Program-made: the position numbers and the translations under genes | Notes under the pieces: generated by a model | Database searches by the model: none | What the model saw: the letters and a program-made list of their open reading frames with translations, nothing else | Told to the model about the DNA's origin: nothing | Shown here: in pieces, positions 1 through 64,000 of the stretch | How positions within the stretch are numbered: position 1 is the stretch's first letter | Layout: each line of letters starts with the position of its first letter | Source: a virus | Lineage: Duplodnaviria > Heunggongvirae > Uroviricota > Caudoviricetes | Length of the DNA stretch: 64,000 bases | Strand: one strand, 5' to 3' | Virus record (IMG/VR): IMGVR_UViG_3300046692_000144 | Coordinates: 21,621 to 85,620 of that record

Positions 1-32
1 CCCTCGTACCCTTTAAGTTCTAAGGAATAACC

Positions 33-386
33 ATGACTCACCCAACCCGTACTCCTCGTGTAATGAATGGTCAGTCTCGGACTGCTGACAAGTTCGTAGT
101 TCGTCTCGAAGACGGTCTCCGGGATCGTATCGCAGTCCTGGCCCGTGCGGGTCGTCAAAGCATGAACGCATACATGATCAGTGCTTTGAACGAAGTTGTG
201 ACCAGGGATGAAGACAACGTGGTGGAGAAGAGAACTCCTATCGGTAAAGACATGCCGTGTATGTTCAATGGCGAGGTAGCGATCCTTCTCAAGACATACT
301 TCAACAACGGTCTACTCACCGCTGACGTTGTAACTGCGAAAGGCGAAGGTTGGTCTGTGCTGTACGATACTCTTCAGCCGTATTGA
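33..386 (+). CDS. Ribbon-helix-helix (Arc/MetJ/CopG-like) DNA-binding protein
   Basis: N-terminal segment FVVRLEDGLRDRIAVLARAGRQSMNAYMISAL fits the RHH beta-strand plus two helices and the SMNA motif of Arc-like proteins. It lies next to the iteron region. Confidence 0.5.
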   Translation: MTHPTRTPRVMNGQSRTADKFVVRLEDGLRDRIAVLARAGRQSMNAYMISALNEVVTRDEDNVVEKRTPIGKDMPCMFNGEVAILLKTYFNNGLLTADVVTAKGEGWSVLYDTLQPY

Positions 387-452
387 CAAAACCCGGTCAC
401 TACCATAGACTCATAGGCGTGGAATCCCCCACGACCTCTTGAGTTTATAGAC

Positions 453-650
453 ATGACTACTCCTCGTACCAACGCCGTTACTACCCCTGCTCCACGAGTT
501 AATTCGTACTTCCTGGTTGAACGTGGTACACTCCGTGTGCGCCTCGGCCCAATGTTGACCCGAGAGGAAGCTCGCCAAGTCAAGCGTTCCTACTCTGACA
601 ACGACATGCTTCAGATTGCAAAATCTTCGTTCTGCGAATTCGTTCGTTAA
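453..650 (+). CDS. hypothetical protein
   Basis: 65-aa ORF followed by a terminator hairpin at 674-698. Confidence 0.3.
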   Translation: MTTPRTNAVTTPAPRVNSYFLVERGTLRVRLGPMLTREEARQVKRSYSDNDMLQIAKSSFCEFVR

Positions 651-673
651 GAACTGACCTCAGGGTCAAGAGA

Positions 674-698
674 GAGGACTTCGGTCCTCTTTTCTTTT
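674..698 (+). terminator. rho-independent terminator (GAGGAC-UUCG-GUCCUC + U-run)
   Basis: Perfect 6-bp stem with a UUCG loop followed by TTTTCTTTT. Confidence 0.6.
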
Positions 699-769
699 AG
701 CTAGTAGAATAGCAATCTTCTATTGATCAACGATCAGTCATAGTCCAATCCTATCCAATCCCCTCCGCC

Positions 770-1450
770 CATGTCTAAATGTGTAAAGTATTCTCAACAC
801 CCTGAGTCAGATGTCGAACAGGGTTACGACTACTTGTTGATATTCGTTCTCATTATCTAAGACATCAAGACATGACTTTTCTACTTTTAGACATTTTTAG
901 ACAAAACTAGACAAAGTCATGTCTACGCTGAGAGGCCCGTCCTAGAGCGATTAGACAAAGTTTTAGACATTTCCAAAAGTTCATGTCTAAGTCATGTCTA
1001 CGGCTGCAGCCCAGGCGGGCCGTGGCTTTCAGCCTCTTTTAGACAAAAAGACATGAATTTTCTCCGCACGAGCACCCAGAGCTTGGAAACACACAAATAA
1101 AAAAACAACTCTACAACCTCGTGTTCAACATTCTTTACACAACAGCCATAGCCATGTCATGGGTACATATATATAGTTATAAATATATAAATATATATAG
1201 TATGTATATGACTGTCTCCATTTCTTGTTTTTTATTTCCTGGTTTCTGAGCCCTAGTGCTTGTGCGGAGAAAATTCATGTCTAAATGTCTAGCGCACCCC
1301 TCAAAGCCATACGGGCCGCGGCCTGCAGCCGTAGACATGACTTAGACAAAACTTTGTCTAGATGTCTAATATTTTGTCTAAAGGCTCTAGCACGGGCCTC
1401 TTAGCGTAGACATGGTTTGTCTACGGCTTAGACATGCCTCTGGAGGCCAC
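770..1450. repeat. Iteron-rich non-coding region: about 25 copies of TAGACA(T/A) / AGACATG in both orientations, a 75-bp imperfect inverted repeat (997-1070 vs 1262-1340) and an AT-rich core (1163-1212). Putative origin of replication or operator cluster.
   Basis: Direct reading. Examples: ttttagacatttttagacaaaactagacaaagtcatgtctac; ttagacaaagttttagacatttcc; gtagacatgacttagacaaaactttgtctagatgtctaat. Inverted arms: cggctgcagccc...ttttagacaaaaagacatgaattttctccgcacgagcac and gtgcttgtgcggagaaaattcatgtctaaatgtctagcgcac...ggcctgcagccg. The alternating AT block catatatatagttataaatatataaatatatatagtatgtatatg sits between them. No ORF >60 aa with sensible composition. Confidence 0.55.
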
Positions 1451-1710
1451 GTAGATCAAGGCCTCTTTCCGCGCAGGCTCTAGATCAATGGTTTCAGAGG
1501 TGCTTTGAAGGGCCTCGCCGCAGTATTCTACTACGACCATACCTACGATCACCCTGAGACCCCTTCCTACGCACTGTGAGCTCCTGAGATGCGATCTGAG
1601 CAACGATCTAACTTCACCCCTGGCAAGGGTAGCTCCTAGATCCAGTCGTGGCTCTAAGAGACCTTACAGATCGTTTCCTAAAAAACAGACTTCCCCACAT
1701 CGACCTATGT

Positions 1711-1727
1711 GTGGTATAACAATGATG
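1711..1727 (+). promoter_or_regulatory. promoter-like motif GTGGTATAACAATGATG (extended -10 TGnTATAAC)
   Basis: One of 4 near-identical GGTATAACA(A/G)T(A/G)(A/G)TG copies. Lies 32 bp upstream of the polymerase operon start codon. Confidence 0.4.
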
Positions 1728-1758
1728 TAACACCCCATAACACTTAGAGGTTTTCACC

Positions 1759-3117
1759 ATGTCTACTAACTTCAAACCGATCGGGGGCCTGGGAGATACG
1801 GCCACCCCATCCGGAAAAGTTAAGAAACCAAGAGCCAAGAAGACGAACGAGCTGAGCTTGGACGAGCTGTACGCCAAGGCAGCCGAGATCGGGAAGATGA
1901 TGCCTTCGATCCGGAAGCAGATCATCGAGAAGGAAGACTTCTCCAAGATCCAGGATCGGTACTGCAACTCGGCCTGTGGTCTGTGCCCATCCAGTCGTCG
2001 TCCTAAACAAGTGACTTTGACCACTCAACAGGTCGATATCGTCATAGTTCAGGACCACAACGCTTTAGCCCAGATGTACAAATCCTCTGATGAAATGGAG
2101 CGTATCTACCGGGACATCATTGGCTTCCTGGCTCAGAAATATTTTCAACGGTTGAGCTACGCCGTAGTCAGTACTCTTAAGTGCTTGCCGCAAGCGTCTG
2201 ACCTTCGGGGTCAAACCGTGACAACCACCAAGATCAAACCATGTACTCCCTACCTTCACGAGGAACTTCGCAGGATCAAGCCTAAGGCGATCATCGTGAT
2301 GTCTACGAACTCGATCAGTGCTCTGGGTATCAAGGCCACCTGTTCGTCTAACCGTGGTGAATTCCACACGACTGACTACGGTACTGCGGTGATCACTCTC
2401 CACCCTAAGTCCTTGACGATGATCCGTCAGAATGCCTCAGGTAAAGAATGGGGTCCGGACTACTTCGAAGTCCTTGATCGTGACTTCGCTAAGGCTGCAC
2501 GGATTGCTCGTGGCGACCTGAAGGTAGTAAGTCTTGACGATGCTCTGGCCGAAGCTTCAACTCGGATCACCATTGCTCGATCTATGACTGACGTCAGAGC
2601 CATGATCAAGATCCTTAACGACCTTCCGGCGAACAAGATCATCAGCTTCGACTTGGAGACGACGAGCCTTGATGCCTGGGCGGCTAACGCAAAGATCATC
2701 ACTGCTCAGTTCGGATACACGGACCCTGCGGATGGCGTGATTAAGGCATTGGTATTCCCTCTGTGGCACAGGGCCAACAACTTCTACGATTCAAACGAAG
2801 CTTGGCCGTTGATTGCAGAATTGCTTCTGTCTCAACGACCTAAGGTTGGTCACAACATCAAGTTCGATATCATTTACACCTTCGTTACTACCGGTGTCCG
2901 TGTGGTTAACGCTGCGTTCGATACGTTGCTGTTACTGCACGCGATCAACTCTGGGTTGAAGAACAACTACAGTCTGAAGAAGGCTGTCTGGGACTTCTTA
3001 CCTGAGAGTGGTCTTGGCGGGTACGAAGACAAGCTCCCTGCCCTGACCAAGAGGAAGAAGGTGGTTGAAGGCGAAGAAGAGTCCGAGGAAGAGGAGGTGG
3101 GGGAATGCGACGAATAA
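1759..3117 (+). CDS. DNA polymerase A, N-terminal part: UDG family-4-like domain fused to a 3'-5' exonuclease (Exo I and Exo II motifs only)
   Basis: CNSACGLCPSS...VDIVIVQDHNA...LHPKSL resembles UDG family 4 (Cys cluster and HPS-like motif), but the GEAPG catalytic motif is replaced. ISFDLETTSLD is the Exo I motif and KVGHNIKFDIIY is Exo II. FDTLLLLHAIN aligns to Pol I FDTMLESYIL. The ORF stops before Exo III. Confidence 0.8.
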   Translation: MSTNFKPIGGLGDTATPSGKVKKPRAKKTNELSLDELYAKAAEIGKMMPSIRKQIIEKEDFSKIQDRYCNSACGLCPSSRRPKQVTLTTQQVDIVIVQDHNALAQMYKSSDEMERIYRDIIGFLAQKYFQRLSYAVVSTLKCLPQASDLRGQTVTTTKIKPCTPYLHEELRRIKPKAIIVMSTNSISALGIKATCSSNRGEFHTTDYGTAVITLHPKSLTMIRQNASGKEWGPDYFEVLDRDFAKAARIARGDLKVVSLDDALAEASTRITIARSMTDVRAMIKILNDLPANKIISFDLETTSLDAWAANAKIITAQFGYTDPADGVIKALVFPLWHRANNFYDSNEAWPLIAELLLSQRPKVGHNIKFDIIYTFVTTGVRVVNAAFDTLLLLHAINSGLKNNYSLKKAVWDFLPESGLGGYEDKLPALTKRKKVVEGEEESEEEEVGECDE

Positions 3118-3368
3118 AGCTGAGGATATACGAGAGGAGTAACTTCTACATCCGTAAGGCGAGTGCCGACGGCTCTCTGGTAGAGATTCAGAATCAGTAC
3201 TCAGGAATCATTGTTAAGAATCCAAGGATCAGATTTTCTCTGGTCCACGGGGTTCACTTAGTGGATAACAGCTACGAGGGCAATTTCTTTAACGACGGTT
3301 GGCTTCAGGACACCAATTCCCGGGGCTTCGAACAGAACGCTTACACGCGGGAGAACTACCGGGGATGA
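3105..3368 (+). CDS. hypothetical protein (first gene of the block inserted in polA)
   Basis: ATG preceded by GGAGGAGG. Overlaps the previous stop by 13 nt and the next start by ATGA. Confidence 0.35.
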   Translation: MRRIKLRIYERSNFYIRKASADGSLVEIQNQYSGIIVKNPRIRFSLVHGVHLVDNSYEGNFFNDGWLQDTNSRGFEQNAYTRENYRG

Positions 3369-3934
3369 AACTCTTCCTAAAACCAAAGCCTGGAGAGACG
3401 ATCAAGTATCTGGGGTTGGGTAGTTTCCGAGGAGACTACTACCGACGTGCGATAAGTGTTACGCCTGTGGATGGTTTCAACGTTCAGCTCGTACGGATTA
3501 ACACTGTCGTCAATCCTCGTGCGCTAAGGGGTGTTCTTGGTCCCTACCTTCTTTTTGAAGACCCGGGGAATGGCTTTGATTACACCCTCGAAACCACGGT
3601 TACGAAGGGGTTCCCCCGTGCCCCTAGCCCTGTCCACCTCAAAGCGGAATGGATAAGCACTATCGTTAGCGCAGAGATGATGAGTGATACTCAGTATGCG
3701 GCTGCGTTTGAACGGGAGCTGCGTAATAGGCTTGTCCGTTTTATTAACTTAAAGGCGAAAGGGCTTGGGGTTACCCATGAGATTTCTGGGGCAGATCTTC
3801 GGATCAGATTCGACATGCAGCCAGTTCCAGATGACCCTGAACACGTCCGTTGCTCAGTAACCTCTTCCGAACTTTACTTAGCTGTGATATCGTCTAGGCC
3901 TAGTGAAATACTCCAACGGGCCAACTTTCGATGA
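3365..3934 (+). CDS. hypothetical protein
   Basis: Translationally coupled (ATGA overlaps at both ends). Confidence 0.4.
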   Translation: MKLFLKPKPGETIKYLGLGSFRGDYYRRAISVTPVDGFNVQLVRINTVVNPRALRGVLGPYLLFEDPGNGFDYTLETTVTKGFPRAPSPVHLKAEWISTIVSAEMMSDTQYAAAFERELRNRLVRFINLKAKGLGVTHEISGADLRIRFDMQPVPDDPEHVRCSVTSSELYLAVISSRPSEILQRANFR

Positions 3935-4230
3935 TGATATCTACGATGAGGCTGAGTAAGCCTCTTGAGTTAAGGCTACATGTAGAAGATGCGATTATCG
4001 AGGCCAGTGTCTACTCTGCTGATGGCGGGTTCTTGGCACCGGCCTTCTCGTATGTCATGGGCAGTCCTATGGATCTTCGTAGGTCTGTCCTTGGTGTTCA
4101 CTTCTTTCAGCCTGAGAGGTGTCCGGGAGAAGTAGTCCACGTTGACATCACCGCCAGCATTAAGTTCGGTACCCAAGTTCTTAGCGACTACCGAGAAATG
4201 GTCAAACCCTTCCCACTAACCACAGAGTGA
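3931..4230 (+). CDS. hypothetical protein
   Basis: ATGA overlap with the upstream gene. Confidence 0.35.
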   Translation: MMISTMRLSKPLELRLHVEDAIIEASVYSADGGFLAPAFSYVMGSPMDLRRSVLGVHFFQPERCPGEVVHVDITASIKFGTQVLSDYREMVKPFPLTTE

Positions 4231-4236
4231 TCTGAG

Positions 4237-5241
4237 ATGTATTCAAACGTCTTGTTTAGTTTGCCTCCGGAAGCGAGGCTCTCTCTTAGGACTCCCAAGG
4301 ACTTCTTTTCGAACGACCCTGTAAAAAGGGTAGTATCGATCATGCATGACCCGGGTGGACCTGGTACAGAGAAGTTGGCAACCAACGTAGTGAGCCTGCT
4401 TCTAGGCTCTCCGGTGAAACTACTGCGTGCAATCAAAGGGGCCCGGTTCGTTCAAGGTTCAGTCAATGATCCGGATCGATTGTCGGTGTGTAGTTTTTAC
4501 GTTGACGGGGAGGAGGCGGTAAAGAAGTCTTCTAACGTCTACGAGGCAAACCTTGAGGCTATGGGTCGATTCAAGTCTATGGCGGAGAAGCCTTTGGGGG
4601 TAGGGAGATACCAATCAAATCTCTGTCAAGAGGTTTACCTGGGACCGTCATACCCCTCGTCTTTCCCAGATGTTACCGACGATAGTACTCTAGTCGAAAG
4701 CCAGACTATCCGTGATATTCACCTGGCTCGTTTGTCGCGGATGACAGATCGTGTAGGTGGGGTATATGGAGTCCACGCATTTGATAGATGGGCTAACGAA
4801 AGACCGATAGGAGCTATGACCACAACTATTGGTGGGCCCCACGATACCTTCCGAGCTGCGGATTTTGATGGTGACGTTACTGCGGAATGGCGTAATGTTC
4901 GGCAGGGTGCCATGGCGGAATTAGCCGATATGGCCGCACGTCAAATTAATGACAACATGGGTCGTAATGGGTTTCTTCGTCAGATGACGAGGGCACAAGA
5001 ACTGACTATTGTCGATGAAATAGATCGAGAGATTGTTAGAGAGTTGACTTTGGGAAGGCAGAATTCTCGTAACGAAGCCTCTCGTCGTATTAATCGGTTT
5101 GGGGAAGAACTTCATACCCAGTTCTACGATGAGATTGCTCGATCTGCGAGTACTGTGACTTACCGTACGGACGACATTCGGCCTCACCTACCACAGAACC
5201 AACGTAACCGAGGACCCGTTCCTCGTAACCAACGCTGGTAA
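4237..5241 (+). CDS. hypothetical protein (334 aa)
   Basis: Long ORF with phage-like codon usage, followed by a terminator at 5247-5271. Confidence 0.45.
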   Translation: MYSNVLFSLPPEARLSLRTPKDFFSNDPVKRVVSIMHDPGGPGTEKLATNVVSLLLGSPVKLLRAIKGARFVQGSVNDPDRLSVCSFYVDGEEAVKKSSNVYEANLEAMGRFKSMAEKPLGVGRYQSNLCQEVYLGPSYPSSFPDVTDDSTLVESQTIRDIHLARLSRMTDRVGGVYGVHAFDRWANERPIGAMTTTIGGPHDTFRAADFDGDVTAEWRNVRQGAMAELADMAARQINDNMGRNGFLRQMTRAQELTIVDEIDREIVRELTLGRQNSRNEASRRINRFGEELHTQFYDEIARSASTVTYRTDDIRPHLPQNQRNRGPVPRNQRW

Positions 5242-5246
5242 ACAAG

Positions 5247-5271
5247 GGCCCCATTAAGGGGCCTTTTCTTT
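5247..5271 (+). terminator. rho-independent terminator (GGGCCCC-loop-GGGGCC + U-run)
   Basis: Hairpin plus TTTTCTTT. Confidence 0.55.
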
Positions 5272-5310
5272 GGTATAAACAAAGTGCAATCCATAGCTTA
5301 GGAGGCTCTG

Positions 5311-5745
5311 ATGCCCAAGATAGTACCGTTGGTGGACATCCCTATGAATGCGTTTTTTAAGACGGGGCACGACCATAACAGTTCGATGCTCCACGCTTTG
5401 CGCAAGAAGACGAGACGTGCAGATGGTTTCTTCATGTTCATGTCGGAGATCATGATTAATGACACTTTCCCCCTGACAGGTCTTCGGTTTACCGGGTCTT
5501 GGCGGTTGGGGAAGATCAGTCTTACTCCGAGTAAGGATACGGACTACAAACTTGAAGTCTATCGTCGTTCTCTTTATCTGACTGGAACCTTAGGTACGGT
5601 CTACGAAGTAGAAGCGATGGATGACCATGCTCTTGCTGAGGCATTGCGCTCCTTGGAGAAAGGGGAAGACATCAGTCGCTACCCTTCCAAGTGGAACGTA
5701 TCTGAATCCAAAACTTTCGCCGAAACCGGCTTTGATATTGTCTGA
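5311..5745 (+). CDS. hypothetical protein
   Basis: 144-aa ORF with an RBS AGGAGG upstream. Confidence 0.4.
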   Translation: MPKIVPLVDIPMNAFFKTGHDHNSSMLHALRKKTRRADGFFMFMSEIMINDTFPLTGLRFTGSWRLGKISLTPSKDTDYKLEVYRRSLYLTGTLGTVYEVEAMDDHALAEALRSLEKGEDISRYPSKWNVSESKTFAETGFDIV

Positions 5746-5756
5746 GGAAGTAACCA

Positions 5757-6319
5757 TGTTCGAATACAAGAATGTAAAGCCGCTGACCAATGTTCCACTC
5801 GCTTGCTTCAAAGCTATGGGTCTTAGCCGAGATCGGGATCTGTACGAACTTCGTCTTGGTGCTGTACGCAATGATGGTTACTTCCTGGTGAAGCTGCGTG
5901 AGGATGAGAGCAGCGTATCTGCGTTCACCCTTGAAGGTGATCACGCCGGTTCGTACTTCATCGGTCAGATTCAGCCAAGCCCTTCGGCAGTAGATCCTAA
6001 CCGTGTGTATCACGAACTGTTCATCCACGGTGGCAGCCGAGACGCAACTGCGTTCTGCAAGCACCCAAGCGAGATTATGAATCTCCTCAAGGGCCTTGAG
6101 CTAAACGGGACAGATAGTCTGTTCGGTCTCTCCGAGTACTGGGAGGCATCCTTGGATCATCCTTTCCAAGAGAAGTTTGTAGAGCATCCTCAGGATCTTC
6201 GTTTCGAGATGCTGTTCGGGGATAACTCTTTGTTCGGTGGCAACTCTCAGATGGATGATGGTGACATGGACGATTACTTTGGTATGGGTGGCATGGGCTC
6301 GGGAGGTATCTACGAATGA
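5757..6319 (+). CDS. hypothetical protein with acidic/Gly-rich C-terminus
   Basis: ATG at 5757 preceded by GAGGAAG. The track ORF 5621 is an unlikely N-extension overlapping the previous gene. Confidence 0.45.
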
Positions 6320-6780
6320 GTGGTGGAAATATCAAACCGCTGCACGCGATGCCTCAGTACTGCTTCCCAGGCGTCAAAGGTGATCCAGGTGTCCTAAAGG
6401 CAGTACGGACTATGGCCAAGCCTATCCATGGTATGTTCATGGTTCGTAACTTGAACACCGAACAGACGTTGGGTTCGTTTGTCATGGGTAACACCTCCGG
6501 CTACGATGGTCGTTGGTTTCTTGGTCGTATTCGTAAACACAAAACCCAACCAGGCCGTTTCGAAATTCTGATCCGTCGTAATAAGACGTGCTACTATAAA
6601 ACCGTCGATTCTGAACATGATCTTGCAGACGAATTGCGGTTCATGGACGTAGATGCAGACGTCGAATTCTCTAGCGCTTCCGGTGGGTGGATAACTACGC
6701 CCGACGCAGAGTTTACAGAAATAGGGTTCTCCTCTGGGGAGCCATCGAGGACAAACGGATGGGAAAGTCTGTCGCAGTAA
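6316..6780 (+). CDS. hypothetical protein
   Basis: ATGA overlap with the upstream gene; runs into the polA part 2 start. Confidence 0.4.
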   Translation: MSGGNIKPLHAMPQYCFPGVKGDPGVLKAVRTMAKPIHGMFMVRNLNTEQTLGSFVMGNTSGYDGRWFLGRIRKHKTQPGRFEILIRRNKTCYYKTVDSEHDLADELRFMDVDADVEFSSASGGWITTPDAEFTEIGFSSGEPSRTNGWESLSQ

Positions 6781-8348
6781 AAGAAGAAGCACCGGTATAC
6801 AACACGTATGAGGACTTCCCTCCGGAGGATCTCTACCAGTATGCTGGTGTTGACTGCTTAGCGACAACGGGGGTACTGAACGCAGTATTCCCCAAGATCG
6901 TAGAGCAGAAGTCGTACATGTATTCAAACGGTGGGATCATCGTAGGTGGTAAAGCGCCTGCGATCATCGACTTCATGGATAAGGTAGAAATGCCTGCACA
7001 TGAGTTCCTCATTGACCTGGAATTGAATGGTCTTCGGTACGATGTAGAACTGAATAAGAGCCAGTCGAAGAAGATTCAGGAGGAGTTGCCAGCGTTAGAG
7101 GACAACGTCTTCTCCTTGTTCGGGAAGAAGTTCAACCCTGACTCGGGTAAGGAACTCGGGGATCTTCTTTATCGTGAGCTTGGGTTTACCCCGCCGAGTT
7201 ACACGAAGAAGAATGAGCCGTCTGTCGATGGGGACGCACTGGCTTCCTTGGCTAAGACCCATGACCTTGAATGGTTACGGGTCCTTGCTAGACGAAACAA
7301 CCTGGCATCGGTAGACCGTACGTTCTTCCGTAACTATGTCAGTGACTTCGTGAAGTCTGACGGTCGTATTCACCCGAGTTACAACCTCTTCGGTACTAGT
7401 TCGTATCGAATCACCGGTGACAAACCAAACCTCACCCAATTGCCTAACGCCCAGACCGAGTCGAAGCTTGGGTATGCGATTCGACAGTGCTACATCGCTG
7501 ATCCCGGTCACCTGTTCCTCTGTGCTGACCAAAGCTCTGCCGAAGTGAAGATCTTGGGTGCTCTGTGTAAAGACCCGAAACTGCTCCGGGCTATTGCAGA
7601 AGGTAAGGACTTCCACTCGTACTCTGCTAGTCAGATGCATGGCATTCCTTACGAAGAGATCGTCTGGCACTTGGACTACGAAGGTGACGACGTTGCTATC
7701 CTTGCTATCAAGAAGAAGTACAAAGGCTTGCGTCAAGGCTCGAAGGCTCTGACCTTCGGAATCCTTTATGGCTCCAGCGTTAAGGGCATCGCTTACAACC
7801 TGAACATCACCGAAGCGGAAGCTACTCGTCTCATCGCAATGTACTTCAAAGAGTTCCCACTCATTGAGGTGTATGTGAACGACGCTCATGCAATGGCGAA
7901 GTACAACCATTACGTGATGAACACCTTCGGTCAGGCCAAACGTGAATACGGGGCTATGGACATCTTCCGTAAGACTGCGGTTTACAACGCAGCTTTCCGG
8001 AACGCTCAGAACGTACGTGTTCAGAGTACTGCGTCTACTACCGGTCTGTACGCCTTCTCGAAGTTGAACGAGGCGATCAAACCAATCGGTGGTCGTTCTA
8101 TCTGCACTGTGTATGACTCTGTTGAACTTGAAGTTCCTTTCAAGAAGACCGCAGAGACCATCGAAGCCACCTTCTACACGATGGAAGATCGTCTGGTAGA
8201 AGACTTCGACTGGTTGGATCTACCGATAGCCATCGACTGTGAGATCGGCCCTAACTGGGGTCAGCAGGTCAAGGTTCATCGTGGTATCACCCAGGCAGAA
8301 GTTGAGAAACTGATGCTGGATAAATACCAAATAAACATGGCTGCATAA
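6759..8348 (+). CDS. DNA polymerase A, C-terminal part (Exo III motif plus polymerase domain)
   Basis: YQYAGVDCLATTGVL aligns to Pol I Exo III YAAEDADVTLQL. RIHPSYNLFGTSSYRITGDKPNLTQLP is motif A. KILGALCKDPKLLRAIAEGKDFHSYSASQMHG is the O-helix/motif B region. VYDSVELEV is motif C. The start could instead be the GTG at 6687, which overlaps the upstream gene by 94 nt. Confidence 0.85.
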   Translation: MGKSVAVKEEAPVYNTYEDFPPEDLYQYAGVDCLATTGVLNAVFPKIVEQKSYMYSNGGIIVGGKAPAIIDFMDKVEMPAHEFLIDLELNGLRYDVELNKSQSKKIQEELPALEDNVFSLFGKKFNPDSGKELGDLLYRELGFTPPSYTKKNEPSVDGDALASLAKTHDLEWLRVLARRNNLASVDRTFFRNYVSDFVKSDGRIHPSYNLFGTSSYRITGDKPNLTQLPNAQTESKLGYAIRQCYIADPGHLFLCADQSSAEVKILGALCKDPKLLRAIAEGKDFHSYSASQMHGIPYEEIVWHLDYEGDDVAILAIKKKYKGLRQGSKALTFGILYGSSVKGIAYNLNITEAEATRLIAMYFKEFPLIEVYVNDAHAMAKYNHYVMNTFGQAKREYGAMDIFRKTAVYNAAFRNAQNVRVQSTASTTGLYAFSKLNEAIKPIGGRSICTVYDSVELEVPFKKTAETIEATFYTMEDRLVEDFDWLDLPIAIDCEIGPNWGQQVKVHRGITQAEVEKLMLDKYQINMAA

Positions 8349-8352
8349 CGAA

Positions 8353-8380
8353 GAGGAGGCTTAGGCCTCCTTTTTCTTTT
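8353..8380 (+). terminator. rho-independent terminator
   Basis: GGAGGC-UUAG-GCCUCC followed by TTTTTCTTTT. Confidence 0.6.
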
Positions 8381-8394
8381 AAGAGGATTGAACG

Positions 8395-8664
8395 ATGCAA
8401 CTTGTACAGGCATTGGTAGATCGTTTCTATTTAGTACCGCTACCCAAAGAAACCTATATGAAGGTTCATGAGAACTCGTATCGGATTTTCCAAGTAGGCA
8501 AGGATCGTATCTGGTATGCCTTGGATCGTGAGGGCTCCCCGGTAAACGTCCTTACGGTGGGTCAAGAAAGGAGTCTAACGATAGTGAGAGTAACCATCTC
8601 TCCGCCTAAGAAACTTAACCAGAAACAACGATATGTCTTTGACTGTCGGTTTATTAGTGAATGA
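8395..8664 (+). CDS. small-protein paralogue family A, member 1
   Basis: MQLVQALVDRFYLVPLP... shares the N-terminal helix motif (F/L)Vx(T/A)(M/L)(I/V)xR(F/L)xG and is about 86-92 aa like the 7 downstream genes. Confidence 0.5.
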   Translation: MQLVQALVDRFYLVPLPKETYMKVHENSYRIFQVGKDRIWYALDREGSPVNVLTVGQERSLTIVRVTISPPKKLNQKQRYVFDCRFISE

Positions 8665-8939
8665 GCGGAGGGGTTATGAACTTTGTTCAAACAATGATTG
8701 ACCGTCTAATAGGCGTACCTCTCCCCAAGGAGTTGTACCTCCGGATAAAAGAGACGCCGTACCGTATAGTCGGCGTAGACAGCAAGGGTGTGTATTACAC
8801 GCATATTAATGAGACAGGTCGAAGCCTTCTGGCTCCTCATGTCTACAGCGACCTGAATATTAAAGGTTTCTCAGTAGAGACCGAGAGGAAGCTGGTAAAC
8901 ACACCTAAGTACTTCATCGACTGTCAGTTTGATTACTGA
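8661..8939 (+). CDS. small-protein paralogue family A, member 2
   Basis: MNFVQTMIDRLIGVPLPKELYLRI... parallels member 1 (LVPLPKETYMKV). Confidence 0.5.
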   Translation: MSGGVMNFVQTMIDRLIGVPLPKELYLRIKETPYRIVGVDSKGVYYTHINETGRSLLAPHVYSDLNIKGFSVETERKLVNTPKYFIDCQFDY

Positions 8940-8951
8940 GTAGGGGGAGTT

Positions 8952-9212
8952 ATGCAGTTTGTAAGTGAAATGATCCGGCGTTTCTCTGGACGTGTACTTC
9001 CCCGAGATACGTTCCTGACACTGGGTAGTAGCACCCACCGAATAGCAAAGGTTACTGACAAAGGGATCTATCTACGGATAGGGGGACGAATGCAGGAAGA
9101 GTGCATAACGGTAGAGAGCAACCCATCCATGCGGCTTATGGTGGTCAAAATTTCTTCCGCTAAAAAGTTAGTAAAGAAACCGCGTATATACTTTGAGTGC
9201 CGCTATAGCTAG
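8952..9212 (+). CDS. small-protein paralogue family A, member 3
   Basis: MQFVSEMIRRFSGRVLP...; C-terminus YFECRYS parallels member 1 (VFDCRFIS) and member 2 (FIDCQFDY). Confidence 0.5.
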   Translation: MQFVSEMIRRFSGRVLPRDTFLTLGSSTHRIAKVTDKGIYLRIGGRMQEECITVESNPSMRLMVVKISSAKKLVKKPRIYFECRYS

Positions 9213-9220
9213 GAGGTGTT

Positions 9221-9481
9221 ATGCGATTAATAGAAACGTTGAAGCGCCACCTACTTGGCAAGGCGGTAGGTAACGATCTTTGGCTTTCCCTCGCCGGAGT
9301 AAGTTATCAAATCACGGAGGTAATTCCAGGTGGTATTCGGTACCGGCATCTTGGGTCTTCCAGCACAGGAGTCTTGGATGAAGGCACCTATAAGAACCTG
9401 CACATCCAAACTGTGAAGATAGAGAATTCTAACAAAGTTCTCGAACGTGGACGCATCCACCTCTACTGTAGGTATAAATGA
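9221..9481 (+). CDS. small-protein paralogue family A, member 4
   Basis: MRLIETLKRHLLGK...; C-terminus IHLYCRYK. Confidence 0.45.
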   Translation: MRLIETLKRHLLGKAVGNDLWLSLAGVSYQITEVIPGGIRYRHLGSSSTGVLDEGTYKNLHIQTVKIENSNKVLERGRIHLYCRYK

Positions 9482-9741
9482 GTATGGACTTCGTTAGCAC
9501 GTTGGTGCGTCTTTTCGATGGCCTTGGTAGTCCTGAGGGGCTATCTTTCAAGTATGGAGATAGGAGTTACCCCATAGAGGAAGTAGGTGCTGACTTTATA
9601 AAGTATCGGACTGATTACAACGTAGAAGTGTTGTATGCAAAAGCGACAAGCTACAGGTACTACATACGTGGTGTCCGCATCCGTGGAAGCAGCTTGATCC
9701 ATGGAAAAAGAAGAATCGTTATAGATATAGGGAGTGGATGA
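9478..9741 (+). CDS. small-protein paralogue family A, member 5
   Basis: MSMDFVSTLVRLFDGLG...; C-terminus RRIVIDIGSG. Confidence 0.5.
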   Translation: MSMDFVSTLVRLFDGLGSPEGLSFKYGDRSYPIEEVGADFIKYRTDYNVEVLYAKATSYRYYIRGVRIRGSSLIHGKRRIVIDIGSG

Positions 9742-9999
9742 ATGTACTTTGCAACGATGATGGTGAAACTGTTCTCGAACCAGAGTATGCCTCGTGGTGT
9801 TTACTTCAAGTACTCTCGTCGGTACTACTTGATAACCGGTGTTGAGGGTAGCCAAGTTGACTACCTGTCTGATGACGGGGGTTCTGGATCACTGACTGCT
9901 GGCCGCTCTGATTACCGTGTTCGATCAGTGACCACAGAGGGTAGCCGTTTCCTCCCATCTAAGCGACGTGTCGTGATTGATATCGGAGGTAACAGTTGA
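9742..9999 (+). CDS. small-protein paralogue family A, member 6
   Basis: MYFATMMVKLFSNQSMPRGVYFKY...; C-terminus RRVVIDIGGNS. Confidence 0.5.
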   Translation: MYFATMMVKLFSNQSMPRGVYFKYSRRYYLITGVEGSQVDYLSDDGGSGSLTAGRSDYRVRSVTTEGSRFLPSKRRVVIDIGGNS

Positions 10000-10259
10000 T
10001 GGACTTCGCACGAACGATGATCAAGCTATTCGCCAACAAGGATATTCCCAACGGGGTCTACTTCAAATACGGTCGTAGGCTTTACAAGATCCACATGGTT
10101 ACCAACCTAAGAATTCACTACCATACGGATACTGGGACACCTGCCTCGTTAGAGGTCGCCCGAAATACTGCGTATAGCATACGTTCAGTTATCACCGAAG
10201 GGAGCCGTCTGATTAAGAACTCTTCAAAAACGATAATCGATATCGGTGGAGCGGCCTAG
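9996..10259 (+). CDS. small-protein paralogue family A, member 7
   Basis: MMDFARTMIKLFANKDIPNGVYFKY...; C-terminus KTIIDIGGAA. Confidence 0.5.
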   Translation: MMDFARTMIKLFANKDIPNGVYFKYGRRLYKIHMVTNLRIHYHTDTGTPASLEVARNTAYSIRSVITEGSRLIKNSSKTIIDIGGAA

Positions 10260-10510
10260 TGGACTTCGTAACTACGATGGTGGAGAGGTTTGGTAGCAGG
10301 GCGTTAGACGCTCCGGTAAGCTTCGAGTACCGGGGAGTAGATTACCCAATACTATCGGTGAATAAGGATCGGTTGAAGTATCGTTTTTCGGATGGCGATG
10401 AGGATACTTTATCCGTAGTCGCACACAAAGGGCTCTTCACCGTGACCGATATCATACTGAAGGGCAGTCGTTTGGTTTGTAGAGCGGTACTATTCAAAGT
10501 AGAGGCTTAA
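10259..10510 (+). CDS. small-protein paralogue family A, member 8 (GTG start)
   Basis: (V)DFVTTMVERFGSRALDAPVSFEY... Confidence 0.45.
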   Translation: MDFVTTMVERFGSRALDAPVSFEYRGVDYPILSVNKDRLKYRFSDGDEDTLSVVAHKGLFTVTDIILKGSRLVCRAVLFKVEA

Positions 10511-10512
10511 TA

Positions 10513-10830
10513 ATGAGCAAAGACGTAATTGATCTTCTTCGGTACGTAGCCTTGACTGAGCTTGAGGCAAACCCAGAGAACGACCCTCTTAAGCAGCAGT
10601 TACTGATCATGGACAGTACCGAAGGAAACATATCCAGGGTGTACAAGCTCCTTGGTCGTTACGAGCATCCAGTCATCACTAACAAGATCTGGACTGACGC
10701 AGTGGCTAGCGGAGATACCACCACTGGCTACTGGGACTGGGTATTCCACGTTCTGACCACCGACGACACCCATGCAGCCTTCATCGACCGAGCCATGCAG
10801 GCAAGGATCGAACTAATCTCCAAAACCTAA
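10513..10830 (+). CDS. hypothetical protein
   Basis: 105-aa ORF followed by a terminator. Confidence 0.4.
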   Translation: MSKDVIDLLRYVALTELEANPENDPLKQQLLIMDSTEGNISRVYKLLGRYEHPVITNKIWTDAVASGDTTTGYWDWVFHVLTTDDTHAAFIDRAMQARIELISKT

Positions 10831-10834
10831 GAAC

Positions 10835-10859
10835 GGGCCCAGTCAGGGCCTTTCTTTTA
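10835..10859 (+). terminator. rho-independent terminator
   Basis: GGGCCC-AGUCA-GGGCC followed by TTTCTTTT. Confidence 0.55.
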
Positions 10860-10874
10860 CGTATCCTAAAAAAC

Positions 10875-10890
10875 ACGGGTATAAGGGAAG
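10875..10890 (+). promoter_or_regulatory. promoter-like motif ACGGGTATAAGGGAAG
   Basis: Second variant of the GGTATAA[CG] motif. Follows a terminator and precedes gene 10922. A near-identical copy is at 37574. Confidence 0.35.
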
Positions 10891-10921
10891 TAATGAACCT
10901 CTATTGTTTAGGTAGAATGCT

Positions 10922-11239
10922 ATGAGGATGACCGAGGTACTAAGTAGATTGCGTAAGGAAGGGATACAAGGCCCTACCACAACTCTTCTGTTACAGCTTG
11001 ACGTCGTACATGGGGATAATCCTGCGGGGTACGTGGAGACTATGGAGGTTCTCAAAATAGATTCGGATAACACGATAGAGTGGCGTGCTTTAGAAGTGGG
11101 CTTAGTAATAGACACGGGGAGAGCATCTCCTTCTTATTCAGCTAACTGCCACGTTAAAAAAGTGTCATTTCGACGAAGCCTGGTTAAAGCGAGTGCTTTG
11201 AATTTCTTTTGTGAGTATCGGTACAATACGGAGTTCTAA
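10922..11239 (+). CDS. hypothetical protein
   Basis: ORF. Confidence 0.35.
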   Translation: MRMTEVLSRLRKEGIQGPTTTLLLQLDVVHGDNPAGYVETMEVLKIDSDNTIEWRALEVGLVIDTGRASPSYSANCHVKKVSFRRSLVKASALNFFCEYRYNTEF

Positions 11240-11241
11240 AC

Positions 11242-11772
11242 ATGAAACACGTTAAAGGCGATTTGATCCTAGGCTTCAGCGAAGGTGACTTCGACGTAAT
11301 CGTCCACGGTTGTAACTGTGGTAATAACATGGGCGATGGCATTGCCAGGACTATCAAGGAGAAATACCCGGAAGCTTACGAGGCGGATTGCCGTACGGTT
11401 CGTTTCGACAAAACGAAGTTGGGGACGTACACCCACGCAGATATCTACCGGGATCTCCGAAACTCAGACGGTGTTCGTCGTGGAGTCTTTTTAGGTACGA
11501 TCATCAATGCCTATACCCAGTTCCACTGGTACGGCAAGGGTGTTCTCTGTGACTACGATGCGTTGCGATCTGTGTTCAGGCAGTTGAAGCCGGACTACGG
11601 TAATCAAGGCAAGTCCTTCGGTGTGCCTGCGATTGGAGCTGCTCGTGCTGGCGGTGACTGGCGGATCATTTCTGCAATCATCGACGAAGAGCTGGAAGGC
11701 GAGGAAGTGATCTTCGTTGAGTACAACGGTGTTGACGCTGTTCGTGGTGATTACAAGAGGAATATGAGATGA
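11242..11772 (+). CDS. macro-domain-like protein (putative ADP-ribose binding or processing)
   Basis: VIVHGCNCGNNMGDGIARTIKEKYPEA fits the macro-domain signature N-x-x-N-x-x-(L/M)-G-x-G-(V/I)-A-x-x-I. A second Gly-rich motif GVPAIGAARAGGDW follows. No search was run. Confidence 0.4.
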   Translation: MKHVKGDLILGFSEGDFDVIVHGCNCGNNMGDGIARTIKEKYPEAYEADCRTVRFDKTKLGTYTHADIYRDLRNSDGVRRGVFLGTIINAYTQFHWYGKGVLCDYDALRSVFRQLKPDYGNQGKSFGVPAIGAARAGGDWRIISAIIDEELEGEEVIFVEYNGVDAVRGDYKRNMR

Positions 11773-12185
11773 GTGAGCTACAAGAGAAGGGTGCTTTGAT
11801 GACTTTTCTGTCTAAGTTTGTACAGCCTAAGACAGAGGTTTCTACCTACGGTACGCGAGTTATTGCTCGTAAGCAGAGCACGGTGGACCGCTTAGTTTTT
11901 CTCGACGATCATGACCCGTTTGACGTTGCGCTAGTGAAGATGAAGCTGGACAAGATGTTCCGCAGTTCATTCTTCAGTATTTGCGAGGTAACGGAGGCGG
12001 TTGATTTCCTCAAGTTATCCACAGTTGACACTAAGCACACTCTGAACCGTCTTCGACTGCTTCACTGCACTCATTGGTACGGCATGGACAAGAACTTGAA
12101 GGAGTTGATCCCAGAGATGATCTCTGAGATTCTTACCGAAGGTGCTTACGTTTCCGTCCCGTCCGGGGTGGTATCAACGCAATAG
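11769..12185 (+). CDS. hypothetical protein
   Basis: ORF with ATGA coupling. Confidence 0.4.
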   Translation: MSELQEKGALMTFLSKFVQPKTEVSTYGTRVIARKQSTVDRLVFLDDHDPFDVALVKMKLDKMFRSSFFSICEVTEAVDFLKLSTVDTKHTLNRLRLLHCTHWYGMDKNLKELIPEMISEILTEGAYVSVPSGVVSTQ

Positions 12186-12192
12186 GTGAGAT

Positions 12193-12519
12193 ATGAGGAA
12201 GTCATTGGTCAATGGTTACGACTTAAGGATTCTAGATGGTAAGGTGAAAAGAGTCGTTAGGGTCGGTATCGTTACGGACGGGGCTCGTAAGAGTGGGTGG
12301 ACTAGGGTTGGAGCCCTCACCTCTCAATGGGGATCTGCGAATGATCTATGTGTCCAGGAAGAGTTTGTACAATTCCCAGTCATGTACCCTAACGTACCGT
12401 CCGTTGTTCAGGTAAGTACGGGGTACATTTCCGATATAACTCGTTACGGATTCCGATGGATTCGTGAACTTAGCCTTGAGCCCTCTCTCTGGTTTTCCGC
12501 AGGGTTATCGCCAAGTTAA
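12193..12519 (+). CDS. hypothetical protein
   Basis: ORF. Confidence 0.35.
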   Translation: MRKSLVNGYDLRILDGKVKRVVRVGIVTDGARKSGWTRVGALTSQWGSANDLCVQEEFVQFPVMYPNVPSVVQVSTGYISDITRYGFRWIRELSLEPSLWFSAGLSPS

Positions 12520-12549
12520 TATCCAACCAATCGCAACGGAGAACCGCGA

Positions 12550-12777
12550 ATGAGTTGGAAAAAAACCAGATATTGCTACTGTGGTAATTGCCGGTTTCAC
12601 AATCAGGCAGAGAAGGGCTGGGAGTCATGCCCGGATGAATCGAATCCTGAACGTGGTAAGGGTAGCTGGCTGTGGATCAAGGTGATATCCTCTGGTGATC
12701 ATGAAGGCGAAGACCGTGCTTATCTAAAAGTGCAGTTGAAGTCTCAAGTCATCGAGGATGTTGGAAGTGACCACTGA
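12550..12777 (+). CDS. small Cys-rich (zinc-ribbon-like) protein
   Basis: CYCGNC...SCPDE. Confidence 0.35.
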   Translation: MSWKKTRYCYCGNCRFHNQAEKGWESCPDESNPERGKGSWLWIKVISSGDHEGEDRAYLKVQLKSQVIEDVGSDH

Positions 12778-13276
12778 AACGTACCACTATGGCTGTGACC
12801 CCGCTTGGCGAACTCACACAGTCACCATCCTGAACCAAGATCATAAAGTTATGTGGTCGAAGGTAATGGACTTGTCTGTCGGTGGGTTTTCGAAGTCTCT
12901 TGACCAGATCCCCATGGAGCAGTACCCCCCTAAGACTATCGTTTTTGAGCGATACGTCTCCTACGCTGGCAAAGCAAACAAATATTCCGAGTACATCCTT
13001 ATGGCTCTTGGTGCTACCATGGACCGAACGAGGATGGCTGAGCAATTCTTTTTCAGAGCGCTTGATTGGAAGACTGCCTTGGTTAAGAGGGAGTTCCGGG
13101 AGAGAGGCTTTGTCAACGAAAGTACTCGGATGGACAAGAAGTTCAGCAAAGCAATGGCATTACACTTGACCGGTCACAAGTTCAAAACTGACCATGAAGC
13201 AGATGCTGCGTGTTTAGCAGCCATAGGAATAAGAAGTGGACCAGGCCTTAGATCCGCCCCTTTTGAAACCGCCTAA
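12758..13276 (+). CDS. RuvC-like Holliday-junction resolvase
   Basis: N-terminal YGCDPAWRTHTVTIL resembles the RuvC ILGIDPG...G motif. C-terminal HEADAACLAAIG resembles RuvC ADAADALAIA. Confidence 0.5.
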   Translation: MLEVTTETYHYGCDPAWRTHTVTILNQDHKVMWSKVMDLSVGGFSKSLDQIPMEQYPPKTIVFERYVSYAGKANKYSEYILMALGATMDRTRMAEQFFFRALDWKTALVKREFRERGFVNESTRMDKKFSKAMALHLTGHKFKTDHEADAACLAAIGIRSGPGLRSAPFETA

Positions 13277-14129
13277 GAAGATTTTCTTCGGCTCAGATTT
13301 CCATTATGAGCGCTTTGGCAATCAATATGCCCCAGCTATGACCAAGGACTATATTCCGGAAGATGCTCCTTTCGACTATCTGATCCTTGCGGGCGACATG
13401 ACTCATACCCTCCACGTACCCGGACTCCTCAAAGCAGTTCGTGAGTACAGCGGTGTTCCTGTCTTCTACACACCAGGCAACCATGAGTTCTGGGATGGTG
13501 TCAAGCATCACTGGAACATGGACGAACAAGTCCAATACATGCGGGAGGGCTTGGCAAAGGTCGAGGGAGTTACCTTCCTTTACAACGAAGGCATGGACAT
13601 TCCCGACACCAACTACTCGATCTTCATGTCTCCGTGGTTCACCAACCTCGTTAAGTACGAAGATTACGACGCAGACGGTAACGTCTTCCAAGTACCTCAG
13701 TCTGAGATCCAGAAGTGCATCGGGGATTACCACCGTAGCCGAGTCAATGGATTCATGTTGACTGCTGAAGATCACATCAAGATGAATCAGGAGGCAGTGT
13801 CTGCGTTGGAGACCTGGCTTGAGAGAGACGTTCTTAGTAAGGGCCGTATCCCGATCATCGTTACTCACTTTGGTCCGTCACGTCGTAGTGCTCATCGAGA
13901 CTTCCCTCAGCGGGATATCGTTGCAGCTTACTTCAATACCGACTATCTTGACGACGGTGGTCCGGGCTACATCTGGCCTAAGGGCTCTACCTGGATTCAC
14001 GGTCACACCCATCAGAACGTCGATTATATGATCGGGGATATGCGGGTGGTCACCAACCAGTACGGTTACAAAGGCGAGTCGAGCACTAACGACTCTTTCG
14101 AATTCATGAAGCACATAGAGGTTAGGTAA
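13236..14129 (+). CDS. calcineurin-like metallophosphoesterase
   Basis: Motifs LILAGDMTH, GNHEFWDG, IVTHFGP, HGHTHQ. Confidence 0.7.
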   Translation: MDQALDPPLLKPPKKIFFGSDFHYERFGNQYAPAMTKDYIPEDAPFDYLILAGDMTHTLHVPGLLKAVREYSGVPVFYTPGNHEFWDGVKHHWNMDEQVQYMREGLAKVEGVTFLYNEGMDIPDTNYSIFMSPWFTNLVKYEDYDADGNVFQVPQSEIQKCIGDYHRSRVNGFMLTAEDHIKMNQEAVSALETWLERDVLSKGRIPIIVTHFGPSRRSAHRDFPQRDIVAAYFNTDYLDDGGPGYIWPKGSTWIHGHTHQNVDYMIGDMRVVTNQYGYKGESSTNDSFEFMKHIEVR

Positions 14130-14461
14130 TGGGTATGGCTAGTTGGTGGGCAGGCAAGTTTGGCAAGAAAGAGAAGCAGAAGAACAAAGATAAGAAGTCG
14201 CAGCAGTACTTCAACAATTCTGTTTCGTCTCACGTCCAGGCTCGTAACGAAGTTGCGTCTGAGTACAGCACGGCTATCGCCAAGCTTAAGCAGAAGCTAT
14301 CTCCGGAAGAGCGTTACCGTAACCTGGTAATCACCTACCGGTCAGGGCGTGATCTTCTCGTAGTTCCGGAAGCCTGGATGGGCCGGGACATTATCGTCAA
14401 CTGCACTTGCCGCAAGATCTACGTGGATACTCCACTCCCAGCAATCGTGAGGACTCGATAA
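14129..14461 (+). CDS. hypothetical Lys-rich protein
   Basis: ORF. Confidence 0.35.
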   Translation: MGMASWWAGKFGKKEKQKNKDKKSQQYFNNSVSSHVQARNEVASEYSTAIAKLKQKLSPEERYRNLVITYRSGRDLLVVPEAWMGRDIIVNCTCRKIYVDTPLPAIVRTR

Positions 14462-14709
14462 TGACACATGTTACCAAGATCAAAATCTCGTTAGAAGTGA
14501 GCATGCATCACAGTGCTCCTGACGAAGTCAAATCTGACGAAGAAGTAAAAGAGGGTGTCAAGCAAGGTCTTGAAGATATGTTAGGGTGGGGTAGCCTCCC
14601 CGAGGATATAAAGCTCGATGCGTATTTCTGCGAAGTGAGTACCTCTGAAAAGGAGCCAGGCAATGGTGAAGTATCCACTCTCAACGGAGGTGTAGACCAA
14701 TGCGTGTAG
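14461..14709 (+). CDS. hypothetical acidic protein
   Basis: ATG overlapping the upstream stop (TAATG). Confidence 0.35.
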   Translation: MTHVTKIKISLEVSMHHSAPDEVKSDEEVKEGVKQGLEDMLGWGSLPEDIKLDAYFCEVSTSEKEPGNGEVSTLNGGVDQCV

Positions 14710-14818
14710 TTCTGCACATCCAGGATGATGGCCTGGAAGAGGAGGAGCTCCTAGAACTGATTGAAGAGACGTTGGCCGAAGAGGGCATCGTTGCTGTTGC
14801 CCACATGGAGGAAGACGA

Positions 14819-15166
14819 ATGAAGATCGTACTTGATGTCCCTGACGTCCATGACGACTCAGGTAAGGACATGTTTGATTTCGTAGGGGAGCTGTGTGATA
14901 AGTATGAAATCGCAGCAACTATGTCGGTTATCCCTGAACCTGCGAAACCGGCTGCTCCACCTGCTTACCTGGACTTCTGTCTGACTTTCACCGGGACCGT
15001 TGGTATCGGTAAGGCGGAGGAAGGCGAGTGGGTCCATAACCGATACTCTTTGGGGACCACGTTGGAGTCCTTGATCCAGCGGGCGATTGATAACGGGGCT
15101 ATCACCACAGATAGTAACTCAGAGCTGCTACGGCACAACTTCAATACAACTGTAAAAGTTCTCTGA
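14819..15166 (+). CDS. hypothetical protein
   Basis: ORF. Confidence 0.4.
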   Translation: MKIVLDVPDVHDDSGKDMFDFVGELCDKYEIAATMSVIPEPAKPAAPPAYLDFCLTFTGTVGIGKAEEGEWVHNRYSLGTTLESLIQRAIDNGAITTDSNSELLRHNFNTTVKVL

Positions 15167-15186
15167 TCCTCAAAGATTCATAACAC

Positions 15187-15203
15187 TGGTATAACAGTAG
15201 TGC
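15187..15203 (+). promoter_or_regulatory. promoter-like motif CTGGTATAACAGTAGTG
   Basis: Extended -10 TGGTATAAC. Immediately followed by a hairpin/U-run (15204-15230). Confidence 0.4.
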
Positions 15204-15230
15204 GGAGCCTATACGGCTCCGTTTGTTTTT
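15204..15230 (+). terminator. hairpin GGAGCC-UAUAC-GGCUCC + GUUUGUUUUU (terminator or attenuator directly after the promoter motif)
   Basis: Direct reading. Confidence 0.45.
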
Positions 15231-15495
15231 CCACTCCCTGAGACATAGAAAAATGACTAAGATCGATCCCCATTTCCACCTGAACATTTTGGGTAGCGCA
15301 CGTCTCAAAGTTAAGGTCCTCCCACATCTGCGTGGTTACACGGTGGGTACCTGGCTTAAGCACAATGGCATCACTTGCAACCCACGCAAGGTAGAAACCC
15401 CGAGTGATTGGCGTATCTCCTACGGTGTACTTCGTCGGTTTGCCAACGCTCTGGGTACGTCGGTCGATAGTTTGTACAAAGAGTTAACCAAGTAG
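15223..15495 (+). CDS. hypothetical protein
   Basis: ORF. Confidence 0.35.
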   Translation: MFFHSLRHRKMTKIDPHFHLNILGSARLKVKVLPHLRGYTVGTWLKHNGITCNPRKVETPSDWRISYGVLRRFANALGTSVDSLYKELTK

Positions 15496-15603
15496 TACCG
15501 TTGTAGAAGCTGTTTAGTATTAATGTAAAAGGGTGGAGTTACTCTGCCCGCTTCTTATCCAATCCGAAGGTTGGTTTGGGCCGCCGCGACGAGTAAACAG
15601 CGA

Positions 15604-15951
15604 ATGAGCATAATTACGTACGACAGACTGACTGGGGAGAAGCACCGGGATACGCTTAGACGTTCTCTTGGTGAGATCCTTTTAGGCCTAGCAGGTGCAA
15701 ACAACGTTAACCAAAGTGATCTGGCCACCGTCCTGCATACTACTCAGCCGAGGATAAGTGACCTGATGAAGGGTCACTACGAGAAGTTCTCATCTGACTG
15801 GTTGTTCGAACGGATCAGCATGATTGGTTACGTCCCGTTGATCTCCTACGACACTAACAAAGGTTGGCAGGGTGGGGAATTGGCGATTCAACTCCGAAAT
15901 ATGGGTGAGCAGTTCTCCCTGCCTGATAGTGAGTTCCCCTGTGAAAGCTAG
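15604..15951 (+). CDS. XRE-family helix-turn-helix transcriptional regulator
   Basis: NQSDLATVLHTTQPRISDLMKG is a classic HTH_3 motif. Confidence 0.55.
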   Translation: MSIITYDRLTGEKHRDTLRRSLGEILLGLAGANNVNQSDLATVLHTTQPRISDLMKGHYEKFSSDWLFERISMIGYVPLISYDTNKGWQGGELAIQLRNMGEQFSLPDSEFPCES

Positions 15952-16129
15952 CCTCGAAGAAGCACAGAAGTTAATCAACAAGTACTACGAAAACAAGAAC
16001 CCGACCGAGCGGTTGGGGCAATTTCTATTGAACAACATGAAGGAGGTAGTTGACTCCGAGTTGTACTACGAGGAGTGTCCTCGGGTTGCCCTTCATCTGT
16101 TCATGGATCGTTACGTAGAGACCTGTTAA
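15941..16129 (+). CDS. hypothetical protein (GTG start)
   Basis: ORF overlapping the upstream stop. Confidence 0.3.
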   Translation: MKASLEEAQKLINKYYENKNPTERLGQFLLNNMKEVVDSELYYEECPRVALHLFMDRYVETC

Positions 16130-16160
16130 TATCATCTAACAACCCATTAGGAGATATGCA

Positions 16161-16304
16161 TGAAACGTGAAGAGTACGAGGGCTTTGGCCCAATCGGTGT
16201 TGGCGAAGGTATCGGCAGTCAAGAAATTGGCACCGGTGTTGGCGAAGGTATCGGCTGCGAAGAAATTGGCACCGGTGCAGGTAGAGAGGAGGAGTGGATT
16301 TGAA
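16161..16304 (+). CDS. small repeat-containing peptide (47 aa) built on a 42-bp tandem duplication
   Basis: GVGEGIGSQEIGTG / GVGEGIGCEEIGTG encoded by the direct repeat ggtgttggcgaaggtatcggc...gaaattggcaccggt appearing twice. Confidence 0.3.
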
Positions 16305-16362
16305 ACGTGAAATCGACTCAGGCCTCTTCGACGAGATGCCAGACATCTAAGCAACAATCAAA

Positions 16363-16390
16363 CCCCGGCTAACTACCGGGGTTTTCTTTT
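16363..16390 (+). terminator. rho-independent terminator
   Basis: CCCCGG-CUAACUA-CCGGGG followed by TTTTCTTTT. Confidence 0.6.
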
Positions 16391-16409
16391 ACCCAATCGG
16401 AGAAATCCA

Positions 16410-16832
16410 ATGACTACCTATAGCATCAACATCGACTACACCACTGGAGATAGCTTCGGTTCTGAACGACAGTTTCGCGAAGTAGGAATGAACTGGCAGA
16501 GTTTGGACCAAGCCAAGAAAGCCTTGGTTTGTATCCAGGAACACTATGCGGCTTACAAGAAATGTAACTCGGCTAACTCCTCTTCATGGTACCGAGAGAA
16601 TGAACCGTTCGAGCTCTCGGACATCTCAGACAAGTCCTGGTATCACGGCCCACTTGATGCGGATAGCTGGCCAGACGCTTGGCAGCATACGGTAGTCATC
16701 GAGAAAGATGATGGAGTTGATTTCGCCATCGCTGCGTTCTGGGTCGGGTACTTCGAGACTCTCCACATGGCCGAAGTTTGTATCGCAGCAGACTCCGAGA
16801 AAGAAAATGACGATATGAGAATTTATTTCTAG
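16410..16832 (+). CDS. hypothetical protein
   Basis: 140-aa ORF. Confidence 0.45.
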   Translation: MTTYSINIDYTTGDSFGSERQFREVGMNWQSLDQAKKALVCIQEHYAAYKKCNSANSSSWYRENEPFELSDISDKSWYHGPLDADSWPDAWQHTVVIEKDDGVDFAIAAFWVGYFETLHMAEVCIAADSEKENDDMRIYF

Positions 16833-16965
16833 ACAAACTGAAAACGCGTGTTAATATTCTCTCACACCCGCTCTAGTGAACTACCGCAGCGTACGGGTAC
16901 CCTCTGAGATAGTACGTGGTTTTACTCAGAGTTCGGTGAGACGGTAGTTTACTGGGGAGGACCAT

Positions 16966-17050
16966 GCGGATATGGTGGAATCGACAGACACGAAAGGCTT
17001 AGGTCCTTTTGCCGAAAGGCGTGAGAGTTTGAATCTCTCTTTCCGCACCA
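16966..17050 (+). tRNA. tRNA-Leu (anticodon TAG), class II with long variable arm, CCA encoded
   Basis: Acceptor GCGGATA / TTTCCGC, anticodon arm AAAGG-CTTAGGT-CCTTT, variable hairpin GCC-GAAA-GGC, T-arm GAGAG-TTTGAAT-CTCTC, ACCA. Confidence 0.7.
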
Positions 17051-17145
17051 GTTATAAGGCAAGAGTGAAAGCCGGACTCTGAGAAGTAAATCCGAGAGGG
17101 AGACAGATATAAACCTCTACGAACGTTTCTCTTGCTTTGTTTTAC

Positions 17146-17227
17146 GGAGAGTTGGCAGATTGGGAATGCGCGGCGCTGTAAACGCTGTTCGAAAGTAGAA
17201 GTGGTTCGATTCCATTACTCTCCACCA
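17146..17227 (+). tRNA. tRNA-Tyr (anticodon GTA), long variable arm, CCA encoded
   Basis: Acceptor GGAGAGT / ACTCTCC, anticodon arm CGGCG-CTGTAAA-CGCTG, T-arm AGTGG-TTCGATT-CCATT, ACCA. Confidence 0.7.
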
Positions 17228-17232
17228 TATAT

Positions 17233-17318
17233 TCCGGGATAGGCAAATTGGCAACCCCACTTGGCTGTTAACCAAGCGTTTAATTACACTGCTGGTTCGA
17301 CCCCAGCTCCCGGAGCCA
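17233..17318 (+). tRNA. tRNA-Asn-like (anticodon GTT) with unusually long variable region (about 14 nt)
   Basis: Acceptor TCCGGGA / TCCCGGA, discriminator G, CCA. Anticodon arm CTTGG-CTGTTAA-CCAAG. T-arm GCTGG-TTCGACC-CCAGC. The D region is irregular. Confidence 0.55.
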
Positions 17319-17338
17319 TTTAACTAAGAGCACAGTAC

Positions 17339-17593
17339 ATGACTGAAATAGTATTTGCTTTTAACGCAATATCGAGTAGTTCTGACCGCTACCTCGGTAC
17401 CTGCAGAGTAAAAGACGGAGACAGTATCTTCGGAGCTTTGCAGGACGCACTAAAAGAAGCAACCGGTGAAGAGTACGCTTACTTGGAATCGGTAGACTTG
17501 TACACTGACAACCTTGAGTACCAAGATCAGTGCAGAGGTTTTGTTTCTCTTCTTGTGAAGGACTTCCAACGAGCCTACGAGTTAGAACAATGA
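17339..17593 (+). CDS. hypothetical protein
   Basis: ORF. Confidence 0.4.
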   Translation: MTEIVFAFNAISSSSDRYLGTCRVKDGDSIFGALQDALKEATGEEYAYLESVDLYTDNLEYQDQCRGFVSLLVKDFQRAYELEQ

Positions 17594-17823
17594 AACTCAC
17601 AATGATCCCTATGGATCAAAACAACCGTATGTTCCGACCCATTGCCATTGGCCTTAACGAAGGTCGTCTGTTCGTAAGAACTGATTGGTGGTGGGTCGGG
17701 TTTCGCTGTACCCCCGATGGAAAAGTTAGGGCATTCATATGTCAACTGAAAGCAACTCCGTTCGCCTCGCTCGTATCGAGCTTGAGCTTCTTGAAAAACA
17801 AGCTGAAGACCCTTCTGACCTAG
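17590..17823 (+). CDS. hypothetical protein
   Basis: ATGA-coupled ORF. Overlaps the next gene by about 85 nt in another frame. Confidence 0.3.
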   Translation: MKLTMIPMDQNNRMFRPIAIGLNEGRLFVRTDWWWVGFRCTPDGKVRAFICQLKATPFASLVSSLSFLKNKLKTLLT

Positions 17824-18302
17824 AATGGCAGAAGATGATGACCCGAGATGTTCTTCAGGTCGTCCAGGTCATTTCAGAGCAAGGCCACTCTGGTGGAAGT
17901 ATTGGTCCTTTCCTTAACCTGGTTAGGAAGTGTGCTCTGCAAGAGAACCTTACCCCTCTTACTGGCGAAGACTCTGAGTGGAGTGAAGTAGGTCCCGCCA
18001 TGTGGCAAAACAAGCGATACTCTGCGGTGTTCAAAGACGACGAAGGTAAGGCCTACGACATCGAAGGTTATATCGGTGTTGATCCTGATGGCTGGACGTA
18101 CACGGGTGGCGGTAAGCAGACTACCTGCTACATCGAGTTCCCGTATACGAAGAGCCGTAAGTATTACCCTCGACATGAGCTTATTGCCAAGGCCCCGAGC
18201 TTCACTATGACATTCGAAGAGTCGCTCTGCGATACGGTCGAAGAAGTCATGGAGATCTACGTCAACGCAGGTATTCCTGTACGGGACAAAGTCCTGGTAT
18301 AA
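17739..18302 (+). CDS. hypothetical protein
   Basis: 187-aa ORF. Confidence 0.45.
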   Translation: MSTESNSVRLARIELELLEKQAEDPSDLEWQKMMTRDVLQVVQVISEQGHSGGSIGPFLNLVRKCALQENLTPLTGEDSEWSEVGPAMWQNKRYSAVFKDDEGKAYDIEGYIGVDPDGWTYTGGGKQTTCYIEFPYTKSRKYYPRHELIAKAPSFTMTFEESLCDTVEEVMEIYVNAGIPVRDKVLV

Positions 18303-18314
18303 GGACTGTGTAGA

Positions 18315-18382
18315 AGGAATGTAGCTCAACTGGTAGAGCACACCAACTTTGGTGAGTCGCAGGTTCGAATCCTGCCATTGGG
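18315..18382 (+). ncRNA. aberrant tRNA-like element (canonical D- and T-arms, 4-nt 'anticodon' loop, poor acceptor pairing) followed by a GGGCCC-UUCG-GGGCCC hairpin/terminator
   Basis: gtagctcaactggtagagc is a D-arm and gcaggttcgaatcctgc is a T-arm. caccaactttggtg forms a 5-bp stem with a 4-nt loop. Acceptor aggaatg / cattggg pairs at only 4 of 7 positions. Confidence 0.35.
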
Positions 18383-18428
18383 CCCTTCGGGGCCCTTTCT
18401 ATTTGCCTATCAAAACAAGGACTTGTCT

Positions 18429-18629
18429 ATGTTTCTAAAAGTGGAGGGAAAGACGTACCGTAAGCGCCGTGGAAAGATTGTGGAGATTCCTAAGGAATGG
18501 GTACACGTAGTTCCACCAAAGAGCTGTAAACGGGAACGCAAACAAGCCAGCGTGGCTAAAGGACGTAGTCGTCATCGTAGTTATGTTTGGAGGAAAGATG
18601 CAGATAGTTCCGATAGCCGCATCGATTGA
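18429..18629 (+). CDS. hypothetical basic protein
   Basis: ORF; the start is uncertain. Confidence 0.3.
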   Translation: MFLKVEGKTYRKRRGKIVEIPKEWVHVVPPKSCKRERKQASVAKGRSRHRSYVWRKDADSSDSRID

Positions 18630-18786
18630 CGAAGAGTTACCTCGGTTGCAGGACTGTGACCGCTGGGGTAATTTAGTAGTTTGGGAAAAGGGCAGAAAAA
18701 GATGGTCTATTGTGACCCTCGAACACCTTCTTGATTACCGTATTTGTTACAGTCACTGGGCATACTTGCCAAAGGACATTGAATGA
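18583..18786 (+). CDS. hypothetical protein
   Basis: ORF. Confidence 0.3.
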   Translation: MFGGKMQIVPIAASIDEELPRLQDCDRWGNLVVWEKGRKRWSIVTLEHLLDYRICYSHWAYLPKDIE

Positions 18787-19079
18787 AATCAGTTCTAGTA
18801 TACGACTACTCCGGCCAAGGAGAAGGTCAGACGATTAAGATCGTGTTCACCAACTCACCAAGCATCACTGATGAACAAGCCTTGGCAGATATGAAGGAAG
18901 ACATGGATGGGTATTTCCACGTCGGGATCAAACTCATAGACCTTGAGTGCATTGCATTCGACTCGAAGTGGATGCGGCTTATCGAGGCGCACGTACCGGT
19001 ACTGTTCAAGTACATCACCGGCAATGACAAAGATTACTTGCTGAGTATTGACTATGACTATCATGTGAATTACAGTTGA
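18783..19079 (+). CDS. hypothetical protein
   Basis: ATGA-coupled ORF. Confidence 0.4.
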   Translation: MKSVLVYDYSGQGEGQTIKIVFTNSPSITDEQALADMKEDMDGYFHVGIKLIDLECIAFDSKWMRLIEAHVPVLFKYITGNDKDYLLSIDYDYHVNYS

Positions 19080-19106
19080 CGGACTAATCCTCAACGGGTA
19101 CTCGCA

Positions 19107-19319
19107 ATGAAAGTTTTGATCAACTGTAAGGACTATGAATTCGAAGAAGGTGAAAAGCTTACCTACGAGATGATCCTATCTCAGGTAGGCTACGATCCTA
19201 AATCAGTAATCACCGTAGTTTATTCTCGCGGTAACACCTGTGGCAGTCTGACCTTCGGCCAAGGTATTGGCGTTGTTGAGAATTTGAAGATCGATGCCTG
19301 TCGTACTGGCAACGCCTAA
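19107..19319 (+). CDS. hypothetical protein
   Basis: ORF. Confidence 0.4.
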   Translation: MKVLINCKDYEFEEGEKLTYEMILSQVGYDPKSVITVVYSRGNTCGSLTFGQGIGVVENLKIDACRTGNA

Positions 19320-19326
19320 GCTTTAC

Positions 19327-19402
19327 GGGCCGTTAGCATAGTGGTTCAATGCGTGGACCTCATAAGTCTCGGATAGGTGTTCAATTCACCTACGGCCCAC
19401 CA
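19327..19402 (+). tRNA. tRNA with anticodon CAT (elongator Met or Ile2/lysidine), CCA encoded
   Basis: Acceptor GGGCCGT / ACGGCCC with the G1-C72 pair intact, D-arm GCAT...ATGC, anticodon loop CTCATAA, T-arm GGTG-TTCAATT-CACC, ACCA. Confidence 0.75.
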
Positions 19403-19416
19403 ATCAAGGTACTCAC

Positions 19417-19635
19417 ATGAAGTGCTCTAAACACCCTACTTACGAGGCAACGCAGGCTCCAACTGCGGATTGTAAGGAATGTAAGTTAATATGGGATATA
19501 ACTCAGATGTCTCCTGCGGAGGTAGAAGCAGGAAGACAGCGGTTAGAGAGCAGACGAGTAATGACGTCTACTAACTTCGGTGAGATTGTCGAAGGGATCT
19601 TTGATGTGATCGGTGACATCATAGACTTCGACTAA
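19417..19635 (+). CDS. hypothetical Cys-containing protein
   Basis: ORF. Confidence 0.4.
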   Translation: MKCSKHPTYEATQAPTADCKECKLIWDITQMSPAEVEAGRQRLESRRVMTSTNFGEIVEGIFDVIGDIIDFD

Positions 19636-19806
19636 AGCAGTGATGATACCGTTGTTTATCTGCGATTGCGGAAACGGTGTCCCTAGTTAGAACAACGGTA
19701 AGTCGGGTACTACCAGGCAGGCGGTTCAGAGTCCTGTTGTTGCAGACCCTCTCCGGTAGTTTGATCAACTATGTTCTCTCGACGTTTGAAATAACGTCAC
19801 TTTTTC

Positions 19807-19894
19807 GGCGGGTTGACAGAGTGAACGATTGTAGCTGACTTGAAATCAGCCGGGTCTAACGGCCCCCAGGGTTTGAATCCCTGACCCGCCTCCA
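19807..19894 (+). tRNA. tRNA-Ser (anticodon TGA), class II, CCA encoded
   Basis: Acceptor GGCGGGT / ACCCGCC, anticodon arm CTGA-CTTGAAA-TCAG, long variable arm CCGGGTCTAACGGCCCC, T-arm CAGGG-TTTGAAT-CCCTG. Confidence 0.8.
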
Positions 19895-19917
19895 CTTTTG
19901 ATACAAGGATAATATCC

Positions 19918-20322
19918 ATGAGCATGACCGATAGCCGTCCGTACCTACTCCGTGGCATCTACGAGTGGATCGCAGATAACGACCACGACGTACACATTCT
20001 CGTGCATACGAATTATCCTGGGGTAGTTGTCCCAGAAGAAAAGGATACCGACGGGCAGATTGTTCTGAACATTTCCATGGGTGCAACCCGGGAACTGGTC
20101 ATGGATAATGAGAAGATCTCCTTCACTGCCGCCTTCAAGGGTGTTCTGCACGACCTCTGGGTCCCTATGGGGTCTATCGCAGGTATCTACTCCCGGCAGA
20201 CAGGTCAAGGGGTCGTGTTCGAAGTAGCACAGGCGGTCCCTGCGGCACCGGAGCCGGTTGAGGGTGGAGTAGTAGAACCTGAAGAACCTAAGCAACGACC
20301 AGGTCTACGTTTGGTCAAGTAA
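19918..20322 (+). CDS. sspB: SspB-like ClpXP adaptor protein
   Basis: RPYLLRGIYEWIADN..., DGQIVLNIS, FTAAFKGV and IAGIYSRQTGQGVVFE align along the length of E. coli SspB. The C-terminal RPGLRLVK matches the ClpX-binding tail RPALRVVK. Confidence 0.8.
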   Translation: MSMTDSRPYLLRGIYEWIADNDHDVHILVHTNYPGVVVPEEKDTDGQIVLNISMGATRELVMDNEKISFTAAFKGVLHDLWVPMGSIAGIYSRQTGQGVVFEVAQAVPAAPEPVEGGVVEPEEPKQRPGLRLVK

Positions 20323-20805
20323 CTCTTTCGGATCTAGATGGTCGGCCAGTCCCTCTAAAAGACACGGCTCCCGGATCGTGTCCGGGTAGATCCACCAGTT
20401 CCAACCCAGGAGAAATACCATGCATCCTAAATCCGTATAGACCCGCAAGCTCACCAAGCCCACACTTCGTTTATGGCGCTGGGGTAGCGATGTCCACGAC
20501 ACTGGATATCGAATCTTCACCCTAGCTTTTAGTAAGCGACTGGGCTTTGATTGTTATCTGTTCCACTACAAGACTGGATCGTATATCCCCAAACACAAAG
20601 ACCCTTCTAAAGGCAAGAAGCTGTACCGGTTCAACATAGAACTGGTCTCGGCTAAGAAGGGTGGACAGTTCGTATGCAATAAGACGATCTGGTCTTGGAG
20701 GAAGATGTTCCTGTTCCGTGCTGATGATTCGTACCACTACGTTACTCCTATCGAGGAGGGCAGTAGATGGGTACTTAGTTTCGGTAAACTGATTTGAGGT
20801 GTGCC

Positions 20806-20952
20806 ATGCTGCCCTATGGTTCTAAGAGAACTTACGGTGATTGTCGAACTACTCGCAGGTACGGTAAGAAGAAAATACGAGTAGACGTCTTTGTAAAGAA
20901 CAACAAGTTTGGAAGAGTCTGGGACCACTCCCAGGTAAATGAACCCGCCTAG
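20806..20952 (+). CDS. small basic protein (48 aa)
   Basis: ATG ORF ending just before the terminator. Confidence 0.25.
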   Translation: MLPYGSKRTYGDCRTTRRYGKKKIRVDVFVKNNKFGRVWDHSQVNEPA

Positions 20953-20967
20953 TGCGGGTTTTCTTTT
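20944..20967 (+). terminator. rho-independent terminator
   Basis: CCCGC-CUAGU-GCGGG followed by TTTTCTTTT. Confidence 0.55.
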
Positions 20968-20978
20968 GGGAGAAATTT

Positions 20979-21284
20979 ATGCAGTTTTACGATTTCATGG
21001 AGGCCTTGTTTAGTCGAGGTGCAGACATTGGGAGTATCTGGATCGAGTCAGCAGATCCGGGTCTGAGTGACGAAACCGTTAGTCATACCAAGTTTCTGAT
21101 CGAAGAGTTTGCCAGAAAGAGGGAGGAATACCCAGGGACCCATTACTCTGGTGCTCGTCGGTTTGGATTCGATAAGGGCTCTTACATCGGAGACCTTTCG
21201 GTGTTGAGTGTTAGGAAGAAGCTCACTCTTCGCAGGGACCAAGTGTCGGTAGGTCTTGGTCGTCCGGAATTCGATATACTCTGA
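20979..21284 (+). CDS. small-protein paralogue family B, member 1
   Basis: MQFYDFMEALFSRGADIG... (ATG after GGAG; the track start 20952 is a GTG inside the terminator). Confidence 0.45.
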   Translation: MQFYDFMEALFSRGADIGSIWIESADPGLSDETVSHTKFLIEEFARKREEYPGTHYSGARRFGFDKGSYIGDLSVLSVRKKLTLRRDQVSVGLGRPEFDIL

Positions 21285-21293
21285 GGTGTGATA

Positions 21294-21575
21294 ATGATTC
21301 TATTCGGAGATTTTCTCGAAAGACTTACCGGTGGCAAGTATGAGGCGGTTGATAATGATCCCCTCTACTACAGCACAGAGGCTTTCCCAGAACCTAAGAA
21401 AATTCTGAGCTTTAACGCCAAGACATCACAAGATACGTTAGTAGCGGAGAGGCTGAGGGACAGTCAGCTATTGTTCTGGGACGAGTATTCCATTTTACGA
21501 TTTGAAGTACTCTCCGTACGTCGGTATAAGGGCATGGTGGGGAAAGGGACTCTTATATCAATGGTGAGGATATGA
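21294..21575 (+). CDS. small-protein paralogue family B, member 2
   Basis: MILFGDFLERLTGGK... Confidence 0.45.
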   Translation: MILFGDFLERLTGGKYEAVDNDPLYYSTEAFPEPKKILSFNAKTSQDTLVAERLRDSQLLFWDEYSILRFEVLSVRRYKGMVGKGTLISMVRI

Positions 21576-21922
21576 CAATTCTATTCCATGAATTTCTGGA
21601 CAGGATTACTAAGGAAGGGGGGAAGATACAGAACATCATTTTCCAGGGCCCTGACTTAATGCACTCTTACCGAATTGATCAGTTTCTGACTATGCGTAAT
21701 CGATTGCAAACTTTTAAGATAACCTCCCCTAGTGCGCCGAAATCCTACTACCAAACAAGTCGTGCTATCTTTTCATGGAACCCTGCCGGTGGAAATCGGT
21801 TGGAAGACGGAGGTAGGAACTTCGCTTTGGCGGGAGTAGAGGCTGTTCTGAAGGGTGACGTATGTGGTGAGGGGGTTTTTCGCGGCAGAAGCGTCGTTGT
21901 AACCTTGAGGAGATTCCAATGA
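21572..21922 (+). CDS. small-protein paralogue family B, member 3
   Basis: MTILFHEFLDRITKEGG...; ATGA-coupled. Confidence 0.45.
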   Translation: MTILFHEFLDRITKEGGKIQNIIFQGPDLMHSYRIDQFLTMRNRLQTFKITSPSAPKSYYQTSRAIFSWNPAGGNRLEDGGRNFALAGVEAVLKGDVCGEGVFRGRSVVVTLRRFQ

Positions 21923-22245
21923 AGTACCGCGCAATTGAAACTAGGTTTTCAATGCAGAAATTCTTGAATAGGTTTTTGGATAAAGGTGGTGATGTAACAA
22001 ACGTTTTTTACGTGTTTCCAAATAGTAATGGTGGGACGGGTGTTAGACAAATTACTTCGTACCATCGTAAATATGGAACCCTGAAAGCAGTAGTACTGAG
22101 AGATAACCGGTCCATTACCCCTGACAGGTCATTCTCCGGGATGCAATACGACGTATCAATAGATAGCTACCCTCTTGGTGGCTCTCGTAGGCTCATACGC
22201 CAGGCAGCCGTACTTATTAGCCTATACGATAGGGGCGACCGATGA
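21919..22245 (+). CDS. small-protein paralogue family B, member 4
   Basis: ...MQKFLNRFLDKGGDVTNVFYV...; ATGA-coupled. Confidence 0.45.
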   Translation: MKYRAIETRFSMQKFLNRFLDKGGDVTNVFYVFPNSNGGTGVRQITSYHRKYGTLKAVVLRDNRSITPDRSFSGMQYDVSIDSYPLGGSRRLIRQAAVLISLYDRGDR

Positions 22246-22538
22246 GATTTACTATGTACGAGTTCTTAACTCGGTTCGTTGCGGCGGGTGGGAATGTAAC
22301 CAAGCTGTCGTACACGATAAATGCTAGAAACGACGAAGGTATTCGTTCGATACTATCGTTTAACGACGACGTTTTGAGGGTGCATAACGATGATGGGCAA
22401 AACGTCTACGACGCTACCGGAAGCTTCCTGCACGATAAGGCGTATGAATTTGAAATAGAAAGGGTTGTCCGTGAAAGAGCAATTACAAGTAAGTACTATC
22501 GACCCGTGAAATTGTTGTTGAAGATACAGACAAAATAA
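22242..22538 (+). CDS. small-protein paralogue family B, member 5
   Basis: MRFTMYEFLTRFVAAGGNVTKLSY...; ATGA-coupled. Confidence 0.45.
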   Translation: MRFTMYEFLTRFVAAGGNVTKLSYTINARNDEGIRSILSFNDDVLRVHNDDGQNVYDATGSFLHDKAYEFEIERVVRERAITSKYYRPVKLLLKIQTK

Positions 22539-22540
22539 GA

Positions 22541-22563
22541 AGAGGCCCGAGGGCCTCTTTTAG
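22541..22563. terminator. bidirectional terminator hairpin AGAGGCCC-GA-GGGCCUCU between convergent genes
   Basis: Direct reading; U-run on the + side. Confidence 0.5.
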
Positions 22564-23183
22564 CTTAAGTGAGAGACTTCAAAGTTTTCATAGACTACCC
22601 AGCCGCCTTCTGTTTCCGGACCAGAATTGTCTATCACATATGCACCGGCTTTAAAGTAGAACGGGAACGCAGTCCACAATGGGCTTACTTGAGTTTGAAA
22701 ACCAAGTCCATTTATCGTAACGGTCAGCATCCCTGACTTATCTATCTCTATCTTGTACTCGAACGACTCTCCTAGAGGGCACGGCACTGAAAGAGCCTTA
22801 GTGGTCAGGCCATTAGGTACTTCTCGAAAATCGATTCGGGCAACCCCATTCCACCAAGTAACCATCAGGAATGGGTTTGAAGCTTTATACGCATGGATTT
22901 GACCTACGATTACTTTTCCAGAACTTGGAATCAGTTCTAGACGAACCTTGCCAGTCAGGGTATGTACTGCCTCACCGGCCACCCAGTTGTAGGGTTCTCC
23001 AGAGCGAGGGAGAGTTTCACGAGTCTCAGTACGAGGACTTGAACTAGATCCAGATAAATCACCAAGAACTGAGCACCAGAAATTTGTATGGCCTTTTGGA
23101 TCGACCCACATTAAATCTTGAGGGGGCTTCTCTGGATACAGGTAAACGGCACCGTGAGCGGTGATATTGCCGAAGTAAAACAT
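22560..23183 (-). CDS. polysaccharide lyase family 7 (alginate-lyase-like) protein
   Basis: Three PL7 signature blocks are present: RTETRE (R-T/S-E-x-R), VGQIHAY (QIH) and FYFKAGAYV (YFKAG-V/A-Y). Confidence 0.6.
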   Translation of the reverse strand: MFYFGNITAHGAVYLYPEKPPQDLMWVDPKGHTNFWCSVLGDLSGSSSSPRTETRETLPRSGEPYNWVAGEAVHTLTGKVRLELIPSSGKVIVGQIHAYKASNPFLMVTWWNGVARIDFREVPNGLTTKALSVPCPLGESFEYKIEIDKSGMLTVTINGLGFQTQVSPLWTAFPFYFKAGAYVIDNSGPETEGGWVVYENFEVSHLS

Positions 23184-23195
23184 GGTTAGATCCTA

Positions 23196-24668
23196 TTACT
23201 TAGAGTTAGCGTCAATCAGTTTATTGATATCTTTCTTGATGTGTTCCTTATCCTGGCTCATGGCGTGGAGGTATTCATCAATGGACTTGCCTGCGGGCTT
23301 ACCGAAGAACCCTCGCGGGAGACTTGAGTGGTACTTATCAACTTGTACGTGACGATCATTTTCCTGCAGATGGGCATGGCTTCCTCTTCGGACTGCCCGA
23401 GCAACTACCTGACGGATCTTGGAATCATTCCAGTGAGGCTCCATCACTTGCATGTGACGAACACCTTTTAGGTTGATACCTTCTGCACCAGAGGACGAGA
23501 GGAGTAACGTATCGAACTTGCCGTCGTTGAACTCATCGACCATTCGTTTCTTTTCAGCTTTGGAAAGCTCACCGGTATAGACTCCGTGGGAGATCTTCTT
23601 GGCTTCCAGCTCTCTGCTTAGGTGTGCCAGGCCGCTGCCCAAGTAGTTAGAGTAGACAACCCCACGATACTTCTTACCGAGACTCTTACGCAGAGCATCC
23701 TGATCTTTTATCATGGCCTGGAACTTAGGGGAGGCCTCGACTTGCTCTGGTTTGGTCGTATAGGAAGCGTAGCTGTTGGCTATTTGGCGAACACCAGAAG
23801 AGAAAGCATTCAGAGAGGCATTCTCTTTTTTAGATAGCGGCAGACCCGCACGGATCTTCATACGGATAGGCCAAGGTATGTTGTTCTCTGCGAAACGATA
23901 GAACTTGTACTGGTCTTTGGACATCTCTACGTTATGGATCTTCTCGGTGGTCTTGGCGAACTCTTCCGGCATCTCTTTCTGAGCATCGTAGTTATGAACG
24001 GTGTCACCGATCAATTTCTTAAGACGACTCTTATTCGTAAGGCGCTCAGTCTCACCTGCGGTTGCCCCGAAGAAAGAAGCAAAGCTCCCGGGTTCGACGT
24101 GATCGGTGGCCACGAACTCTTTTTTGAACTCGGCTTCAGTGTCTGGAAGTTTTTTGTAGCCAGCAGCAAGGTTAACAAGGGCCGCTATGTCGTGCGGTTT
24201 ATTATACATAGCCGTACCGCTCAAAATAAGAGCTTTATCCGAAGAGTCCCGGACTAGAGCGTGTGCCTTATTCTTTGCAGTATCTCGGTTCCGAAGACGA
24301 TGGGCTTCATCGATGATCAGAAGGGAGTTTTTATTCTTGGAAATATCTTTTGCACGATTGACTAGCTCTTCGTGAGAGTAGTATTTGGTGCGCTTAGGAT
24401 CGAGTTTGATCCCGAATTTCTTAGCTTCGTCTGGGAATTGCTTGATCACGGATGCAGGAGCAGAGATTACAACGTCTTTGTTAGGATGTTGCTTCTGGGC
24501 TCTGGCAGCAGCCCTCAAGGCGAGCAGGGTTTTACCACTGCCCATAGAGTGTTGAGCCAGTACCCCTTCACCTTTCTCAAGTAGACCGAGGACTTCGTCA
24601 TGATGAGGGCTGTTACTTTTCTTTTTCTTAGGCTCAGCCTTGGCGATTTTGATGAGGTACGGGTTCAC
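23196..24668 (-). CDS. SNF2/Rad54-family DEAH-box helicase
   Basis: HSMGSGKT (Walker A), LLIIDEAHRLRN (DEAH), LILSGTAMYN, and the C-terminal helicase block LLLSSSGAEGINLKG...QVVARAVRRGS. Confidence 0.8.
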   Translation of the reverse strand: MNPYLIKIAKAEPKKKKSNSPHHDEVLGLLEKGEGVLAQHSMGSGKTLLALRAAARAQKQHPNKDVVISAPASVIKQFPDEAKKFGIKLDPKRTKYYSHEELVNRAKDISKNKNSLLIIDEAHRLRNRDTAKNKAHALVRDSSDKALILSGTAMYNKPHDIAALVNLAAGYKKLPDTEAEFKKEFVATDHVEPGSFASFFGATAGETERLTNKSRLKKLIGDTVHNYDAQKEMPEEFAKTTEKIHNVEMSKDQYKFYRFAENNIPWPIRMKIRAGLPLSKKENASLNAFSSGVRQIANSYASYTTKPEQVEASPKFQAMIKDQDALRKSLGKKYRGVVYSNYLGSGLAHLSRELEAKKISHGVYTGELSKAEKKRMVDEFNDGKFDTLLLSSSGAEGINLKGVRHMQVMEPHWNDSKIRQVVARAVRRGSHAHLQENDRHVQVDKYHSSLPRGFFGKPAGKSIDEYLHAMSQDKEHIKKDINKLIDANSK

Positions 24669-24678
24669 AGTTAATTAC

Positions 24679-25311
24679 TCAGATGGCTTTATATGGATTG
24701 ATCTTAGTCGTCATACCTTCAGGTTCTTGCACCGTACCTGCATCAGTAGGGTTTACCTTGAAGCCCATACGAATAACAAAAGCGTGGGTATCAGACCAGA
24801 GATGAACAAAGTAGAATCCGTACCACTTCTTCCCGCCATTCTCAGTAGTAACGAACTGCCAGCCAGCGCTATCCTTATCGTCACGAACGTAGAAGTCACC
24901 CTTGTAGGTAATGGTGCTACCAGTAACGGGTGCTTGGAACATCTTCATCAGACGCATGTTGTTAACTGGGTTACGAACTGCGGTCCACCAGTACATAGAT
25001 TGCCAGGCGGAGGCGTCAACTACCTTAAGGCTTGGGAAGATCTTGCGAATCAGTGGACGTAGACCGAACCAAACTTCAGCGTCGGCATGTTCATTCCACC
25101 ACATACGTTTATCGCCAAGGACCCCGTCATAGTCGTTGCCGAACATCCAAACCCATTTAGGCAGGTTCTTGATAGGGCGACCGTCGCTCAGAGAGACGCC
25201 ATCAACTCGGAAGGCCAGTGCCACCAGAACTACGAATAGTCCAAGAACGTCAGTGACTAGGTTTGCCAACAGTAGAAAGGTCCACTGTAGTATTGCTTTG
25301 ATGTAATCCAT
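24679..25311 (-). CDS. membrane protein (N-terminal TM helices)
   Basis: TFLLLANLVTDVLGLFVVLVALAF is a hydrophobic segment. Confidence 0.4.
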   Translation of the reverse strand: MDYIKAILQWTFLLLANLVTDVLGLFVVLVALAFRVDGVSLSDGRPIKNLPKWVWMFGNDYDGVLGDKRMWWNEHADAEVWFGLRPLIRKIFPSLKVVDASAWQSMYWWTAVRNPVNNMRLMKMFQAPVTGSTITYKGDFYVRDDKDSAGWQFVTTENGGKKWYGFYFVHLWSDTHAFVIRMGFKVNPTDAGTVQEPEGMTTKINPYKAI

Positions 25312-25324
25312 TTAGGACTCCTGA

Positions 25325-25350
25325 TAGTAAAACCGCCCAGCTAAGGGCGG
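25325..25350 (-). terminator. rho-independent terminator (minus strand) after phoH
   Basis: Minus-strand reading: CCGCCC-UUAGCU-GGGCGG + UUUUAC. Confidence 0.5.
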
Positions 25351-25367
25351 TCTTTGTTAGTTACTTG

Positions 25368-26213
25368 TTATCTGCGGTAGGCCATCACAATTTCCCTGAC
25401 TAAAGGGTCTCGTGTGATGTCATCCTCAGTGAACTTCACGATGGCGACTGAGTGAGAGTCCTGTAGTTTGTACAGAGAATCTTCTAGACCATTGCCTTTT
25501 CCAGGTGGTATATCAGATTGCTCCAGGTCTCCGTCAATGATTACCCGAGAGCCTTCGCCAAGACGAGTCAGGAACATCTTCATCTGCTTAGGGGTGGTGT
25601 TCTGGGCTTCGTCCAGGATAACCAATGCGTTGCGGAAGGTAGATCCACGCATCATCATCAAGGGCATGGCTACGATCTTCCCGTACTCAAGGTAGGACTC
25701 CATCTTCTTACGTCCAAGCTTACCTTCGATCACGTCGATGAAAGGGCCAAGCCACGGCAAAAACTTGTCCTGCTCCGAGCCGGGTAGAAAACCCATCTCT
25801 TCGTCACAACCGACCATAGGCCGAGTAATAACGATTTTCTCAATTTCTTTTGCCTCTAGCATCTCACAAGCGATAGAGGTCGCCACGAAAGTCTTACCTA
25901 CCCCAGCAGGTCCTAGACCGAAAACAATTCGTTGGTTTTCGATAGCTTCTGCGTATGCTCCCTGCATCCGATTTCTAGGCTGGAACGCCCCGAAGCGAAC
26001 TCGGTTCACTTCGTATTCTAAATGAGCTTCTACGTCTTTCTGAGCGTTAATGAGTTCCGGGAATTTCCCAGCATTCTTCTTGTTCCGACTAGCTTGACGT
26101 GTTTCAGGCTTCTTATAGCTCGACATAGACAGCACCTCGGTAGGGTAGGATACTTCCATTTTAAGGCTGGCCAGAGTTTCCTGGTATAAGCAAGATAGCA
26201 AAGGAGAATACAC
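25368..26213 (-). CDS. phoH: PhoH-family ATPase
   Basis: GPAGVGKTF (Walker A), VILDEAQN (Walker B), and the PhoH-typical ITRPMVGCDEEMGFLPGSEQDK. Confidence 0.85.
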   Translation of the reverse strand: MYSPLLSCLYQETLASLKMEVSYPTEVLSMSSYKKPETRQASRNKKNAGKFPELINAQKDVEAHLEYEVNRVRFGAFQPRNRMQGAYAEAIENQRIVFGLGPAGVGKTFVATSIACEMLEAKEIEKIVITRPMVGCDEEMGFLPGSEQDKFLPWLGPFIDVIEGKLGRKKMESYLEYGKIVAMPLMMMRGSTFRNALVILDEAQNTTPKQMKMFLTRLGEGSRVIIDGDLEQSDIPPGKGNGLEDSLYKLQDSHSVAIVKFTEDDITRDPLVREIVMAYRR

Positions 26214-26214
26214 A

Positions 26215-26931
26215 ATGCTAATTAATTCTAAGTTCCGTGATTTTTACGATAACTGTGCGGGTTATGGCGTGGACACGTCTGTCCGGTACAACCGAGAGGA
26301 GGAAAAGGTCAGGATGCTTCCGTACTACCGGGCCTCTCGAAAAGATGAGGTAGACCAGACGTACAAAAACCTCCTCGCAGCGTGTGATGGGTGGGGCCGG
26401 GCATTGACTGGAGAATTCGCGGACACTGTGAGCCGACGTGACCCATACACTGTTGGCGTGTTCGGCTTCTGCGGGGTTCTTCACCGGGTAGTTGTTTACC
26501 GTGAAAGAAAGCAAACCGAGTCCAGCGTTAAATACAACAGCTCATTTTTCGATACCGAGACTTATCGAACCGCATTCTCCAAGCATGAGATGCCTCAGGA
26601 GTGGGAAGGTAAGCACCGCAACTGGAGAACTGAGCGAACTCTCTTCGAAGACTTCGAAGTCCCAACTTCTCGTGAGAACGTTGAGGTATTTACCGAACTC
26701 GGTATTCCGATGTTCATTGTTTTCGATAACACACTGGTAAAGAATCCAAACCTCAAAGAATGGGGTTTGACGAAGTTCAAGGATGGCGTCACTGTCTTCC
26801 AAGAGATTTCTTCGTTTATCTCAGGTACACTGGCAACGGCAAACCAAATGAAGCACGTTGCCTCGGACCAAGAACTGATCCAAGCACACGGCTTCGATAA
26901 GCACAGTTTCAGAAAGGGGAAAACGAAGTGA
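26215..26931 (+). CDS. hypothetical protein
   Basis: 238-aa ORF divergent from phoH. Confidence 0.45.
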   Translation: MLINSKFRDFYDNCAGYGVDTSVRYNREEEKVRMLPYYRASRKDEVDQTYKNLLAACDGWGRALTGEFADTVSRRDPYTVGVFGFCGVLHRVVVYRERKQTESSVKYNSSFFDTETYRTAFSKHEMPQEWEGKHRNWRTERTLFEDFEVPTSRENVEVFTELGIPMFIVFDNTLVKNPNLKEWGLTKFKDGVTVFQEISSFISGTLATANQMKHVASDQELIQAHGFDKHSFRKGKTK

Positions 26932-27161
26932 AGTACCTTTTGATCGTAATGGCTCTTGCTCTGTCCGGCTGCGATTTAACGAGCAAGATCGACAAGGTTG
27001 CCACCGGCGACAATGCAAAGACGGCGTGTATTAAACGACGCTTAGTCCTTGAAAACGTTGAGTATTTCCTCACGAAAACACAGGTTACCTGTGTAGACCC
27101 TTCCACCCTTGAGTTCATCAAACTGAACATCCACAACGTCCAGCGGAGTCAACAGAAATGA
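26928..27161 (+). CDS. small lipoprotein
   Basis: MKYLLIVMALALSGC has the lipobox LSGC. Confidence 0.45.
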   Translation: MKYLLIVMALALSGCDLTSKIDKVATGDNAKTACIKRRLVLENVEYFLTKTQVTCVDPSTLEFIKLNIHNVQRSQQK

Positions 27162-27997
27162 AAGAGAATATCTACCTGCGTTTCGGCAACGTAACTGAAG
27201 AAGTCAGCTACATCAATTTCCCAGGCGGGGAAGTGGTGCCACAGATTCAGACAGGCAACCTCTACCCTGAAAAAGTGATGGAAGTAGAGATCGTGGCCAG
27301 GCTGACAACGCAGGGTGATCTGCTGAACCTGATCATGATCCACGATGCTGTTAGTCGTGTGTATCCCCGAGCAGCGATCTCCGCGTTTATCCCGTACATG
27401 CCGTACGCTCGGCAGGATCGGGTATGCAATCCAGGTGAGCCTCTGAGTATTGCCGTCGTTGCACGACTGATCAACGCCTGCAACTTCGTCAACGTGAAGA
27501 TCCTCGATCCTCACAGTGAAGTGACCCCGGCCCTGTTCAACCGCCTCGAAGTTGTCAACCAGTACGACATCTTCAAAGACATCTATTCGTCGTGGCGAGA
27601 AGTCTACATTGCGGCCCCGGATGGCGGTGCTGCGAAGAAGGCGGAAATGTTCGCTAAACGTGTAGGTGCGGCTGGGGTAATTCACTGCACCAAAGTACGG
27701 GACCTCGAAACGGGTATTATCTCGGGTACTCGTGTAAACGATACTGTCGAAGGTCGTACCCTTCTGGTTCTGGATGATATCGGTGATGGTTGCGGGACTT
27801 TCGTTCCATTGCTTCACTCCCTGAAAAGCCAAGGTGCAACGTCGGTAAGCCTTGCAGTGACCCACGGTCTTTTCTCAAAGGGGATTCCGGTGGTTTCCGA
27901 TATCTACGACCAAGTTTTCACCACTAACAGTTACATTCGCCATCTCAAGGGCACAGGTAATCTGGAAGTACTCAACGTAACCCGCGAAACCAACTAA
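27158..27997 (+). CDS. ribose-phosphate pyrophosphokinase-like enzyme (Prs homologue; possibly an ADP-ribose pyrophosphokinase of a phage NAD+ reconstitution pathway)
   Basis: IPYMPYARQDR (Prs IPYFGYARQDR), LVLDDIGDGCGT (PRPP-binding loop VLVDDMIDTGGT), VTHGLFSKG. Confidence 0.8.
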   Translation: MKENIYLRFGNVTEEVSYINFPGGEVVPQIQTGNLYPEKVMEVEIVARLTTQGDLLNLIMIHDAVSRVYPRAAISAFIPYMPYARQDRVCNPGEPLSIAVVARLINACNFVNVKILDPHSEVTPALFNRLEVVNQYDIFKDIYSSWREVYIAAPDGGAAKKAEMFAKRVGAAGVIHCTKVRDLETGIISGTRVNDTVEGRTLLVLDDIGDGCGTFVPLLHSLKSQGATSVSLAVTHGLFSKGIPVVSDIYDQVFTTNSYIRHLKGTGNLEVLNVTRETN

Positions 27998-28007
27998 GGA
28001 AGTATCC

Positions 28008-29807
28008 ATGCAAGTGCAGATCCCTACGCCAGTAAGCTCCACCGCATACCCTGCAATCACCCGTATGCAAACCCCTCCGGCTCCGATGTACGCAGCCATC
28101 CTCTGTGACGCGTACAAGTTTTGTCACCCAGGTCTGTTCCCGAAAGGCTATACGAAGGGTCAGGGTAACTTCACCCCACGTAGCACCAAGCACTTCCAAG
28201 GCAGTTCTAAGTACGACGGTAAGATCGTTGTCGCGGGGGTTCTCCAAGGTCTGAATGCCATCAACCATGCCTGGAACCAATTCTTTGAAGCTTCGTGGGA
28301 AGAAGTTGAGAGCGTGATCCGCCCTCTGATAGAAGCAACTACTCCGAACGCAGATCTCACCATCTACTCCGATCTGCACAAACTGGGTTATCTGCCTATC
28401 CAGGTTCACGCAGTCGAAGAAGGCCGCGTAGTACGGGCGGGTACTCCGATCATCTTGGTGGACAACACCCATGAGGACTTCGCATGGCTGGCAAGCTACA
28501 CCGAAGACCACTTCAGTAACGAACTGTGGCCTGCCTGCACCGTAGCAACTATTGCTCGTGAGTACCGAATTGTTGCAGAGAAGTACGCAGCACTGACGGC
28601 TGACGATAACGGCTACGTAACGTATCAGTGCCACGACTTCAGTCTTCGCGGTCTGTTTGGCATGTGGGCGGGCTACAAAACTGGTCCTTCGATGCTGTCT
28701 GCGTTTACCGGCACCGATAACATCCCGGGTTGCTTGGCTGCGATGCACGAATACGGCGCAACCAAGGCTGACTTCGGTTCCATCATGGCTACCGAACACA
28801 GTCTGACAACTCTGAACATTCAGATGCGTGCTGTGATGCGTGGCTGCTCCTTGTTCGAAGCAGAGGTAAGCTTCCTCTCTGACTACTTGGACAACGTCGG
28901 TCCTATCAGCTATGTGATGGACAGCTATGACTACTTCGGTATGTTGGAGCACGGCCTGCCACTGCTCAAAGACAAGATCCTGGCTCGTGAAGGGGGTCCG
29001 TTCGTAGTTCGGCCTGACAGCGGCGTCCCTAAGGACATCATCTGCGGCACGGTTGAAGTCTTCGAAATCGGCTCCGAAGCTGAAACCGAAGACCATGCCA
29101 AAGGCTGGATCAAGGACTATGTAACCGAGATGGTCTACGATGAAACCGCACACGGCGAACCTGGCCGTTCCGAAGTTTCTGGCGTTGCCCGCTGGAACGG
29201 TGAGTTGTACCGCTACACCGTGGACATCGAGTGGAACCGTCGTGACAAGCAGTTCTACTACATGGACGGCAAGAAGGTTTCGAAGTTCGAACCTACTACC
29301 CTGACCGTGGAAGAGAAAGGCAGCATCCAGTGGCTGTGGGAACTGTTCGGCGGCACCGTGAACAGCAAAGGCTACAAAGTGCTGAATCCGAAGATCCGCC
29401 TGATCTACGGTGACTCCATTACTATCCAACGCTTCGAAGCTATCTTGCAGCGTCTGATGGAAATGGGCTTCTCCGCAGAGAATATCGTGGTCGGTGTCGG
29501 TAGCTACAGCATCCAGCACATCACCCGTGACTCTCTGGGCTTTGCTATGAAGCTGACTTACGGGGAAGTCAACGGTCTGAAAATCGATGTCTACAAGGCA
29601 CCGAAAACAGACACCGGTAAGCACTCTGCCAAAGGCTGGCTGGCCGTAGAGTTTGATGAGGCTGGTGAGTACATCCCTGTCGAAGGGAAACCCGTTGGTT
29701 ATTACGGTGTTCTCAACTGTGCGTACCGGAACAGCCAAGTTCTATCCAAAGCAACGTTGGTGTCGGTTCGTACGAATCTGACTGAAAGTCTGCCGAAAGC
29801 AGCGTAA
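28008..29807 (+). CDS. nicotinamide phosphoribosyltransferase-like enzyme (NadV/NAMPT homologue; possibly nicotinamide-ADPR transferase)
   Basis: ILCDAYKFCHPGLFP (NAMPT DSYK motif region), CHDFSLRG and GTDN are family hallmarks. At 599 aa it is longer than canonical NadV. Confidence 0.8.
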   Translation: MQVQIPTPVSSTAYPAITRMQTPPAPMYAAILCDAYKFCHPGLFPKGYTKGQGNFTPRSTKHFQGSSKYDGKIVVAGVLQGLNAINHAWNQFFEASWEEVESVIRPLIEATTPNADLTIYSDLHKLGYLPIQVHAVEEGRVVRAGTPIILVDNTHEDFAWLASYTEDHFSNELWPACTVATIAREYRIVAEKYAALTADDNGYVTYQCHDFSLRGLFGMWAGYKTGPSMLSAFTGTDNIPGCLAAMHEYGATKADFGSIMATEHSLTTLNIQMRAVMRGCSLFEAEVSFLSDYLDNVGPISYVMDSYDYFGMLEHGLPLLKDKILAREGGPFVVRPDSGVPKDIICGTVEVFEIGSEAETEDHAKGWIKDYVTEMVYDETAHGEPGRSEVSGVARWNGELYRYTVDIEWNRRDKQFYYMDGKKVSKFEPTTLTVEEKGSIQWLWELFGGTVNSKGYKVLNPKIRLIYGDSITIQRFEAILQRLMEMGFSAENIVVGVGSYSIQHITRDSLGFAMKLTYGEVNGLKIDVYKAPKTDTGKHSAKGWLAVEFDEAGEYIPVEGKPVGYYGVLNCAYRNSQVLSKATLVSVRTNLTESLPKAA

Positions 29808-29811
29808 CAAA

Positions 29812-29840
29812 CAGGGGCTCTTCGGGCCCCTACTTATTTC
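29812..29840 (+). terminator. rho-independent terminator
   Basis: AGGGGC-UCUUCG-GCCCCU followed by ACTTATTT. Confidence 0.45.
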
Positions 29841-29851
29841 TGGGGAAAGGT

Positions 29852-30028
29852 ATGAGTGGCAAAGAACGATACATCCGTATGATGGCTGCCCAGGAAACTG
29901 GCAAGCGGCTGTGTGACGTCACTGACGCTCAGTACAGGACTGCTAAGGAACTTTTCTTGGCAATGGCTTACGATGGGCAGCCTGAGTACCTCGACCGCCT
30001 CAAAGCGAAGCTCAGGGGGTTCTGATGC
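29852..30028 (+). CDS. small hypothetical protein (58 aa)
   Basis: ATG ORF coupled to the next gene by ATGA. Preferred over the antisense ORF 29834..30130. Confidence 0.3.
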
Positions 30029-30339
30029 CAAAGGATAGGCACGGCTTAACTTTCTTATTCCTTCTGTTAGTGTTAACGGCAATTGTTGTGGTGGCGGTCC
30101 ATTACAAGAACAAGGAGACCTCAAAAACAAACCGCACGGCCACGGAGCTTCGTGGTGAAAGCATCTGTGAACGTTCTAACAGTGATGTGCTCAAGGTGGA
30201 GGTAGGTTTTGTGTACCGACCCGTCCAGCAATCAAGTAACGACCTATCAACAGTTCGTTGTACCGACAAGGCTACCGGTGAAGTAGTGGCCAAAGAATTC
30301 AAAAACGTTCTTTATCGAGAAAAGGAAACGACTCAATGA
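30025..30339 (+). CDS. membrane protein (N-terminal TM)
   Basis: LTFLFLLLVLTAIVVVAV. Confidence 0.4.
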   Translation: MPKDRHGLTFLFLLLVLTAIVVVAVHYKNKETSKTNRTATELRGESICERSNSDVLKVEVGFVYRPVQQSSNDLSTVRCTDKATGEVVAKEFKNVLYREKETTQ

Positions 30340-30752
30340 AAGCACCAAGGAAAGCAGCTTCAGTGAAGATGAACCCCGAAGTACGGGCTGCAATGAAGCG
30401 ACAGCAGACGATGGAAATCCGTATGCGTAAAGTATCGGATGACCAAGTTTGGATTCATGAAAACGGTACGGAGTACACCACCATTCTCCTTACCAACGAA
30501 CACGCTACGAAAAAGGATAGCTATCCAGTAACTGTGTGCTACTACGCAGAAGGAAAGTACTGGTCGCAGACTCTGGAACGTTTCGTCCAGGATAAGAGCT
30601 TCGTTCGTAACTACGAATCGGTGATGACCCCTGCCGAGAAGACCCTTGCCCCGTGGATCTCTGGCGGCATTAGTGATCCTGATACCTGTGCTGAATTCAA
30701 AACTGCTGCGGAGAACTGGCTGAATGAACTTCCAATCCCAAAACTCGTTTAA
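30336..30752 (+). CDS. hypothetical protein
   Basis: ATGA-coupled ORF. Confidence 0.45.
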   Translation: MKAPRKAASVKMNPEVRAAMKRQQTMEIRMRKVSDDQVWIHENGTEYTTILLTNEHATKKDSYPVTVCYYAEGKYWSQTLERFVQDKSFVRNYESVMTPAEKTLAPWISGGISDPDTCAEFKTAAENWLNELPIPKLV

Positions 30753-31025
30753 TAAAGAATTCGCTCGCCTTGACTTCAGCGAGTATGAGCTTAGAGTAGC
30801 AGCCCAGATGGGCACTCAGACTACTCCTGCTACACAAACCGTTACTCACCGAACACCTGCCACGTTCGAACCTCGTGGTTACTACTCACCAACTGAATTT
30901 GGAACCTTTAAATGAAACGTCTATTCCTTGCGTTGACCCTTACGTTCTTAGGTCAGCATCATCGGGCGTTGAGCGATGCGGAAAACGTGGCTCAGCTTTT
31001 CCGGAGACTTGTGTAGGAGGCAGGT

Positions 31026-31364
31026 ATGAAGTCGGTTCACCTTAACGAGTTTCTTCGCAGGCTTAGTCGCAAGAAGCCTAGTAAGGATGACTTGGAGAGC
31101 ATGAAGTTCGAACGAATTCTTGATGATATGAACATCGGTAAAGGTGTTTGGACGATTGAGAGATTTGGAAGTGGCATGGTGACCTTCTACAAAGAAGGCA
31201 TAAGAGGTAAGATCCGGGTATCGTGGCATATCTCTGAAAACGCCAGCTCCATACTGATAGACGGTGTTCATAAATCTCCGTCAAAGCGGTTGGGTCGTAA
31301 AAACCTGATTGTTTTCAACTTAGGGGGGAAGTGTCGATTTGACGGGGGTGCTATGAGGTCCTAG
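31026..31364 (+). CDS. hypothetical protein
   Basis: ORF. Confidence 0.4.
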   Translation: MKSVHLNEFLRRLSRKKPSKDDLESMKFERILDDMNIGKGVWTIERFGSGMVTFYKEGIRGKIRVSWHISENASSILIDGVHKSPSKRLGRKNLIVFNLGGKCRFDGGAMRS

Positions 31365-31396
31365 TACTAGACGTATTCAATCTAAACACAGTTAAA

Positions 31397-31412
31397 AGGT
31401 ATAACAGTAGTG
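31397..31412 (+). promoter_or_regulatory. promoter-like motif AAGGTATAACAGTAGTG
   Basis: Third copy of the motif, upstream of the SPFH operon. Confidence 0.35.
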
Positions 31413-31472
31413 CCTAAGGGTGTCGTTGTTCAGACACTCCGGCACTATCTCTTTAGCATAGGGGAATTTCAC

Positions 31473-31589
31473 ATGTCTGCACTTGCAGGAATCATCGGCA
31501 GCTTGGTTATCTTCGCTTGCCTCATTCGCGGTATCATGGGTTTTTATCAAGACCTCGGCTCTAAACAGAAAAAGGAAGAAACCAATTGA
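31473..31589 (+). CDS. small membrane protein (38 aa)
   Basis: ALAGIIGSLVIFACLIRGIMGF is a TM segment. Overlaps the SPFH gene start. Confidence 0.3.
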   Translation: MSALAGIIGSLVIFACLIRGIMGFYQDLGSKQKKEETN

Positions 31590-32440
31590 ATTACGTTACC
31601 CCACGCAACATTATCATCGGCGTCATCTTGGCCCTCCTCGCGGCTTTGGTGCTTAGCGGTTCGTACACCATCAACGACCGTGAGCGTGGTGTGATCCTGC
31701 GTAACGGCAAGGTTGTTGGCGTTGCGGATGCTGGCTGGCACATCAAAGCCCCATTCATCGACAGCGTCGTGGAAATCCCGGTAACGAACGAAGCCATGCG
31801 CTTCGATAAGCTTCCGGCGTACTCCCGAGATTCCCAGACTGCTGCAGTGCGTGTCTCGGTTTCCTACCACATCCCTCCTTCCGACGTTGCGGAGGTGTAC
31901 ACGAAGTACGGATCGGTACAGGGCATTGAGTCCAAACTTATCGCTCGCCAAGTTCCTACCCAGGTCGAAAACGTGTTCGGTCAGTATGCCGCTGCGGATG
32001 CGGTGAAGAAACGGGCTCAGTTCGGTATGGATGTGGCCAAGGCAATCCGAGAGTCCGTCGTCGGGCCGTTGATCATCGATTCTGTCCAAGTCGAGAACAT
32101 CGACTTCGATGACAAGTACGAAGACAACATCGCCAAGATGATGGAGAAAGAAGTCGCCATCGCTACTCAGAAGAATGACACTGAGTTGAAGAAGGCGGTC
32201 AACGAAGCTACGGTGAACCAAGCTCAGGCCGAAGCTGACTCCCAGGTTGCTAAAGCCACTGCAAACGCCAAAGCTATTCGCATGACCGGTGATGCCGAAG
32301 CTTACGCCATCGAAGTTAAAGCCAAGGCTCTGGCACAGAACCAGAACTTGGTTGAGCTGACCAAGGCAGAAAATTGGGACGGCAAGCTGCCTACTACCAT
32401 GGTTCCGGGCTCCACGGTTCCGTTTCTTAACCTGAAGTAA
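31586..32440 (+). CDS. SPFH/band-7 (flotillin/HflC-like) domain membrane protein
   Basis: N-terminal TM, then an SPFH-like core (VPTQVENVFGQYAAADAVKKRAQF...) and an Ala/Gln-rich coiled-coil tail. Confidence 0.7.
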   Translation: MNYVTPRNIIIGVILALLAALVLSGSYTINDRERGVILRNGKVVGVADAGWHIKAPFIDSVVEIPVTNEAMRFDKLPAYSRDSQTAAVRVSVSYHIPPSDVAEVYTKYGSVQGIESKLIARQVPTQVENVFGQYAAADAVKKRAQFGMDVAKAIRESVVGPLIIDSVQVENIDFDDKYEDNIAKMMEKEVAIATQKNDTELKKAVNEATVNQAQAEADSQVAKATANAKAIRMTGDAEAYAIEVKAKALAQNQNLVELTKAENWDGKLPTTMVPGSTVPFLNLK

Positions 32441-32448
32441 ACCCTTCC

Positions 32449-32473
32449 GGGAGTCTACGGACTCCCTCTTTTT
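32449..32473 (+). terminator. rho-independent terminator
   Basis: GGGAGUC-UACG-GACUCCC followed by TCTTTTT. Confidence 0.6.
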
Positions 32474-32484
32474 GAGGAATCACC

Positions 32485-32994
32485 ATGTTGCATGATGCTA
32501 TGTTGTTTTTGGCTGGATACATTATTAGCTGGCCTGCGTTTGGTCTGCTGTGCCTCTCCGGTATTTTCTTCGAGCACATCCGTTGCCACGGCTGGGCTGT
32601 GATCATGGGTATTTCGGCCATCGTCGTCGGTTACTACTACTTCGACGTGACCCTGGCGGAGATCCTCTGGTGGGTAGCATCGTACGTAGCCATCGGTTTG
32701 GTGTGGAGCTTCTGGCGGTATCACCGTCACGTTTCTGACGAAGCCGAGGATATCCGTAATAGCAGTAGCACTGGCGTATACCTGACGGCGAAAATCGAAG
32801 CTCTGGCCCCTGGCAAGAACGTTGACCTGATCACGTACTGGATCATCATCTGGCCATTCTCCGCTATCGAAAGCGTAGTTGGGGACGTGATCAACGTCGT
32901 CCAGTCCCTGGTGACCAAGGTCTTCCGCAGCGTTTACGCCAAGATCTATTCTGTTCATGTTGCCGGGTTGCAAGATCTGGTAGACAAACAGTAA
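32485..32994 (+). CDS. multi-pass membrane protein (possible partner of the SPFH protein)
   Basis: Several hydrophobic helices in the first 90 aa. Confidence 0.45.
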   Translation: MLHDAMLFLAGYIISWPAFGLLCLSGIFFEHIRCHGWAVIMGISAIVVGYYYFDVTLAEILWWVASYVAIGLVWSFWRYHRHVSDEAEDIRNSSSTGVYLTAKIEALAPGKNVDLITYWIIIWPFSAIESVVGDVINVVQSLVTKVFRSVYAKIYSVHVAGLQDLVDKQ

Positions 32995-33006
32995 TATTTA
33001 CAACCG

Positions 33007-33034
33007 ACGCCCTCTAACCGGGGGCGTTTCTTTT
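33007..33034 (+). terminator. rho-independent terminator
   Basis: ACGCCC-loop-GGGCGU followed by TTCTTTT. Confidence 0.55.
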
Positions 33035-33086
33035 AATCTAAAGGAGGTGACCTATGTCTCGAATGTGAAGACCTTAGGAGAAACAT

Positions 33087-33458
33087 ATGTCCCGTACAAT
33101 TCGTTGCAAAGGCTGCCGTATTCCAGAGAACTACCTTATCTCCCGGGATGAGCATGCTCAGATGACTACGTTCAAAGAAGTTCATAGTTACCGTTGGTTC
33201 CGTAGAAATTGGAACCACTTGGTCAAATCCTCTTTCGAGGAGACTCGTAGGGCCGAACTGAAGAAAGCTCATTCTGATCATGGCATGAAGTTCTTCTTCA
33301 CCGGCTCTCCTCCTGCACATTTCCGAAGGGATTTGAACGCACAGAGAAGGGCTATGGAGAAGGTCGAAGTGGCGAAATCCGTAAAGAAGGATTTCGGAGA
33401 AAGCTTGTTGTTCAAAAACCCACCTAGCCTGAAAGATGTTTGGTATCTCTGGGATTGA
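33087..33458 (+). CDS. hypothetical basic protein
   Basis: ORF. Confidence 0.4.
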   Translation: MSRTIRCKGCRIPENYLISRDEHAQMTTFKEVHSYRWFRRNWNHLVKSSFEETRRAELKKAHSDHGMKFFFTGSPPAHFRRDLNAQRRAMEKVEVAKSVKKDFGESLLFKNPPSLKDVWYLWD

Positions 33459-33495
33459 CAGTTGTAAAGAGTCTAGGATAACCTAGGCTCTCTCT

Positions 33496-33569
33496 GCGGG
33501 TATGGTGTAGTGGTAACACTAGAGCCTTCCAAGCTTTCGTCGTCGGTTCGAGTCCGACTACCCGCTCCA
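33496..33569 (+). tRNA. tRNA-Gly (anticodon TCC), CCA encoded
   Basis: Acceptor GCGGGTA / TACCCGC, D-arm GTGT-AGTGGTAA-CAC, anticodon arm AGAGC-CTTCCAA-GCTTT, T-arm GTCGG-TTCGAGT-CCGAC, TCCA. Confidence 0.8.
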
Positions 33570-33585
33570 ATTTAAGGACTACGAA

Positions 33586-34197
33586 ATGTTTGAATTCCTG
33601 AAAAACCTGTTTCGTAAGAAGAAAGTCGAAGAAGTAAAGAAGGTTGAACCTGAAGTCTCAGACTTTAAACGTCAGTACAACGCAGTGAAGAATCTTCGCC
33701 CGACTTTGACAAACAACAAGGGTAGCCTGTCTGTTTCTGGCTTGACCCCCAAAACTTCTCCGAAGGTAACTCCAAGTTACTACGGCCACCATCACAGCCC
33801 TCGTTCGTCTTATCTGCCTACGAGTCAGACCTTCCAGCCACACCCGAACCAGGTAGTCTATGACGACCACGATTCGATCACAGGTTCCAATGACTCCCTG
33901 TTGATGGGTATCGTTGTAGGGGCTTTGGCTGACGAAGCTCTTCATTCGGTTTCGAAATCGGTTGAAACTCATCATCACACTCCTGCGCCGGAACCCGTAC
34001 ACGTTACTCCGAGCAGCTCTTCGAGTGAGTACTCGTCGCCAAGCAGCGATTCGTACAGTAGCTCAAGCTCCGATAGCTATTCGAGCAGCTCTCGTTCTGA
34101 CAGCTACAGCTCTTCGTCGTCATCTGACTATTCGAGCAGTTCGTCTTCCGATTACTCCAGCAGTTCTAGCGACTCTGGCTCGTCGTGGAGTGACTAA
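33586..34197 (+). CDS. Ser-rich low-complexity repeat protein
   Basis: C-terminal 70 aa consist of (S/D)SYSSSSS repeats. Confidence 0.5.
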   Translation: MFEFLKNLFRKKKVEEVKKVEPEVSDFKRQYNAVKNLRPTLTNNKGSLSVSGLTPKTSPKVTPSYYGHHHSPRSSYLPTSQTFQPHPNQVVYDDHDSITGSNDSLLMGIVVGALADEALHSVSKSVETHHHTPAPEPVHVTPSSSSSEYSSPSSDSYSSSSSDSYSSSSRSDSYSSSSSSDYSSSSSSDYSSSSSDSGSSWSD

Positions 34198-34397
34198 TGA
34201 GAGACTTCATCGGTCAAGAGTTGGAAGTAGGTGATGTGGTCGCAGTTACTCCAAAAGATTATCGCGGCTTAGTGAAAGCAACAGTTGCAGCGTTCACTCC
34301 GAAGCAGGTAAGATTGCAGTACTTCAACCACAACGACTATTTGATTGAGTACCTCACTCCGCCAAATTCAGTGGTCAAAATCCCCGTCAATACGTAA
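34197..34397 (+). CDS. hypothetical protein
   Basis: ORF. Confidence 0.35.
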   Translation: MRDFIGQELEVGDVVAVTPKDYRGLVKATVAAFTPKQVRLQYFNHNDYLIEYLTPPNSVVKIPVNT

Positions 34398-34407
34398 GAG
34401 GTTTTAA

Positions 34408-34605
34408 ATGAGCATTTTGAAAATTGATGCAGTACATTTGATTGGCGGACTCTCCTCTGCGGCTGCTTGTTTGAGTAACGTACCTAACTCCAGTAGTAGC
34501 ATTAAGGCAGTTCTTGCCGCTATCGAGAAACTTGCAACTGCAATCTCTGATTCTCCGGCAACAGATGCCCACCTCGCTGCCGAAGCAACTAAGAAGACTT
34601 CGTAA
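34408..34605 (+). CDS. hypothetical protein
   Basis: ORF. Confidence 0.3.
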   Translation: MSILKIDAVHLIGGLSSAAACLSNVPNSSSSIKAVLAAIEKLATAISDSPATDAHLAAEATKKTS

Positions 34606-34619
34606 TAAAGGAAATAGAA

Positions 34620-34892
34620 ATGACCGCATTGAACGTAGTAGAACAAGCAGCGCCAGTTGCACCACGTACCCCAAAGATCGGTGAGACCGTAATGGTTCGT
34701 CACCGTGTCAAAGCAAACAAAGCAGGCGTTGTTAACCTGGAGCCTTGCAAAGGCGAAGTGATGAAAGTCAAAACCGTTTTCATGGACGGTGATGTAATGA
34801 TCGGTGACGATCTGTGGTCCGTGAAAAAGGCTACAGACGGCAAGACCGATTGGTGGACTCACGCAGAAGTTCAGCGAGAGCATCGAGCGTAA
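34620..34892 (+). CDS. hypothetical protein
   Basis: ORF followed by a terminator. Confidence 0.4.
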   Translation: MTALNVVEQAAPVAPRTPKIGETVMVRHRVKANKAGVVNLEPCKGEVMKVKTVFMDGDVMIGDDLWSVKKATDGKTDWWTHAEVQREHRA

Positions 34893-34906
34893 GTGATTCG
34901 GAACAA

Positions 34907-34933
34907 AGGCCCTTAACCGGGCCTTTTTCTTTT
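34907..34933 (+). terminator. rho-independent terminator
   Basis: AGGCCC-UUAACC-GGGCCU followed by TTTTTCTTTT. Confidence 0.6.
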
Positions 34934-34937
34934 AGGG

Positions 34938-35273
34938 GTGATAATGGACATTTCAGTTAAGAGCTTCTTAGAGGGGCTTTCTGAACGGGTACAGGCTAAA
35001 GACGGGTTTCCTATTTGCTACTTGGAGTTCCAAGTAGAAGGCGGTGGCGGGTACAACAGTCGGATCGCTATTTACCACATAGATGTCGAGGATCACCGCA
35101 CGGAGGTACGCTATAAGTATGTGGGCAGTGACAATATCCCGTCTGGAACCATGGACGACTGGTCGCTTAGTGATACCAATTACTTTGTTTTGGACATAGT
35201 TCCGGTAAATGACCCGGAGCCAAGAAACGGGGTCTTTCCAAGGACTTGGCTTCCATTGATAAGGGTGGACTGA
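34938..35273 (+). CDS. hypothetical protein (N-terminal SFLEGLSERV motif)
   Basis: ORF. Its N-terminus resembles the paralogue-family leader. Confidence 0.4.
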   Translation: MIMDISVKSFLEGLSERVQAKDGFPICYLEFQVEGGGGYNSRIAIYHIDVEDHRTEVRYKYVGSDNIPSGTMDDWSLSDTNYFVLDIVPVNDPEPRNGVFPRTWLPLIRVD

Positions 35274-43680: not shown

Positions 43681-44487
43681 CTATGGTCCAGGAACCGCTT
43701 CGAATTGAATAGCTACTGCATAACCTTCTATATCACCAAATGGGTTGTAGACATCTCTCCATTCCCAATAGGTGAGACCGAAACCGGCTGCACCGCTAGA
43801 AGTATATACTCGACCCTGAGAAGACGAAGCCATGAAGGTCTGTGAACCAATCTTCATAGAGTTAACGTTTTCTTCAGGCATATCGCCGACGAAGGTGACC
43901 CGTAGAGCACCTCCTGTATAACTGAGTTCAGCAATTTCATGATCCATGTAGAACGCCGGACGTAGACTTCCCGTCATCAACAGCCCTCCACCGATACCCA
44001 ATTTGATTGGGTTCATATATCCGAACAGATCGACACTATTCGGAAGATGCGTTTTGCCAGAGGCCAAGATCAAAGCGGTATCTGGTATGTATGGGGAGTA
44101 CTCGTTCGGGAAAGTATTCGTGTTGTACACATTGACGATGCCTCTCAAAATCTTGGATCGACTTTGGTCAGGATTGGTCAGCACTAAGTCATACACACCA
44201 GAAGACCAATTTACACCTGCGGTAAACGCACCGGAGATGTTCACAGTTATCTGGCCCGCAGACCCGAGGACGATAGACCCATCGTTGTATGAGAACGAGG
44301 TAGTGATCCCCTTAAGAATCTGAGCACTTCCCGGAACACTACGAACATAAAGATCCGCACGGTATCCGGTAAGGTCTACTGGAAGTAAAGTACTTTCATC
44401 GACATACACGAAGGGGAATGAGTAATCCATCCCTTCACTCAGTTCTAGATGAAAAGTATCCGATCCTATTAGTTGCTTTGGTTGCAT
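43681..44487 (-). CDS. virion (baseplate/tail) protein
   Basis: ORF in the late block. Confidence 0.4.
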   Translation of the reverse strand: MQPKQLIGSDTFHLELSEGMDYSFPFVYVDESTLLPVDLTGYRADLYVRSVPGSAQILKGITTSFSYNDGSIVLGSAGQITVNISGAFTAGVNWSSGVYDLVLTNPDQSRSKILRGIVNVYNTNTFPNEYSPYIPDTALILASGKTHLPNSVDLFGYMNPIKLGIGGGLLMTGSLRPAFYMDHEIAELSYTGGALRVTFVGDMPEENVNSMKIGSQTFMASSSQGRVYTSSGAAGFGLTYWEWRDVYNPFGDIEGYAVAIQFEAVPGP

Positions 44488-44744
44488 GAAATAGTCGCCA
44501 TTTCCAACTTAGTGATATAGCCTTCCTTAAGCTCCCGGTCAGCTAGCAAGACTTTTGCCTTGTAGTGGAGATTGTCTGTAGTCTTCAATGCTGCAACAAG
44601 ATCAACCGGCTTTTCAACCGGTTTAATGTTGCAATATACAGTGGGGCCCGGAACTTCTATCTTCTGGTAGACGATTTGAGGAGGCGGAGGTGTCGCCGCA
44701 CAACCTGCCATTAGGAGTGCGAAGAGGATAAAGATGAACCTCAT
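44469..44744 (-). CDS. o-spanin (Rz1-like outer-membrane lipoprotein)
   Basis: MRFIFILFALLMAGC lipobox followed by a Pro-rich stretch ATPPPPQ. Overlaps the i-spanin end. Confidence 0.55.
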   Translation of the reverse strand: MRFIFILFALLMAGCAATPPPPQIVYQKIEVPGPTVYCNIKPVEKPVDLVAALKTTDNLHYKAKVLLADRELKEGYITKLEMATISCNQSN

Positions 44745-45130
44745 TTCTGAGCACCTCTTGCGATATACGAGTCAATCAAATCATTAGCCTCTTTGCAGAG
44801 GTTCTCTGATTTAGGAGTTTCTGCCAGTAGCTTAGCGGAATAGGTGGAGTGAATCTTTGCAATAGAATCCACTTTAGCCATGGCGTCTTCGACTTCTTTT
44901 TGTCGAGTATCTTGGTCTGCCTGTAATTGCTTAAATTTATCTGAGAAGCTTTTCACAATAGAATTCGTGCTTTCAAGATCTTTGGTAAATCCGCCGATCT
45001 TATCTCGCTGGTCTTGGATGGTGACGTCATCTGCCGCTACTTCCTTCTTCAAGGAAATAGCGTAAACCCACGTACCTGCAAGGATCAATAACAGGAACCC
45101 GATAACGTAGTTCTTAATTAGGTCAATCAT
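44741..45130 (-). CDS. i-spanin (Rz-like)
   Basis: N-terminal TM (VIGFLLLILAGTWVYAI) followed by a coiled-coil periplasmic domain. Confidence 0.55.
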   Translation of the reverse strand: MIDLIKNYVIGFLLLILAGTWVYAISLKKEVAADDVTIQDQRDKIGGFTKDLESTNSIVKSFSDKFKQLQADQDTRQKEVEDAMAKVDSIAKIHSTYSAKLLAETPKSENLCKEANDLIDSYIARGAQK

Positions 45131-45371
45131 TAAATACCTGCCTCGAACCCCGGTCAGGCTCTATCGATTTATCGCAGTGGTCTTTTTGTATTAGACCTAG
45201 GAAGTAGCAAGTAAGTTTGCAAAGCTTGCATTTACCTGCTCGAATGTTCTTCCCCATCCGAGAAGACATCGTCTCATCCGGATCACCTCCCAACAACGTG
45301 TTTACGAACTGATCAACAGCGATCAGGATATTCCAGAAGTACTGAATTAGCTTAGCTTTAAAGTCCGTCAT
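45123..45371 (-). CDS. hypothetical protein
   Basis: ORF. Confidence 0.35.
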   Translation of the reverse strand: MTDFKAKLIQYFWNILIAVDQFVNTLLGGDPDETMSSRMGKNIRAGKCKLCKLTCYFLGLIQKDHCDKSIEPDRGSRQVFND

Positions 45372-45981
45372 CTGGGACCACTTCCCTTTTGGCTTTTTTT
45401 AGATCAGCGTAGAAACCACGTATGTTGACTACGTAACCCAGGGTCTCCTTGCTATTAGGTCCTGTCACTCTTGGTAGACAAGGAACTATGAGCTTGTATT
45501 CCGGTGGATTACCACAAAGTTTCTGTGCAGATATCAGGTGCCCAGCACCTGCGTTATAACTGGCAGCAGCAAGGTTGTGCCTATCGGCCATAGACCTAGG
45601 AGACTTCCAGATTTTGTACTGAACACCCATGTAGTAGGCAGCAGCTTGAATATTGTACTCCGGATGGAACACCGAAATGTCCCTTGAGATCTGCAAAGCA
45701 TTTTTGGCGTCCTTCCATGTAGCAGGCATGAACTGGCAAATACCAGCAGCTCCTACCTGAGAAGTGGCCATCTCTTTGAACCTGGATTCCTGCCAGCACT
45801 GAGCTTTGATCAAATCAGGGTCTACCCCAGGCATATACCTGTGAGTGTACTTGATGAAATAATCGTCATACTTACTTACTAGCGGAGGTGCGGCCATCGC
45901 AGAAGTAGAGATGAGCAGGGCCAAAATCCAAGTCAAAGCTCTCACGAGTCCTACCTCAAGCGTATTTGAAAATAGACGCAA
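45358..45981 (-). CDS. lytic transglycosylase (SLT-domain endolysin) with N-terminal signal peptide
   Basis: AQCWQESRFKEMATSQVGAAGICQFMPATW is the SLT catalytic Glu-Ser motif with the GLMQ-like block. N-terminal LTWILALLISTSAMA. Confidence 0.75.
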   Translation of the reverse strand: MRLFSNTLEVGLVRALTWILALLISTSAMAAPPLVSKYDDYFIKYTHRYMPGVDPDLIKAQCWQESRFKEMATSQVGAAGICQFMPATWKDAKNALQISRDISVFHPEYNIQAAAYYMGVQYKIWKSPRSMADRHNLAAASYNAGAGHLISAQKLCGNPPEYKLIVPCLPRVTGPNSKETLGYVVNIRGFYADLKKAKREVVPDDGL

Positions 45982-46210
45982 TGATCAGGGCGTTGCCTAG
46001 ACCTAGAACTGCGTAACGTACGGACAAGTACAGAGAAAGAGCACGGGTGTCCTGCTCTATTTTGGCATACGCATCACTGAACTTAATGTGAGACAGATGA
46101 TTCGCAACTCGCAGAAGAAGGAAAGTGATCACCGAAAAGATTGTCACCGCCGCCGCTGCGTTCATTAGCGTAATGTAAAAACCTGCCTGAGCAATTTGAA
46201 TTGGGTCCAC
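45956..46210 (-). CDS. holin-like small membrane protein
   Basis: 84 aa with 2-3 TM segments; overlaps the endolysin start. Confidence 0.4.
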   Translation of the reverse strand: MDPIQIAQAGFYITLMNAAAAVTIFSVITFLLLRVANHLSHIKFSDAYAKIEQDTRALSLYLSVRYAVLGLGNALIIASIFKYA

Positions 46211-46212
46211 GG

Positions 46213-46620
46213 TTAACCTCCGATGAGTTTTAGGAACAGAGCACCGGCACCTGCCGACACTGCTGCTAGTAGAAATGTAGTTGCAGACTTCTCGATGAAG
46301 CCAACTGTCTTGCCTTGAAGCCTATCACTGGTGCTCAACTCTTGGACAAGGCCCGTCAGAGTCTCCACCTGCTTAGACTGCTTAGTGAGGTCACCCGTAA
46401 GGTACTGAAGCTCCCTCTCAAGCATTGCGATACGTCCACGATCCTGAGTAAGGTCCGTGATCCTATCAGACATTTCTTTCTGACCTTTACTAAGGTCATT
46501 CATGAAACTATTGTGCCAAACAGTCTTTTCTTCTAGAGTAGCCAGACGGTTCAACACCTCTCGAATTGCGTCGAGAATTTCTATTACTCTGGTTTCGAGC
46601 TGAGGGGATGAAGTCGTCAA
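46213..46620 (-). CDS. coiled-coil protein with C-terminal TM
   Basis: C-terminal FLLAAVSAGAGALFLKLIGG. Confidence 0.4.
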   Translation of the reverse strand: MTTSSPQLETRVIEILDAIREVLNRLATLEEKTVWHNSFMNDLSKGQKEMSDRITDLTQDRGRIAMLERELQYLTGDLTKQSKQVETLTGLVQELSTSDRLQGKTVGFIEKSATTFLLAAVSAGAGALFLKLIGG

Positions 46621-46713
46621 GATATTCGTCCAGTCCTAGTAATTAATGCTTGGGTATACTACCCTTTTTGTGAATTGTCTTTTCTTCAGAGACTCTGTAA
46701 CTTAAACACCTGG

Positions 46714-47721
46714 TTAGTACCCGATAGCTAACCAGTGAACAGCGTCTGCTGACTGAGTCATAGTGCTAGCTGACCAAGTTACTACTGTGAAGTTAGTCGT
46801 GGTTGCCGCCCCTACCCCTGCAACAGAGGTCGTCGCTAGAGCCGGGGCGCCATTGGTAAGTTCCGTGGCATAATGCTGTAGGCATGCGTTAGGGAATATA
46901 ATAGGGAAGGTCACCGTGGTTGCCCCGCCACTGGAAGCCGTATTTGCGTTACCCCACTGTATAATTAGCCCGCCTGGTAGCTTCTGATAACCGTTTGCCG
47001 TTATGTTCTGATTCGTACCGGTGAAATCTGCAAGAGCAAGTTTAAGAGGCATTTCACTAACTAGAGTAGGAACTTGACTCGCCAGAGTAGCGACATTCAG
47101 AATCCCTGCACTTACTGGACAATCGTAGGCTTTAATGCAGTAGAGAACTGAGATGTTTCGCGGACGTGTGTACCCCAAGTTTCCGACGACAGGCGTAATT
47201 ACGGAGCTGCCAGATGATGCTCCCGCCACGATGTCGAAGCCTGCCGGCAACGACGGCAAAGGCTCTGCACCCCACAACGACAACGACTCCGTGAAGAAGT
47301 TGGCTGGAGTTACTGGGATACCGTTGGCCTGGCCCTGACCCGTAACAATCGTGGCGGATTGAGCAGTCCCAATAGCTCGACCAGTATCAACTCCTCTACC
47401 GTTATCCCAACCACGAAGAAACTCTCCTCGAAGATCTGGAAGAGTTGCCGAAGTAGTTCCACCCAAGAAAGTAACCAAGCTTGGGAACGTAGCACTAGAA
47501 ACGGATTGACCGCTGCAAGGCAGATAGCCGTACGGTGCAGTAGGACCATAGTAGGCGATGATCGTACCGATCGGGTTGGCTGCTTTCAGAACATCGTCAG
47601 AAGAAGCTGCACCGAGGTTAGTCCGGGCAGTGGGCTTATCTACTACGTCACTAAAGTTGTTAGCAGCGTAGATTGGTTTTTGAAATCCATCAGGAGACAG
47701 ACCGAAGTATTCAGAAGACAT
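46714..47721 (-). CDS. tail fibre protein (phage tail collar domain), paralogue 1
   Basis: YGYLPCSGQSVSSATFPSLVTFLGG...LPDLRGEFLRGWDNGRGVD is the collar motif. RPRNISVLYCIKAY is conserved. C-terminus ...WLAIGY. Confidence 0.75.
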   Translation of the reverse strand: MSSEYFGLSPDGFQKPIYAANNFSDVVDKPTARTNLGAASSDDVLKAANPIGTIIAYYGPTAPYGYLPCSGQSVSSATFPSLVTFLGGTTSATLPDLRGEFLRGWDNGRGVDTGRAIGTAQSATIVTGQGQANGIPVTPANFFTESLSLWGAEPLPSLPAGFDIVAGASSGSSVITPVVGNLGYTRPRNISVLYCIKAYDCPVSAGILNVATLASQVPTLVSEMPLKLALADFTGTNQNITANGYQKLPGGLIIQWGNANTASSGGATTVTFPIIFPNACLQHYATELTNGAPALATTSVAGVGAATTTNFTVVTWSASTMTQSADAVHWLAIGY

Positions 47722-47730
47722 GATTTTCCC

Positions 47731-48681
47731 TTAGTACCCGATGGCTACGTAATAGCAGTTAAGTGCTGAACGGGTAGTTGCAGCAGACCACGCTTGGTAA
47801 GAAGCACCTGTAGCGGATTGGCTTTCTATTGTTGCGAAGACTCCCGTCCCGCTTAATGCAGTAATTGCTACCGTTGCAGTCAACGAGACCAGAGCGGTGG
47901 GGAAGACGATTGGGAATGTAAATGGACTTGGCGCACTAGCGCTACCTACAACGGTGCCCCACTGAAGAATCATTCCACTAGGCAGCTTCTGATATCCGGA
48001 TGCTGCTAGGCTAACCCCAAACTGAGTCAATTTAGTACATTGACTAAGCTCAGTCAGAACGTTGCCCATGTTGGCGGTAGAGGTGTTGACCAATGCCCCG
48101 TAGGCTTTCATGCAGTAGAGGACTGAGACGTTTCGTGGTCTGGTTTCAATAGAAGTTCTAGGAGTTCCATTAGTCCCGTCCGATATAGCCGCTCTTATAG
48201 AATCAGTAATAGGCCCAGCGTTGTTGCCGCTAGTAGTGAACATTGCATAGGAGCTACCACCAGTACCTACGGAAATAGCCGAAGAATACGTCTCATTATG
48301 GTAGTGGCCTTGGAACGCGTCTAACTGCAATGTTTTAACTGCACGACTGGAATCTATTCCTCTACCGTTATCCCAACCCCGAAGAAACTCTCCTCGTAGA
48401 TCTGGAAGAACCTGAGAACTACCACCGCCAAGAAAAGTAACTAGATCTGGAAAAGTACCAGAGTTAACAGTTTGTCCATTACACGGCAGATATCCTACAG
48501 GAGCAGTGTTCCCCCAAAACGGAATAATGGTACCGATTGGTACCGAGTTCAGCATGATATCTGACGTGCTTAGAGTTCCAAGGTTTGCAAGCGCAGCAGT
48601 CTTATCCGGCACGTCGGCAAGATTTTGACCCGCACTTAACGGCAGAAGGGCTGCTAGAGATGGTTGACCAAAAAATGCCAT
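47731..48681 (-). CDS. tail fibre protein, paralogue 2
   Basis: Same N-terminal blocks (VGYLPCNGQTV...LPDLRGEFLRGWDNGRGID...RPRNVSVLYCMKAY) with a divergent C-terminus ending YYVAIGY. Confidence 0.75.
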   Translation of the reverse strand: MAFFGQPSLAALLPLSAGQNLADVPDKTAALANLGTLSTSDIMLNSVPIGTIIPFWGNTAPVGYLPCNGQTVNSGTFPDLVTFLGGGSSQVLPDLRGEFLRGWDNGRGIDSSRAVKTLQLDAFQGHYHNETYSSAISVGTGGSSYAMFTTSGNNAGPITDSIRAAISDGTNGTPRTSIETRPRNVSVLYCMKAYGALVNTSTANMGNVLTELSQCTKLTQFGVSLAASGYQKLPSGMILQWGTVVGSASAPSPFTFPIVFPTALVSLTATVAITALSGTGVFATIESQSATGASYQAWSAATTRSALNCYYVAIGY

Positions 48682-48761
48682 GGTGACTCCGAAAAAGACT
48701 ACGAAAAAAAGAAGAGGGACCTCAGGGGTCCCTCGCTGGTCTTACTGAATTTTAACTTGAC

Positions 48762-49325
48762 TTATTCTGGCCAAACAGTAAGGGCGTCAACTGCATCGTA
48801 ATCTGCTGCGACATCAATAGCGGCCTTGATTGGCCAGGCTTTTGCGTACAGAGATTGGATATACGCAGATACTGCAAGGCCCATAGCGATGATTTGATCT
48901 GCGGTCAATTGATGGGTAGTGTTGCTCTCAGCTTGAAACGGAATTTCTCCGGTATAACCGGAAGCCTTAAGGAGCTGGGCAGAGGTAACCATCGAAGAGA
49001 CGTTTAGCAGATCTCGGTTATTACGAAGCTGAACTACGTCCGTACCTTCAGGGAAATCGTAGGGGAAACCTTTTTCTTCAGCATCTTTGCGAAGGCTATC
49101 AATCTTATCTTTGGCAGATCGTTTGTAGACGGAGAGTTCTGGTTTATCCGGAAGCTTGGTAGTAGGTTTTCCATCGGTACCTACACAGATTACTCTACCT
49201 TCAGACTGAGAGGTGAGCAGAGCGGCATGCTCCCCTTGAGTGATCTGAACGCTGTCCGACGGAATAGTAGTGTGAATTTCGTCGTCGTAAAAACCAGCTT
49301 TCGAAGGGCTGTAATAAAGTGTCAT
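48762..49325 (-). CDS. putative tail fibre assembly/chaperone protein
   Basis: Sits between fibre genes. The N-terminus MTLYYSPSKAGFYDDEIH is typical of Tfa-like proteins (from memory, not searched). Confidence 0.4.
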   Translation of the reverse strand: MTLYYSPSKAGFYDDEIHTTIPSDSVQITQGEHAALLTSQSEGRVICVGTDGKPTTKLPDKPELSVYKRSAKDKIDSLRKDAEEKGFPYDFPEGTDVVQLRNNRDLLNVSSMVTSAQLLKASGYTGEIPFQAESNTTHQLTADQIIAMGLAVSAYIQSLYAKAWPIKAAIDVAADYDAVDALTVWPE

Positions 49326-49339
49326 GTATGTTCCTTAAA

Positions 49340-50266
49340 TTAATAGCCAATGGCGATAAAATGACATCCCGGCGTACTACTCGCACTAGTAATAGTTACG
49401 GCTGAAGTAGTCGAAACCACCGAAACAACGGAGACTGTCGAGTTAACCGGGGTTGCTACCACCTGAAGCGCAGAGTTAGGAAAATTAATCGGTAGAGTTG
49501 TGGCGACTCCTACCGTAGAAGAGTTACCTGTGCCCCACTGAATAATAATACCACCGGGTAATTTCTGGTACCCTGAAACGGTGTTGTTTTGGTTGGCACC
49601 TGTAAAATCCGCGTACTTAACAGCCGCAGCATTCAACGTAGAATAATCACTTACCAATCCGGCTATGTTAACGCTGGAGGTAAAGTTCGAGACTGAGCTG
49701 TAAGCCTTTATGCAGTAGAGGACGGAGACGTTTCTAGGCCTAACAACACCCGTATTGAACGTAGCGACGGTGGCCGACGTTAATGCCACAGTAAATGTTG
49801 ACACAACAGCTACTGAGTCAAACTCTGTGTTATTCCAACAGTGACCTACGCTGCCTGAGCCCCCTGCACTACTTGAAGCGTCTCGGATGTTAGACCCGTT
49901 CTGTAGGTTCAAGTTTGACCTGCCTACATCAACGCCACGACCGTTATCCCATCCTCGCAGGAATTCACCGCGAAGATCCGGGATAGTAGCAGAGCTCTGA
50001 CCTGGGTTCAGAAACTGGACAAGCTCAGGAAAGCTACCAGAAGTAATGGTCTGGCCGGAGCAAGGGAGGTAACCCGCAGGAGCGGCACTACCCCAGTATG
50101 GCATGATCATACCTATCGGTACGGAGTTATACTGAACCTCGGCTTTACTTGGAACATCCAAGCTGGTTCGTGCGGCAGCCTTATCCGGGAGATCTGCAAG
50201 GTTTTTAGCCTTGAACAGAGCCCCTGTAATATCCGCCGGGTTTTGCCCGAAGATGTTAGCAGCCAA
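49340..50266 (-). CDS. tail fibre protein, paralogue 3
   Basis: AGYLPCSGQTITSGSFPELVQFL...IPDLRGEFLRGWDNGRGVD...RPRNVSVLYCIKAY...HFIAIGY. Confidence 0.75.
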   Translation of the reverse strand: MAANIFGQNPADITGALFKAKNLADLPDKAAARTSLDVPSKAEVQYNSVPIGMIMPYWGSAAPAGYLPCSGQTITSGSFPELVQFLNPGQSSATIPDLRGEFLRGWDNGRGVDVGRSNLNLQNGSNIRDASSSAGGSGSVGHCWNNTEFDSVAVVSTFTVALTSATVATFNTGVVRPRNVSVLYCIKAYSSVSNFTSSVNIAGLVSDYSTLNAAAVKYADFTGANQNNTVSGYQKLPGGIIIQWGTGNSSTVGVATTLPINFPNSALQVVATPVNSTVSVVSVVSTTSAVTITSASSTPGCHFIAIGY

Positions 50267-50590
50267 TTAAGTTTTCTCCACGTACGAGATATAAGCCTGC
50301 AAGAAAGTAGGAGCATCAGCAGTCATGTATAATTTCTCTCCCGGAGCCAGCACCAACTTAGGAACTTGGAGAGAACCACCCACAGCAATTGGGGCGAGGG
50401 TGACAATGTTGATATAGCTGGAATCGACTTGTTGGACTTCAACGGTTACACCGTGGTAGGCACCGGTTACGTCCGTGTTAGAAATATTCCCACCGATCAG
50501 GATAGTCTGTACACCAGCAGTGCCGGTCATAACCAAAGTACGAGTACTGAGGATGTTACCAACAGCGATTTTTTTAAGAGTTGCGGCCAT
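50267..50590 (-). CDS. small virion protein
   Basis: ORF. Confidence 0.4.
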   Translation of the reverse strand: MAATLKKIAVGNILSTRTLVMTGTAGVQTILIGGNISNTDVTGAYHGVTVEVQQVDSSYINIVTLAPIAVGGSLQVPKLVLAPGEKLYMTADAPTFLQAYISYVEKT

Positions 50591-50593
50591 TTC

Positions 50594-51367
50594 TTAACCC
50601 CCGAATACGAGTGCGTTGATTATTGAGTCATCACTCAGGGCTGAGAGGAGTGATAGTTGATAGGAGTTGCTTACTAGGAGTTCGAACTGAGATCCTACGT
50701 CTGGTGCAGCAGTGGTTGCAGTTGCCCAACTGATTGTAGTACCTGCAATGCTGGTAATAAGTCGAGTCTGACCTGCTAGTCCACCCGTTAGGAAATTGAT
50801 GATGTATCTTCCAGTGGCGACAGGGAGAGCAGTCAAGGCAGCCGCAGTGATACTGGTTGTATTCGAGGTACCTACTGTGGTTAGAATAGCTACCGTACTG
50901 TGAGTAGGATACCTCCAACGGTCAGTGCTCTTAACTGCGATGATAGGGTTTCCTGCATCATCTACTTGCTGACACATGAATGAGTTACCAGTGGCAGCAG
51001 TTACCGTTGGGATTTGATCAACCGTAGCGATGTCACACAGACGATCCGTCAGTCGTGCCAATTGGGCCATGCTGTTAGCAGTAACCCGCATTTGGACAAG
51101 GCATCCGATAGGCAGGGAAGATGCAGTAGTACCTTCCTGAGCACGGACAACGGTGAAGCTATCTCCTACTCGGCCCGTAACTTTGCAGATTTCAATGATC
51201 CCTGCACTTTCAAGAGTGATCAGGTAATACTGTTGAGAGCTGCCAATAACTGGGAACTTCGCCCCGTCACCTGCGGCTACCGAAAAAACGGTATCCGAAG
51301 GAGCGATGGCCAGTAGCAACGTGGATTTAGCGTTGTTCCCGTATAGCTGGATATCAGTCGAGGACAT
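50594..51367 (-). CDS. tail/baseplate structural protein
   Basis: ORF. Confidence 0.45.
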   Translation of the reverse strand: MSSTDIQLYGNNAKSTLLLAIAPSDTVFSVAAGDGAKFPVIGSSQQYYLITLESAGIIEICKVTGRVGDSFTVVRAQEGTTASSLPIGCLVQMRVTANSMAQLARLTDRLCDIATVDQIPTVTAATGNSFMCQQVDDAGNPIIAVKSTDRWRYPTHSTVAILTTVGTSNTTSITAAALTALPVATGRYIINFLTGGLAGQTRLITSIAGTTISWATATTAAPDVGSQFELLVSNSYQLSLLSALSDDSIINALVFGG

Positions 51368-51716
51368 AGGTTTGTGTTGACTCTTTTTCTGAGTTGAATT
51401 CTTTCACGAATTTCTGGAGAGAAGCTTTCAGTTGAGAGATAACTTCATCTACGTCGTGGCGGGTGTCTACCAGTATTTTAATAGTAGAGGCCCTTACCCA
51501 CTTGGAAGTAGGCAGGGGCACTACTGCACCGGTCCATCTTGGAATCTTCGGCATATCGGAGATAGTAACCACGGATTGGAATTCACCTAAAACCAACGTA
51601 CCTGTATTTAAGTACAAAAAGATGTCAGTAGGAATCGTCCCGCCCGCCCCAAGTGATCCAGTGATGGTCCACCCTTCGTTTACTAGCCGTTTTGTAATCG
51701 TGACGGCGTTAGTCAT
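51354..51716 (-). CDS. structural protein
   Basis: ORF. Confidence 0.4.
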   Translation of the reverse strand: MTNAVTITKRLVNEGWTITGSLGAGGTIPTDIFLYLNTGTLVLGEFQSVVTISDMPKIPRWTGAVVPLPTSKWVRASTIKILVDTRHDVDEVISQLKASLQKFVKEFNSEKESTQTYVLD

Positions 51717-51717
51717 A

Positions 51718-52197
51718 TCACACCGCCTTAATAGACCATTCGAAGTGAAGGCCGAATTCAGAAGTCTTCGGTACAGCAGGGAAGTTCTTCACGTTGAAGA
51801 TTGCTCCTGACGCCTTAAACAGCCCGGCTTCAGTGATGTTCAACCCATTACCCTGGGATTGATCTAGATCGGCAAGGTAGGTGACCTTTACTTCCAGAGG
51901 GTATGTAACGTAAGAAGTGCTTACCGATACCTGAGGGCTGACAAGGCCAAGCTGCTCACCATCTTCTGGTTTGGGGAATTGACCAAGAGGATCTATAGCT
52001 CCGCCAGTACCAAGTTTGAACGTAGTTACACGGTCAGGTACAAATGCAGGATCATACAAAGCCGACAGAAGATGTAACTTGGCAAGGCGTACGATCAAGT
52101 TCTTTTTAACGAAGACTTCTTCCTTGGTGCCATCTGGGAATACCTTCCAGCAGCCAAGGACTCCCTCCACAATCTCCCATATAGATTCACTCTTCAT
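51718..52197 (-). CDS. structural protein
   Basis: ORF. Confidence 0.4.
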   Translation of the reverse strand: MKSESIWEIVEGVLGCWKVFPDGTKEEVFVKKNLIVRLAKLHLLSALYDPAFVPDRVTTFKLGTGGAIDPLGQFPKPEDGEQLGLVSPQVSVSTSYVTYPLEVKVTYLADLDQSQGNGLNITEAGLFKASGAIFNVKNFPAVPKTSEFGLHFEWSIKAV

Positions 52198-52216
52198 TTG
52201 AAACGTATTCCTCGAA

Positions 52217-54454
52217 TTAGGTAGCAGGGTTCATGTCTGCACCAAGAACCGCATTGACATTTATCTTAGCTGAGCCACGGGTCCTAGGCATATCCAGGTT
52301 CACGGTATCCGTGAAGGTCAGGGTTGCTGTAGGCGCTCCATCTTTATTTTCGTCGATACCGCCAGCGTTGATAGTTTTGACGGAAGGAGTTCCACCTTCT
52401 ATCAAAACACCGCCACGGGTCATATAGGCAGGGGAGCTGATTGCAGGACCCAATCCTCGTGTAAAGGACATGTTAGCTTGCTTGATAACCAGAGGATCAG
52501 GGTCGGAGTACAGCTTTACCGATAAGCTTCCTTTTGCAGAGGCCGCGTATGATGTGGTAATCCAATACACTGCGTAGGTCTGCTCGTAGATCTGAGTACA
52601 TAACAAATAATCAGTGTCTTTTAAGTCAACCACCGACGGAGCATAAACGTATTTCGCAGTATCCGGCATGAAGTTTCCGATATAGCTGCCCTTAGGACCT
52701 TTTATAAAGATCTGAGAGTACTTCTCTACCATCAATCCGTACTGGTTAATCTGAACCCCCTCATCAATACCGAAGGAGTTGATATCTCCAGTAGTCCAGT
52801 AAGGCTGCATCAATGTGAATGCTGCGGTACCTGCTTCAGGTACGGGGACGTTGATAGCACGGAATCGATCTTGTATATCCGCCAGGGTAGTGGTGTATAT
52901 AGGAACGGAAAACATGGTAGTGGGCTTGAGCCTAGGCCACGGTTCTGCGTACTGACCTGAAATTGCGGGCGGTACTAGATTGCGTGCGTAAGAAACCATA
53001 GATCGAAGATGAGGTACGTTCCTTTCATTACGACGGAACTTAGCAACCATCAACGCTTTCTCGTATCCCGTGTTCGCCTTGAACGCAGCAGGGCGATTTA
53101 TGAAACCCGTCACATTACCGTTATTCACTCTGGTCGGGATGCCATTAGCGTATGCGTCTAGCCCTAGAAGAAGTGTTTCGTGCTGACCTAAGTTGTATCG
53201 CTGGAAGTTAGGGCTACCACGAAGTAGTGGATCAGCAGCATTCCTACGCATACGCCGAATTTGAGCAAAGTAGATTTCAGATCGATTGTTGTCACGACGA
53301 GTAGTCGTAGACTCTTCTAGGAATCGAATAACCTCATCATCAATAGGCACCGACCAAATATAGATCGGAGAGGTATACGTAGGCTTGACTCTGCGAATGA
53401 TATCGCCTAACTGCTGGAACGACTGGATGTTCTTGAAGGTAGTAACGTTTACTTTCACGAGGAAAGTATGATGCTTCAAGTATGTACGCATCAAGTAGTC
53501 AGCGTAGGTGCCTGGCTTTGCGTAAGCATCAGGTTGATCCGCTGGAACGTATGGCATCAGGGACTTCGGAACTTCCAGGTTGATCCACCAATCACCGTCA
53601 TTAATATAATCCTTTACTTCAACCCAAGTAGTAACTTCGTCACCGACGGTAAGAGTGTCTCCTTCCGCAACACTAGGAACTAGGCCAAATGGAAGAATGT
53701 AGGAGTTAAGGTCTGTGATGACAAAGTACTGACCGGAGCCAGGGTACTTACGAATAGACAACACGGTTTCGTTATCCCGGCAGAGAGGAACGCCAAGAGC
53801 AACGTTAAGTCCACGGCGAACCATTGATAGGTCTGGGCCGTGTACATAGAGGTAAAACAGTCCGTATAGGAAGTCCTTGTAACGCTCAGTGGACTCTTGT
53901 GGGTCTACACCGATGAGCTTACCGTAGTAGTTGTACATCAACTTCTCATCGGTCTGAACGTCGATAGCCCACATCGAAATCTCGTCGAACCCTTCTGAGT
54001 TGTTCCTGCGAGGGAACTTGTCATTGAACGGATCTTTTGCGAACTGAATAGTGTTCGAGTCGATATCTATAAAGTAATCTGTACTGTCTTCGTAGGTCGT
54101 AGTTGCCAAAAATGGACGGTTGGCCATATACCTAGCATCCTGCAACCCTTCTGGAAGAGTATAGGTAGCTACTGTTCCAGGGACATAGGCAGCCTTCGAC
54201 AGGAGGACCAGTTTTAACTGAGTCCCCATGTTGATCTGTATATCTTCCAGAGTGATGCTGCTAGTGAGCTGTAGGAATTTACTGTATATGTCAGAAGCAA
54301 CGATTGCGTTAGCTTCGAACAACAGGTCGATCTTCTCCGAATCTTCGAAAATCAGATGCCAGAAATCCGACAGACCATAGAGCATGGTCATGTTTCGGTT
54401 AGACCCCTCAGTTGACTCGAAGAAGCCTGTTGATCCGTCGAATTCAGAACGCAT
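52217..54454 (-). CDS. large baseplate protein
   Basis: 745 aa, coupled to neighbours. Confidence 0.45.
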   Translation of the reverse strand: MRSEFDGSTGFFESTEGSNRNMTMLYGLSDFWHLIFEDSEKIDLLFEANAIVASDIYSKFLQLTSSITLEDIQINMGTQLKLVLLSKAAYVPGTVATYTLPEGLQDARYMANRPFLATTTYEDSTDYFIDIDSNTIQFAKDPFNDKFPRRNNSEGFDEISMWAIDVQTDEKLMYNYYGKLIGVDPQESTERYKDFLYGLFYLYVHGPDLSMVRRGLNVALGVPLCRDNETVLSIRKYPGSGQYFVITDLNSYILPFGLVPSVAEGDTLTVGDEVTTWVEVKDYINDGDWWINLEVPKSLMPYVPADQPDAYAKPGTYADYLMRTYLKHHTFLVKVNVTTFKNIQSFQQLGDIIRRVKPTYTSPIYIWSVPIDDEVIRFLEESTTTRRDNNRSEIYFAQIRRMRRNAADPLLRGSPNFQRYNLGQHETLLLGLDAYANGIPTRVNNGNVTGFINRPAAFKANTGYEKALMVAKFRRNERNVPHLRSMVSYARNLVPPAISGQYAEPWPRLKPTTMFSVPIYTTTLADIQDRFRAINVPVPEAGTAAFTLMQPYWTTGDINSFGIDEGVQINQYGLMVEKYSQIFIKGPKGSYIGNFMPDTAKYVYAPSVVDLKDTDYLLCTQIYEQTYAVYWITTSYAASAKGSLSVKLYSDPDPLVIKQANMSFTRGLGPAISSPAYMTRGGVLIEGGTPSVKTINAGGIDENKDGAPTATLTFTDTVNLDMPRTRGSAKINVNAVLGADMNPAT

Positions 54455-56400
54455 TAAATGTACCCGTTGGTCGTAGTTAGGGACTCTAGCATGAAGATGG
54501 CAGTGGAATCGTTAGGGTCCAAGTAGTCCGTAATTACCCCACTGACGTAAGGTATGTTATCACGGTGGAAGTAACGATACGTGGTAGCGATTGGCGTCTG
54601 AATAGTCGTAACACCGCTAGCGTTCAGAGCTGCGATCAGATCGGCCATGATGAATGGAGAACCTGGATCAAGAGACTCTAGGTAGGCATTCGCCACAGTC
54701 GTACATTGTGAGGAGCTTGGCGGAGGACCGTTATACCCCACAATGTTCATGCTTATCAGGTACATATTGTAACCGCGAGCGAGGTAGTCTCCTGCGAGAA
54801 TCTTGTTATCACCAAGATTTAGATAGGATTGAACACTGGTCAACCCTTTGAACCCGTAGGTGTTGAAACTCACAGTTTTGTTTGCGTTAGCGCCACCGAA
54901 ATCCACAACTATCTGCTGATTAGCGGAAAGGCCGGTATCCTGCATTGGGGCAGTGATGGTGAGCAGCGGAGTACCGGTAGCGTTAGTTGGCAACGTGATA
55001 TCTGGGTTGGTTACCGTGATAGTGTTCTGGGTTACCGCCGTTGCCCTGAACCATCCGTTGAAGTTAGCCTGAGTACATCCGGTAATTTTTACATACCGAC
55101 CTGGGATTACTCCGTGGTTGTTACTTGTGATAGTTACAGTAGTACCTGACCGAGATAGAGCTGCGCTCAGGACAATCTGACTTGGATTGCTTGTGGTGTA
55201 CGGAGTCAGTATCTTGGCGAACATTGTCCCAGTAGGAGTACTGGCGGGAACCGAAGGCAGCACGTAGGTGAAAGTGTTGGTGGTCGCTGTAGCTACAATG
55301 AAAGTACCGTTGTAAACAGTAGGGGTGGCACCAGAGATAACGATTGAGTTACCTACGCTAAACCCGTGAGCTGCTGCGGTTACGGTTGCGGTAGTACCCG
55401 AGAACGCAATGCTGGTAACCGGGACAGTGCGGTATACAGCAACGGTATCATCTTCAGTGCCACCGGTAATGGTGCTGCGGGAGATCTCAAGGTAAGGACC
55501 GTTGATGTACGCCTTGCCGGTAGCATCAGTAGGGTACTGAAGAATCTGCTTCTCAAGCGGTACGCGAGAGTAGATATCAGTCTTACCACCAATGTGGATG
55601 AGGACCGGGTTATTTGATGGCGGAGCCAGTACAGTAACTTGGTCTCGGTACATATCCGGATCGCCTGCACCTACGGTGGTGATGGCAGTTACGTAGTTGA
55701 AGTCTGCCTTCAGCTTAGCGTCCACTGAAGGAATGTTGATAAGGTTGCGAGTAGAAACCGCAGTCTTAGCACGAGAAATAAACGTAGTGTTAGTCTCTGT
55801 GACAGAAGACATGGACTTCAGATAGTTGATCTCACCACGCAGGAAGTACGGGTCGAAGTTCGAGAAGTACAGCAAGCTACCAGAAGTAAGGTCGTAGTCA
55901 GCCCCTTCCTTATCCGCAGCCAACTCCACGTCTACGTAGTACTCACTTGAGAAACTATCGTAGGTCATGCTGTCTGGAGAGAATGAATAGGTAGTGATTG
56001 GGTAGAATTTTTTGGTGTTGTCTGGGGAGAAGAAAATCTCAGAACTTACCGCTACGTTCTTCTGCTTTGCAAAGTATAGGCGAGCACTGATAACAGATTT
56101 GTTACCTGCAATTCGCTCCACAAACCAGTTCGACAAAATCTTATCAACGACATCTGTAGGGGTGTTGTCAGTGACGCCCGGCAAGGTATTTTGAGAGAAG
56201 TAGAACAAAACTGCCTTGTTAACCAAAGCTAGCAGAGTAGCCGATGGACGGATAACCAAGTCACGAAGACCTGTACCCTGACGTAGATCAAGGTCCGGAT
56301 ACTTGGCTTCAAGAATCTTCTGGGCAGCAAGCTCTGCTTGCAGGATTTCGTCCTGAGTAACCTCAAGGCCGGGGAGTACGGTATATAGATCGGTAGCCAC
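54454..56400 (-). CDS. large tail/baseplate protein
   Basis: 648 aa. Confidence 0.45.
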   Translation of the reverse strand: MATDLYTVLPGLEVTQDEILQAELAAQKILEAKYPDLDLRQGTGLRDLVIRPSATLLALVNKAVLFYFSQNTLPGVTDNTPTDVVDKILSNWFVERIAGNKSVISARLYFAKQKNVAVSSEIFFSPDNTKKFYPITTYSFSPDSMTYDSFSSEYYVDVELAADKEGADYDLTSGSLLYFSNFDPYFLRGEINYLKSMSSVTETNTTFISRAKTAVSTRNLINIPSVDAKLKADFNYVTAITTVGAGDPDMYRDQVTVLAPPSNNPVLIHIGGKTDIYSRVPLEKQILQYPTDATGKAYINGPYLEISRSTITGGTEDDTVAVYRTVPVTSIAFSGTTATVTAAAHGFSVGNSIVISGATPTVYNGTFIVATATTNTFTYVLPSVPASTPTGTMFAKILTPYTTSNPSQIVLSAALSRSGTTVTITSNNHGVIPGRYVKITGCTQANFNGWFRATAVTQNTITVTNPDITLPTNATGTPLLTITAPMQDTGLSANQQIVVDFGGANANKTVSFNTYGFKGLTSVQSYLNLGDNKILAGDYLARGYNMYLISMNIVGYNGPPPSSSQCTTVANAYLESLDPGSPFIMADLIAALNASGVTTIQTPIATTYRYFHRDNIPYVSGVITDYLDPNDSTAIFMLESLTTTNGYI

Positions 56401-56430
56401 TTAGACCAGTCCTGATTGGAGCTGGCCGTG

Positions 56431-56937
56431 TTATTCAGCCAGTCTCATATCCAATTGTGGGAACGGTACCGCAACCTGGGCTCGTTCACCTGCGTTAGTT
56501 ACAAGGTATAGAATCATTGTAATCGAATCACTGCCAACGTCGATGGCTGCTACCTGAACTCGGTTCAGTTGGCCCGCTAGGTCAGTGTTCATTGCATTTA
56601 GAATGTATTTTACCTGGGTCTCTGCATCGGAGACTTCATCGACTAGTTCCTTCTCAATGTTTGACGCGCTGCCTATGCGGTTTGCGTACATTGCCAGTGC
56701 GGAAAAGTTGGTACCCTTGTTAGGTCGAAGAGCATCAGACCCTTTCGTGGTCATGAGAATATGGAAGAACGTCTGAGCGACCTTCTGAACACCTGTTATT
56801 TTCCTAGGTGTATCGGTAAGGGTGAAATCTACGGCACCCACAGGGAACCCTTCCGAGAAATCCATGAGCAGGAGGTCATAGGTGGCCCCGGAGTTAAGGT
56901 TGTTGTCTATACCTAAGCGAAGTAGTTTTCCGGCCAT
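56431..56937 (-). CDS. baseplate-associated protein
   Basis: ORF. Confidence 0.4.
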   Translation of the reverse strand: MAGKLLRLGIDNNLNSGATYDLLLMDFSEGFPVGAVDFTLTDTPRKITGVQKVAQTFFHILMTTKGSDALRPNKGTNFSALAMYANRIGSASNIEKELVDEVSDAETQVKYILNAMNTDLAGQLNRVQVAAIDVGSDSITMILYLVTNAGERAQVAVPFPQLDMRLAE

Positions 56938-56939
56938 GA

Positions 56940-57320
56940 TCAGTTCTGCATGTCGTTGGTGCCGCTAATAAAGCTCTTCATTGACTGGCTCTGGTTCTGA
57001 TAGTAAGTAGCATCTTCAGAAGCGGAGCCCTGTGCATCAGCGAAGTAGTCGGATCGTACCTTAGCCCGCATCGCACCCTCTCGTAGGGTGGCCATGACCG
57101 CACTTGCAGTCTCAATCAATGCCCCAGAAACCATAGTAGGACGACCCTTCGCATGGTTCTGAGACTCGGTAATAATCTGAGTGAAATTCAGGTTCGGCAA
57201 AACCTCCATGAAATTCGGCAGAGGCTTCGTAGGATCTTCGTGATAAGCCTTGACCCCAGAGAAGTAACCATTCATAGCACCGTAGTACTGCTCGACTTGT
57301 CCAGTAGAGGTATCTGCCAT
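56940..57320 (-). CDS. structural protein
   Basis: ORF. Confidence 0.4.
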   Translation of the reverse strand: MADTSTGQVEQYYGAMNGYFSGVKAYHEDPTKPLPNFMEVLPNLNFTQIITESQNHAKGRPTMVSGALIETASAVMATLREGAMRAKVRSDYFADAQGSASEDATYYQNQSQSMKSFISGTNDMQN

Positions 57321-58015
57321 TATTGGTACCTAATCATTTCAGTTTGGATTCCCTTCAGCTTCTTGACCATCTTACCTTTCAAGTAGTTGAGGCGGTTTAC
57401 GTTGATCCCTAGTTTGACCGCAAGCTCCGTAGAAGAAAGCTCACCTGTATGCTTCATGATCAATTGCTCTTCTGGAGAAAGCTGATCCATCATGTGTTCG
57501 AACATAGGCTTGCCTGCGTCAAAGCGAGAATACTCACTAGCTTTCTCTTTGCTGCTCTCAACGATGTCCTGGTAAATACCAGATTTGAACTTGATGACTG
57601 CCTTCTTTGACCAACCAAGTTCAGCAGCCAGCTCCTCGTCAGAAGGATCACGGCTCAAACGTTCGGTGAGGCCTTGTTGAGCATTGTTGTACTTGTGATA
57701 AATCAGTTGGTTGTTCTCAGACAGCCGAGCAGCGTTCTGATACCGATAGTTCATACGACGAACCTTCTGAAGATAGTTCGTAACGTGAGTCGATAGCTGA
57801 GTGCCTTTCGAAGGATCATACGTGTGGATCGCATGGATTGCCCACTTAGTAGCCTCCGAGGTCAAGGCTTGCGGTGGCAAGGTCCCTGACGCTCGCTTAA
57901 CTTCGGTGTGGATCAAGGGCATCAACTGAACTACAAGCTTGCTCAAGTCCTGCTGAGACTTGGTATCCTGATACTTCTGAAACAGCTCTTGGTCTAACTT
58001 TCTTACTTCTGACAT
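57320..58015 (-). CDS. sigma-70-family RNA polymerase sigma factor
   Basis: Region 2: AIHTYDPSKGTQLSTHVTNYLQ resembles FDPxKGxxFSTYAxWWIRQ. Region 4 HTH: LSPEEQLIMKHTGELSSTELAVKLGINVNRLNYLKGKMVKKLK. Confidence 0.55.
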   Translation of the reverse strand: MSEVRKLDQELFQKYQDTKSQQDLSKLVVQLMPLIHTEVKRASGTLPPQALTSEATKWAIHAIHTYDPSKGTQLSTHVTNYLQKVRRMNYRYQNAARLSENNQLIYHKYNNAQQGLTERLSRDPSDEELAAELGWSKKAVIKFKSGIYQDIVESSKEKASEYSRFDAGKPMFEHMMDQLSPEEQLIMKHTGELSSTELAVKLGINVNRLNYLKGKMVKKLKGIQTEMIRYQ

Positions 58016-58215
58016 TATTTGTACACCGCGTAGTAGGAGGATACTGACATCACATAGCTGACCATGAATATCTGTAGCTTCTGTGAAAATTGCTGCTCAC
58101 GAAAACAGGTGAGGGCTTCCGAAGTGCCCGACAGGTTTCCTGATGAGGCAATGTTAGTAGGGATCTTAGACGTCTGGTCAACGGTAGATCCTACGGTGTA
58201 ATTGGTAGTAGCCAT
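58015..58215 (-). CDS. small hypothetical protein
   Basis: ORF. Confidence 0.3.
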   Translation of the reverse strand: MATTNYTVGSTVDQTSKIPTNIASSGNLSGTSEALTCFREQQFSQKLQIFMVSYVMSVSSYYAVYK

Positions 58216-60734
58216 TATGGGACACTCTTCTTCGAATCAGTAGGTAGGGCCGATATGAATGCCAGCTCATCTCTTGATGGCAGTAGCTCATCCGAGTAGT
58301 CAAGAAACATGCTCTGACCTGGCTCCATTAGCTTGGCCTCATCCAGAATTGGTTCCTGGTAAGCAAAGGTCACCGGGTCGTAGTTCTCTGGAACCATATC
58401 TATGAATTTAAGGTTGAACCGAGCTGCGTGATCCGCCTTTGTTTCAATTGGTCGGAATGCAAGAAGAAGGTTACCCTCCGCAGACACATGTACCTCTTCC
58501 GTCCCAGGAGCTTGCGTAGTGGCTGATCCGTTTATCCGGGAGAACATGTACGGGGAGCCTGTCGAGAAGTCGTGAAGGAACTCTGGTGCAGCCGCACCGA
58601 CTCCCAAGGTTGACTTATAGAAGTCGTTGGCCTTCTCCCTGGCAAGAGTGTTGTTCACAATACTCGTACGGTAAGAGACCTTTCCCTGCTCATCTACTTC
58701 TTCAGAGATCGTGTCAGTAACCGACTGCAACCAAGGATTCGTGTAATGCTGCTCGTAGTTACCAAGCTCCTGATAGCTCATTGCTGAAACAAAATTGGCA
58801 GTAGTGGATAGTGAGTTTGCAGTAATGTTGTGACTCACTTCAATGCAGAAGGCATGGAAGCTAGGCTCGGTAGGAGTCGGATCAATGATGTCCATTGGAT
58901 ACCCCGGAACGATATATGGGTTGAAGATCATAGTCACGTTGCCAGTACGAGCCTTGGTAGTCTCCGTAGTAAACCGGGAATCCGCCGCAGCAAACAAAAT
59001 ACGTTGGAACGCATTGATGTCTGAAGCCAAATCCCATGGGTTCAACATGTTCTTCACGCCTTTTGGATCGTACCGGTACTGCCAAGCCTTACGGAATTTC
59101 TCAAGCATTGCACCATTGGCAGTCGATCCATCGGGTCGAGTTTCACTGGAATTTGCAGGCTGGTTGGCCAAGCTCTCACCCAGGATAGCCAGCCAACGAG
59201 GAAGCTGAAGTCGTTCATGGTGAATACCACGACCTTGCTCATACTTACCAACTCGGAACTGAGATGCAGCAGTAGTTCGAGCCAGGGTAGCGAAATGAGT
59301 AGTATCAGTGTCGCCACCAATAACAGAGACTGCCTTTGCAATAGCCTCACGAACAGATTCCGGAGCACGGTAGTTCACACCGAATTGACCAGTGTTAGCG
59401 GGAGTGTTGTCACTCACCGCAGTAATACGGGTAGGAACCGCTTCTTCATCCTGGTTGATGGAAATCGACGAGAACATATACGGCAAAACTACGTTGCACA
59501 TAGGCGAGTAATAATGAGGCATCTGTGGCTTGACGATAACGTCCATTGCCGCAGTAGCAATACCGGAGAAGGTATTCGACGGGTCCTTAGGTACTTCCGC
59601 AGGTGCGTTCAGGAATACCATATCGTATTCGGAGTAGTACATGAAATCCTGTAGGACCTTCATGAACGAAGTCAACTCTCCTGAGAACTGTCCAGCAGTG
59701 TAAATAGCCTGAGTAGCAATATCTGCCTGAACCGCAGACTGCATCAGTGTCTGATACGTAGGCGGAATCAAGCGAGGATTCGTTTCTGATGAACTCTCAC
59801 CAGTAGAGTTGGCAGTACACGGAGCCTGTCGGCACTGCTCAAGAAGAGCCTCTACCGGATAGTGACCACCAATACGACGGAAAAACTGCAAGCCTTCCTC
59901 AACCAGTGGAATGTACATACGGGTCATCCCCTCGTACATCGTAGGGTTCACATAGACCTGGTCCTTGAGCTGGTTCCATAGATTCAACGGGATACCCGGG
60001 AAACCTATGAATCGGTTCTTAAGGTCGTCAAGGTACTGAGGGATAGAGTCGTATACTGGGAACTGAGGCGCAATCTTCGCCTTGTTGGCTATGGTCATCT
60101 CCCAGTCACCACCGACCTTAGCAGTGTTAACTCCAGTAAGAGCAATACCTATAGAGTTCAACGATCCAAACTGGTTTGTCTTAACCGCAGCTTCCCCAGG
60201 GTTGCTATCTACCTTATTGGAATCATTTCCGTACCCGGAGTAATCCATGGTGATCAAGTCCATTTTGCTGTAGGCGTGCTTACAGTTGAAGTTGATGAAC
60301 TTCTGACCTGGGGACTGAGAAGATTTGAAGTAGCTAGTAGATACGATATTTCCAGAGAACAATAGACTGTCCCGCTGTGATACCGGATCTTTGAAGAATA
60401 CGTGTACCTTGGGTTCGTAATAACGACAAATCTCCATAAGGCCAGTCTGGGACGGAATACTAACCGACATTACCGGTAAACCCCCAAGACTAGATTGGAT
60501 GTTGATTGCCATGAACGGAACTTGGACACCCTCTATGTAAAGGGAGAACTCTTGGAACATTACATCCGTGCGTGGGCCGGGCAGTTTCATGCCAATACGG
60601 TCAGTGCCCTCAGGGTGGTACTGGTTATCAACCGTGGTAGTGGCCTTACTATCATTCCCCGAAGAGATGGTGATAGTGTCATTCCCTGCTGTACCAATAT
60701 TCTGGTTGCCAGTTAAATCAAAACCCATTATCAA
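58215..60734 (-). CDS. large virion protein (839 aa)
   Basis: ORF. Confidence 0.45.
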   Translation of the reverse strand: MIMGFDLTGNQNIGTAGNDTITISSGNDSKATTTVDNQYHPEGTDRIGMKLPGPRTDVMFQEFSLYIEGVQVPFMAINIQSSLGGLPVMSVSIPSQTGLMEICRYYEPKVHVFFKDPVSQRDSLLFSGNIVSTSYFKSSQSPGQKFINFNCKHAYSKMDLITMDYSGYGNDSNKVDSNPGEAAVKTNQFGSLNSIGIALTGVNTAKVGGDWEMTIANKAKIAPQFPVYDSIPQYLDDLKNRFIGFPGIPLNLWNQLKDQVYVNPTMYEGMTRMYIPLVEEGLQFFRRIGGHYPVEALLEQCRQAPCTANSTGESSSETNPRLIPPTYQTLMQSAVQADIATQAIYTAGQFSGELTSFMKVLQDFMYYSEYDMVFLNAPAEVPKDPSNTFSGIATAAMDVIVKPQMPHYYSPMCNVVLPYMFSSISINQDEEAVPTRITAVSDNTPANTGQFGVNYRAPESVREAIAKAVSVIGGDTDTTHFATLARTTAASQFRVGKYEQGRGIHHERLQLPRWLAILGESLANQPANSSETRPDGSTANGAMLEKFRKAWQYRYDPKGVKNMLNPWDLASDINAFQRILFAAADSRFTTETTKARTGNVTMIFNPYIVPGYPMDIIDPTPTEPSFHAFCIEVSHNITANSLSTTANFVSAMSYQELGNYEQHYTNPWLQSVTDTISEEVDEQGKVSYRTSIVNNTLAREKANDFYKSTLGVGAAAPEFLHDFSTGSPYMFSRINGSATTQAPGTEEVHVSAEGNLLLAFRPIETKADHAARFNLKFIDMVPENYDPVTFAYQEPILDEAKLMEPGQSMFLDYSDELLPSRDELAFISALPTDSKKSVP

Positions 60735-61597
60735 ACTCCTACATCATAGAATACGCCGTACAAGGCAAGGATATACAATTCCCGTTCTAGCGGGTCCTTG
60801 ATCTTAGTAATGTATTCTACGTACGTTGGTGGAATATGCTGAGAATGTTTCTCCAGTGCATTTTCCAGAGAAGCTAGGCGACTTTCAGTAATACGTTCCT
60901 TTAGGAGGCCTGTACGGATCGGTAGATCCCCTGTAGCAAGGTACGCCGCACCAAGTAGGTTTCCTGCATATGTAGCAGATAAATAACTCATGAAAGGCGA
61001 GGACGTTCCATTAAACATCCGTACAAACGCAACATCTCCAGTAACAGGTGCAGCGTTCAAGGTGATCTCGTACTCACCCGTGCTAAGGACTGTTAGATCG
61101 TAGTCCTCAGCGTAGACGTCGTTGTAGTACAAATGAACGTCAGAGATATCTGAACCGTCAGTGTTGAGTACGAACTTAGTAGCACCAGCAGGTAATAGGA
61201 CCGTCTGAGTTGCTACTACCAATAAACTGTACAAAGATACCGGACTTCCGACTGTGGAAGTAGTATCACCCGGGTTAGTAGCCTGGTAGCACTTACGGCA
61301 AACACCACCTTGAGAAATACAGTGTGGAGGATTCCGAATAAATCGGTAGTAACTACCTTGACTTAAGAAGTAATCAATGTCCGCTTTCGTGATGGCACGG
61401 TCAAGAGCCAGATCCCACTGCCCAATATGGGAGTAGTCCAGCGAAATTCTGTTTCCTAGGTTAGTCAGACAGTCATCCTCTACGATAATTACCGTAGGAT
61501 TGAATAACTGCTGACCTTCGTTGTAGAGAGTGGTGTCATCGTCTGGAAGATTGTCGAACAAATCCTCCATTAGAAGAAATCCAGAATACGTGCCCAT
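60731..61597 (-). CDS. virion protein
   Basis: ORF. Confidence 0.4.
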   Translation of the reverse strand: MGTYSGFLLMEDLFDNLPDDDTTLYNEGQQLFNPTVIIVEDDCLTNLGNRISLDYSHIGQWDLALDRAITKADIDYFLSQGSYYRFIRNPPHCISQGGVCRKCYQATNPGDTTSTVGSPVSLYSLLVVATQTVLLPAGATKFVLNTDGSDISDVHLYYNDVYAEDYDLTVLSTGEYEITLNAAPVTGDVAFVRMFNGTSSPFMSYLSATYAGNLLGAAYLATGDLPIRTGLLKERITESRLASLENALEKHSQHIPPTYVEYITKIKDPLERELYILALYGVFYDVGV

Positions 61598-61600
61598 TTA

Positions 61601-63085
61601 TCAACCTGATAGAGTTGCGCCAGAACCGGAATTGTAGCTAGAACCGGAGTTAAGTAGTGCAATCTTAGCTCTGCTCACTTTTCCTGACTTCAGAGAAGCA
61701 ATGTGACCTGACTTAGCCCCACCCTTCGATAGCCGCTTCAGAATGCTGGAGATGTTCTCAGGTGCAGAGGTAATAGCACCCGCAGCATTTCTCAAGGCCT
61801 GGATTGTTCTGCGGATATCATTACTGCCAGACTCGAATGACGAGACAAGACTATCTACACCACCTTCGATGGCGTTGACCAGTGCGATAGCTTCGTTAGA
61901 TATCGACTTGATATCCTGAAGAATGCTGCCGAGAATAGAACTCCCACCACTAAACAACGATAGGACTGATCCCGTGATCGACTTCACAACCTTAGTCAGA
62001 GTAGTAAGTACGCCGTAGACTGGGGCAATGATATTTGCACGAAGACTCGCTACGGACAGAAATCCACCCACAGAGTTATCAAAGAATCCACGAGCAGCGT
62101 TGATAGCACCATTTACTGCTGAGTTGACACCTCCTGCGAAGTTTTCAATGCTAGCAGCAGCATCACCTAGTATGCCAGAACTTGCACCCATGGTAGATCC
62201 AAGATACGCTCTAGCGCTATCCACACCACGTTTAATATTGTTGATAACTGCGGTGTTCTGAAACCTAGCCGGAAGCTCCGCCTGAGCAATGTTCAACTTC
62301 AATGCGTCGTTGTTCAAAAGCTCAGACGGCATAAGTACCGGACGTGGCTGTATAGACTTCGCAAGGAACTGCATTGAAAAGTGGATATCGGTATCTCGGG
62401 ATGAATCCTGGGAATACGAAGTTCCTAGGATAGTCCCTATCAAAGTCATGTTTGGAAGGCTGATCTGAACCAACTGGTGATTCTGAGCTACCTTAGTACC
62501 ACGTAAGACTCCATGGTATGCAACCATGTATTTGTAGAACCAGTTATTGTCGATGTCGTCAAATAGGACCCCGGAGAAGTTGAAGGTCACAGGGCTACGT
62601 CCGAAGTAGTACACCACTTCAGAATCACCGAATACTTCGTTCACTTGAACCTTTTCGTTGAAGGACACATCTACGTTCGTTAACAGAAAGTCAGTGTAGC
62701 CAGAGTCGCTTAGTAACTTGTCAGCTACTTCGCTAAGACCTTGGTTACCTGCGTTAACTTCTAAGAGATCCTTCATGACCTCCATGTTGCTACGATCAGA
62801 TTTGAGCTTGATAGAGGCGATAGGCCCACGATCAGACGTGTATTTCATCAGGTTATTCAAGGGAGTAGAACGAGGCCTTACGGTAAGACCTCGCTCCGTC
62901 TGTTTGATAACCCCAGCATTAGAAATGCTATCGCTCCCAGAAGAGGAGTTCTTGTTACTGTTCAATCCGGCAGACGACAAAAGACCTGCCGCAGTATCCT
63001 TCGCAGTACCGATATACGAAACTGCACCGCCTACGGCTTGCCTGGCGCTGTTAACTGTACCTGCTAGATCACTTACTGCTGACAT
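61601..63085 (-). CDS. Gly/Ser/Ala-rich virion protein
   Basis: ORF. Confidence 0.4.
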   Translation of the reverse strand: MSAVSDLAGTVNSARQAVGGAVSYIGTAKDTAAGLLSSAGLNSNKNSSSGSDSISNAGVIKQTERGLTVRPRSTPLNNLMKYTSDRGPIASIKLKSDRSNMEVMKDLLEVNAGNQGLSEVADKLLSDSGYTDFLLTNVDVSFNEKVQVNEVFGDSEVVYYFGRSPVTFNFSGVLFDDIDNNWFYKYMVAYHGVLRGTKVAQNHQLVQISLPNMTLIGTILGTSYSQDSSRDTDIHFSMQFLAKSIQPRPVLMPSELLNNDALKLNIAQAELPARFQNTAVINNIKRGVDSARAYLGSTMGASSGILGDAAASIENFAGGVNSAVNGAINAARGFFDNSVGGFLSVASLRANIIAPVYGVLTTLTKVVKSITGSVLSLFSGGSSILGSILQDIKSISNEAIALVNAIEGGVDSLVSSFESGSNDIRRTIQALRNAAGAITSAPENISSILKRLSKGGAKSGHIASLKSGKVSRAKIALLNSGSSYNSGSGATLSG

Positions 63086-63301
63086 TTAATTGGTCTCGAA
63101 CTCAATGAGTTCCAGGATGTTAGGGGTGCTGACCATGGTCTGCTGGCCAAACAATCCACCGAGGCTAGGAGGTATATAGTCCTTACCTACTGCGGTGAAT
63201 CGAAAAGAATCATAAGTAGCCTTGACCCGTTGGAGGTAGATCTCCCGTGGGGTCATGGCTATCAGTCTATTAAGTATCTTAGGTTCATTACCTGCCATCA
63301 T
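63086..63301 (-). CDS. small hypothetical protein
   Basis: ORF. Confidence 0.3.
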   Translation of the reverse strand: MMAGNEPKILNRLIAMTPREIYLQRVKATYDSFRFTAVGKDYIPPSLGGLFGQQTMVSTPNILELIEFETN

Positions 63302-63924
63302 TGACCACCTGTGGTTTGTGATTTGACGCCGTTACCCCAACCAAGCCATCTTCCCAGAGGACCATGAGCGGAGTTAGCATCAATCGGGCCTCCCGGAGAG
63401 CTACCCGCGAACTTGTTAGCAACACTATCAAGCTTGTTAACGAAGTCCCCGAAAGTGTTCACGGCTTCTTTCATATCCAACGCAGCCATGCTGGCATACT
63501 TGGTATCGAAGTTAATAACCTTCTGGGCAGCCAAGGCGCCTAACTGAAGTTTCTTGGACGCGATGTCACGAGAACCTTCCAAACCATTGTTCAGAGTATC
63601 TGCGCTAATCCCTTCTGCCAGGATTTTCTTATCGTAGACTGCGCTCAGTGGCATGCCAGTAGCCTTTGAACGGAATAGAGTAATCGCATCACTGATCTGA
63701 GACGTCTTCTTGTCCTGTGGCAGATTACTAGACTCAATATCACCGATCTTCTTTTTGACCTCCGATCCGTACTCACCGAATTCCTTGATATCGCCAGCAC
63801 GAGCAGCCCGTTCAAGTTCTTCTGGAGATCTCCCGTTCAGCATTCCTGGGAGATGCACGACTTCGTTCTCAGCAGATTTCTTATAAACTTCCTGCGCCTT
63901 GAACATCAAAGCAGTGTTGTCCAA
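63298..63924 (-). CDS. virion protein (N-terminus may extend beyond the window)
   Basis: ORF. Confidence 0.35.
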   Translation of the reverse strand: MDNTALMFKAQEVYKKSAENEVVHLPGMLNGRSPEELERAARAGDIKEFGEYGSEVKKKIGDIESSNLPQDKKTSQISDAITLFRSKATGMPLSAVYDKKILAEGISADTLNNGLEGSRDIASKKLQLGALAAQKVINFDTKYASMAALDMKEAVNTFGDFVNKLDSVANKFAGSSPGGPIDANSAHGPLGRWLGWGNGVKSQTTGGQ

Positions 63925-64000
63925 ATCTCTACCATATACAGAGCGAAGGGTGGCACGGCTGCTTTCATCACCTTGTCCGGTTGCAACTCTACGAGCGGCT

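Follow-up and report, generated by a model that had tools for sequence, protein, structure and literature searches.

At the heart of this analysis is a non-coding module that combines phased arrays of a short iteron, a large imperfect palindrome and an AT-rich core, and that occurs in at least three near-identical copies of ~600 bp dispersed in a phage genome of ~165 kb. The initial annotation, made from the letters of the window alone (the whole stretch of 64,000 nucleotides that was analysed), had proposed a single origin or operator locus at this place. It could not see that the module as a whole occurs at least three times in the genome, with further copies lying outside the window; with at least three dispersed copies per genome a single locus is not borne out. 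The phage is of virulent type and encodes its own multisubunit RNA polymerase. Judged from its sequence, the array is genuine, conserved and of a protein-binding type, and its symmetry about the AT core is what one classically expects of an iteron origin. We tentatively read the module family as replication origins of the iteron-plus-unwinding-element type, bound by a phage protein, with a probability of roughly 0.4.

Copies of the module in the phage genome

The copy in the window, M1, occupies 905-1500 and lies upstream of a split DNA polymerase operon. M2, found in the loci L017/L022, lies upstream of an operon for a 588-aa SNF2 helicase, Thy1 and dUTPase, and M3, found in L025, directly upstream of the gene for the terminase large subunit. 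Over the stretch corresponding to ~905-1500, the three are pairwise 83-88% identical. M3 lies ~68 kb away from M1 in inverted orientation, and the two share one Logan contig; L010 and L026 are the two ends of one contig of 67,754 bp, and both break off at one and the same point of the right arm, in opposing orientations. A contig of 165,460 bp is the longest reported for the flanking proteins of M1 and equally for those of M2. For the complete genome we predict three copies at distances of ~45, ~68 and ~52 kb, and a fourth copy may exist.

No copy lies inside a gene, and the orientation of every copy is fixed relative to the downstream operon. M2 and M3 stand at divergent gene junctions, so that five of the six module flanks are co-oriented with replication forks leaving the module. 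At M2 the right-flank block of the module stops ~40 bp before a gene for a 112-aa protein that has no separate promoter, and with the gene so close a promoter would be needed inside the module.

Architecture of the module

The region between the terminator and the start of the polymerase operon is non-coding, as first described, and holds short, non-conserved open reading frames only. GATC occurs at 8.1 per kb in this intergenic region vs 5.75 per kb window-wide, an observation that was given no weight. The window contains 42 TAGACA sites on both strands, 20 of which fall within 772-1434 (~1% of its length), and the base that follows TAGACA is A or T in all 20 of these. Together with the variants AGACAT (860, 868 and 1049) and GAGACA (1213), the total is ~24, in agreement with the ~25 copies counted earlier. 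From the shuffle density, ~0.37 TAGACA sites are expected in these 663 bp (Poisson P ~6e-28). The motif is far denser here than chance would give and is not equally frequent elsewhere: the rest of the 64-kb window is slightly depleted (22 observed vs ~35 expected), and 700-bp windows across 236 unrelated loci, namely those fetched by chance pattern matches, hold at most four TAGACA sites. Neighbouring iterons are 10-12 bp apart in 40 of 70 cases (mode 11), with the remainder near 20, 32 and 8 bp, and the M1 array is in this respect a repeated short motif in helical phase, as expected of an iteron origin. The outlying iterons at 772-903 fall outside the block common to M1, M2 and M3.

M1 forms a 516-bp imperfect palindrome, its arms of ~200 bp each flanking an asymmetric centre of 116 bp (Table 1). 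A gapped alignment of the left arm with the reverse complement of 1225-1423 gives 163 identities in 195 positions (84%), and the ungapped portion of the arm measures 95 nt, again 84% identical. The 75-bp imperfect palindrome noted at the outset therefore exists, its size having been understated. Each copy is a single palindrome of 516-650 bp built of 6-7-bp iterons, with ~8-10 TAGACA(A/T) iterons per arm in mirror-image order and three or four other conserved boxes; the arm sub-elements are conserved across the seven modules compared.

The AT block within the centre has a 40-bp nearest-neighbour stability of -33.5 kcal/mol vs a window mean of -54.2 (z = 6.6) and is the least stable duplex of the 64-kb window, the runner-up site reaching z = 3.5. 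In L003, L013, L022 and L025, too, no duplex is less stable than the AT centre (z = 6.1-6.5), and an AT-rich element of the unwinding type thus adjoins the iterons in the window and in all related loci tested. The earlier proposal of such an element amid symmetric arms has held up well. The centre is nearly identical among M1, M2 and M3, and its promoter-like matches are weak (9 of 12) but present in all three. The right-flank block does not vary between the window, L003 and L013 or among M1, M2 and M3, and it occurs once in the window; M3-type copies carry it on both sides, inverted. Homology between the paralogues stops at ~1500.

Table 1. Features in and around M1 (window coordinates).
Feature	Position	Strand	Details
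AmrZ-like ribbon-helix-helix (Arc family) protein, 117 aa	33-386	+	Pfam Arc PF03869, E 2.6e-7
65-aa protein, candidate DNA-binding factor	453-650	+	very highly conserved; upstream of M1
Intrinsic terminator	670-693	+	terminator scan; closes the upstream early small-ORF operon ahead of M1
M1-only outlying iterons	772-903		TGTCTA 772; AGACAT 860, 868; TAGACA 888, 898
Left arm	908-1108		7 TAGACA/TGTCTA and AGACAT at 1049; GC boxes; A-tract at inner end
Left-arm conserved GC boxes	908-1108		GAGAGGCCCGTCCTAGAGC; CGGCTGCAGCC; TGGCTTTCAGCC = GGC-N5-GCC at 1022-1032
Asymmetric centre	1109-1224	+	~50 bp mixed sequence, then (TA)n-rich block ~1160-1210 (putative DNA-unwinding element)
Weak sigma70-like hexamers, face to face	1149-1177; 1218-1190	+; -	inside the centre
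Right arm	1225-1423		9 iterons; mirror GC boxes GCGCACCCCTCAAAGCC; GGCCTGCAGCCG
Right-flank block	1429-1500	+	CCTCTGGAGGCC..GTAGATCAAGG..TCCGCGCAGGCTCTAGATCAATGGTTTCAGAGG; part of the repeated module
Leader element	1578-1589	+	GAGCTCCTGAGA; conserved in L003, L013, M3
Small leader hairpin	~1617-1629	+	CCCCTGGCAAGGG; conserved in L003, L013, M3
Extended -10-type promoter, polymerase operon	1712-1722	+	TGGTATAACAA; invariant in relatives
Split polymerase operon	UDG-exonuclease half starts 1759; polymerase half 6687-8348		Pfam domains

Neighbouring genes and signals

The ribbon-helix-helix (RHH) protein encoded 0.5 kb upstream of M1 had been put forward as the iteron binder. It matches AmrZ (PDB 3QOQ) with E 1.8e-8, the beta-strand SRTADKFVVRL being identical, and a homologue of 37% identity in L013, whose gene lies 1.4 kb upstream of the module, keeps the strand ADKFVVRL. 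AmrZ reads GGC half-sites through K18, V20 and R22, and a change from GGC to GTC lowers its affinity ~10-fold (PMC3325190). GGC is absent from TAGACA. A search of the sequence retrieved for L003 (the 10 kb ahead of its module), L017/L022 and L025 revealed no RHH gene, nor was one seen near M2 or M3. Because its strand is identical to the GGC-reading strand of AmrZ, and because the gene is unlinked to M2, M3 and the L003 module, the protein is unlikely to bind the iterons and is probably a mere neighbour of the module. Together with an alginate lyase, this AmrZ-like gene points to a host that is probably Pseudomonas-like.

A 65-aa protein encoded between the RHH gene and the terminator is a candidate for a DNA-binding factor. 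It is conserved in L003, L013, L020 and L009, with 34 invariant residues across 15 homologues, and an iteron-like TAGACATGA at 448-456 overlaps the start codon of its gene. Its AlphaFold model, of low confidence (pLDDT 57) and too poor for a fold search, has a beta-hairpin and two helices. The module-adjacent proteins of 65 aa and, next to M2, of 181 and 112 aa gave nothing usable in Pfam at E <= 10.

L003 and L013 preserve the stem of the terminator ahead of M1. Directly adjoining M2 is a GC hairpin that, we infer, may act as a terminator; it matches in the terminator scan on the minus strand only, the plus strand being without a T-tail. On the other side of M1, the pairing of the small leader hairpin is kept despite sequence changes in L005, L007 and L011 (by-eye reading). 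The promoter-like motif noted at 1711 is real insofar as TGGTATAACAAT is conserved in relatives and recurrent in the window, at 36345 and, with one mismatch, at 15187 and 39921 (four matches vs 0.9 expected); it is also present in phage Arash, upstream of the homologous region. The nearest iteron lies ~280 bp upstream of this promoter, which argues against a repressor-operator cluster for the polymerase operon, as had been suggested.

The M1 region has no blastn match in 50,697 phage records, window positions 1-3000 have no Rfam match at E <= 1, and a limited search of the literature found no description of such modules in phages. Ahead of the UDG-exonuclease gene of phage Arash there is neither an iteron nor a palindrome module, and in L016, a relative of 51% identity, the gap upstream of this gene is only ~320 bp. 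Nearly all matches to the weak 14-base pattern GCGCTAGACANNNNGACA, as well as the metagenomic loci L018 and L019, were set aside as chance, L095 being the sole genuine additional module among the matches to this pattern.

Conservation and concerted evolution

The same architecture and TAGACA core recur at the equivalent place in relatives with a polymerase identity of only 71-73%, and M1, M2 and M3 keep syntenic positions in lineages between which the module has diverged to 54-59% identity. Motifs, phasing and AT core are conserved while the remaining module sequence drifts, and in eight of eight modules the mixed sequence precedes the AT block when the right-flank block and the downstream gene are taken as reference. 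Long palindromes are normally a liability, being targets of SbcCD and Lamassu/DdmABC (PMC11707656), and yet three copies have been retained across diverged lineages, which argues for strong selection.

The module copies evolve in concert and recombine with each other. Copies are 83-88% identical in lineage A and 75-78% identical in lineage B, and between lineages identity drops to 54-59%, while flanking genes compared between lineages are 78% (terminase) and 70% (pol-exo) identical. The lineage-B copies at the M1 and M3 positions, which derive from different samples, are 77% identical to each other. Likewise, the two arms in one genome are 79-84% identical vs 68-80% for orthologous arms between lineages. 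Copies within a lineage are thus more alike than positional orthologues, as in the homologous regions (hrs) of baculoviruses. Recombination between the copies is to be expected since they are long and similar, and the junction in L020, with early genes, module and a flipped Ubl gene, is the one expected of an M1-M3 inversion; the copies appear to have mediated an inversion of ~68 kb between lineages. The length and similarity of the copies also explain why short-read assemblies of this clade are repeatedly interrupted at these sites. Of the 18 contigs retrieved by way of the genes that immediately follow M1, M2 and M3, 13 have an end inside or next to a module, and many metagenomic contigs end within the right arm, at varying positions.

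The module as a proposed replication origin

On the origin reading, a conserved phage DNA-binding protein would coat the two arms along one face of the helix, bending or wrapping the DNA, and the resulting stress would melt the AT block, where replisomes would be loaded in both directions. Transcription from the weak promoters in the centre might assist this loading, and several origins would allow fast replication of a 165-kb genome. The geometry noted at the outset, namely iterons in symmetric arms about a melting-prone core, is the part of the earlier origin proposal that has survived; the RHH binder, the single locus and the polymerase operator have found no support. GC skew, suggested as a check, gives none either: it keeps the same sign across M1 in the window as well as in L003, L013 and L009, and it is uninformative here since skew follows the coding strand in this phage. 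No initiator or helicase loader is recognisable beside any copy: the neighbours of M1, M2 and M3 gave no Pfam or PHROGs match to Rep, DnaA, a primase-helicase or a winged-helix initiator, and a cognate initiator gene adjoining the iterons, as in iteron origins, was therefore not recognised at any of the three. DnaA boxes with <= 1 mismatch are absent from M1 and M2, with one single match in L013. Large virulent phages can also use recombination-dependent replication with ill-defined origins, which counts against the origin reading.

A wider form of the proposal is more speculative, and we consider it doubtful as a whole. The modules might be a phage counterpart of hrs and of the origin repeats of herpesviruses, that is, palindromic origins and enhancers evolving in concert, which would fire at several points of the genome, organise its major operons, flip large segments by mutual recombination and be bound by a new conserved small protein, for example the 65-aa protein (453-650).

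Alternative explanations

The main rival is a transcriptional hub (an enhancer, insulator or promoter module), which we hold to be rather unlikely. The arrays would bind a phage transcription factor, the AT-rich centre or the right-flank block would carry the promoter for the operon downstream of each copy (polymerase, SNF2/nucleotide-metabolism and terminase/structural, respectively), and the palindrome would also insulate this operon from the terminated operon upstream. A major operon in fixed orientation just downstream of each copy, the terminator ahead of M1 and the GC hairpin abutting M2, and the closeness of M2 to the 112-aa gene without a separate promoter suit a transcriptional role at least as well as an origin. 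Moreover, all three copies have kept the weak sigma70-like hexamers in their centre, TAGACA is one base off the -35 consensus TTGACA, and baculovirus hrs are enhancers besides origins (PMC13513840). However, ~210 bp separate M1 from the distinct conserved TGGTATAACAAT promoter, which needs no help from the module, the promoter-like matches in the centre reach only 9 of 12, and the three downstream operons are of different temporal classes; two arrays of ~10 phased sites mirrored about a melting-prone core would also be unusual for a bacterial or phage promoter. The origin and hub roles are not mutually exclusive.

Signals for recombination or packaging, with the modules as sites of a site-specific recombinase or terminase that serve programmed inversion of a large segment (genome isomers like those of the HSV repeats or the P1 C-segment) or the start of headful packaging, are improbable. 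The inverted arrangement of M1 and M3 ~68 kb apart and the L020 junction would fit inversion, yet homologous recombination of 600-bp, 87%-identical repeats accounts for both inversion and concerted evolution and calls for no dedicated function. A recombinase gene was not seen adjoining any copy, although TGTCT-type half-sites resemble those of resolvases, and the constant orientation of the centre in all eight modules speaks against a flipping centre. The terminase large-subunit gene is immediately downstream of M3, but the packaging genes are far from M1 and M2, and contigs end at varied positions rather than at a single cut site.

That the adjacent RHH protein binds the cluster as an operator or centromere-like site, in the style of the omega heptads, ParG or ParR-parC, is very improbable. 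Proteins of this family do bind short direct or inverted repeat arrays at about one-turn spacing, the gene is close to M1 in the window and in L013 with its reading strand conserved between proteins of 37% identity, and TGTC is one base off the TGGC of AmrZ. Against this stand the AmrZ-identical, GGC-reading strand, for which GTC would be a ~10-fold poorer site, and the absence of the gene around M2 and M3 and over the 10 kb that precede the L003 module. Further, there is no adjacent ATPase of the ParA/ParM type (the PHROG label "partition protein ATPase" spans the Arc-like domain only), the phage seems to be virulent, no plasmid-prophage genes were seen, and the conserved GGC-N5-GCC / TGGCTTTGAG box of each arm is a better candidate for an RHH/AmrZ site than the iterons. 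It is just as hard to credit a selfish fold-back element of the MITE type, spread through intergenic regions and functionless for the phage. Several copies of ~600 bp, non-coding, with long terminal inverted repeats and in differing contexts, have the look of one, but no target-site duplication marks the homology boundaries, the positions are syntenic across diverged lineages, internal motifs, phasing and AT core are kept while the rest drifts, and gene interiors are free of copies.

Other readings were rejected. A genome end or hairpin telomere does not account for the contig breaks, as the break points differ between contigs and both ends of one contig stop in identical repeated sequence. 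A telomere-resolution site of a protelomerase, which would be a perfect palindrome with no spacer at its dyad and would adjoin the protelomerase gene, does not agree with a 116-bp asymmetric centre, arms of 84% identity and no protelomerase gene seen, nor an invertible promoter switch with the identical order of the centre in eight of eight modules. A T5-like injection-stop signal, conceivable for M1, which follows the early small-gene block, leaves M2 and M3 unexplained.

Significance and comparison with known systems

Few replication origins of large virulent phages are known, least of all in the little-studied clade that surrounds Salmonella phage Arash and proves to encode multisubunit RNA polymerase genes. 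The modules provide precise origin candidates: the sites are three, and both the motif and the unwinding element are defined. If the reading is true, dispersed homologous palindromes serving as origins and recombination hot spots, as known from DNA viruses of insects and vertebrates, would have evolved in phages as well.

Several known systems share parts of this design. The origins of SaPIs have short 5-6-bp iterons in two oppositely directed sets that flank a central AT-rich region, and their initiator melts the centre and loads one helicase per side (PMC9371898). The phage modules resemble them in having oppositely oriented iteron sets around an AT-rich centre. However, SaPI origins have 6-12 iterons in ~100-200 bp, are single-copy and lie immediately downstream of the rep gene, whereas the phage modules have ~20 iterons and extra boxes in a palindrome of 516-600 bp, at least three copies and no recognisable initiator alongside. 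Arrays bound by RHH proteins at operators and centromeres (omega heptads, ParR-parC, AmrZ) are likewise short and two-oriented, phased at about one turn, with an RHH gene nearby; here, unlike in those systems, the reading head of the RHH protein fits GGC and not the repeat, its gene is unlinked to the other copies, and no partition ATPase is linked.

HSV oriS and oriL and the archaeal ORB-DUE-ORB origins have inverted initiator sites that flank an AT-rich centre in a palindrome, with multiple origins per genome, and HSV origins in inverted repeats accompany genome isomerisation. Their palindromes are 45-144 bp long with two to three binding boxes, bound by UL9 and Orc1/Cdc6, respectively; those of the phage modules are far longer, and no initiator is recognised. 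The origins of SPP1 (oriL and oriR, two copies ~32 kb apart) and of the lambda type place repeated initiator boxes beside an AT-rich region, with at least one origin in or beside the initiator gene and fewer repeats of ~19 bp, unlike the half-kilobase palindromes seen here.

Baculovirus hrs, proposed as origins and enhancers, are dispersed, non-coding imperfect palindromes between transcription units, and copies within a genome are more alike than those between species (PMC13513840). With several dispersed copies in one viral genome (M1, M2 and M3), palindromic and evolving in concert, the phage modules are like them. The hrs consist of ~70-bp units in tandem, each containing a 30-bp palindrome to which a dimer of IE1 binds, whereas each phage copy lacks such tandem units and is one large palindrome of 6-7-bp iterons around an AT core. 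The phage modules belong to a virus of bacteria and share no sequence or protein homology with hrs; the likeness is one of analogy and not of membership.

A dispersed family of palindromic modules

Central to this analysis is the new finding that the iteron-bearing palindrome preceding the polymerase operon (M1) is one of multiple copies of a module in one phage. A pattern search with its right arm retrieved an IMG/VR contig (L017, equal to L022) carrying a module 87-88% identical (M2), with phage genes for a multisubunit RNA polymerase on one side and, on the other, an operon of a 112-aa gene, SNF2 helicase, Thy1 and dUTPase; the remaining 10 kb of this contig gave no detectable DNA or protein similarity to the window. 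Homologue look-up of the window's 494-aa protein (61601-63085) led to a third copy, M3, on the related contig L025; it is flanked by a small ubiquitin-like gene and, on the opposite strand, the terminase large-subunit gene. The Logan contig SRR26075501_746662 (67,754 bp) starts in the M3 right arm (L026) and ends in the M1 right arm (L010), both termini reading 'ctctagcacgggcctcttagcgTAGACAtg.tttTGTCTAcggc', and M1 and M3 are therefore parts of one genome, in mutually inverted orientation with about 68 kb between them. For the neighbour proteins of M1 (P0127) and M2 (P0121), the longest contig is in each case 165,460 bp, taken to be the same contig.

When aligned, M1, M2 and M3 are homologous from about 905 to 1500 of the window, with sharp boundaries, a nearly identical centre and pairwise identities of 83-88%; M3-type copies carry the right-flank block on both sides, inverted, extending the palindrome to about 650 bp. 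Among the contigs fetched via genes just downstream of a module, 13 of 18 terminate in or beside it at varied positions (9/12 at the polymerase gene, 4/5 at the 112-aa gene; the remaining end, tallied at M3, is that of the Logan contig, which also enters the polymerase-gene count with its opposite end). Repeat-induced breakage explains these ends; a fixed physical genome end was rejected as their cause, given the varied break positions.

Anatomy of M1

The iteron cluster that the initial annotation placed at 770-1450 is real and highly non-random. The window holds 42 copies of TAGACA on both strands, 20 of them inside 772-1434, where 0.37 or so would be expected from shuffle density (Poisson P about 6e-28) and where the next base is A or T at every site; three AGACAT sites and one GAGACA complete the array. 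Among 236 unrelated loci (chance retrievals), the maximum was four per 700-bp window. Pooling six modules extends the motif weakly to yTAGACAwrA. The spacing of neighbouring sites has its mode at 11 bp and is 10-12 bp in 40 of 70 cases (the remainder near 20, 32 and 8 bp), so that the sites lie on one helix face. Elsewhere in the 64-kb window the motif is somewhat scarcer than expected (22 observed, about 35 in shuffles, about -2.2 sd), as might be the case if stray binding sites were avoided. The iteron-like TAGACATG also overlies two start codons, that of the 65-aa ORF (448-456, forward) and that of the polymerase gene (1757-1765, reverse; kept in the related locus L013, absent from L003); the overlaps may be fortuitous or reflect translational or transcriptional coupling to the iteron binder.

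The imperfect palindrome described initially is present, its size of 75 bp being an understatement: arms of about 200 bp (908-1108 and 1225-1423) match as reverse complements at 163 of 195 aligned positions (84%). They enclose an asymmetric 116-bp centre, about 50 bp of mixed sequence followed by a (TA)n-rich block. As single-stranded DNA, a 531-nt stretch of M1 is predicted to form a single long hairpin (-158 kcal/mol, z = -20), a restatement of the arm symmetry only. The notion of an easily unwound AT core is borne out, the block being the least stable duplex of the whole window: its 40-bp nearest-neighbour energy is -33.5 kcal/mol, where the window averages -54.2 (z = 6.6; the runner-up reaches 3.5). 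In all related loci, too, no site is less stable than the corresponding block.

Coordinates of features in the window and, where prefixed, in related contigs
Feature	Position	Strand	Remark
Arc/RHH protein gene	33-386	+	among small genes before terminator
65-aa ORF	453-650	+	among small genes before terminator
Intrinsic terminator	670-693		closes run of small plus-strand genes
Non-coding region	694-1758		from terminator to first gene of split polymerase operon
(TA)n-rich block	about 1160-1210		inside M1 centre
Extended -10-like motif TGGTATAACAA	1712-1722, 36345-36355, 15187, 39921		upstream of operons
UDG-like + 3'-5' exonuclease half	1759-3117		family-A DNA polymerase
Polymerase half	6687-8348		family-A DNA polymerase
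Macro-domain protein	11242-11772
Tad3 homologue	17739-18302		anti-Thoeris
Alginate lyase	22560-23183
NAMPT + PRPP-synthetase-like protein	27158-29807
Sigma70-region-3-like protein	57320-58015		231 aa; within structural operon
RNA-polymerase beta/beta'-like proteins	L022:2109-6613		multisubunit type; Pfam Rpb2_6, 1118 aa; Rpb1 domains, 377 aa
Ubiquitin-like protein	L025:1-2969 (beside M3); L020:2920-3130; L021:2357-2557		65 aa; weak Prok_Ub match
IS605 OrfB/TnpB (Cas12f-like) gene fragment	L003:6228-6779	opposite	inside relative's early-gene block

Conservation, homogenisation and rearrangement

L003 and L013, whose exonuclease proteins are 71-73% identical to that of the window, share the M1 layout: terminator, iteron arms, AT centre, conserved right-flank block (TCCGCGCAG..TCTAGATCAAKGGTTTCAGAG), extended -10 promoter and polymerase gene. 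Every genome compared has a self-complementary stretch of 500-620 bp. Arms are 79-84% identical within a genome and 68-80% between distant genomes, left-to-left comparisons being no better than left-to-right, and it is therefore the symmetry itself that is maintained.

Copies are also homogenised within genomes, since paralogues are more alike than positional orthologues. M3 of the window's lineage is 87% identical to its paralogue M1 and 78% to the orthologue L021 (flanks 79%). In a diverged second lineage, L013 at the M1 position and L095 at the M3 position, beside the terminase, are 77% identical to each other and only 54-59% to copies of the first, while terminase and pol-exo DNA are 78% and 70% identical between the lineages. 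The copies drift faster than adjacent genes, retaining the TAGACA core, its phasing, several GC boxes and the AT centre. An iteron arm precedes the 112-aa gene in a divergent lineage (L027, L028), so that the M2 position, too, is old. In contig L020, a module links early genes to the ubiquitin-like gene in flipped orientation, the junction that would be expected from inversion of the M1-M3 segment by recombination between inverted modules.

Promoters and the phage genome

The extended -10 promoter TGTGGTATAACAA ahead of the polymerase gene is invariant in the window, L003 and L013. The motif TGGTATAACAA (four matches in the window against 0.9 expected) is invariant among relatives, occurs in phage Arash (L014:1393) and is probably the principal type of promoter in the clade. 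A conserved GAGCTCCTGAGA box with a small hairpin, CCCCTGGCAAGGG, whose pairing is kept despite sequence changes in relatives, precedes the polymerase promoter (1578-1630) and recurs downstream of M3; box and hairpin may form a leader or processing element, or else a promoter recognised by the phage RNA polymerase. The two polymerase-half genes are separated by about 3.5 kb containing 6-7 conserved uncharacterised ORFs; the annotation of Arash is likewise divided ('polymerase nu' and 'polymerase theta'), and at L003:15560-17943 an HNH endonuclease gene interrupts the polymerase domain itself.

The phage is large, virulent-type and uncultured. Among cultured phages, its polymerase comes nearest to those of Salmonella phage Arash (180 kb) and Vibrio phage D69 (amino-acid identity about 41-44%). 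Close homologues were found on contigs of 164,999, 165,460 and 168,696 bp; a genome of only ~165 kb carries the multisubunit RNA-polymerase genes. Besides an SNF2 helicase, PhoH and tail fibres, the window encodes counter-defence or host-interaction proteins (Tad3 homologue, macro-domain protein, alginate lyase, and NAMPT with a PRPP-synthetase-like protein, predicted to reconstitute NAD). The alginate lyase and the AmrZ-like RHH gene hint at an alginate-producing, Pseudomonas-like host. The operon headed by the ubiquitin-like gene also has a JAB-domain protein gene and resembles a phage cassette for conjugating or removing a ubiquitin-like protein.

Function of the modules

The reading ranked first, with a probability of about 0.4, is that the modules are multiple replication origins that also recombine. 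As judged from sequence, the anatomy is that of an iteron origin, with two mirror-image, helically phased arrays flanking the least stable AT block of the window. The origin proposed initially is in this respect reasonable though unproven, and the locus is not single, being a member of a dispersed repeat family. Against an origin, GC skew gave no supporting signal, no recognisable initiator was found beside M1, M2 or M3 (Pfam, PHROGs), each copy has a fixed orientation towards its downstream operon, and M2 abuts the downstream gene. For these reasons a transcriptional hub stays a strong rival, somewhat less probable than the origin reading and able to coexist with it.

That the modules are dedicated recombination or packaging signals is improbable, and a selfish fold-back element is more improbable still. 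No more credible than the latter is an operator or centromere for the RHH protein, put forward initially as the possible iteron binder, a role that finds no support. Its beta-strand SRTADKFVVRL is identical to that of AmrZ (PDB 3QOQ), in which K18, V20 and R22 recognise a pair of GGC half-sites with an A/T-rich linker of 5 bp between them, a GGC to GTC change lowering affinity about 10-fold (PMC3325190); TAGACA lacks GGC, and no RHH gene was found among the genes neighbouring M2, M3 or the L003 copy. A conserved box in each arm, TGGCTTT(C/G)AG (GGC-TTTCA-GCC at 1022-1032 in the M1 left arm), seems more plausible than the iterons as a site for the RHH protein or for host AmrZ. The 65-aa protein upstream of M1, another candidate iteron binder, is unusually conserved (34 invariant residues across 15 homologues); its AlphaFold model (pLDDT 57) is too weak for use.

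Limited literature searches returned no description of such a dispersed repeat family in phages. The closest described case for their anatomy is the SaPI origin (PMC9371898), while in their dispersed palindromic copies, concerted evolution and location between transcription units they resemble the baculovirus hrs, which act as both origins and enhancers (PMC13513840).

Follow-up and report, generated by a model that had tools for sequence, protein, structure and literature searches.

Two genes on the plus strand of the window (the whole 64,000-nt stretch of tailed-phage DNA analysed here), at 1759-3117 and 6759-8348, encode what we consider, with a probability of roughly 80%, to be two subunits of one replicative UDG-PolA, a family-A DNA polymerase that would have arisen by gene fission followed by insertions and that would carry a composite proofreading site. 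An earlier note made from the sequence had described a single exonuclease domain spread over two polypeptides; its open reading frames and coordinates were confirmed on re-checking, and Exo I and Exo II do lie in the first protein (the N-half) and Exo III in the second (the C-half).

The N-half (1759..3117; 452 aa) combines a family-4 UDG-like domain with Exo I and Exo II. Its Pfam matches were UDG (31.9 bits) and DNA_pol_A_exo1, the latter spanning only positions 9-112 of the 173-position profile, while the profile of its own family, which has homologues in at least 120 sequence clusters, matched residues 14-128 of the Klenow chain and the family-4 UDGs 4zbx, 1vk2, UdgX and 1ui0. Exo I (FDLETTSLD, with D298 and E300; 2647..2673, aa 297-305) aligned to Klenow FDTETDSLD, Exo II (HNIKFD, with N366 and D370; 2851..2868, aa 365-370) aligned to Klenow NLKYD, and the FDTLLL block was placed by motif position at 2917-2934 (aa 387-392). 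An alignment to polymerases that are single chains, those of Bacillus phage JL and Pseudomonas phage PMBT14, showed that the N-half lacks Exo III. The protein instead ends in an acidic tail, EGEEESEEEEVGECDE (3067..3114), probably a new C-terminus made by the fission. A Glu/Asp-rich tail of variable length occurs in essentially all split homologues and is missing in the fused relatives P0255 and P0256. The best 120 homologous clusters encode proteins of 398-491 aa, the sole exception being a 260-aa fragment from an 884-bp contig, and the N-half of Salmonella phage Arash, gp168, was covered to 98.7% by mass spectrometry (PMC10585845).

The C-half (6759..8348; 529 aa) consists of a short leader, the Exo III helix, thumb, palm and fingers, with a Pfam match to DNA_pol_A (209.7 bits) and PDB matches to Taq and Klenow (E 1e-45 to 1e-42). 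Its longest open reading frame opens at GTG 6687; the ATG at 6759 is preceded by GAGGA 7 nt upstream and gives a length in agreement with homologues such as P0121 (529 aa). Of 642 homologous clusters, the best 120 hold proteins of 328-602 aa, and none of those 120 is fused. Exo III (YQYAGVDCL, with Y28 and D32; 6834..6860, aa 26-34) forms the first helix. Polymerase motif A, LFLCADQSSAEVKIL (7512..7556), aligned to Taq LLVALDYSQIELRVL, and its D257 and E262 are 100% conserved; motif B, RQGSKALTFGILYG (R325, K329, F333, Y337; 7731..7772), and motif C, TVYDSVELE (8106..8132), were located by alignment and conservation. Motif C reads Y452-D453-S454 where the canonical sequence is H-D-E, its counterparts being HDS in JL and HDA in PMBT14.

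Alignment with the JL and PMBT14 polymerases places the break after 'LGGYED' and ahead of the Y-x3-D of Exo III, and the two halves fill adjacent ranges of the PHROG_17 profile (471-782 and 794-1249). The exonuclease residues on both sides of this break are invariant: D298, E300, N366 and D370 were 100% conserved among 119 N-half homologues, as were Y28 and D32 among 110 C-half homologues. Overall, catalytic residues of Exo I-III and of polymerase motifs A, B and C were 97-100% conserved on their own chains, and both halves are under purifying selection (dN/dS 0.07 and 0.10). When the N- and C-halves were joined, AF2 predicted a canonical Klenow-like UDG-PolA (mean pLDDT 92.1, pTM 0.88), a covalently joined input that biases the model towards association of the halves. 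Internal stretches of low confidence were confined to residues 438-458, which correspond to the two new termini, and 225-227; the acidic tail had pLDDT <50, and the Exo III helix occupied model residues 474-500. The model matched single-chain Klenow with a TM score of 0.84 over ~600 residues (E 3e-30) and superposed nearly full-length on the UDG-PolAs of Enterococcus phage Porthos, Achromobacter phage Motura and Vibrio virus SBP1 (985-1033 aligned columns). Because the invariant Exo residues lie on both chains and the two halves, when joined, are predicted to fold like an undamaged Klenow enzyme, sequence and model strongly favour reassembly from two subunits over a vestigial half, the two options that the earlier note had put forward. 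Our best reading of these data is a polymerase of two subunits whose proofreading site is composite, and from them we infer that the two proteins associate physically and that the exonuclease is active.

The earlier note took the UDG-like domain to be consistent with a non-catalytic uracil- or modified-base-sensing module, and conservation leaves that inference not established. Four cysteines within 1963..2244 (C69, nt 1963; C73, nt 1975; C142, nt 2182; C162, nt 2242), 98-100% conserved in 120 sequences, are putative [4Fe-4S] ligands by analogy with family-4 UDGs. At the motif A position, QDHNA (2050..2064, aa 98-102) aligned with family-4 GEAPG and has the counterparts QENPY in JL and GDNPN in PMBT14; Q98 is 98% and D99 95% conserved, and residue 100 is H, Y or F. 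The motif B position holds LHPKS (2398..2412), with H215 99% and P216 96% conserved and with invariant R223 and Q224, then G228, downstream. By the GEAPG alignment the acidic residue of motif A is retained as Asp99, and family-1 UDGs have Asp at this position. Altered or variable features are the motif A Pro-Gly, the next loop and the Asn before 'KC'; Asp99, His215 and the four cysteines are 95-100% conserved.

A break at this position, in the loop leading into Exo III, was found in at least 120 sequence clusters for each half and in every relative examined, among them the cultured phages Arash and Vibrio phages D69, D148 and D181. In split relatives the N-half closes with 'LGGYED..' followed by an acidic tail, and the C-half opens with a leader and 'TYEDF..LYxYAGxDC'. 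The number of genes between the halves ranges from none in L012 (TAATG overlap) and L013 (8-nt overlap) through one in D69, two in L009 and L011, seven in the window, L014 and L015, and ten in L007 to 13 in Arash, and these genes lack BLAST similarity across lineages, save for a set of three paralogues common to the window and L007. Since the break stays in place across relatives whether 0 or as many as 13 genes separate the halves, fission would have come first and the block later, lineage by lineage; the polymerase was therefore not split by the 3.6-kb block, as had been proposed, and synteny marks the block as an insertion. Judged from these comparisons the split is likely ancient and the seven genes likely a later addition. 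Two fused relatives at ~43% identity, P0255 and P0256, continue through the loop without a break, as 'GGYEDELGKLPAGKTYEDFP'. P0255 (858 aa) was found on 3 contigs in the same primase/RNR neighbourhood, and the P0255/P0256 subclade (95% NJ bootstrap) includes forms with a minimal split, their two ORFs overlapping out of frame. Window-type split polymerases form their own clade (97% NJ bootstrap versus JL and PMBT14).

In the window, the 3.6-kb block comprises seven genes on the same strand as the polymerase halves. Gene 1 (3105..3368; 87 aa) overlaps the end of the N-half by 13 nt, was also predicted separately in L014 and L015 (75% aa identity, dN/dS 0.18) and had no Pfam, PHROG, NCBIfam or PADLOC match. 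Genes 2 (3365..3934; 189 aa) and 3 (3931..4230; 99 aa) each begin in an ATGA overlap with the preceding gene and show, relative to L014 and L015, 89% identity with dN/dS 0.56 and 97% identity with dN/dS 0.12, respectively. Gene 4 (4237..5241; 334 aa counted from the first ATG) was called shorter in relatives (299 aa in L015, 141 aa in L014), the shared part being 100% identical; genes 2, 3 and 4 had no family match. A consensus scan found, as a pattern match only, a terminator-like hairpin (5244..5266) with a 9-bp stem containing 6 G-C pairs, followed by TCTTTGGTAT. Three tandem paralogues complete the block: gene 5 (5311..5745; 144 aa; 45% identity with L007 gene 14184, and a synonymous change at each of the 10 nt that differ from L015), gene 6 (5756..6319; 187 aa, with a Gly/Asp/Met-rich tail; 24% identity with gene 7 and 37% with L007 gene 14638; dN/dS 0.03) and gene 7 (6316..6780; 154 aa), whose last 22 nt overlap the C-half. 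In alignment A3, genes 5 and 6 were each 25% identical to gene 7. The earlier note's statement that all seven genes are translationally coupled holds for the junctions that overlap by 4, 13 or 22 nt, but not for gaps of 6 nt (4231-4236), 10 nt (5746-5755) and 69 nt (5242-5310), the last containing the hairpin and being the only real intergenic gap in the block. Its observation that the intervening genes lack endonuclease, intein and RT signatures was borne out by Pfam, PHROG, NCBIfam and PADLOC scans.

Some of these observations count against a two-subunit enzyme. The hairpin could uncouple expression of the halves, and L015, a close relative whose N-half is 99% identical to that of the window, has a C-half just 71.5% identical; such a pairing suggests partners that are not tightly co-evolved, although the swapped segment starts only downstream of the Exo III helix. 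The hairpin, and this exchange of the polymerase part without the N-half between near-identical genomes, would suit functionally independent halves, with the C-half an exonuclease-deficient polymerase and the N-half a UDG-type repair or base-sensing protein bearing a vestigial exonuclease remnant, as would the separation of up to 8 kb in Arash and the treatment of gp168 as a UDG by the Arash annotators. We nevertheless regard independence as unlikely: 100% conservation of Exo I/II and of Exo III Y28 and D32, down to ~42% identity, is unexpected for vestigial half-sites, nothing inside the C-half offers the Exo III helix a fold partner, PolAs reportedly need the exonuclease domain for stability even if it is inactive (PMC10201439), and the model, at high predicted confidence, sets every part where a canonical enzyme has it.

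Far less probable is that the halves are rejoined after transcription or translation, through a group I intron, a split intein ('fractured gene'), ribosomal frameshifting or bypass, or programmed DNA excision. Relatives do carry group I introns within the C-half (Arash, L001 3257-3528; L011, two) or an HNH gene there (L007), and metagenomes are known to contain fractured genes with split inteins (PMC2677866). Against rejoining, the entire window contains no Rfam intron, the overlapping ORFs of L012 and L013 leave no space for one, Pfam found no Hint or intein domain, and the tail (~15-30 low-complexity residues) and leader (15 residues here, variable elsewhere) are both too short and too variable for intein halves; the block has no recombinase and its borders no direct repeats, and a ribosome cannot bypass 3.6-8 kb of expressed, selected genes. 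An assembly or sequencing artefact, or a decaying pseudogene, we consider practically negligible. A distant relative, L019, has its split at a homopolymer stretch (A4G6), and a single wrong base there would be enough to produce or abolish it, but the window's layout turns up in separate assemblies from JGI, Logan, ENA and NCBI as well as in cultured Arash, D69, D148 and D181, and here whole genes under purifying selection part two halves that are themselves constrained.

The theme is already known and the window polymerase is not a new kind. UDG-PolA fusions fall into N4-like (cluster 17), SPO1-like and SP15-like (YerA41, phiLo) subgroups (Czernecki et al. 2023, PMC10201439; Missoury et al. 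2025, bioRxiv 10.1101/2025.03.26.645540), of which the SPO1-like retain the UDG catalytic residues and the N4-like have lost the His hairpin. The window enzyme shares their order of UDG-like domain, 3'-5' exonuclease and polymerase, aligns over its full length with JL gp163 and PMBT14 gp45, and has H/Y-D-S/A instead of HDE at motif C as those two do; it differs in being two polypeptides in a clade of their own, in its identity of at most 27% to N4-like and SPO1-like polymerases, and in having QDH-A, not GEAPG, at UDG motif A. A further precedent comes from the S-SBP1-like T7-type cyanophages, whose PolA was fissioned between exonuclease and polymerase in a solvent-exposed loop, probably by frameshift, with a predicted complex identical to the unsplit relative (PMC10201439). 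There, too, a family-A polymerase occupies two genes, and in the window clade's members L012, L013 and L019 the halves are likewise adjacent overlapping ORFs, but the window clade is far larger and older and its halves lie up to 13 genes (~8 kb) apart. Distant genes and an active site built from two chains, with the cut through a catalytic domain, are also found in the PolB of the chimallivirus PhiKZ, whose DNAP-N and DNAP-C form a stable 1:1 complex with polymerase motif A on one chain and motif C on the other (PMC13648687). That enzyme belongs to family B rather than A, its composite site is the polymerase rather than the exonuclease, and its complex was shown experimentally whereas ours is predicted. 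A split minimal Pol III alpha occurs in jumbo phages (PMC7824862). Phage polymerase genes interrupted by introns or homing endonucleases (for example SPO1-type; MEP401 OM43 phages; PMC10580990) resemble ours in comprising several ORFs and in the C-half introns or HNH gene of its relatives, whereas the break between N- and C-halves has neither intron nor endonuclease and is a permanent one, at the protein level.

Under the two-subunit reading, the ancestor would have been a single gene for UDG-like domain, 3'-5' exonuclease and polymerase, cut in the surface loop that joins 'LGGYEDxL' to the Exo III helix, with a frameshift the probable cause, into two overlapping and translationally coupled ORFs. 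The new termini would have grown into the acidic tail and the short leader, and the junction would later have gained unrelated accessory genes, lineage by lineage, seven of them in this phage. Once translated, the halves would associate non-covalently, the Exo III helix, as the first structured element of the C-half, packing into the incomplete exonuclease fold of the N-half, and the UDG-like domain would sit on the assembled enzyme as in single-chain UDG-PolAs. The S-SBP1 cut parts a whole exonuclease domain from the polymerase; the cut in the window clade falls within that domain, so Exo III stays with the polymerase and the proofreading site would be composite, with D298, E300 and D370 contributed by the N-half and Y28 and D32 by the C-half.

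The polymerase of the window is encoded in two open reading frames lying 3.6 kb apart, rather than in the single polypeptide usual for PolA. The ORF map agrees with the earlier coordinates for the N-half (1759-3117, 452 aa) and the C-half (6759-8348, 529 aa), and every motif string reported in the earlier note was found where expected. The N-half matches Pfam UDG (31.9 bits), which places a family-4 UDG fold ahead of the exonuclease domain as in UDG-PolAs, and DNA_pol_A_exo1, with the exonuclease match ending at profile position 112 of 173. The C-half matches Pfam DNA_pol_A at 209.7 bits (cut-off 34.3; profile positions 4-381 of 381), contains the palm, fingers and thumb of family A, and finds Taq and Klenow with E values of 1e-45 to 1e-42. 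The two halves take consecutive ranges of the PHROG_17 polymerase profile (N-half 471-782, C-half 794-1249). Although the longest ORF for the C-half opens at GTG 6687, ATG 6759 is favored by a GAGGA Shine-Dalgarno sequence and by agreement with homologues. We aligned the halves by MAFFT with two single-chain UDG-PolAs, that of Bacillus phage JL (944 aa) and that of Pseudomonas phage PMBT14 (834 aa). The break fell between 'LGGYED' and the Y-x3-D of Exo III, so that the first ORF lacks an Exo III. The proposal that one exonuclease domain is shared out over two polypeptides thus holds, with Exo I and II on the N-half and Exo III on the C-half.

We scored conservation over 119 N-halves and 110 C-halves, reaching down to about 42% identity. 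Exo I (D298 and E300) and Exo II (N366 and D370) were 100% conserved across the N-halves, as was Exo III (Y28 and D32) across the C-halves; the exonuclease carboxylates and tyrosine are therefore all present and invariant, distributed over two chains. PolA motifs A (D..E), B (R..K..F/Y..YG) and C (xDx) all reside on the C-half, with D257, E262, R325, K329, F333, Y337 and D453 conserved at 97-100%. In motif C itself (8106-8132), Y-D-S (VYDSVELE) takes the place of the canonical H-D-E, a substitution that is 98-100% conserved in the clade. Since the corresponding motif is HDS in JL and HDA in PMBT14, absence of the glutamate may be a general trait of UDG-PolAs.

To assess whether the halves could form one enzyme, we modeled both sequences joined end to end in AlphaFold2, using an alignment of unpaired homologues of both halves. 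The joined model reached a mean pLDDT of 92.1 and a pTM of 0.88, values to be read knowing that a covalent chain favors association. Besides the N-terminus and a three-residue loop, low confidence was confined to residues 438-458, comprising the acidic tail of the N-half and the six C-half residues that follow it; helical structure in the C-half begins with the Exo III helix (model residues 474-500). Structural superposition matched the model to single-chain Klenow (TM 0.84, E 3e-30) and, over nearly the full length, to single-chain phage UDG-PolAs. On the basis of the motif distribution and this model, the proofreading site is predicted to be composite, needing residues of both chains. There is experimental precedent in the PolB of PhiKZ, whose halves are encoded far apart yet assemble into a stable complex whose active site is composite (PMC13648687), and the N-half of Salmonella phage Arash, gp168, was detected by mass spectrometry with 98.7% coverage (PMC10585845).

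We then asked how widely this arrangement is distributed. The nearest cultured relatives, identified by tblastn against annotated phages, are Arash and Vibrio phages D69, D148 and D181 (~40% identity), and in each of them the two halves are separate genes; a search of the phage collection for near-identical DNA found none. In a large protein collection the N-half matched 242 clusters, the best 120 of which were 398-491 aa long save for one 260-aa fragment from an 884-bp contig, and the C-half matched 642 clusters (E <= 1e-20), the best 120 all of at most 602 aa. Neither set of best 120 clusters contained a fused protein. A scan of viral contigs with the N-half as a single protein returned only two loci, both distant (22% identity). 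Roughly 27 contigs carry the two halves together, and the distance between them varied greatly among relatives: no gene intervenes in loci L012 (a TAATG overlap) and L013 (an 8-nt overlap), one in D69, two in L009 and L011, seven in the window and in L014 and L015, ten in L007, and thirteen in Arash, where the junction spans about 8 kb and includes NAMPT and NMNAT genes. By BLAST the intervening genes are unrelated between lineages, save for a set of three paralogues common to the window and L007. In all examined cases the N-half closes with 'LGGYEDxLP..K' and then a Glu/Asp-rich tail, and the C-half opens with a short leader ahead of 'TYEDF..LYxYAGxDC'. Because the same break occurs in lineages with 0-13 mostly unrelated genes between the halves, fission appears to have come first and the junction to have become variable later. 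The earlier description of a polymerase split by the seven-gene block thus gives way: judged from these comparisons, the fission is ancient and was not brought about by the block.

Fused relatives emerged from an exhaustive HMMER search that took the joined N-half and C-half sequence as query: P0255 (858 aa, 43% identity) and the incomplete P0256 (717 aa), both of which run continuously through the loop at the break site ('GGYEDELGKLPAGKTYEDFP'). P0255 was recovered from three contigs of independent origin and shares the primase/RNR neighborhood of split members. NJ analysis with bootstrapping recovered the family as a whole as monophyletic relative to PMBT14 and JL (97%) and placed the fused proteins within a 95%-supported subclade together with the minimally split P0290 and P0298, whose two ORFs overlap out of frame. 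With bootstraps of only 13-46 for the deep placement of this subclade, its fused state is either ancestral or the product of re-fusion. The break in L019, the locus of P0290, lies at an A4G6 homopolymer (2040-2075), where gain or loss of a single base would fuse the ORFs; the split there is a very recent fission or else an assembly error, and cases known from a single contig could likewise be assembly errors. The co-occurrence in one subclade of fused forms, out-of-frame overlapping ORFs and the L019 homopolymer run is consistent with a frameshift having divided the gene, a route already described for S-SBP1-like phages (PMC10201439). After such a fission, the new termini would have been elaborated and genes inserted at the junction.

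Several other origins of the break were considered. A group I intron at the junction of the halves is rejected by the absence of any Rfam intron in the window and by the overlap of adjacent ORFs in relatives; the same Rfam search picks up such introns inside the C-halves of Arash and L011. A split intein of the 'fractured gene' type would place N- and C-intein halves at the break, usually with an endonuclease gene separating them; it is rejected, since no Hint, intein or endonuclease domain was found and neither the tail nor the leader is long or constant enough. Domain searches likewise upheld the earlier observation that no endonuclease, intein or RT signature lies between the halves, and they found no recombinase domain. 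Site-specific excision of the block is rejected as well, there being no flanking repeats at its borders and no recombinase. Finally, a sequencing frameshift is rejected as the cause of the split in the window. The two chains are not joined by intron or intein, and the adjacent ORFs of relatives overlap out of frame, leaving a two-subunit polymerase as the reading we prefer.

The intervening genes in the window are real, having been called independently in L014 and L015 with dN/dS of 0.00-0.56, and are tied to the polymerase by position only; none of the seven had a match in Pfam, PHROGs, NCBIfam or PADLOC. The earlier claim that all seven are translationally coupled failed at a 69-nt gap (5242-5310), the only sizeable intergenic gap of the block, which contains a strong terminator-like hairpin (5244-5266) with a 9-bp stem, 6 G-C pairs and a T-rich tail. 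Genes 1-4 (3105-5241) end at this hairpin, which divides them from a paralogue triplet and the C-half. The triplet, genes 5-7 (5311-6780), consists of tandem paralogues of 144, 187 and 154 aa with 24-29% identity by BLAST; it is kept directly upstream of the C-half in L007 and is limited to this sublineage (14 clusters). An AF2 model of gene 7 (pLDDT 82.5) had no fold match in the PDB.

Immediately upstream of the N-half lies a 1.1-kb, AT-rich, ORF-free region (650-1758, core 772-1434) with a large imperfect palindrome, whose 95-nt arms (918-1012 and 1320-1414) are 84% complementary, with nested arm pairs; 12 of the 14 copies of TTAGACA in the window cluster here. The region resembles an array of iterons or operators and may serve as a replication origin or in regulation. 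The C-half is followed directly, at 8395-10510, by a tandem run of eight paralogous genes (83-92 aa each, 22-48% identity), which vary in copy number among the close relatives L014, L015 and L016 and have distant homologues in L007. The wider gene context resembles that of a large Arash-like phage, with a weak Macro-domain match (11242-11772), a metallophosphoesterase (13236-14129), an SNF2-type helicase (23196-24668, minus strand), a NAMPT/NAPRTase-family gene (28008-29807), a Ro60/TROVE and vWA domain gene (38429-39928), a DHH phosphoesterase (40864-41814) and six tRNA genes (16966-19894 and 33496-33569).

We next considered the UDG-like domain. Its clade profile matches the family-4 UDGs 4zbx, 1vk2, UdgX and 1ui0 with E values of 5e-8 to 3e-4, and alignment via JL (QENPY) and PMBT14 (GDNPN) bore out that QDHNA occupies the position of GEAPG. 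Within this motif the acidic residue is kept as D99 (95% conserved) next to Q98 (98%), and the proline and glycine of GEAPG are gone. The histidine of motif B is present (H215 99%, P216 96%), as are four cysteines, C69, C73, C142 and C162, that are 98-100% conserved and are putative [4Fe-4S] ligands. Family-1 UDGs use the aspartate of GQDPY, so an aspartate at the motif A position is compatible with catalysis. Counting against activity, the Pro-Gly, the subsequent 'GRPF' loop and the asparagine before 'KC' are changed or variable; the last is serine in the window and asparagine in only 59% of the clade. The glutamine-aspartate pair and the histidine are lost in deeper branches, fused forms among them. 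Known UDG domains also differ: those of N4-like phages are inactive, those of SPO1-like phages keep their catalytic residues, and that of SP15-like phages is active, removing dU from template positions ahead of the polymerase site. In the window's clade, the strong conservation speaks for a specific function, which could be either catalysis or base binding.

These features do not reveal a new kind of system. UDG-PolA fusions have already been described (PMC10201439; bioRxiv 10.1101/2025.03.26.645540), and split polymerases are known in the PolB of PhiKZ and the Pol III alpha of jumbo phages (PMC7824862). Of the three described UDG-PolA subfamilies (N4-like, SPO1-like and SP15-like), the first two were compared directly: the window polymerase shared at most 27% identity with them and clustered with neither, its family standing as a separate clade against JL and PMBT14 (97% bootstrap). 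In 2023, a clean exo|pol fission, which parts the complete exonuclease domain from the pol domain, was reported for a small group of S-SBP1-like T7-type cyanophages (PMC10201439). There the genes are adjacent, whereas the halves are non-adjacent in the window (adjacent in L012, L013 and L019), and the window's cut lies upstream of Exo III, within the exonuclease domain. New here is a cut within the exonuclease domain of a UDG-PolA, producing a putative composite proofreading site. Also new are the size and depth of the clade that carries it and a junction that forms a variable region with up to 13 genes. Full-text literature searches found no description of such a split, and the Arash paper (PMC10585845) mentions none of these split-polymerase features.

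The public annotation of Arash (OQ632216) is misleading in this respect. Its gp168, labeled 'uracil DNA glycosylase', is the polymerase N-half. A group I intron separates gp154 ('DNA polymerase nu') from gp152 ('theta'), two exons of a single C-half gene, which accounts for the extra polymerase fragments; the exon and N-half identities given here correct the record. The introns lie at 3257-3528 (minus strand) in the Arash locus L001 and at 12891-13149 and 13497-13795 in L011, and the corresponding position in L007 is occupied by an HNH gene.

Comparison of the window with L014 and L015 over the region of about 6900-8350 exposed a further feature. Relative to L015, the DNA flanks on both sides are 97-100% identical and the N-half 99%, whereas the pol part of the C-half shares 59-75% DNA identity and 71.5% protein identity. 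The divergent segment runs from just after the Exo III helix to the stop codon, as if the pol module had been replaced as a cassette.

One speculative reading, which we regard as unlikely on present evidence, is that fission made an essential enzyme into two exchangeable modules and a protected landing pad for accessory genes. If so, the pol module, meaning everything after the Exo III helix, would be swappable between co-infecting phages with the UDG/exo module untouched, as the pair of the window and L015 would exemplify, and swapping might evade polymerase-targeting host defenses or alter nucleotide specificity. Proofreading would be confined to the assembled heterodimer, with subunit stoichiometry as a possible means of tuning it. 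The junction of two co-required halves would likewise be a preferred capture site, holding 0-13 accessory genes unrelated between lineages, which would be co-expressed with the replisome and protected from deletion.

Split polymerases of this type are widespread, with at least 120 clusters at 90% identity in genomes of 130-200 kb that include cultured Salmonella and Vibrio phages, and they extend the known builds of family-A polymerase, for which only the clean exo|pol fission had been described. A probable two-subunit UDG-PolA also offers a tractable system for asking what the UDG domain does. Lastly, the family supplies a natural series from fused through minimally split to widely separated genes, usable to study both the fission of essential genes and how a junction turns into a variable region.

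Follow-up and report, generated by a model that had tools for sequence, protein, structure and literature searches.

A divergent gene pair in an uncultured caudoviricete encodes a probable NARP1 module for NAD+ reconstitution

Introduction

The presence of adjacent Prs-like and NAMPT-like genes in a phage raises the question of whether their products feed NAD+ salvage or rebuild NAD+ after host immunity has destroyed it. The second possibility has a known precedent in NARP1 (NAD+ reconstitution pathway 1), made of Adps and Namat and described in phages SPbetaL1, Bas63, FADO, and ICP1 (Osterman et al., bioRxiv 10.1101/2024.02.11.579819; structures in PMC12774641 and PMC13586617). This pathway is present in about 4% of sequenced phages. 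We studied such a gene pair in a window of 64,000 nucleotides from a caudoviricete IMG/VR record. A sequence-only reading of the window had proposed that the pair fits NARP1-type NAD+ reconstitution better than NadV/NatV salvage. The clades of the two proteins, their residues, and the lack of a detectable NMN adenylyltransferase (NMNAT) gene support this proposal, and we regard the genes at 27158-27997 and 28008-29807 as very likely to form a NARP1 module.

We predict the activities and anti-defence role of the pair from the homologous, characterised enzymes of SPbetaL1, Bas63, and ICP1. Host NADase defences (SIR2-HerA/Nezha, DSR1/2, type I Thoeris, SEFIR, and similar systems) would split NAD+, releasing ADP-ribose and nicotinamide. 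The Adps-type enzyme would transfer the beta,gamma-pyrophosphate of ATP to the 1'' hydroxyl of ADP-ribose, producing ADPR-PP, which the Namat-type enzyme would combine with nicotinamide to give NAD+ directly, without passing through NMN or requiring an NMN adenylyltransferase.

Results

The two genes are adjacent, and their families are consistently linked

The first gene (27158-27997, plus strand) encodes a Prs-like protein of 279 aa, a putative Adps-type ADP-ribose pyrophosphokinase by homology. It is followed on the same strand by a gene (28008-29807) for a NAMPT-like protein of 599 aa, a putative Namat-type nicotinamide ADP-ribose transferase, also by homology. Only 10 nt separate the stop codon of the former from the start of the latter, which has a strong Shine-Dalgarno sequence (TAAGGAAGtatccATG) on its 5' side. 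The sequence-only reading had described this succession of a Prs homologue and a 599-aa NAMPT/NadV homologue correctly, with all ORFs at the positions it gave, and the Prs-like ORF holds both of the motifs that it quoted, IPYMPYARQDR and LVLDDIGDGCGT. Both family matches greatly exceed what chance would give (PHROG 619 [Prs], E=8e-80; PHROG 448 [Nampt], E=3e-141), and Pfam identifies Pribosyltran_N in the Prs-like ORF and NAPRTase in the NAMPT-like ORF.

A megablast search of the region against annotated phages gave no match. The scan of IMG/VR with a single protein retrieved only three distant loci, and an alignment was used as the query for a wider sample. In this sample, whose loci were picked with a Namat profile, an Adps homologue is found on the same strand and within 6 kb in all 80 informative Namat-family loci. 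The published proportion of Namat loci with Adps alongside is 97% (Osterman et al., bioRxiv 10.1101/2024.02.11.579819).

Two unrelated genes precede the pair. The gene orf238 (26215-26931, plus strand) is a backbone gene with a weak ATP-grasp-like fold, apparently co-transcribed with the pair, and orf77 (26928-27161, plus strand) is a small lipoprotein-like ORF whose signal peptide with an LSGC lipobox was read by eye and whose stop codon overlaps the Adps start. The product of orf77 has no Pfam match, and the gene has no counterpart in a relative lacking NARP1. This relative retains orf238, which in XaC1 is unlinked to Nampt. We asked whether either is a new NARP1 accessory gene and decided against it: no homologue lies near 83 other Namat loci. 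The predicted transcript would start in the divergent gap between PhoH (minus strand) and orf238 (plus strand), run through the two upstream genes and the pair, and end at a hairpin just past Namat. The sigma-70-like promoter candidate in this gap (26126-26154, plus strand; 9/12 consensus matches) is weak, such sites being only modestly more frequent than in shuffles. The hairpin (29813-29831, plus strand) was found by a consensus scan, starts 6 nt past the Namat stop codon, and is intrinsic-terminator-like (8-bp stem with 6 G-C pairs, T-rich tail). It is probably the end of the transcription unit; terminator-like sites are in total no more frequent in the region than in shuffled sequence.

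The Prs-like protein branches with phage Adps

The main alternative is that the pair boosts salvage. A true PRPP synthetase and a true Nampt would then make NMN from ribose-5-phosphate, ATP, and nicotinamide, and the host NadD/NadR would finish NAD+. This is what the Pfam and NCBIfam names of the families (Prs and nicotinate/nicotinamide phosphoribosyltransferase) would suggest, and the Prs-like protein does score above the threshold of the broad subfamily model TIGR01251 (135 vs 113 bits), and its ARQDR loop looks canonical. We dropped this motif as a discriminator because it is common to canonical Prs (76/80) and Adps alike. The more specific models speak against a true Prs. The thresholds of the NCBIfam Prs equivalogs and PRK01259 (296-536 bits) are all missed by far by the Prs-like protein (54-108 bits), whereas E. 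coli Prs passes. For PRK01259, with a cut-off of 297 bits, the scores are 102 for the Prs-like protein, 74-92 for validated Adps, and 533 for E. coli Prs. By blastp, the protein scores 118-146 bits against the Adps of POP17, ICP1, HY02, and Cody, and 62 against E. coli Prs.

The position of the protein among its homologues is consistent with these scores. The best 120 matches listed in a homologue search are all from the Adps clade, with no canonical Prs among them. We inferred trees by neighbour-joining from simple distances with Poisson correction and 200 bootstraps. The Prs-like protein is nested among validated Adps, and the split between Prs and the rest is found in 200/200 bootstraps, with a Prs outgroup that is gammaproteobacterial only (the genome scan for Prs returned Gammaproteobacteria only). 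Its identity to canonical Prs, 26-28%, is slightly above the 20-23% of validated Adps, a point against the NARP1 reading. It is at most 54% identical to anything beyond its own uncultured lineage.

The residues and the architecture of the protein also match those of Adps. The ICP1-Adps residues F18, R87, H121, D161, K185, D212, D213, and D216 are all kept (here F21, R85, H119, D155, K179, D206, D207, and D210), including the lysine whose loss abolishes the activity of ICP1 Adps (K185). The donor (PP) loop, DDIGDGCGTF, shows the Adps states I194, G217, and F221. Position 217 is G here, as in 57/80 and 105/107 Adps, and T in 80/80 Prs; position 221 is F here, as in 68/80 and 107/107 Adps, and L in 80/80 Prs. 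The tail from the DD to the C-terminus has 74 residues (median of 70-75 in Adps, 96 in Prs), and the C-terminal alpha11-alpha12 module of PRPS is missing, as in Adps. Overall, sequence comparisons support the assignment of the Prs-like protein to the phage Adps clade, apart from housekeeping Prs.

The NAMPT-like protein groups with Namat

The best PDB match of the NAMPT-like protein is the Namat of SPbetaL1 (9W5W/9W5X, 267 bits), and human and Xanthomonas Nampt score 150-160 bits. The neighbour-joining tree separates five NARP2-type (Nmnat-linked) Nampts from the rest, which include the NAMPT-like protein, in 200/200 bootstraps. Hence, in the phylogenies that the sequence-only reading had recommended as a check, neither protein clusters with housekeeping enzymes, and both splits are found in 200/200 bootstraps. 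The residues of the catalytic core (D13, Y15, F189, R192, D215, the catalytic His, R306, and D308) are conserved, and a clamp helix (GSYSIQHITRD, aa 498-508) occupies the place where Nampt has GGGLLQ. These data support grouping the protein with Namats, apart from the Nmnat-linked Nampts.

The NF006629 model was rejected as a discriminator because Namats and Nampts both pass it. The NAMPT-like protein scores 366 bits, below the cut-off, and all references score 432-594, which makes it the most divergent of the proteins examined. Its closest annotated relative is found in Pectobacterium phage POP17, at 42% identity, and nothing beyond its own uncultured lineage exceeds this value. A long variable insertion spans approximately aa 352-435 (84 aa). 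We discarded it as a novelty: most of the sampled proteins have a long spacer, and an insertion of the same type is present in POP17 and several IMG/VR loci.

A salvage pathway would be expected to include an Nmnat, which accompanies 94% of the salvage-type phage Nampts. Pfam gave no match to CTP_transf_like, NUDIX, NMN_transporter, or NadR in the 90 ORFs of the window, and neither the window nor its flanks contain a match to a profile of three phage NMNATs (top score of 9 bits). The earlier statement that no NMN adenylyltransferase (NatV) is visible in the window therefore stands. We extended the search to approximately 19 kb of flanks, using DNA from identical or closely related contigs, and found no NMNAT, Nudix, NadR, or PnuC in this span, about 15% of the likely ~97-kb genome lying outside it. 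The NatV/NMNAT gene elsewhere in the genome that the sequence-only reading had named as contrary evidence is thus absent from the same span. The host NMN route has also been shown to be unnecessary for Bas63. The PRPP-dependent NMN synthesis that can be measured in vitro to some extent for Namat enzymes would favour a salvage boost. Set against the equivalog scores, the donor-loop states and truncated C-terminus, the NARP1 clades of both proteins, and the missing Nmnat, this explanation is improbable.

An unusual clamp helix and the predicted substrate preference

The NARP1 reading predicts that the NAMPT-like protein prefers ADPR-PP as a donor. Its clamp helix fits the Namat pattern in its frame and at positions 1-4, 6, and 8-11, with the main stacking aromatic present as Tyr at position 3. 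The two adenine-facing positions, usually Tyr/Phe, differ: position 7 is His, a state found in 4/78 Adps-linked Namats, and position 5 is Ile, found in 0/78, with Leu/Met in 6/78. The system could thus be a NARP1 descendant in which the His/Ile clamp and the long insertion alter the donor accepted; the enzyme might, for example, use a modified derivative of ADP-ribose, or both ADPR-PP and PRPP in a relaxed way. In line with such a shift, SPbetaL1 Namat with two clamp mutations loses ADPR-PP-driven synthesis and keeps the PRPP reaction, and the divergence of the protein points the same way. Yet His at position 7 and aliphatics at position 5 both occur in Adps-adjoining Namats, single clamp substitutions in SPbetaL1 Namat lower activity just 1.3- to 1.7-fold, and a long insertion is the commonest state in the sample. 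Besides the aromatic at position 3, the protein also has what reads as a Bas63-type clamp loop. In Namats this loop provides the adenine-stacking residue, either Arg or a residue that comes after Lys/Tyr. The loop here is TPRSTKHF, and its K61-H62-F63, as read from the sequence, resembles that of POP17 (K-H-F) and of Felixounavirus HY02 (K-W-F), whose sequence stood in for Bas63. We give a shift in specificity only a slight chance.

Adps is conserved in relatives, and the pair was lost in one of them

In at least 12 related contigs Adps is 80-87% conserved, and several independent samples contain identical copies. The relative without NARP1 has an in-frame deletion scar, Adps(1-44)::Namat(558-597), where the pair is expected; both genes were therefore lost as one dispensable unit. 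This deletion and the score below the NF006629 cut-off might be taken as signs of a decaying or inactive remnant retained through linkage, a most doubtful reading. Neither ORF is truncated or disrupted, no catalytic residue is missing, and the conservation of Adps and the recurrence of identical copies argue against decay.

A macro-domain protein and a Tad3-family protein are encoded elsewhere in the window

The window also encodes a macro-domain protein of 176 aa (11242-11772, plus strand), assigned by homology to the Adpp (ADPR-1''-phosphate phosphatase, Poa1p-like) family. It matches PHROG 335 ('phosphatase', E=1e-47), barely passes the Pfam Macro cut-off (22.1 bits vs 22), and has weak PDB matches to Poa1p (6LFQ/6LFU). 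It aligns over its full length with gp176 of Vibrio phage Cody (32% identity, E=2e-20), which is 98.1% identical to the validated Adpp of phage Gary, and scores 110 bits against an IMG/VR macro sited between Adps and Namat. All positions conserved in at least 85% of the operon-embedded macros are kept. The gene lies 15.4 kb upstream of Adps, in another gene cluster and with many genes between, and its family is much more widespread than NARP1, being present in many phages without it. The earlier suggestion that this protein fits an ADP-ribose theme thus gains from its homology to Adpp and loses from its distance to the pair and the breadth of its family.

A Tad3-family protein (17739-18302, plus strand) is, by Pfam and PDB similarity, a candidate inhibitor of ThsB, the TIR protein of Thoeris. 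It scores 107 bits against PF25185 (cut-off of 27), covering profile positions 1-117 of 119, and matches PDB 9B7D_B ('Tad3') over aa 6-164 (E=2.5e-6). We regard it as a candidate for the same counter-defence theme, outside the NARP1 pathway. An Rfam search for a Y RNA close to the Ro60-like gene was negative.

These two genes suggest a tentative extension of the NARP1 reading, which we consider possible and somewhat doubtful. The macro protein, as an unlinked Adpp-type enzyme, would turn ADPR-1''-phosphate released by aRES-type RES NADases into ADP-ribose for the Adps/Namat pair. Together with the Tad3-family inhibitor, this split version of NARP1-AP would make a three-layer arsenal against NAD+-centred immunity. 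NARP1-AP itself (Adps, Adpp macro phosphatase, and Namat) is known from Vibrio phage Gary (bioRxiv 10.64898/2026.01.28.702374). All three protein families are encoded here, the macro protein being a full-length Adpp homologue with the conserved positions, but the published definition places Adpp at most two genes from the pair, and here 15.4 kb lie between them.

Discussion

The pair shares with the known NARP1 systems the order and strand of the two genes, the clades, the catalytic and substrate-contact residues, the donor loop and shortened C-terminus typical of Adps, and a search for Nmnat that found none in the window or flanks. Its helix in the frame of the Namat clamp and its long clamp loop, Bas63-like in sequence, resemble theirs. 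It differs from them in being only 28-38% identical to any validated enzyme, in having Ile/His instead of aromatics at clamp-helix positions 5/7 and a 26-aa N-terminal extension, and in sitting behind two unrelated upstream genes. The unannotated pair of POP17 (Certrevirus) has the same insertion type (HGEPG...WNR[HR]D), a K-H-F clamp loop, and an adjoining Adps, but it belongs to another phage group and its Adps is 32% identical to ours. The Adps of the window is nearer to Pseudomonas-phage-like sequences, with which it groups, and the Namat is nearer to POP17; the two genes therefore have no single nearest neighbour in common. NARP2 (Nampt and Nmnat, of the type of Vibrio phage KVP40) has the Nampt superfamily and the catalytic core in common with this locus. 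It is set apart by the Prs-like partner found here in place of a detectable Nmnat, by the lack of a GGGLLQ helix, and by the 200/200 separation. NARP3 (a PnuC-like transporter and a NadR-like bifunctional enzyme) differs from it too, with no NMN_transporter or NadR-type Pfam match in the window or flanks.

The pair is thus very probably a divergent but typical copy of NARP1, a pathway already known as an experimentally validated counter-defence. Its identification corrects the database names 'ribose-phosphate pyrophosphokinase' and 'nicotinate phosphoribosyltransferase' that such genes still carry. The scar in the relative shows directly that the two genes come and go together, as a dispensable unit, and the His/Ile adenine clamp in a very divergent Namat is a natural variant on which the published model of the selectivity clamp can usefully be tested. 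The occurrence of Adpp-family and Tad3-family genes in the same genome, outside the operon, suggests that split versions of NARP1-AP may be missed when counts are based on operons. If the split version proposed here is real, scans that demand an in-operon macro gene would undercount the phages resistant to aRES.

Gene pair and its genomic context

NARP1, an NAD+ pathway that is in itself known and common, consists of an Adps-clade Prs homologue adjoining a Namat-clade Nampt homologue (Osterman et al., bioRxiv 10.1101/2024.02.11.579819). Adps converts ADP-ribose and ATP into ADPR-PP, from which Namat, with nicotinamide, makes NAD+. The NARP1 survey found Namat next to 97% of the Adps genes and the pair in 4.3% of phages. 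NARP2 is composed of Nampt and Nmnat, NARP3 of PnuC and NadR, and NARP1-AP of the NARP1 pair plus Adpp, a Macro-domain ADPR-1''-phosphate phosphatase encoded at most two genes from it, which lets the system use the product of aRES NADases (bioRxiv 10.64898/2026.01.28.702374). Residue-level signatures are available from structural papers for Namat (SPbetaL1, PDB 9W5W/9W5X) and Adps (ICP1) (PMC12774641, PMC13586617).

The window encodes on the plus strand a 279-aa Prs-like ORF (27158-27997; Pfam Pribosyltran_N/Pribosyl_synth; PHROG 619, E=8e-80), in which we recovered both motifs quoted by the sequence-only reading, and, after a gap of 10 nt, the 599-aa NAMPT/NadV homologue that this reading had placed directly behind it (28008-29807; Pfam NAPRTase; PHROG 448, E=3e-141). 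The ATG at 28008 is preceded by a strong Shine-Dalgarno sequence overlapping the stop codon of the Prs-like ORF (TAAGGAAGtatccATG); the alternative start at M27 (28086; 573 aa, one public gene call) has none. Public calls differ in this start (599 aa on a Logan contig, 573 aa on a JGI contig) over DNA that is 100% identical. Because the upstream ATG has a strong ribosome-binding site, the 26-aa N-terminal extension, which other Namats do not have, is probably real.

Two genes precede the pair, orf238 (26215-26931, +) and orf77 (26928-27161, +), and stop and start codons overlap along orf238, orf77 and the Prs-like gene. Consensus scans place a promoter-like site in the gap between a divergent PhoH gene and orf238, and a strong hairpin with a T-rich tail 6 nt 3' of the stop codon of the NAMPT-like gene, from which we infer that the four genes form one transcription unit. 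The product of orf77 resembles a small lipoprotein, with an N-terminal signal peptide and an LSGC lipobox. We rejected orf238 and orf77 as NARP1 accessories because homologues were found near none of the 83 other Namat loci.

The Prs-like protein as a putative Adps

In blastp searches, the Prs-like protein scores higher against Adps (POP17 146 bits, ICP1 135, HY02 125, Cody 118, SPbetaL1 92, FADO 87) than against E. coli Prs (62). Among the curated NCBIfam Prs models it reaches only the broad subfamily model TIGR01251; with PRK01259 (cut-off 297) it obtains 102 bits, compared with 74-92 for validated Adps, 109 for POP17 and 533 for E. coli Prs. The ARQDR motif noted earlier is present, but it is common to Prs and many Adps and therefore indicates family membership only.

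All the residues implicated in ADPR binding or catalysis in ICP1 are kept (F21, R85, H119, D155, K179, D206, D207 and D210, in window numbering), including the lysine whose substitution abolishes the activity of ICP1 Adps. The donor loop, a remodelled site, reads DDIGDGCGTF. Of 80 Namat-linked Adps from IMG/VR, 57 share its glycine at position 217 and 68 its phenylalanine at position 221; of 107 metagenomic proteins of the Adps clade, 105 and 107 do, respectively, whereas all 80 canonical Prs have threonine and leucine at these positions. The segment between the DD motif and the C-terminus comprises 74 residues (medians: 70-75 in Adps, 96 in Prs), in agreement with reports that Adps have lost the alpha11-alpha12 regulatory module. 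Clustering with housekeeping Prs is not what we found: in a tree built from 42 sequences by neighbour joining, a simple method, with a solely gammaproteobacterial Prs outgroup, the protein lies deep within the Adps group, which is split from canonical Prs in 200/200 bootstrap replicates. These data argue that the Prs-like protein is an Adps.

The NAMPT-like protein as a putative Namat

The best match of the NAMPT-like protein among all solved structures is 9W5W/9W5X (267 bits), SPbetaL1 Namat according to the structure paper; the Nampts of human and Xanthomonas reach ~150-160 bits. Its catalytic core is intact (D34, Y36, F211, R214, D237, H264, R335, D337, G468-D469). The putative selectivity-clamp helix, GSYSIQHITRD, agrees in its frame with the published Namat consensus GS-X-phi-X-phi-X-phi-TRD, where NARP2 Nampts have GGGLLQ. 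Two of its residues are unusual: His at position 7, which in SPbetaL1 Namat stacks on adenine, and Ile at position 5. Among 78 Adps-adjoining Namats, position 7 is Y in 47, M in 9, C in 8, F in 8 and H in 4, so His is rare yet natural; position 5 is Y in 60, F in 8, L in 5, T in 4 and M in 1, and aliphatic residues thus do occur there. The putative clamp loop, TPRSTKHF, resembles the long loop reported for Bas63, in which Lys is combined with the next residue; HY02 and POP17 have this type as well.

The tree separates five NARP2-type phage Nampts (Nmnat annotated next door in two and ~4 kb away in a third) from all Adps-linked sequences and the window protein in 200/200 replicates, so that the protein does not group with these Nampts; its nearest neighbours are POP17 and one IMG/VR contig. 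We rejected the ~84-residue insertion after RPDSG as a special feature, since long spacers are found in the majority of the sample; this insertion type also occurs in POP17 and eight IMG/VR loci. The NAMPT-like protein is thus predicted to be a Namat.

A role in a rival pathway would call for other partners. The 90 window ORFs of at least 57 aa include no NMN adenylyltransferase, Nudix, PnuC or NadR family member in Pfam scans, and a profile of three phage NMNATs gave no match (best 9 bits). The same families are absent from precomputed Pfam calls over ~10 kb to the left and ~9 kb to the right of the window. The sequence-only reading had seen no NatV; this observation extends to the flanks, which together with the window make up ~85% of a 97.5-kb genome. 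Its proposal of a NARP1-type pair is supported by this result and by the placement of both proteins.

A macro-domain protein distant from the pair

The macro ORF (11242-11772, +; 176 aa) scores just above the Pfam Macro cut-off and matches PHROG 335, 'phosphatase' (E=1e-47); its PDB matches are weak, yeast Poa1p among them. Its alignment with gp176 of Vibrio phage Cody is full-length (32% identity, E=2e-20); the gene of gp176 sits between Adps and Namat, and gp176 shares 98.1% identity with phage Gary Adpp, an experimentally validated enzyme. An IMG/VR macro at the same operon position matches the window ORF with 110 bits, and the ORF retains all positions at least 85% conserved among 14 operon-linked macros. 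A macro lies within 6 kb of Namat in 13/83 IMG/VR loci (16%), in agreement with the published 15%.

The suggestion that this protein belongs to an ADP-ribose theme therefore stands as far as homology to Adpp goes, but the gene lies 15.4 kb from the pair, outside the two-gene distance of the published NARP1-AP definition, and its family is much wider than NARP1 (~2,570 against ~1,570 phage records). It adjoins Namat in Acinetobacter phage Liucustia and is unlinked in Pseudomonas phage pf16. A functional link to the window pair is plausible from homology, and a split NARP1-AP is possible.

Other features of the window

A Tad3-family ORF (17739-18302, +; Pfam PF25185, 107 bits, cut-off 27) matches a solved Tad3 structure (PDB 9B7D_B, E=2.5e-6) over aa 6-164; it lies 9 kb upstream of the pair and has a ~64-aa C-terminal extension past the Pfam domain. 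It may act against Thoeris by inhibiting the TIR protein ThsB and, with the pair and the macro ORF, gives the genome three candidate tools against NAD+-centred immunity. Rfam calls a tRNA-like element 16 nt after the stop codon of the Tad3-family ORF (18318-18379, +; 42.6 bits, model positions 4-67), where ARAGORN makes no call; a degenerate tRNA and a tRNA-like RNA are both conceivable. Six tRNA genes (Leu, Tyr, Asn, Met, Ser, Gly) lie amid small ORFs at 16966-19894 (+) and 33496-33569 (+).

A DUF3268 zinc-finger protein (37911-38414, +) precedes a Ro60-like protein (38429-39928, +; vWA_Ro60 E=3e-42, TROVE domain); an Rfam search of the window at gathering thresholds returned no Y RNA. The protein at 40864-41814 (+) has weak Pfam matches to the DHH/DHHA1 phosphoesterases, a family whose enzymes commonly break down short or cyclic nucleotides; it could conceivably counter defences that depend on signalling. 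Three paralogous tail-fibre-like genes (46714-47721, 47731-48681 and 49340-50266, all on the minus strand) each have Collar and gp53-like C-terminal domains; the first adjoins the second, and between the second and third lies a 187-aa ORF. The host may be an alginate producer such as Pseudomonas, as hinted by an alginate lyase family protein (22560-23183, -; Alginate_lyase2 E=7e-34), a GC content of ~49% and the occurrence of Adps relatives in phages of Pseudomonas.

Deletion scar and diversity of the locus

Several metagenomic contigs encode proteins identical to those of the pair (Logan ~68 kb, JGI 97.5 kb, one listed at 165 kb). Near the left end of the window (1-5300, compared with L015 and L016), contigs with identical NARP1 genes differ in gene content; a 334-aa ORF (4237-5241), for example, is kept in a Logan contig and replaced in the 97.5-kb JGI contig, which points to mosaic variation within the phage population.

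A related phage (168.7-kb contig, GCA_019702715.1, and a second assembly) has the same backbone and an orf238 homologue, and lacks the pair; orf77 is also absent. The ORF after the orf238 homologue encodes 82 aa, in which Adps residues 1-~44 are fused in frame to Namat residues ~558-597 at a shared 'VE'. It is present in two independent assemblies (L186, contig JAAQVM011840904.1, 6705-6953; L187, 2560-2808). It is a clean deletion scar: the ancestor of the wider group had the pair, and both genes were lost together, in line with a module that is accessory and dispensable.

We found none of the annotated phages to be closely related at the DNA level. The Adps relatives form a tight uncultured cluster at 80-87% identity, outside which none exceeds 54%; outside this cluster, the Namat-like protein has no relative above ~42%. 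Judged on its sequence, the pair is very probably a divergent representative of NARP1. The value of the locus, modest overall, lies in a natural clamp variant, a possible split NARP1-AP and the deletion scar.
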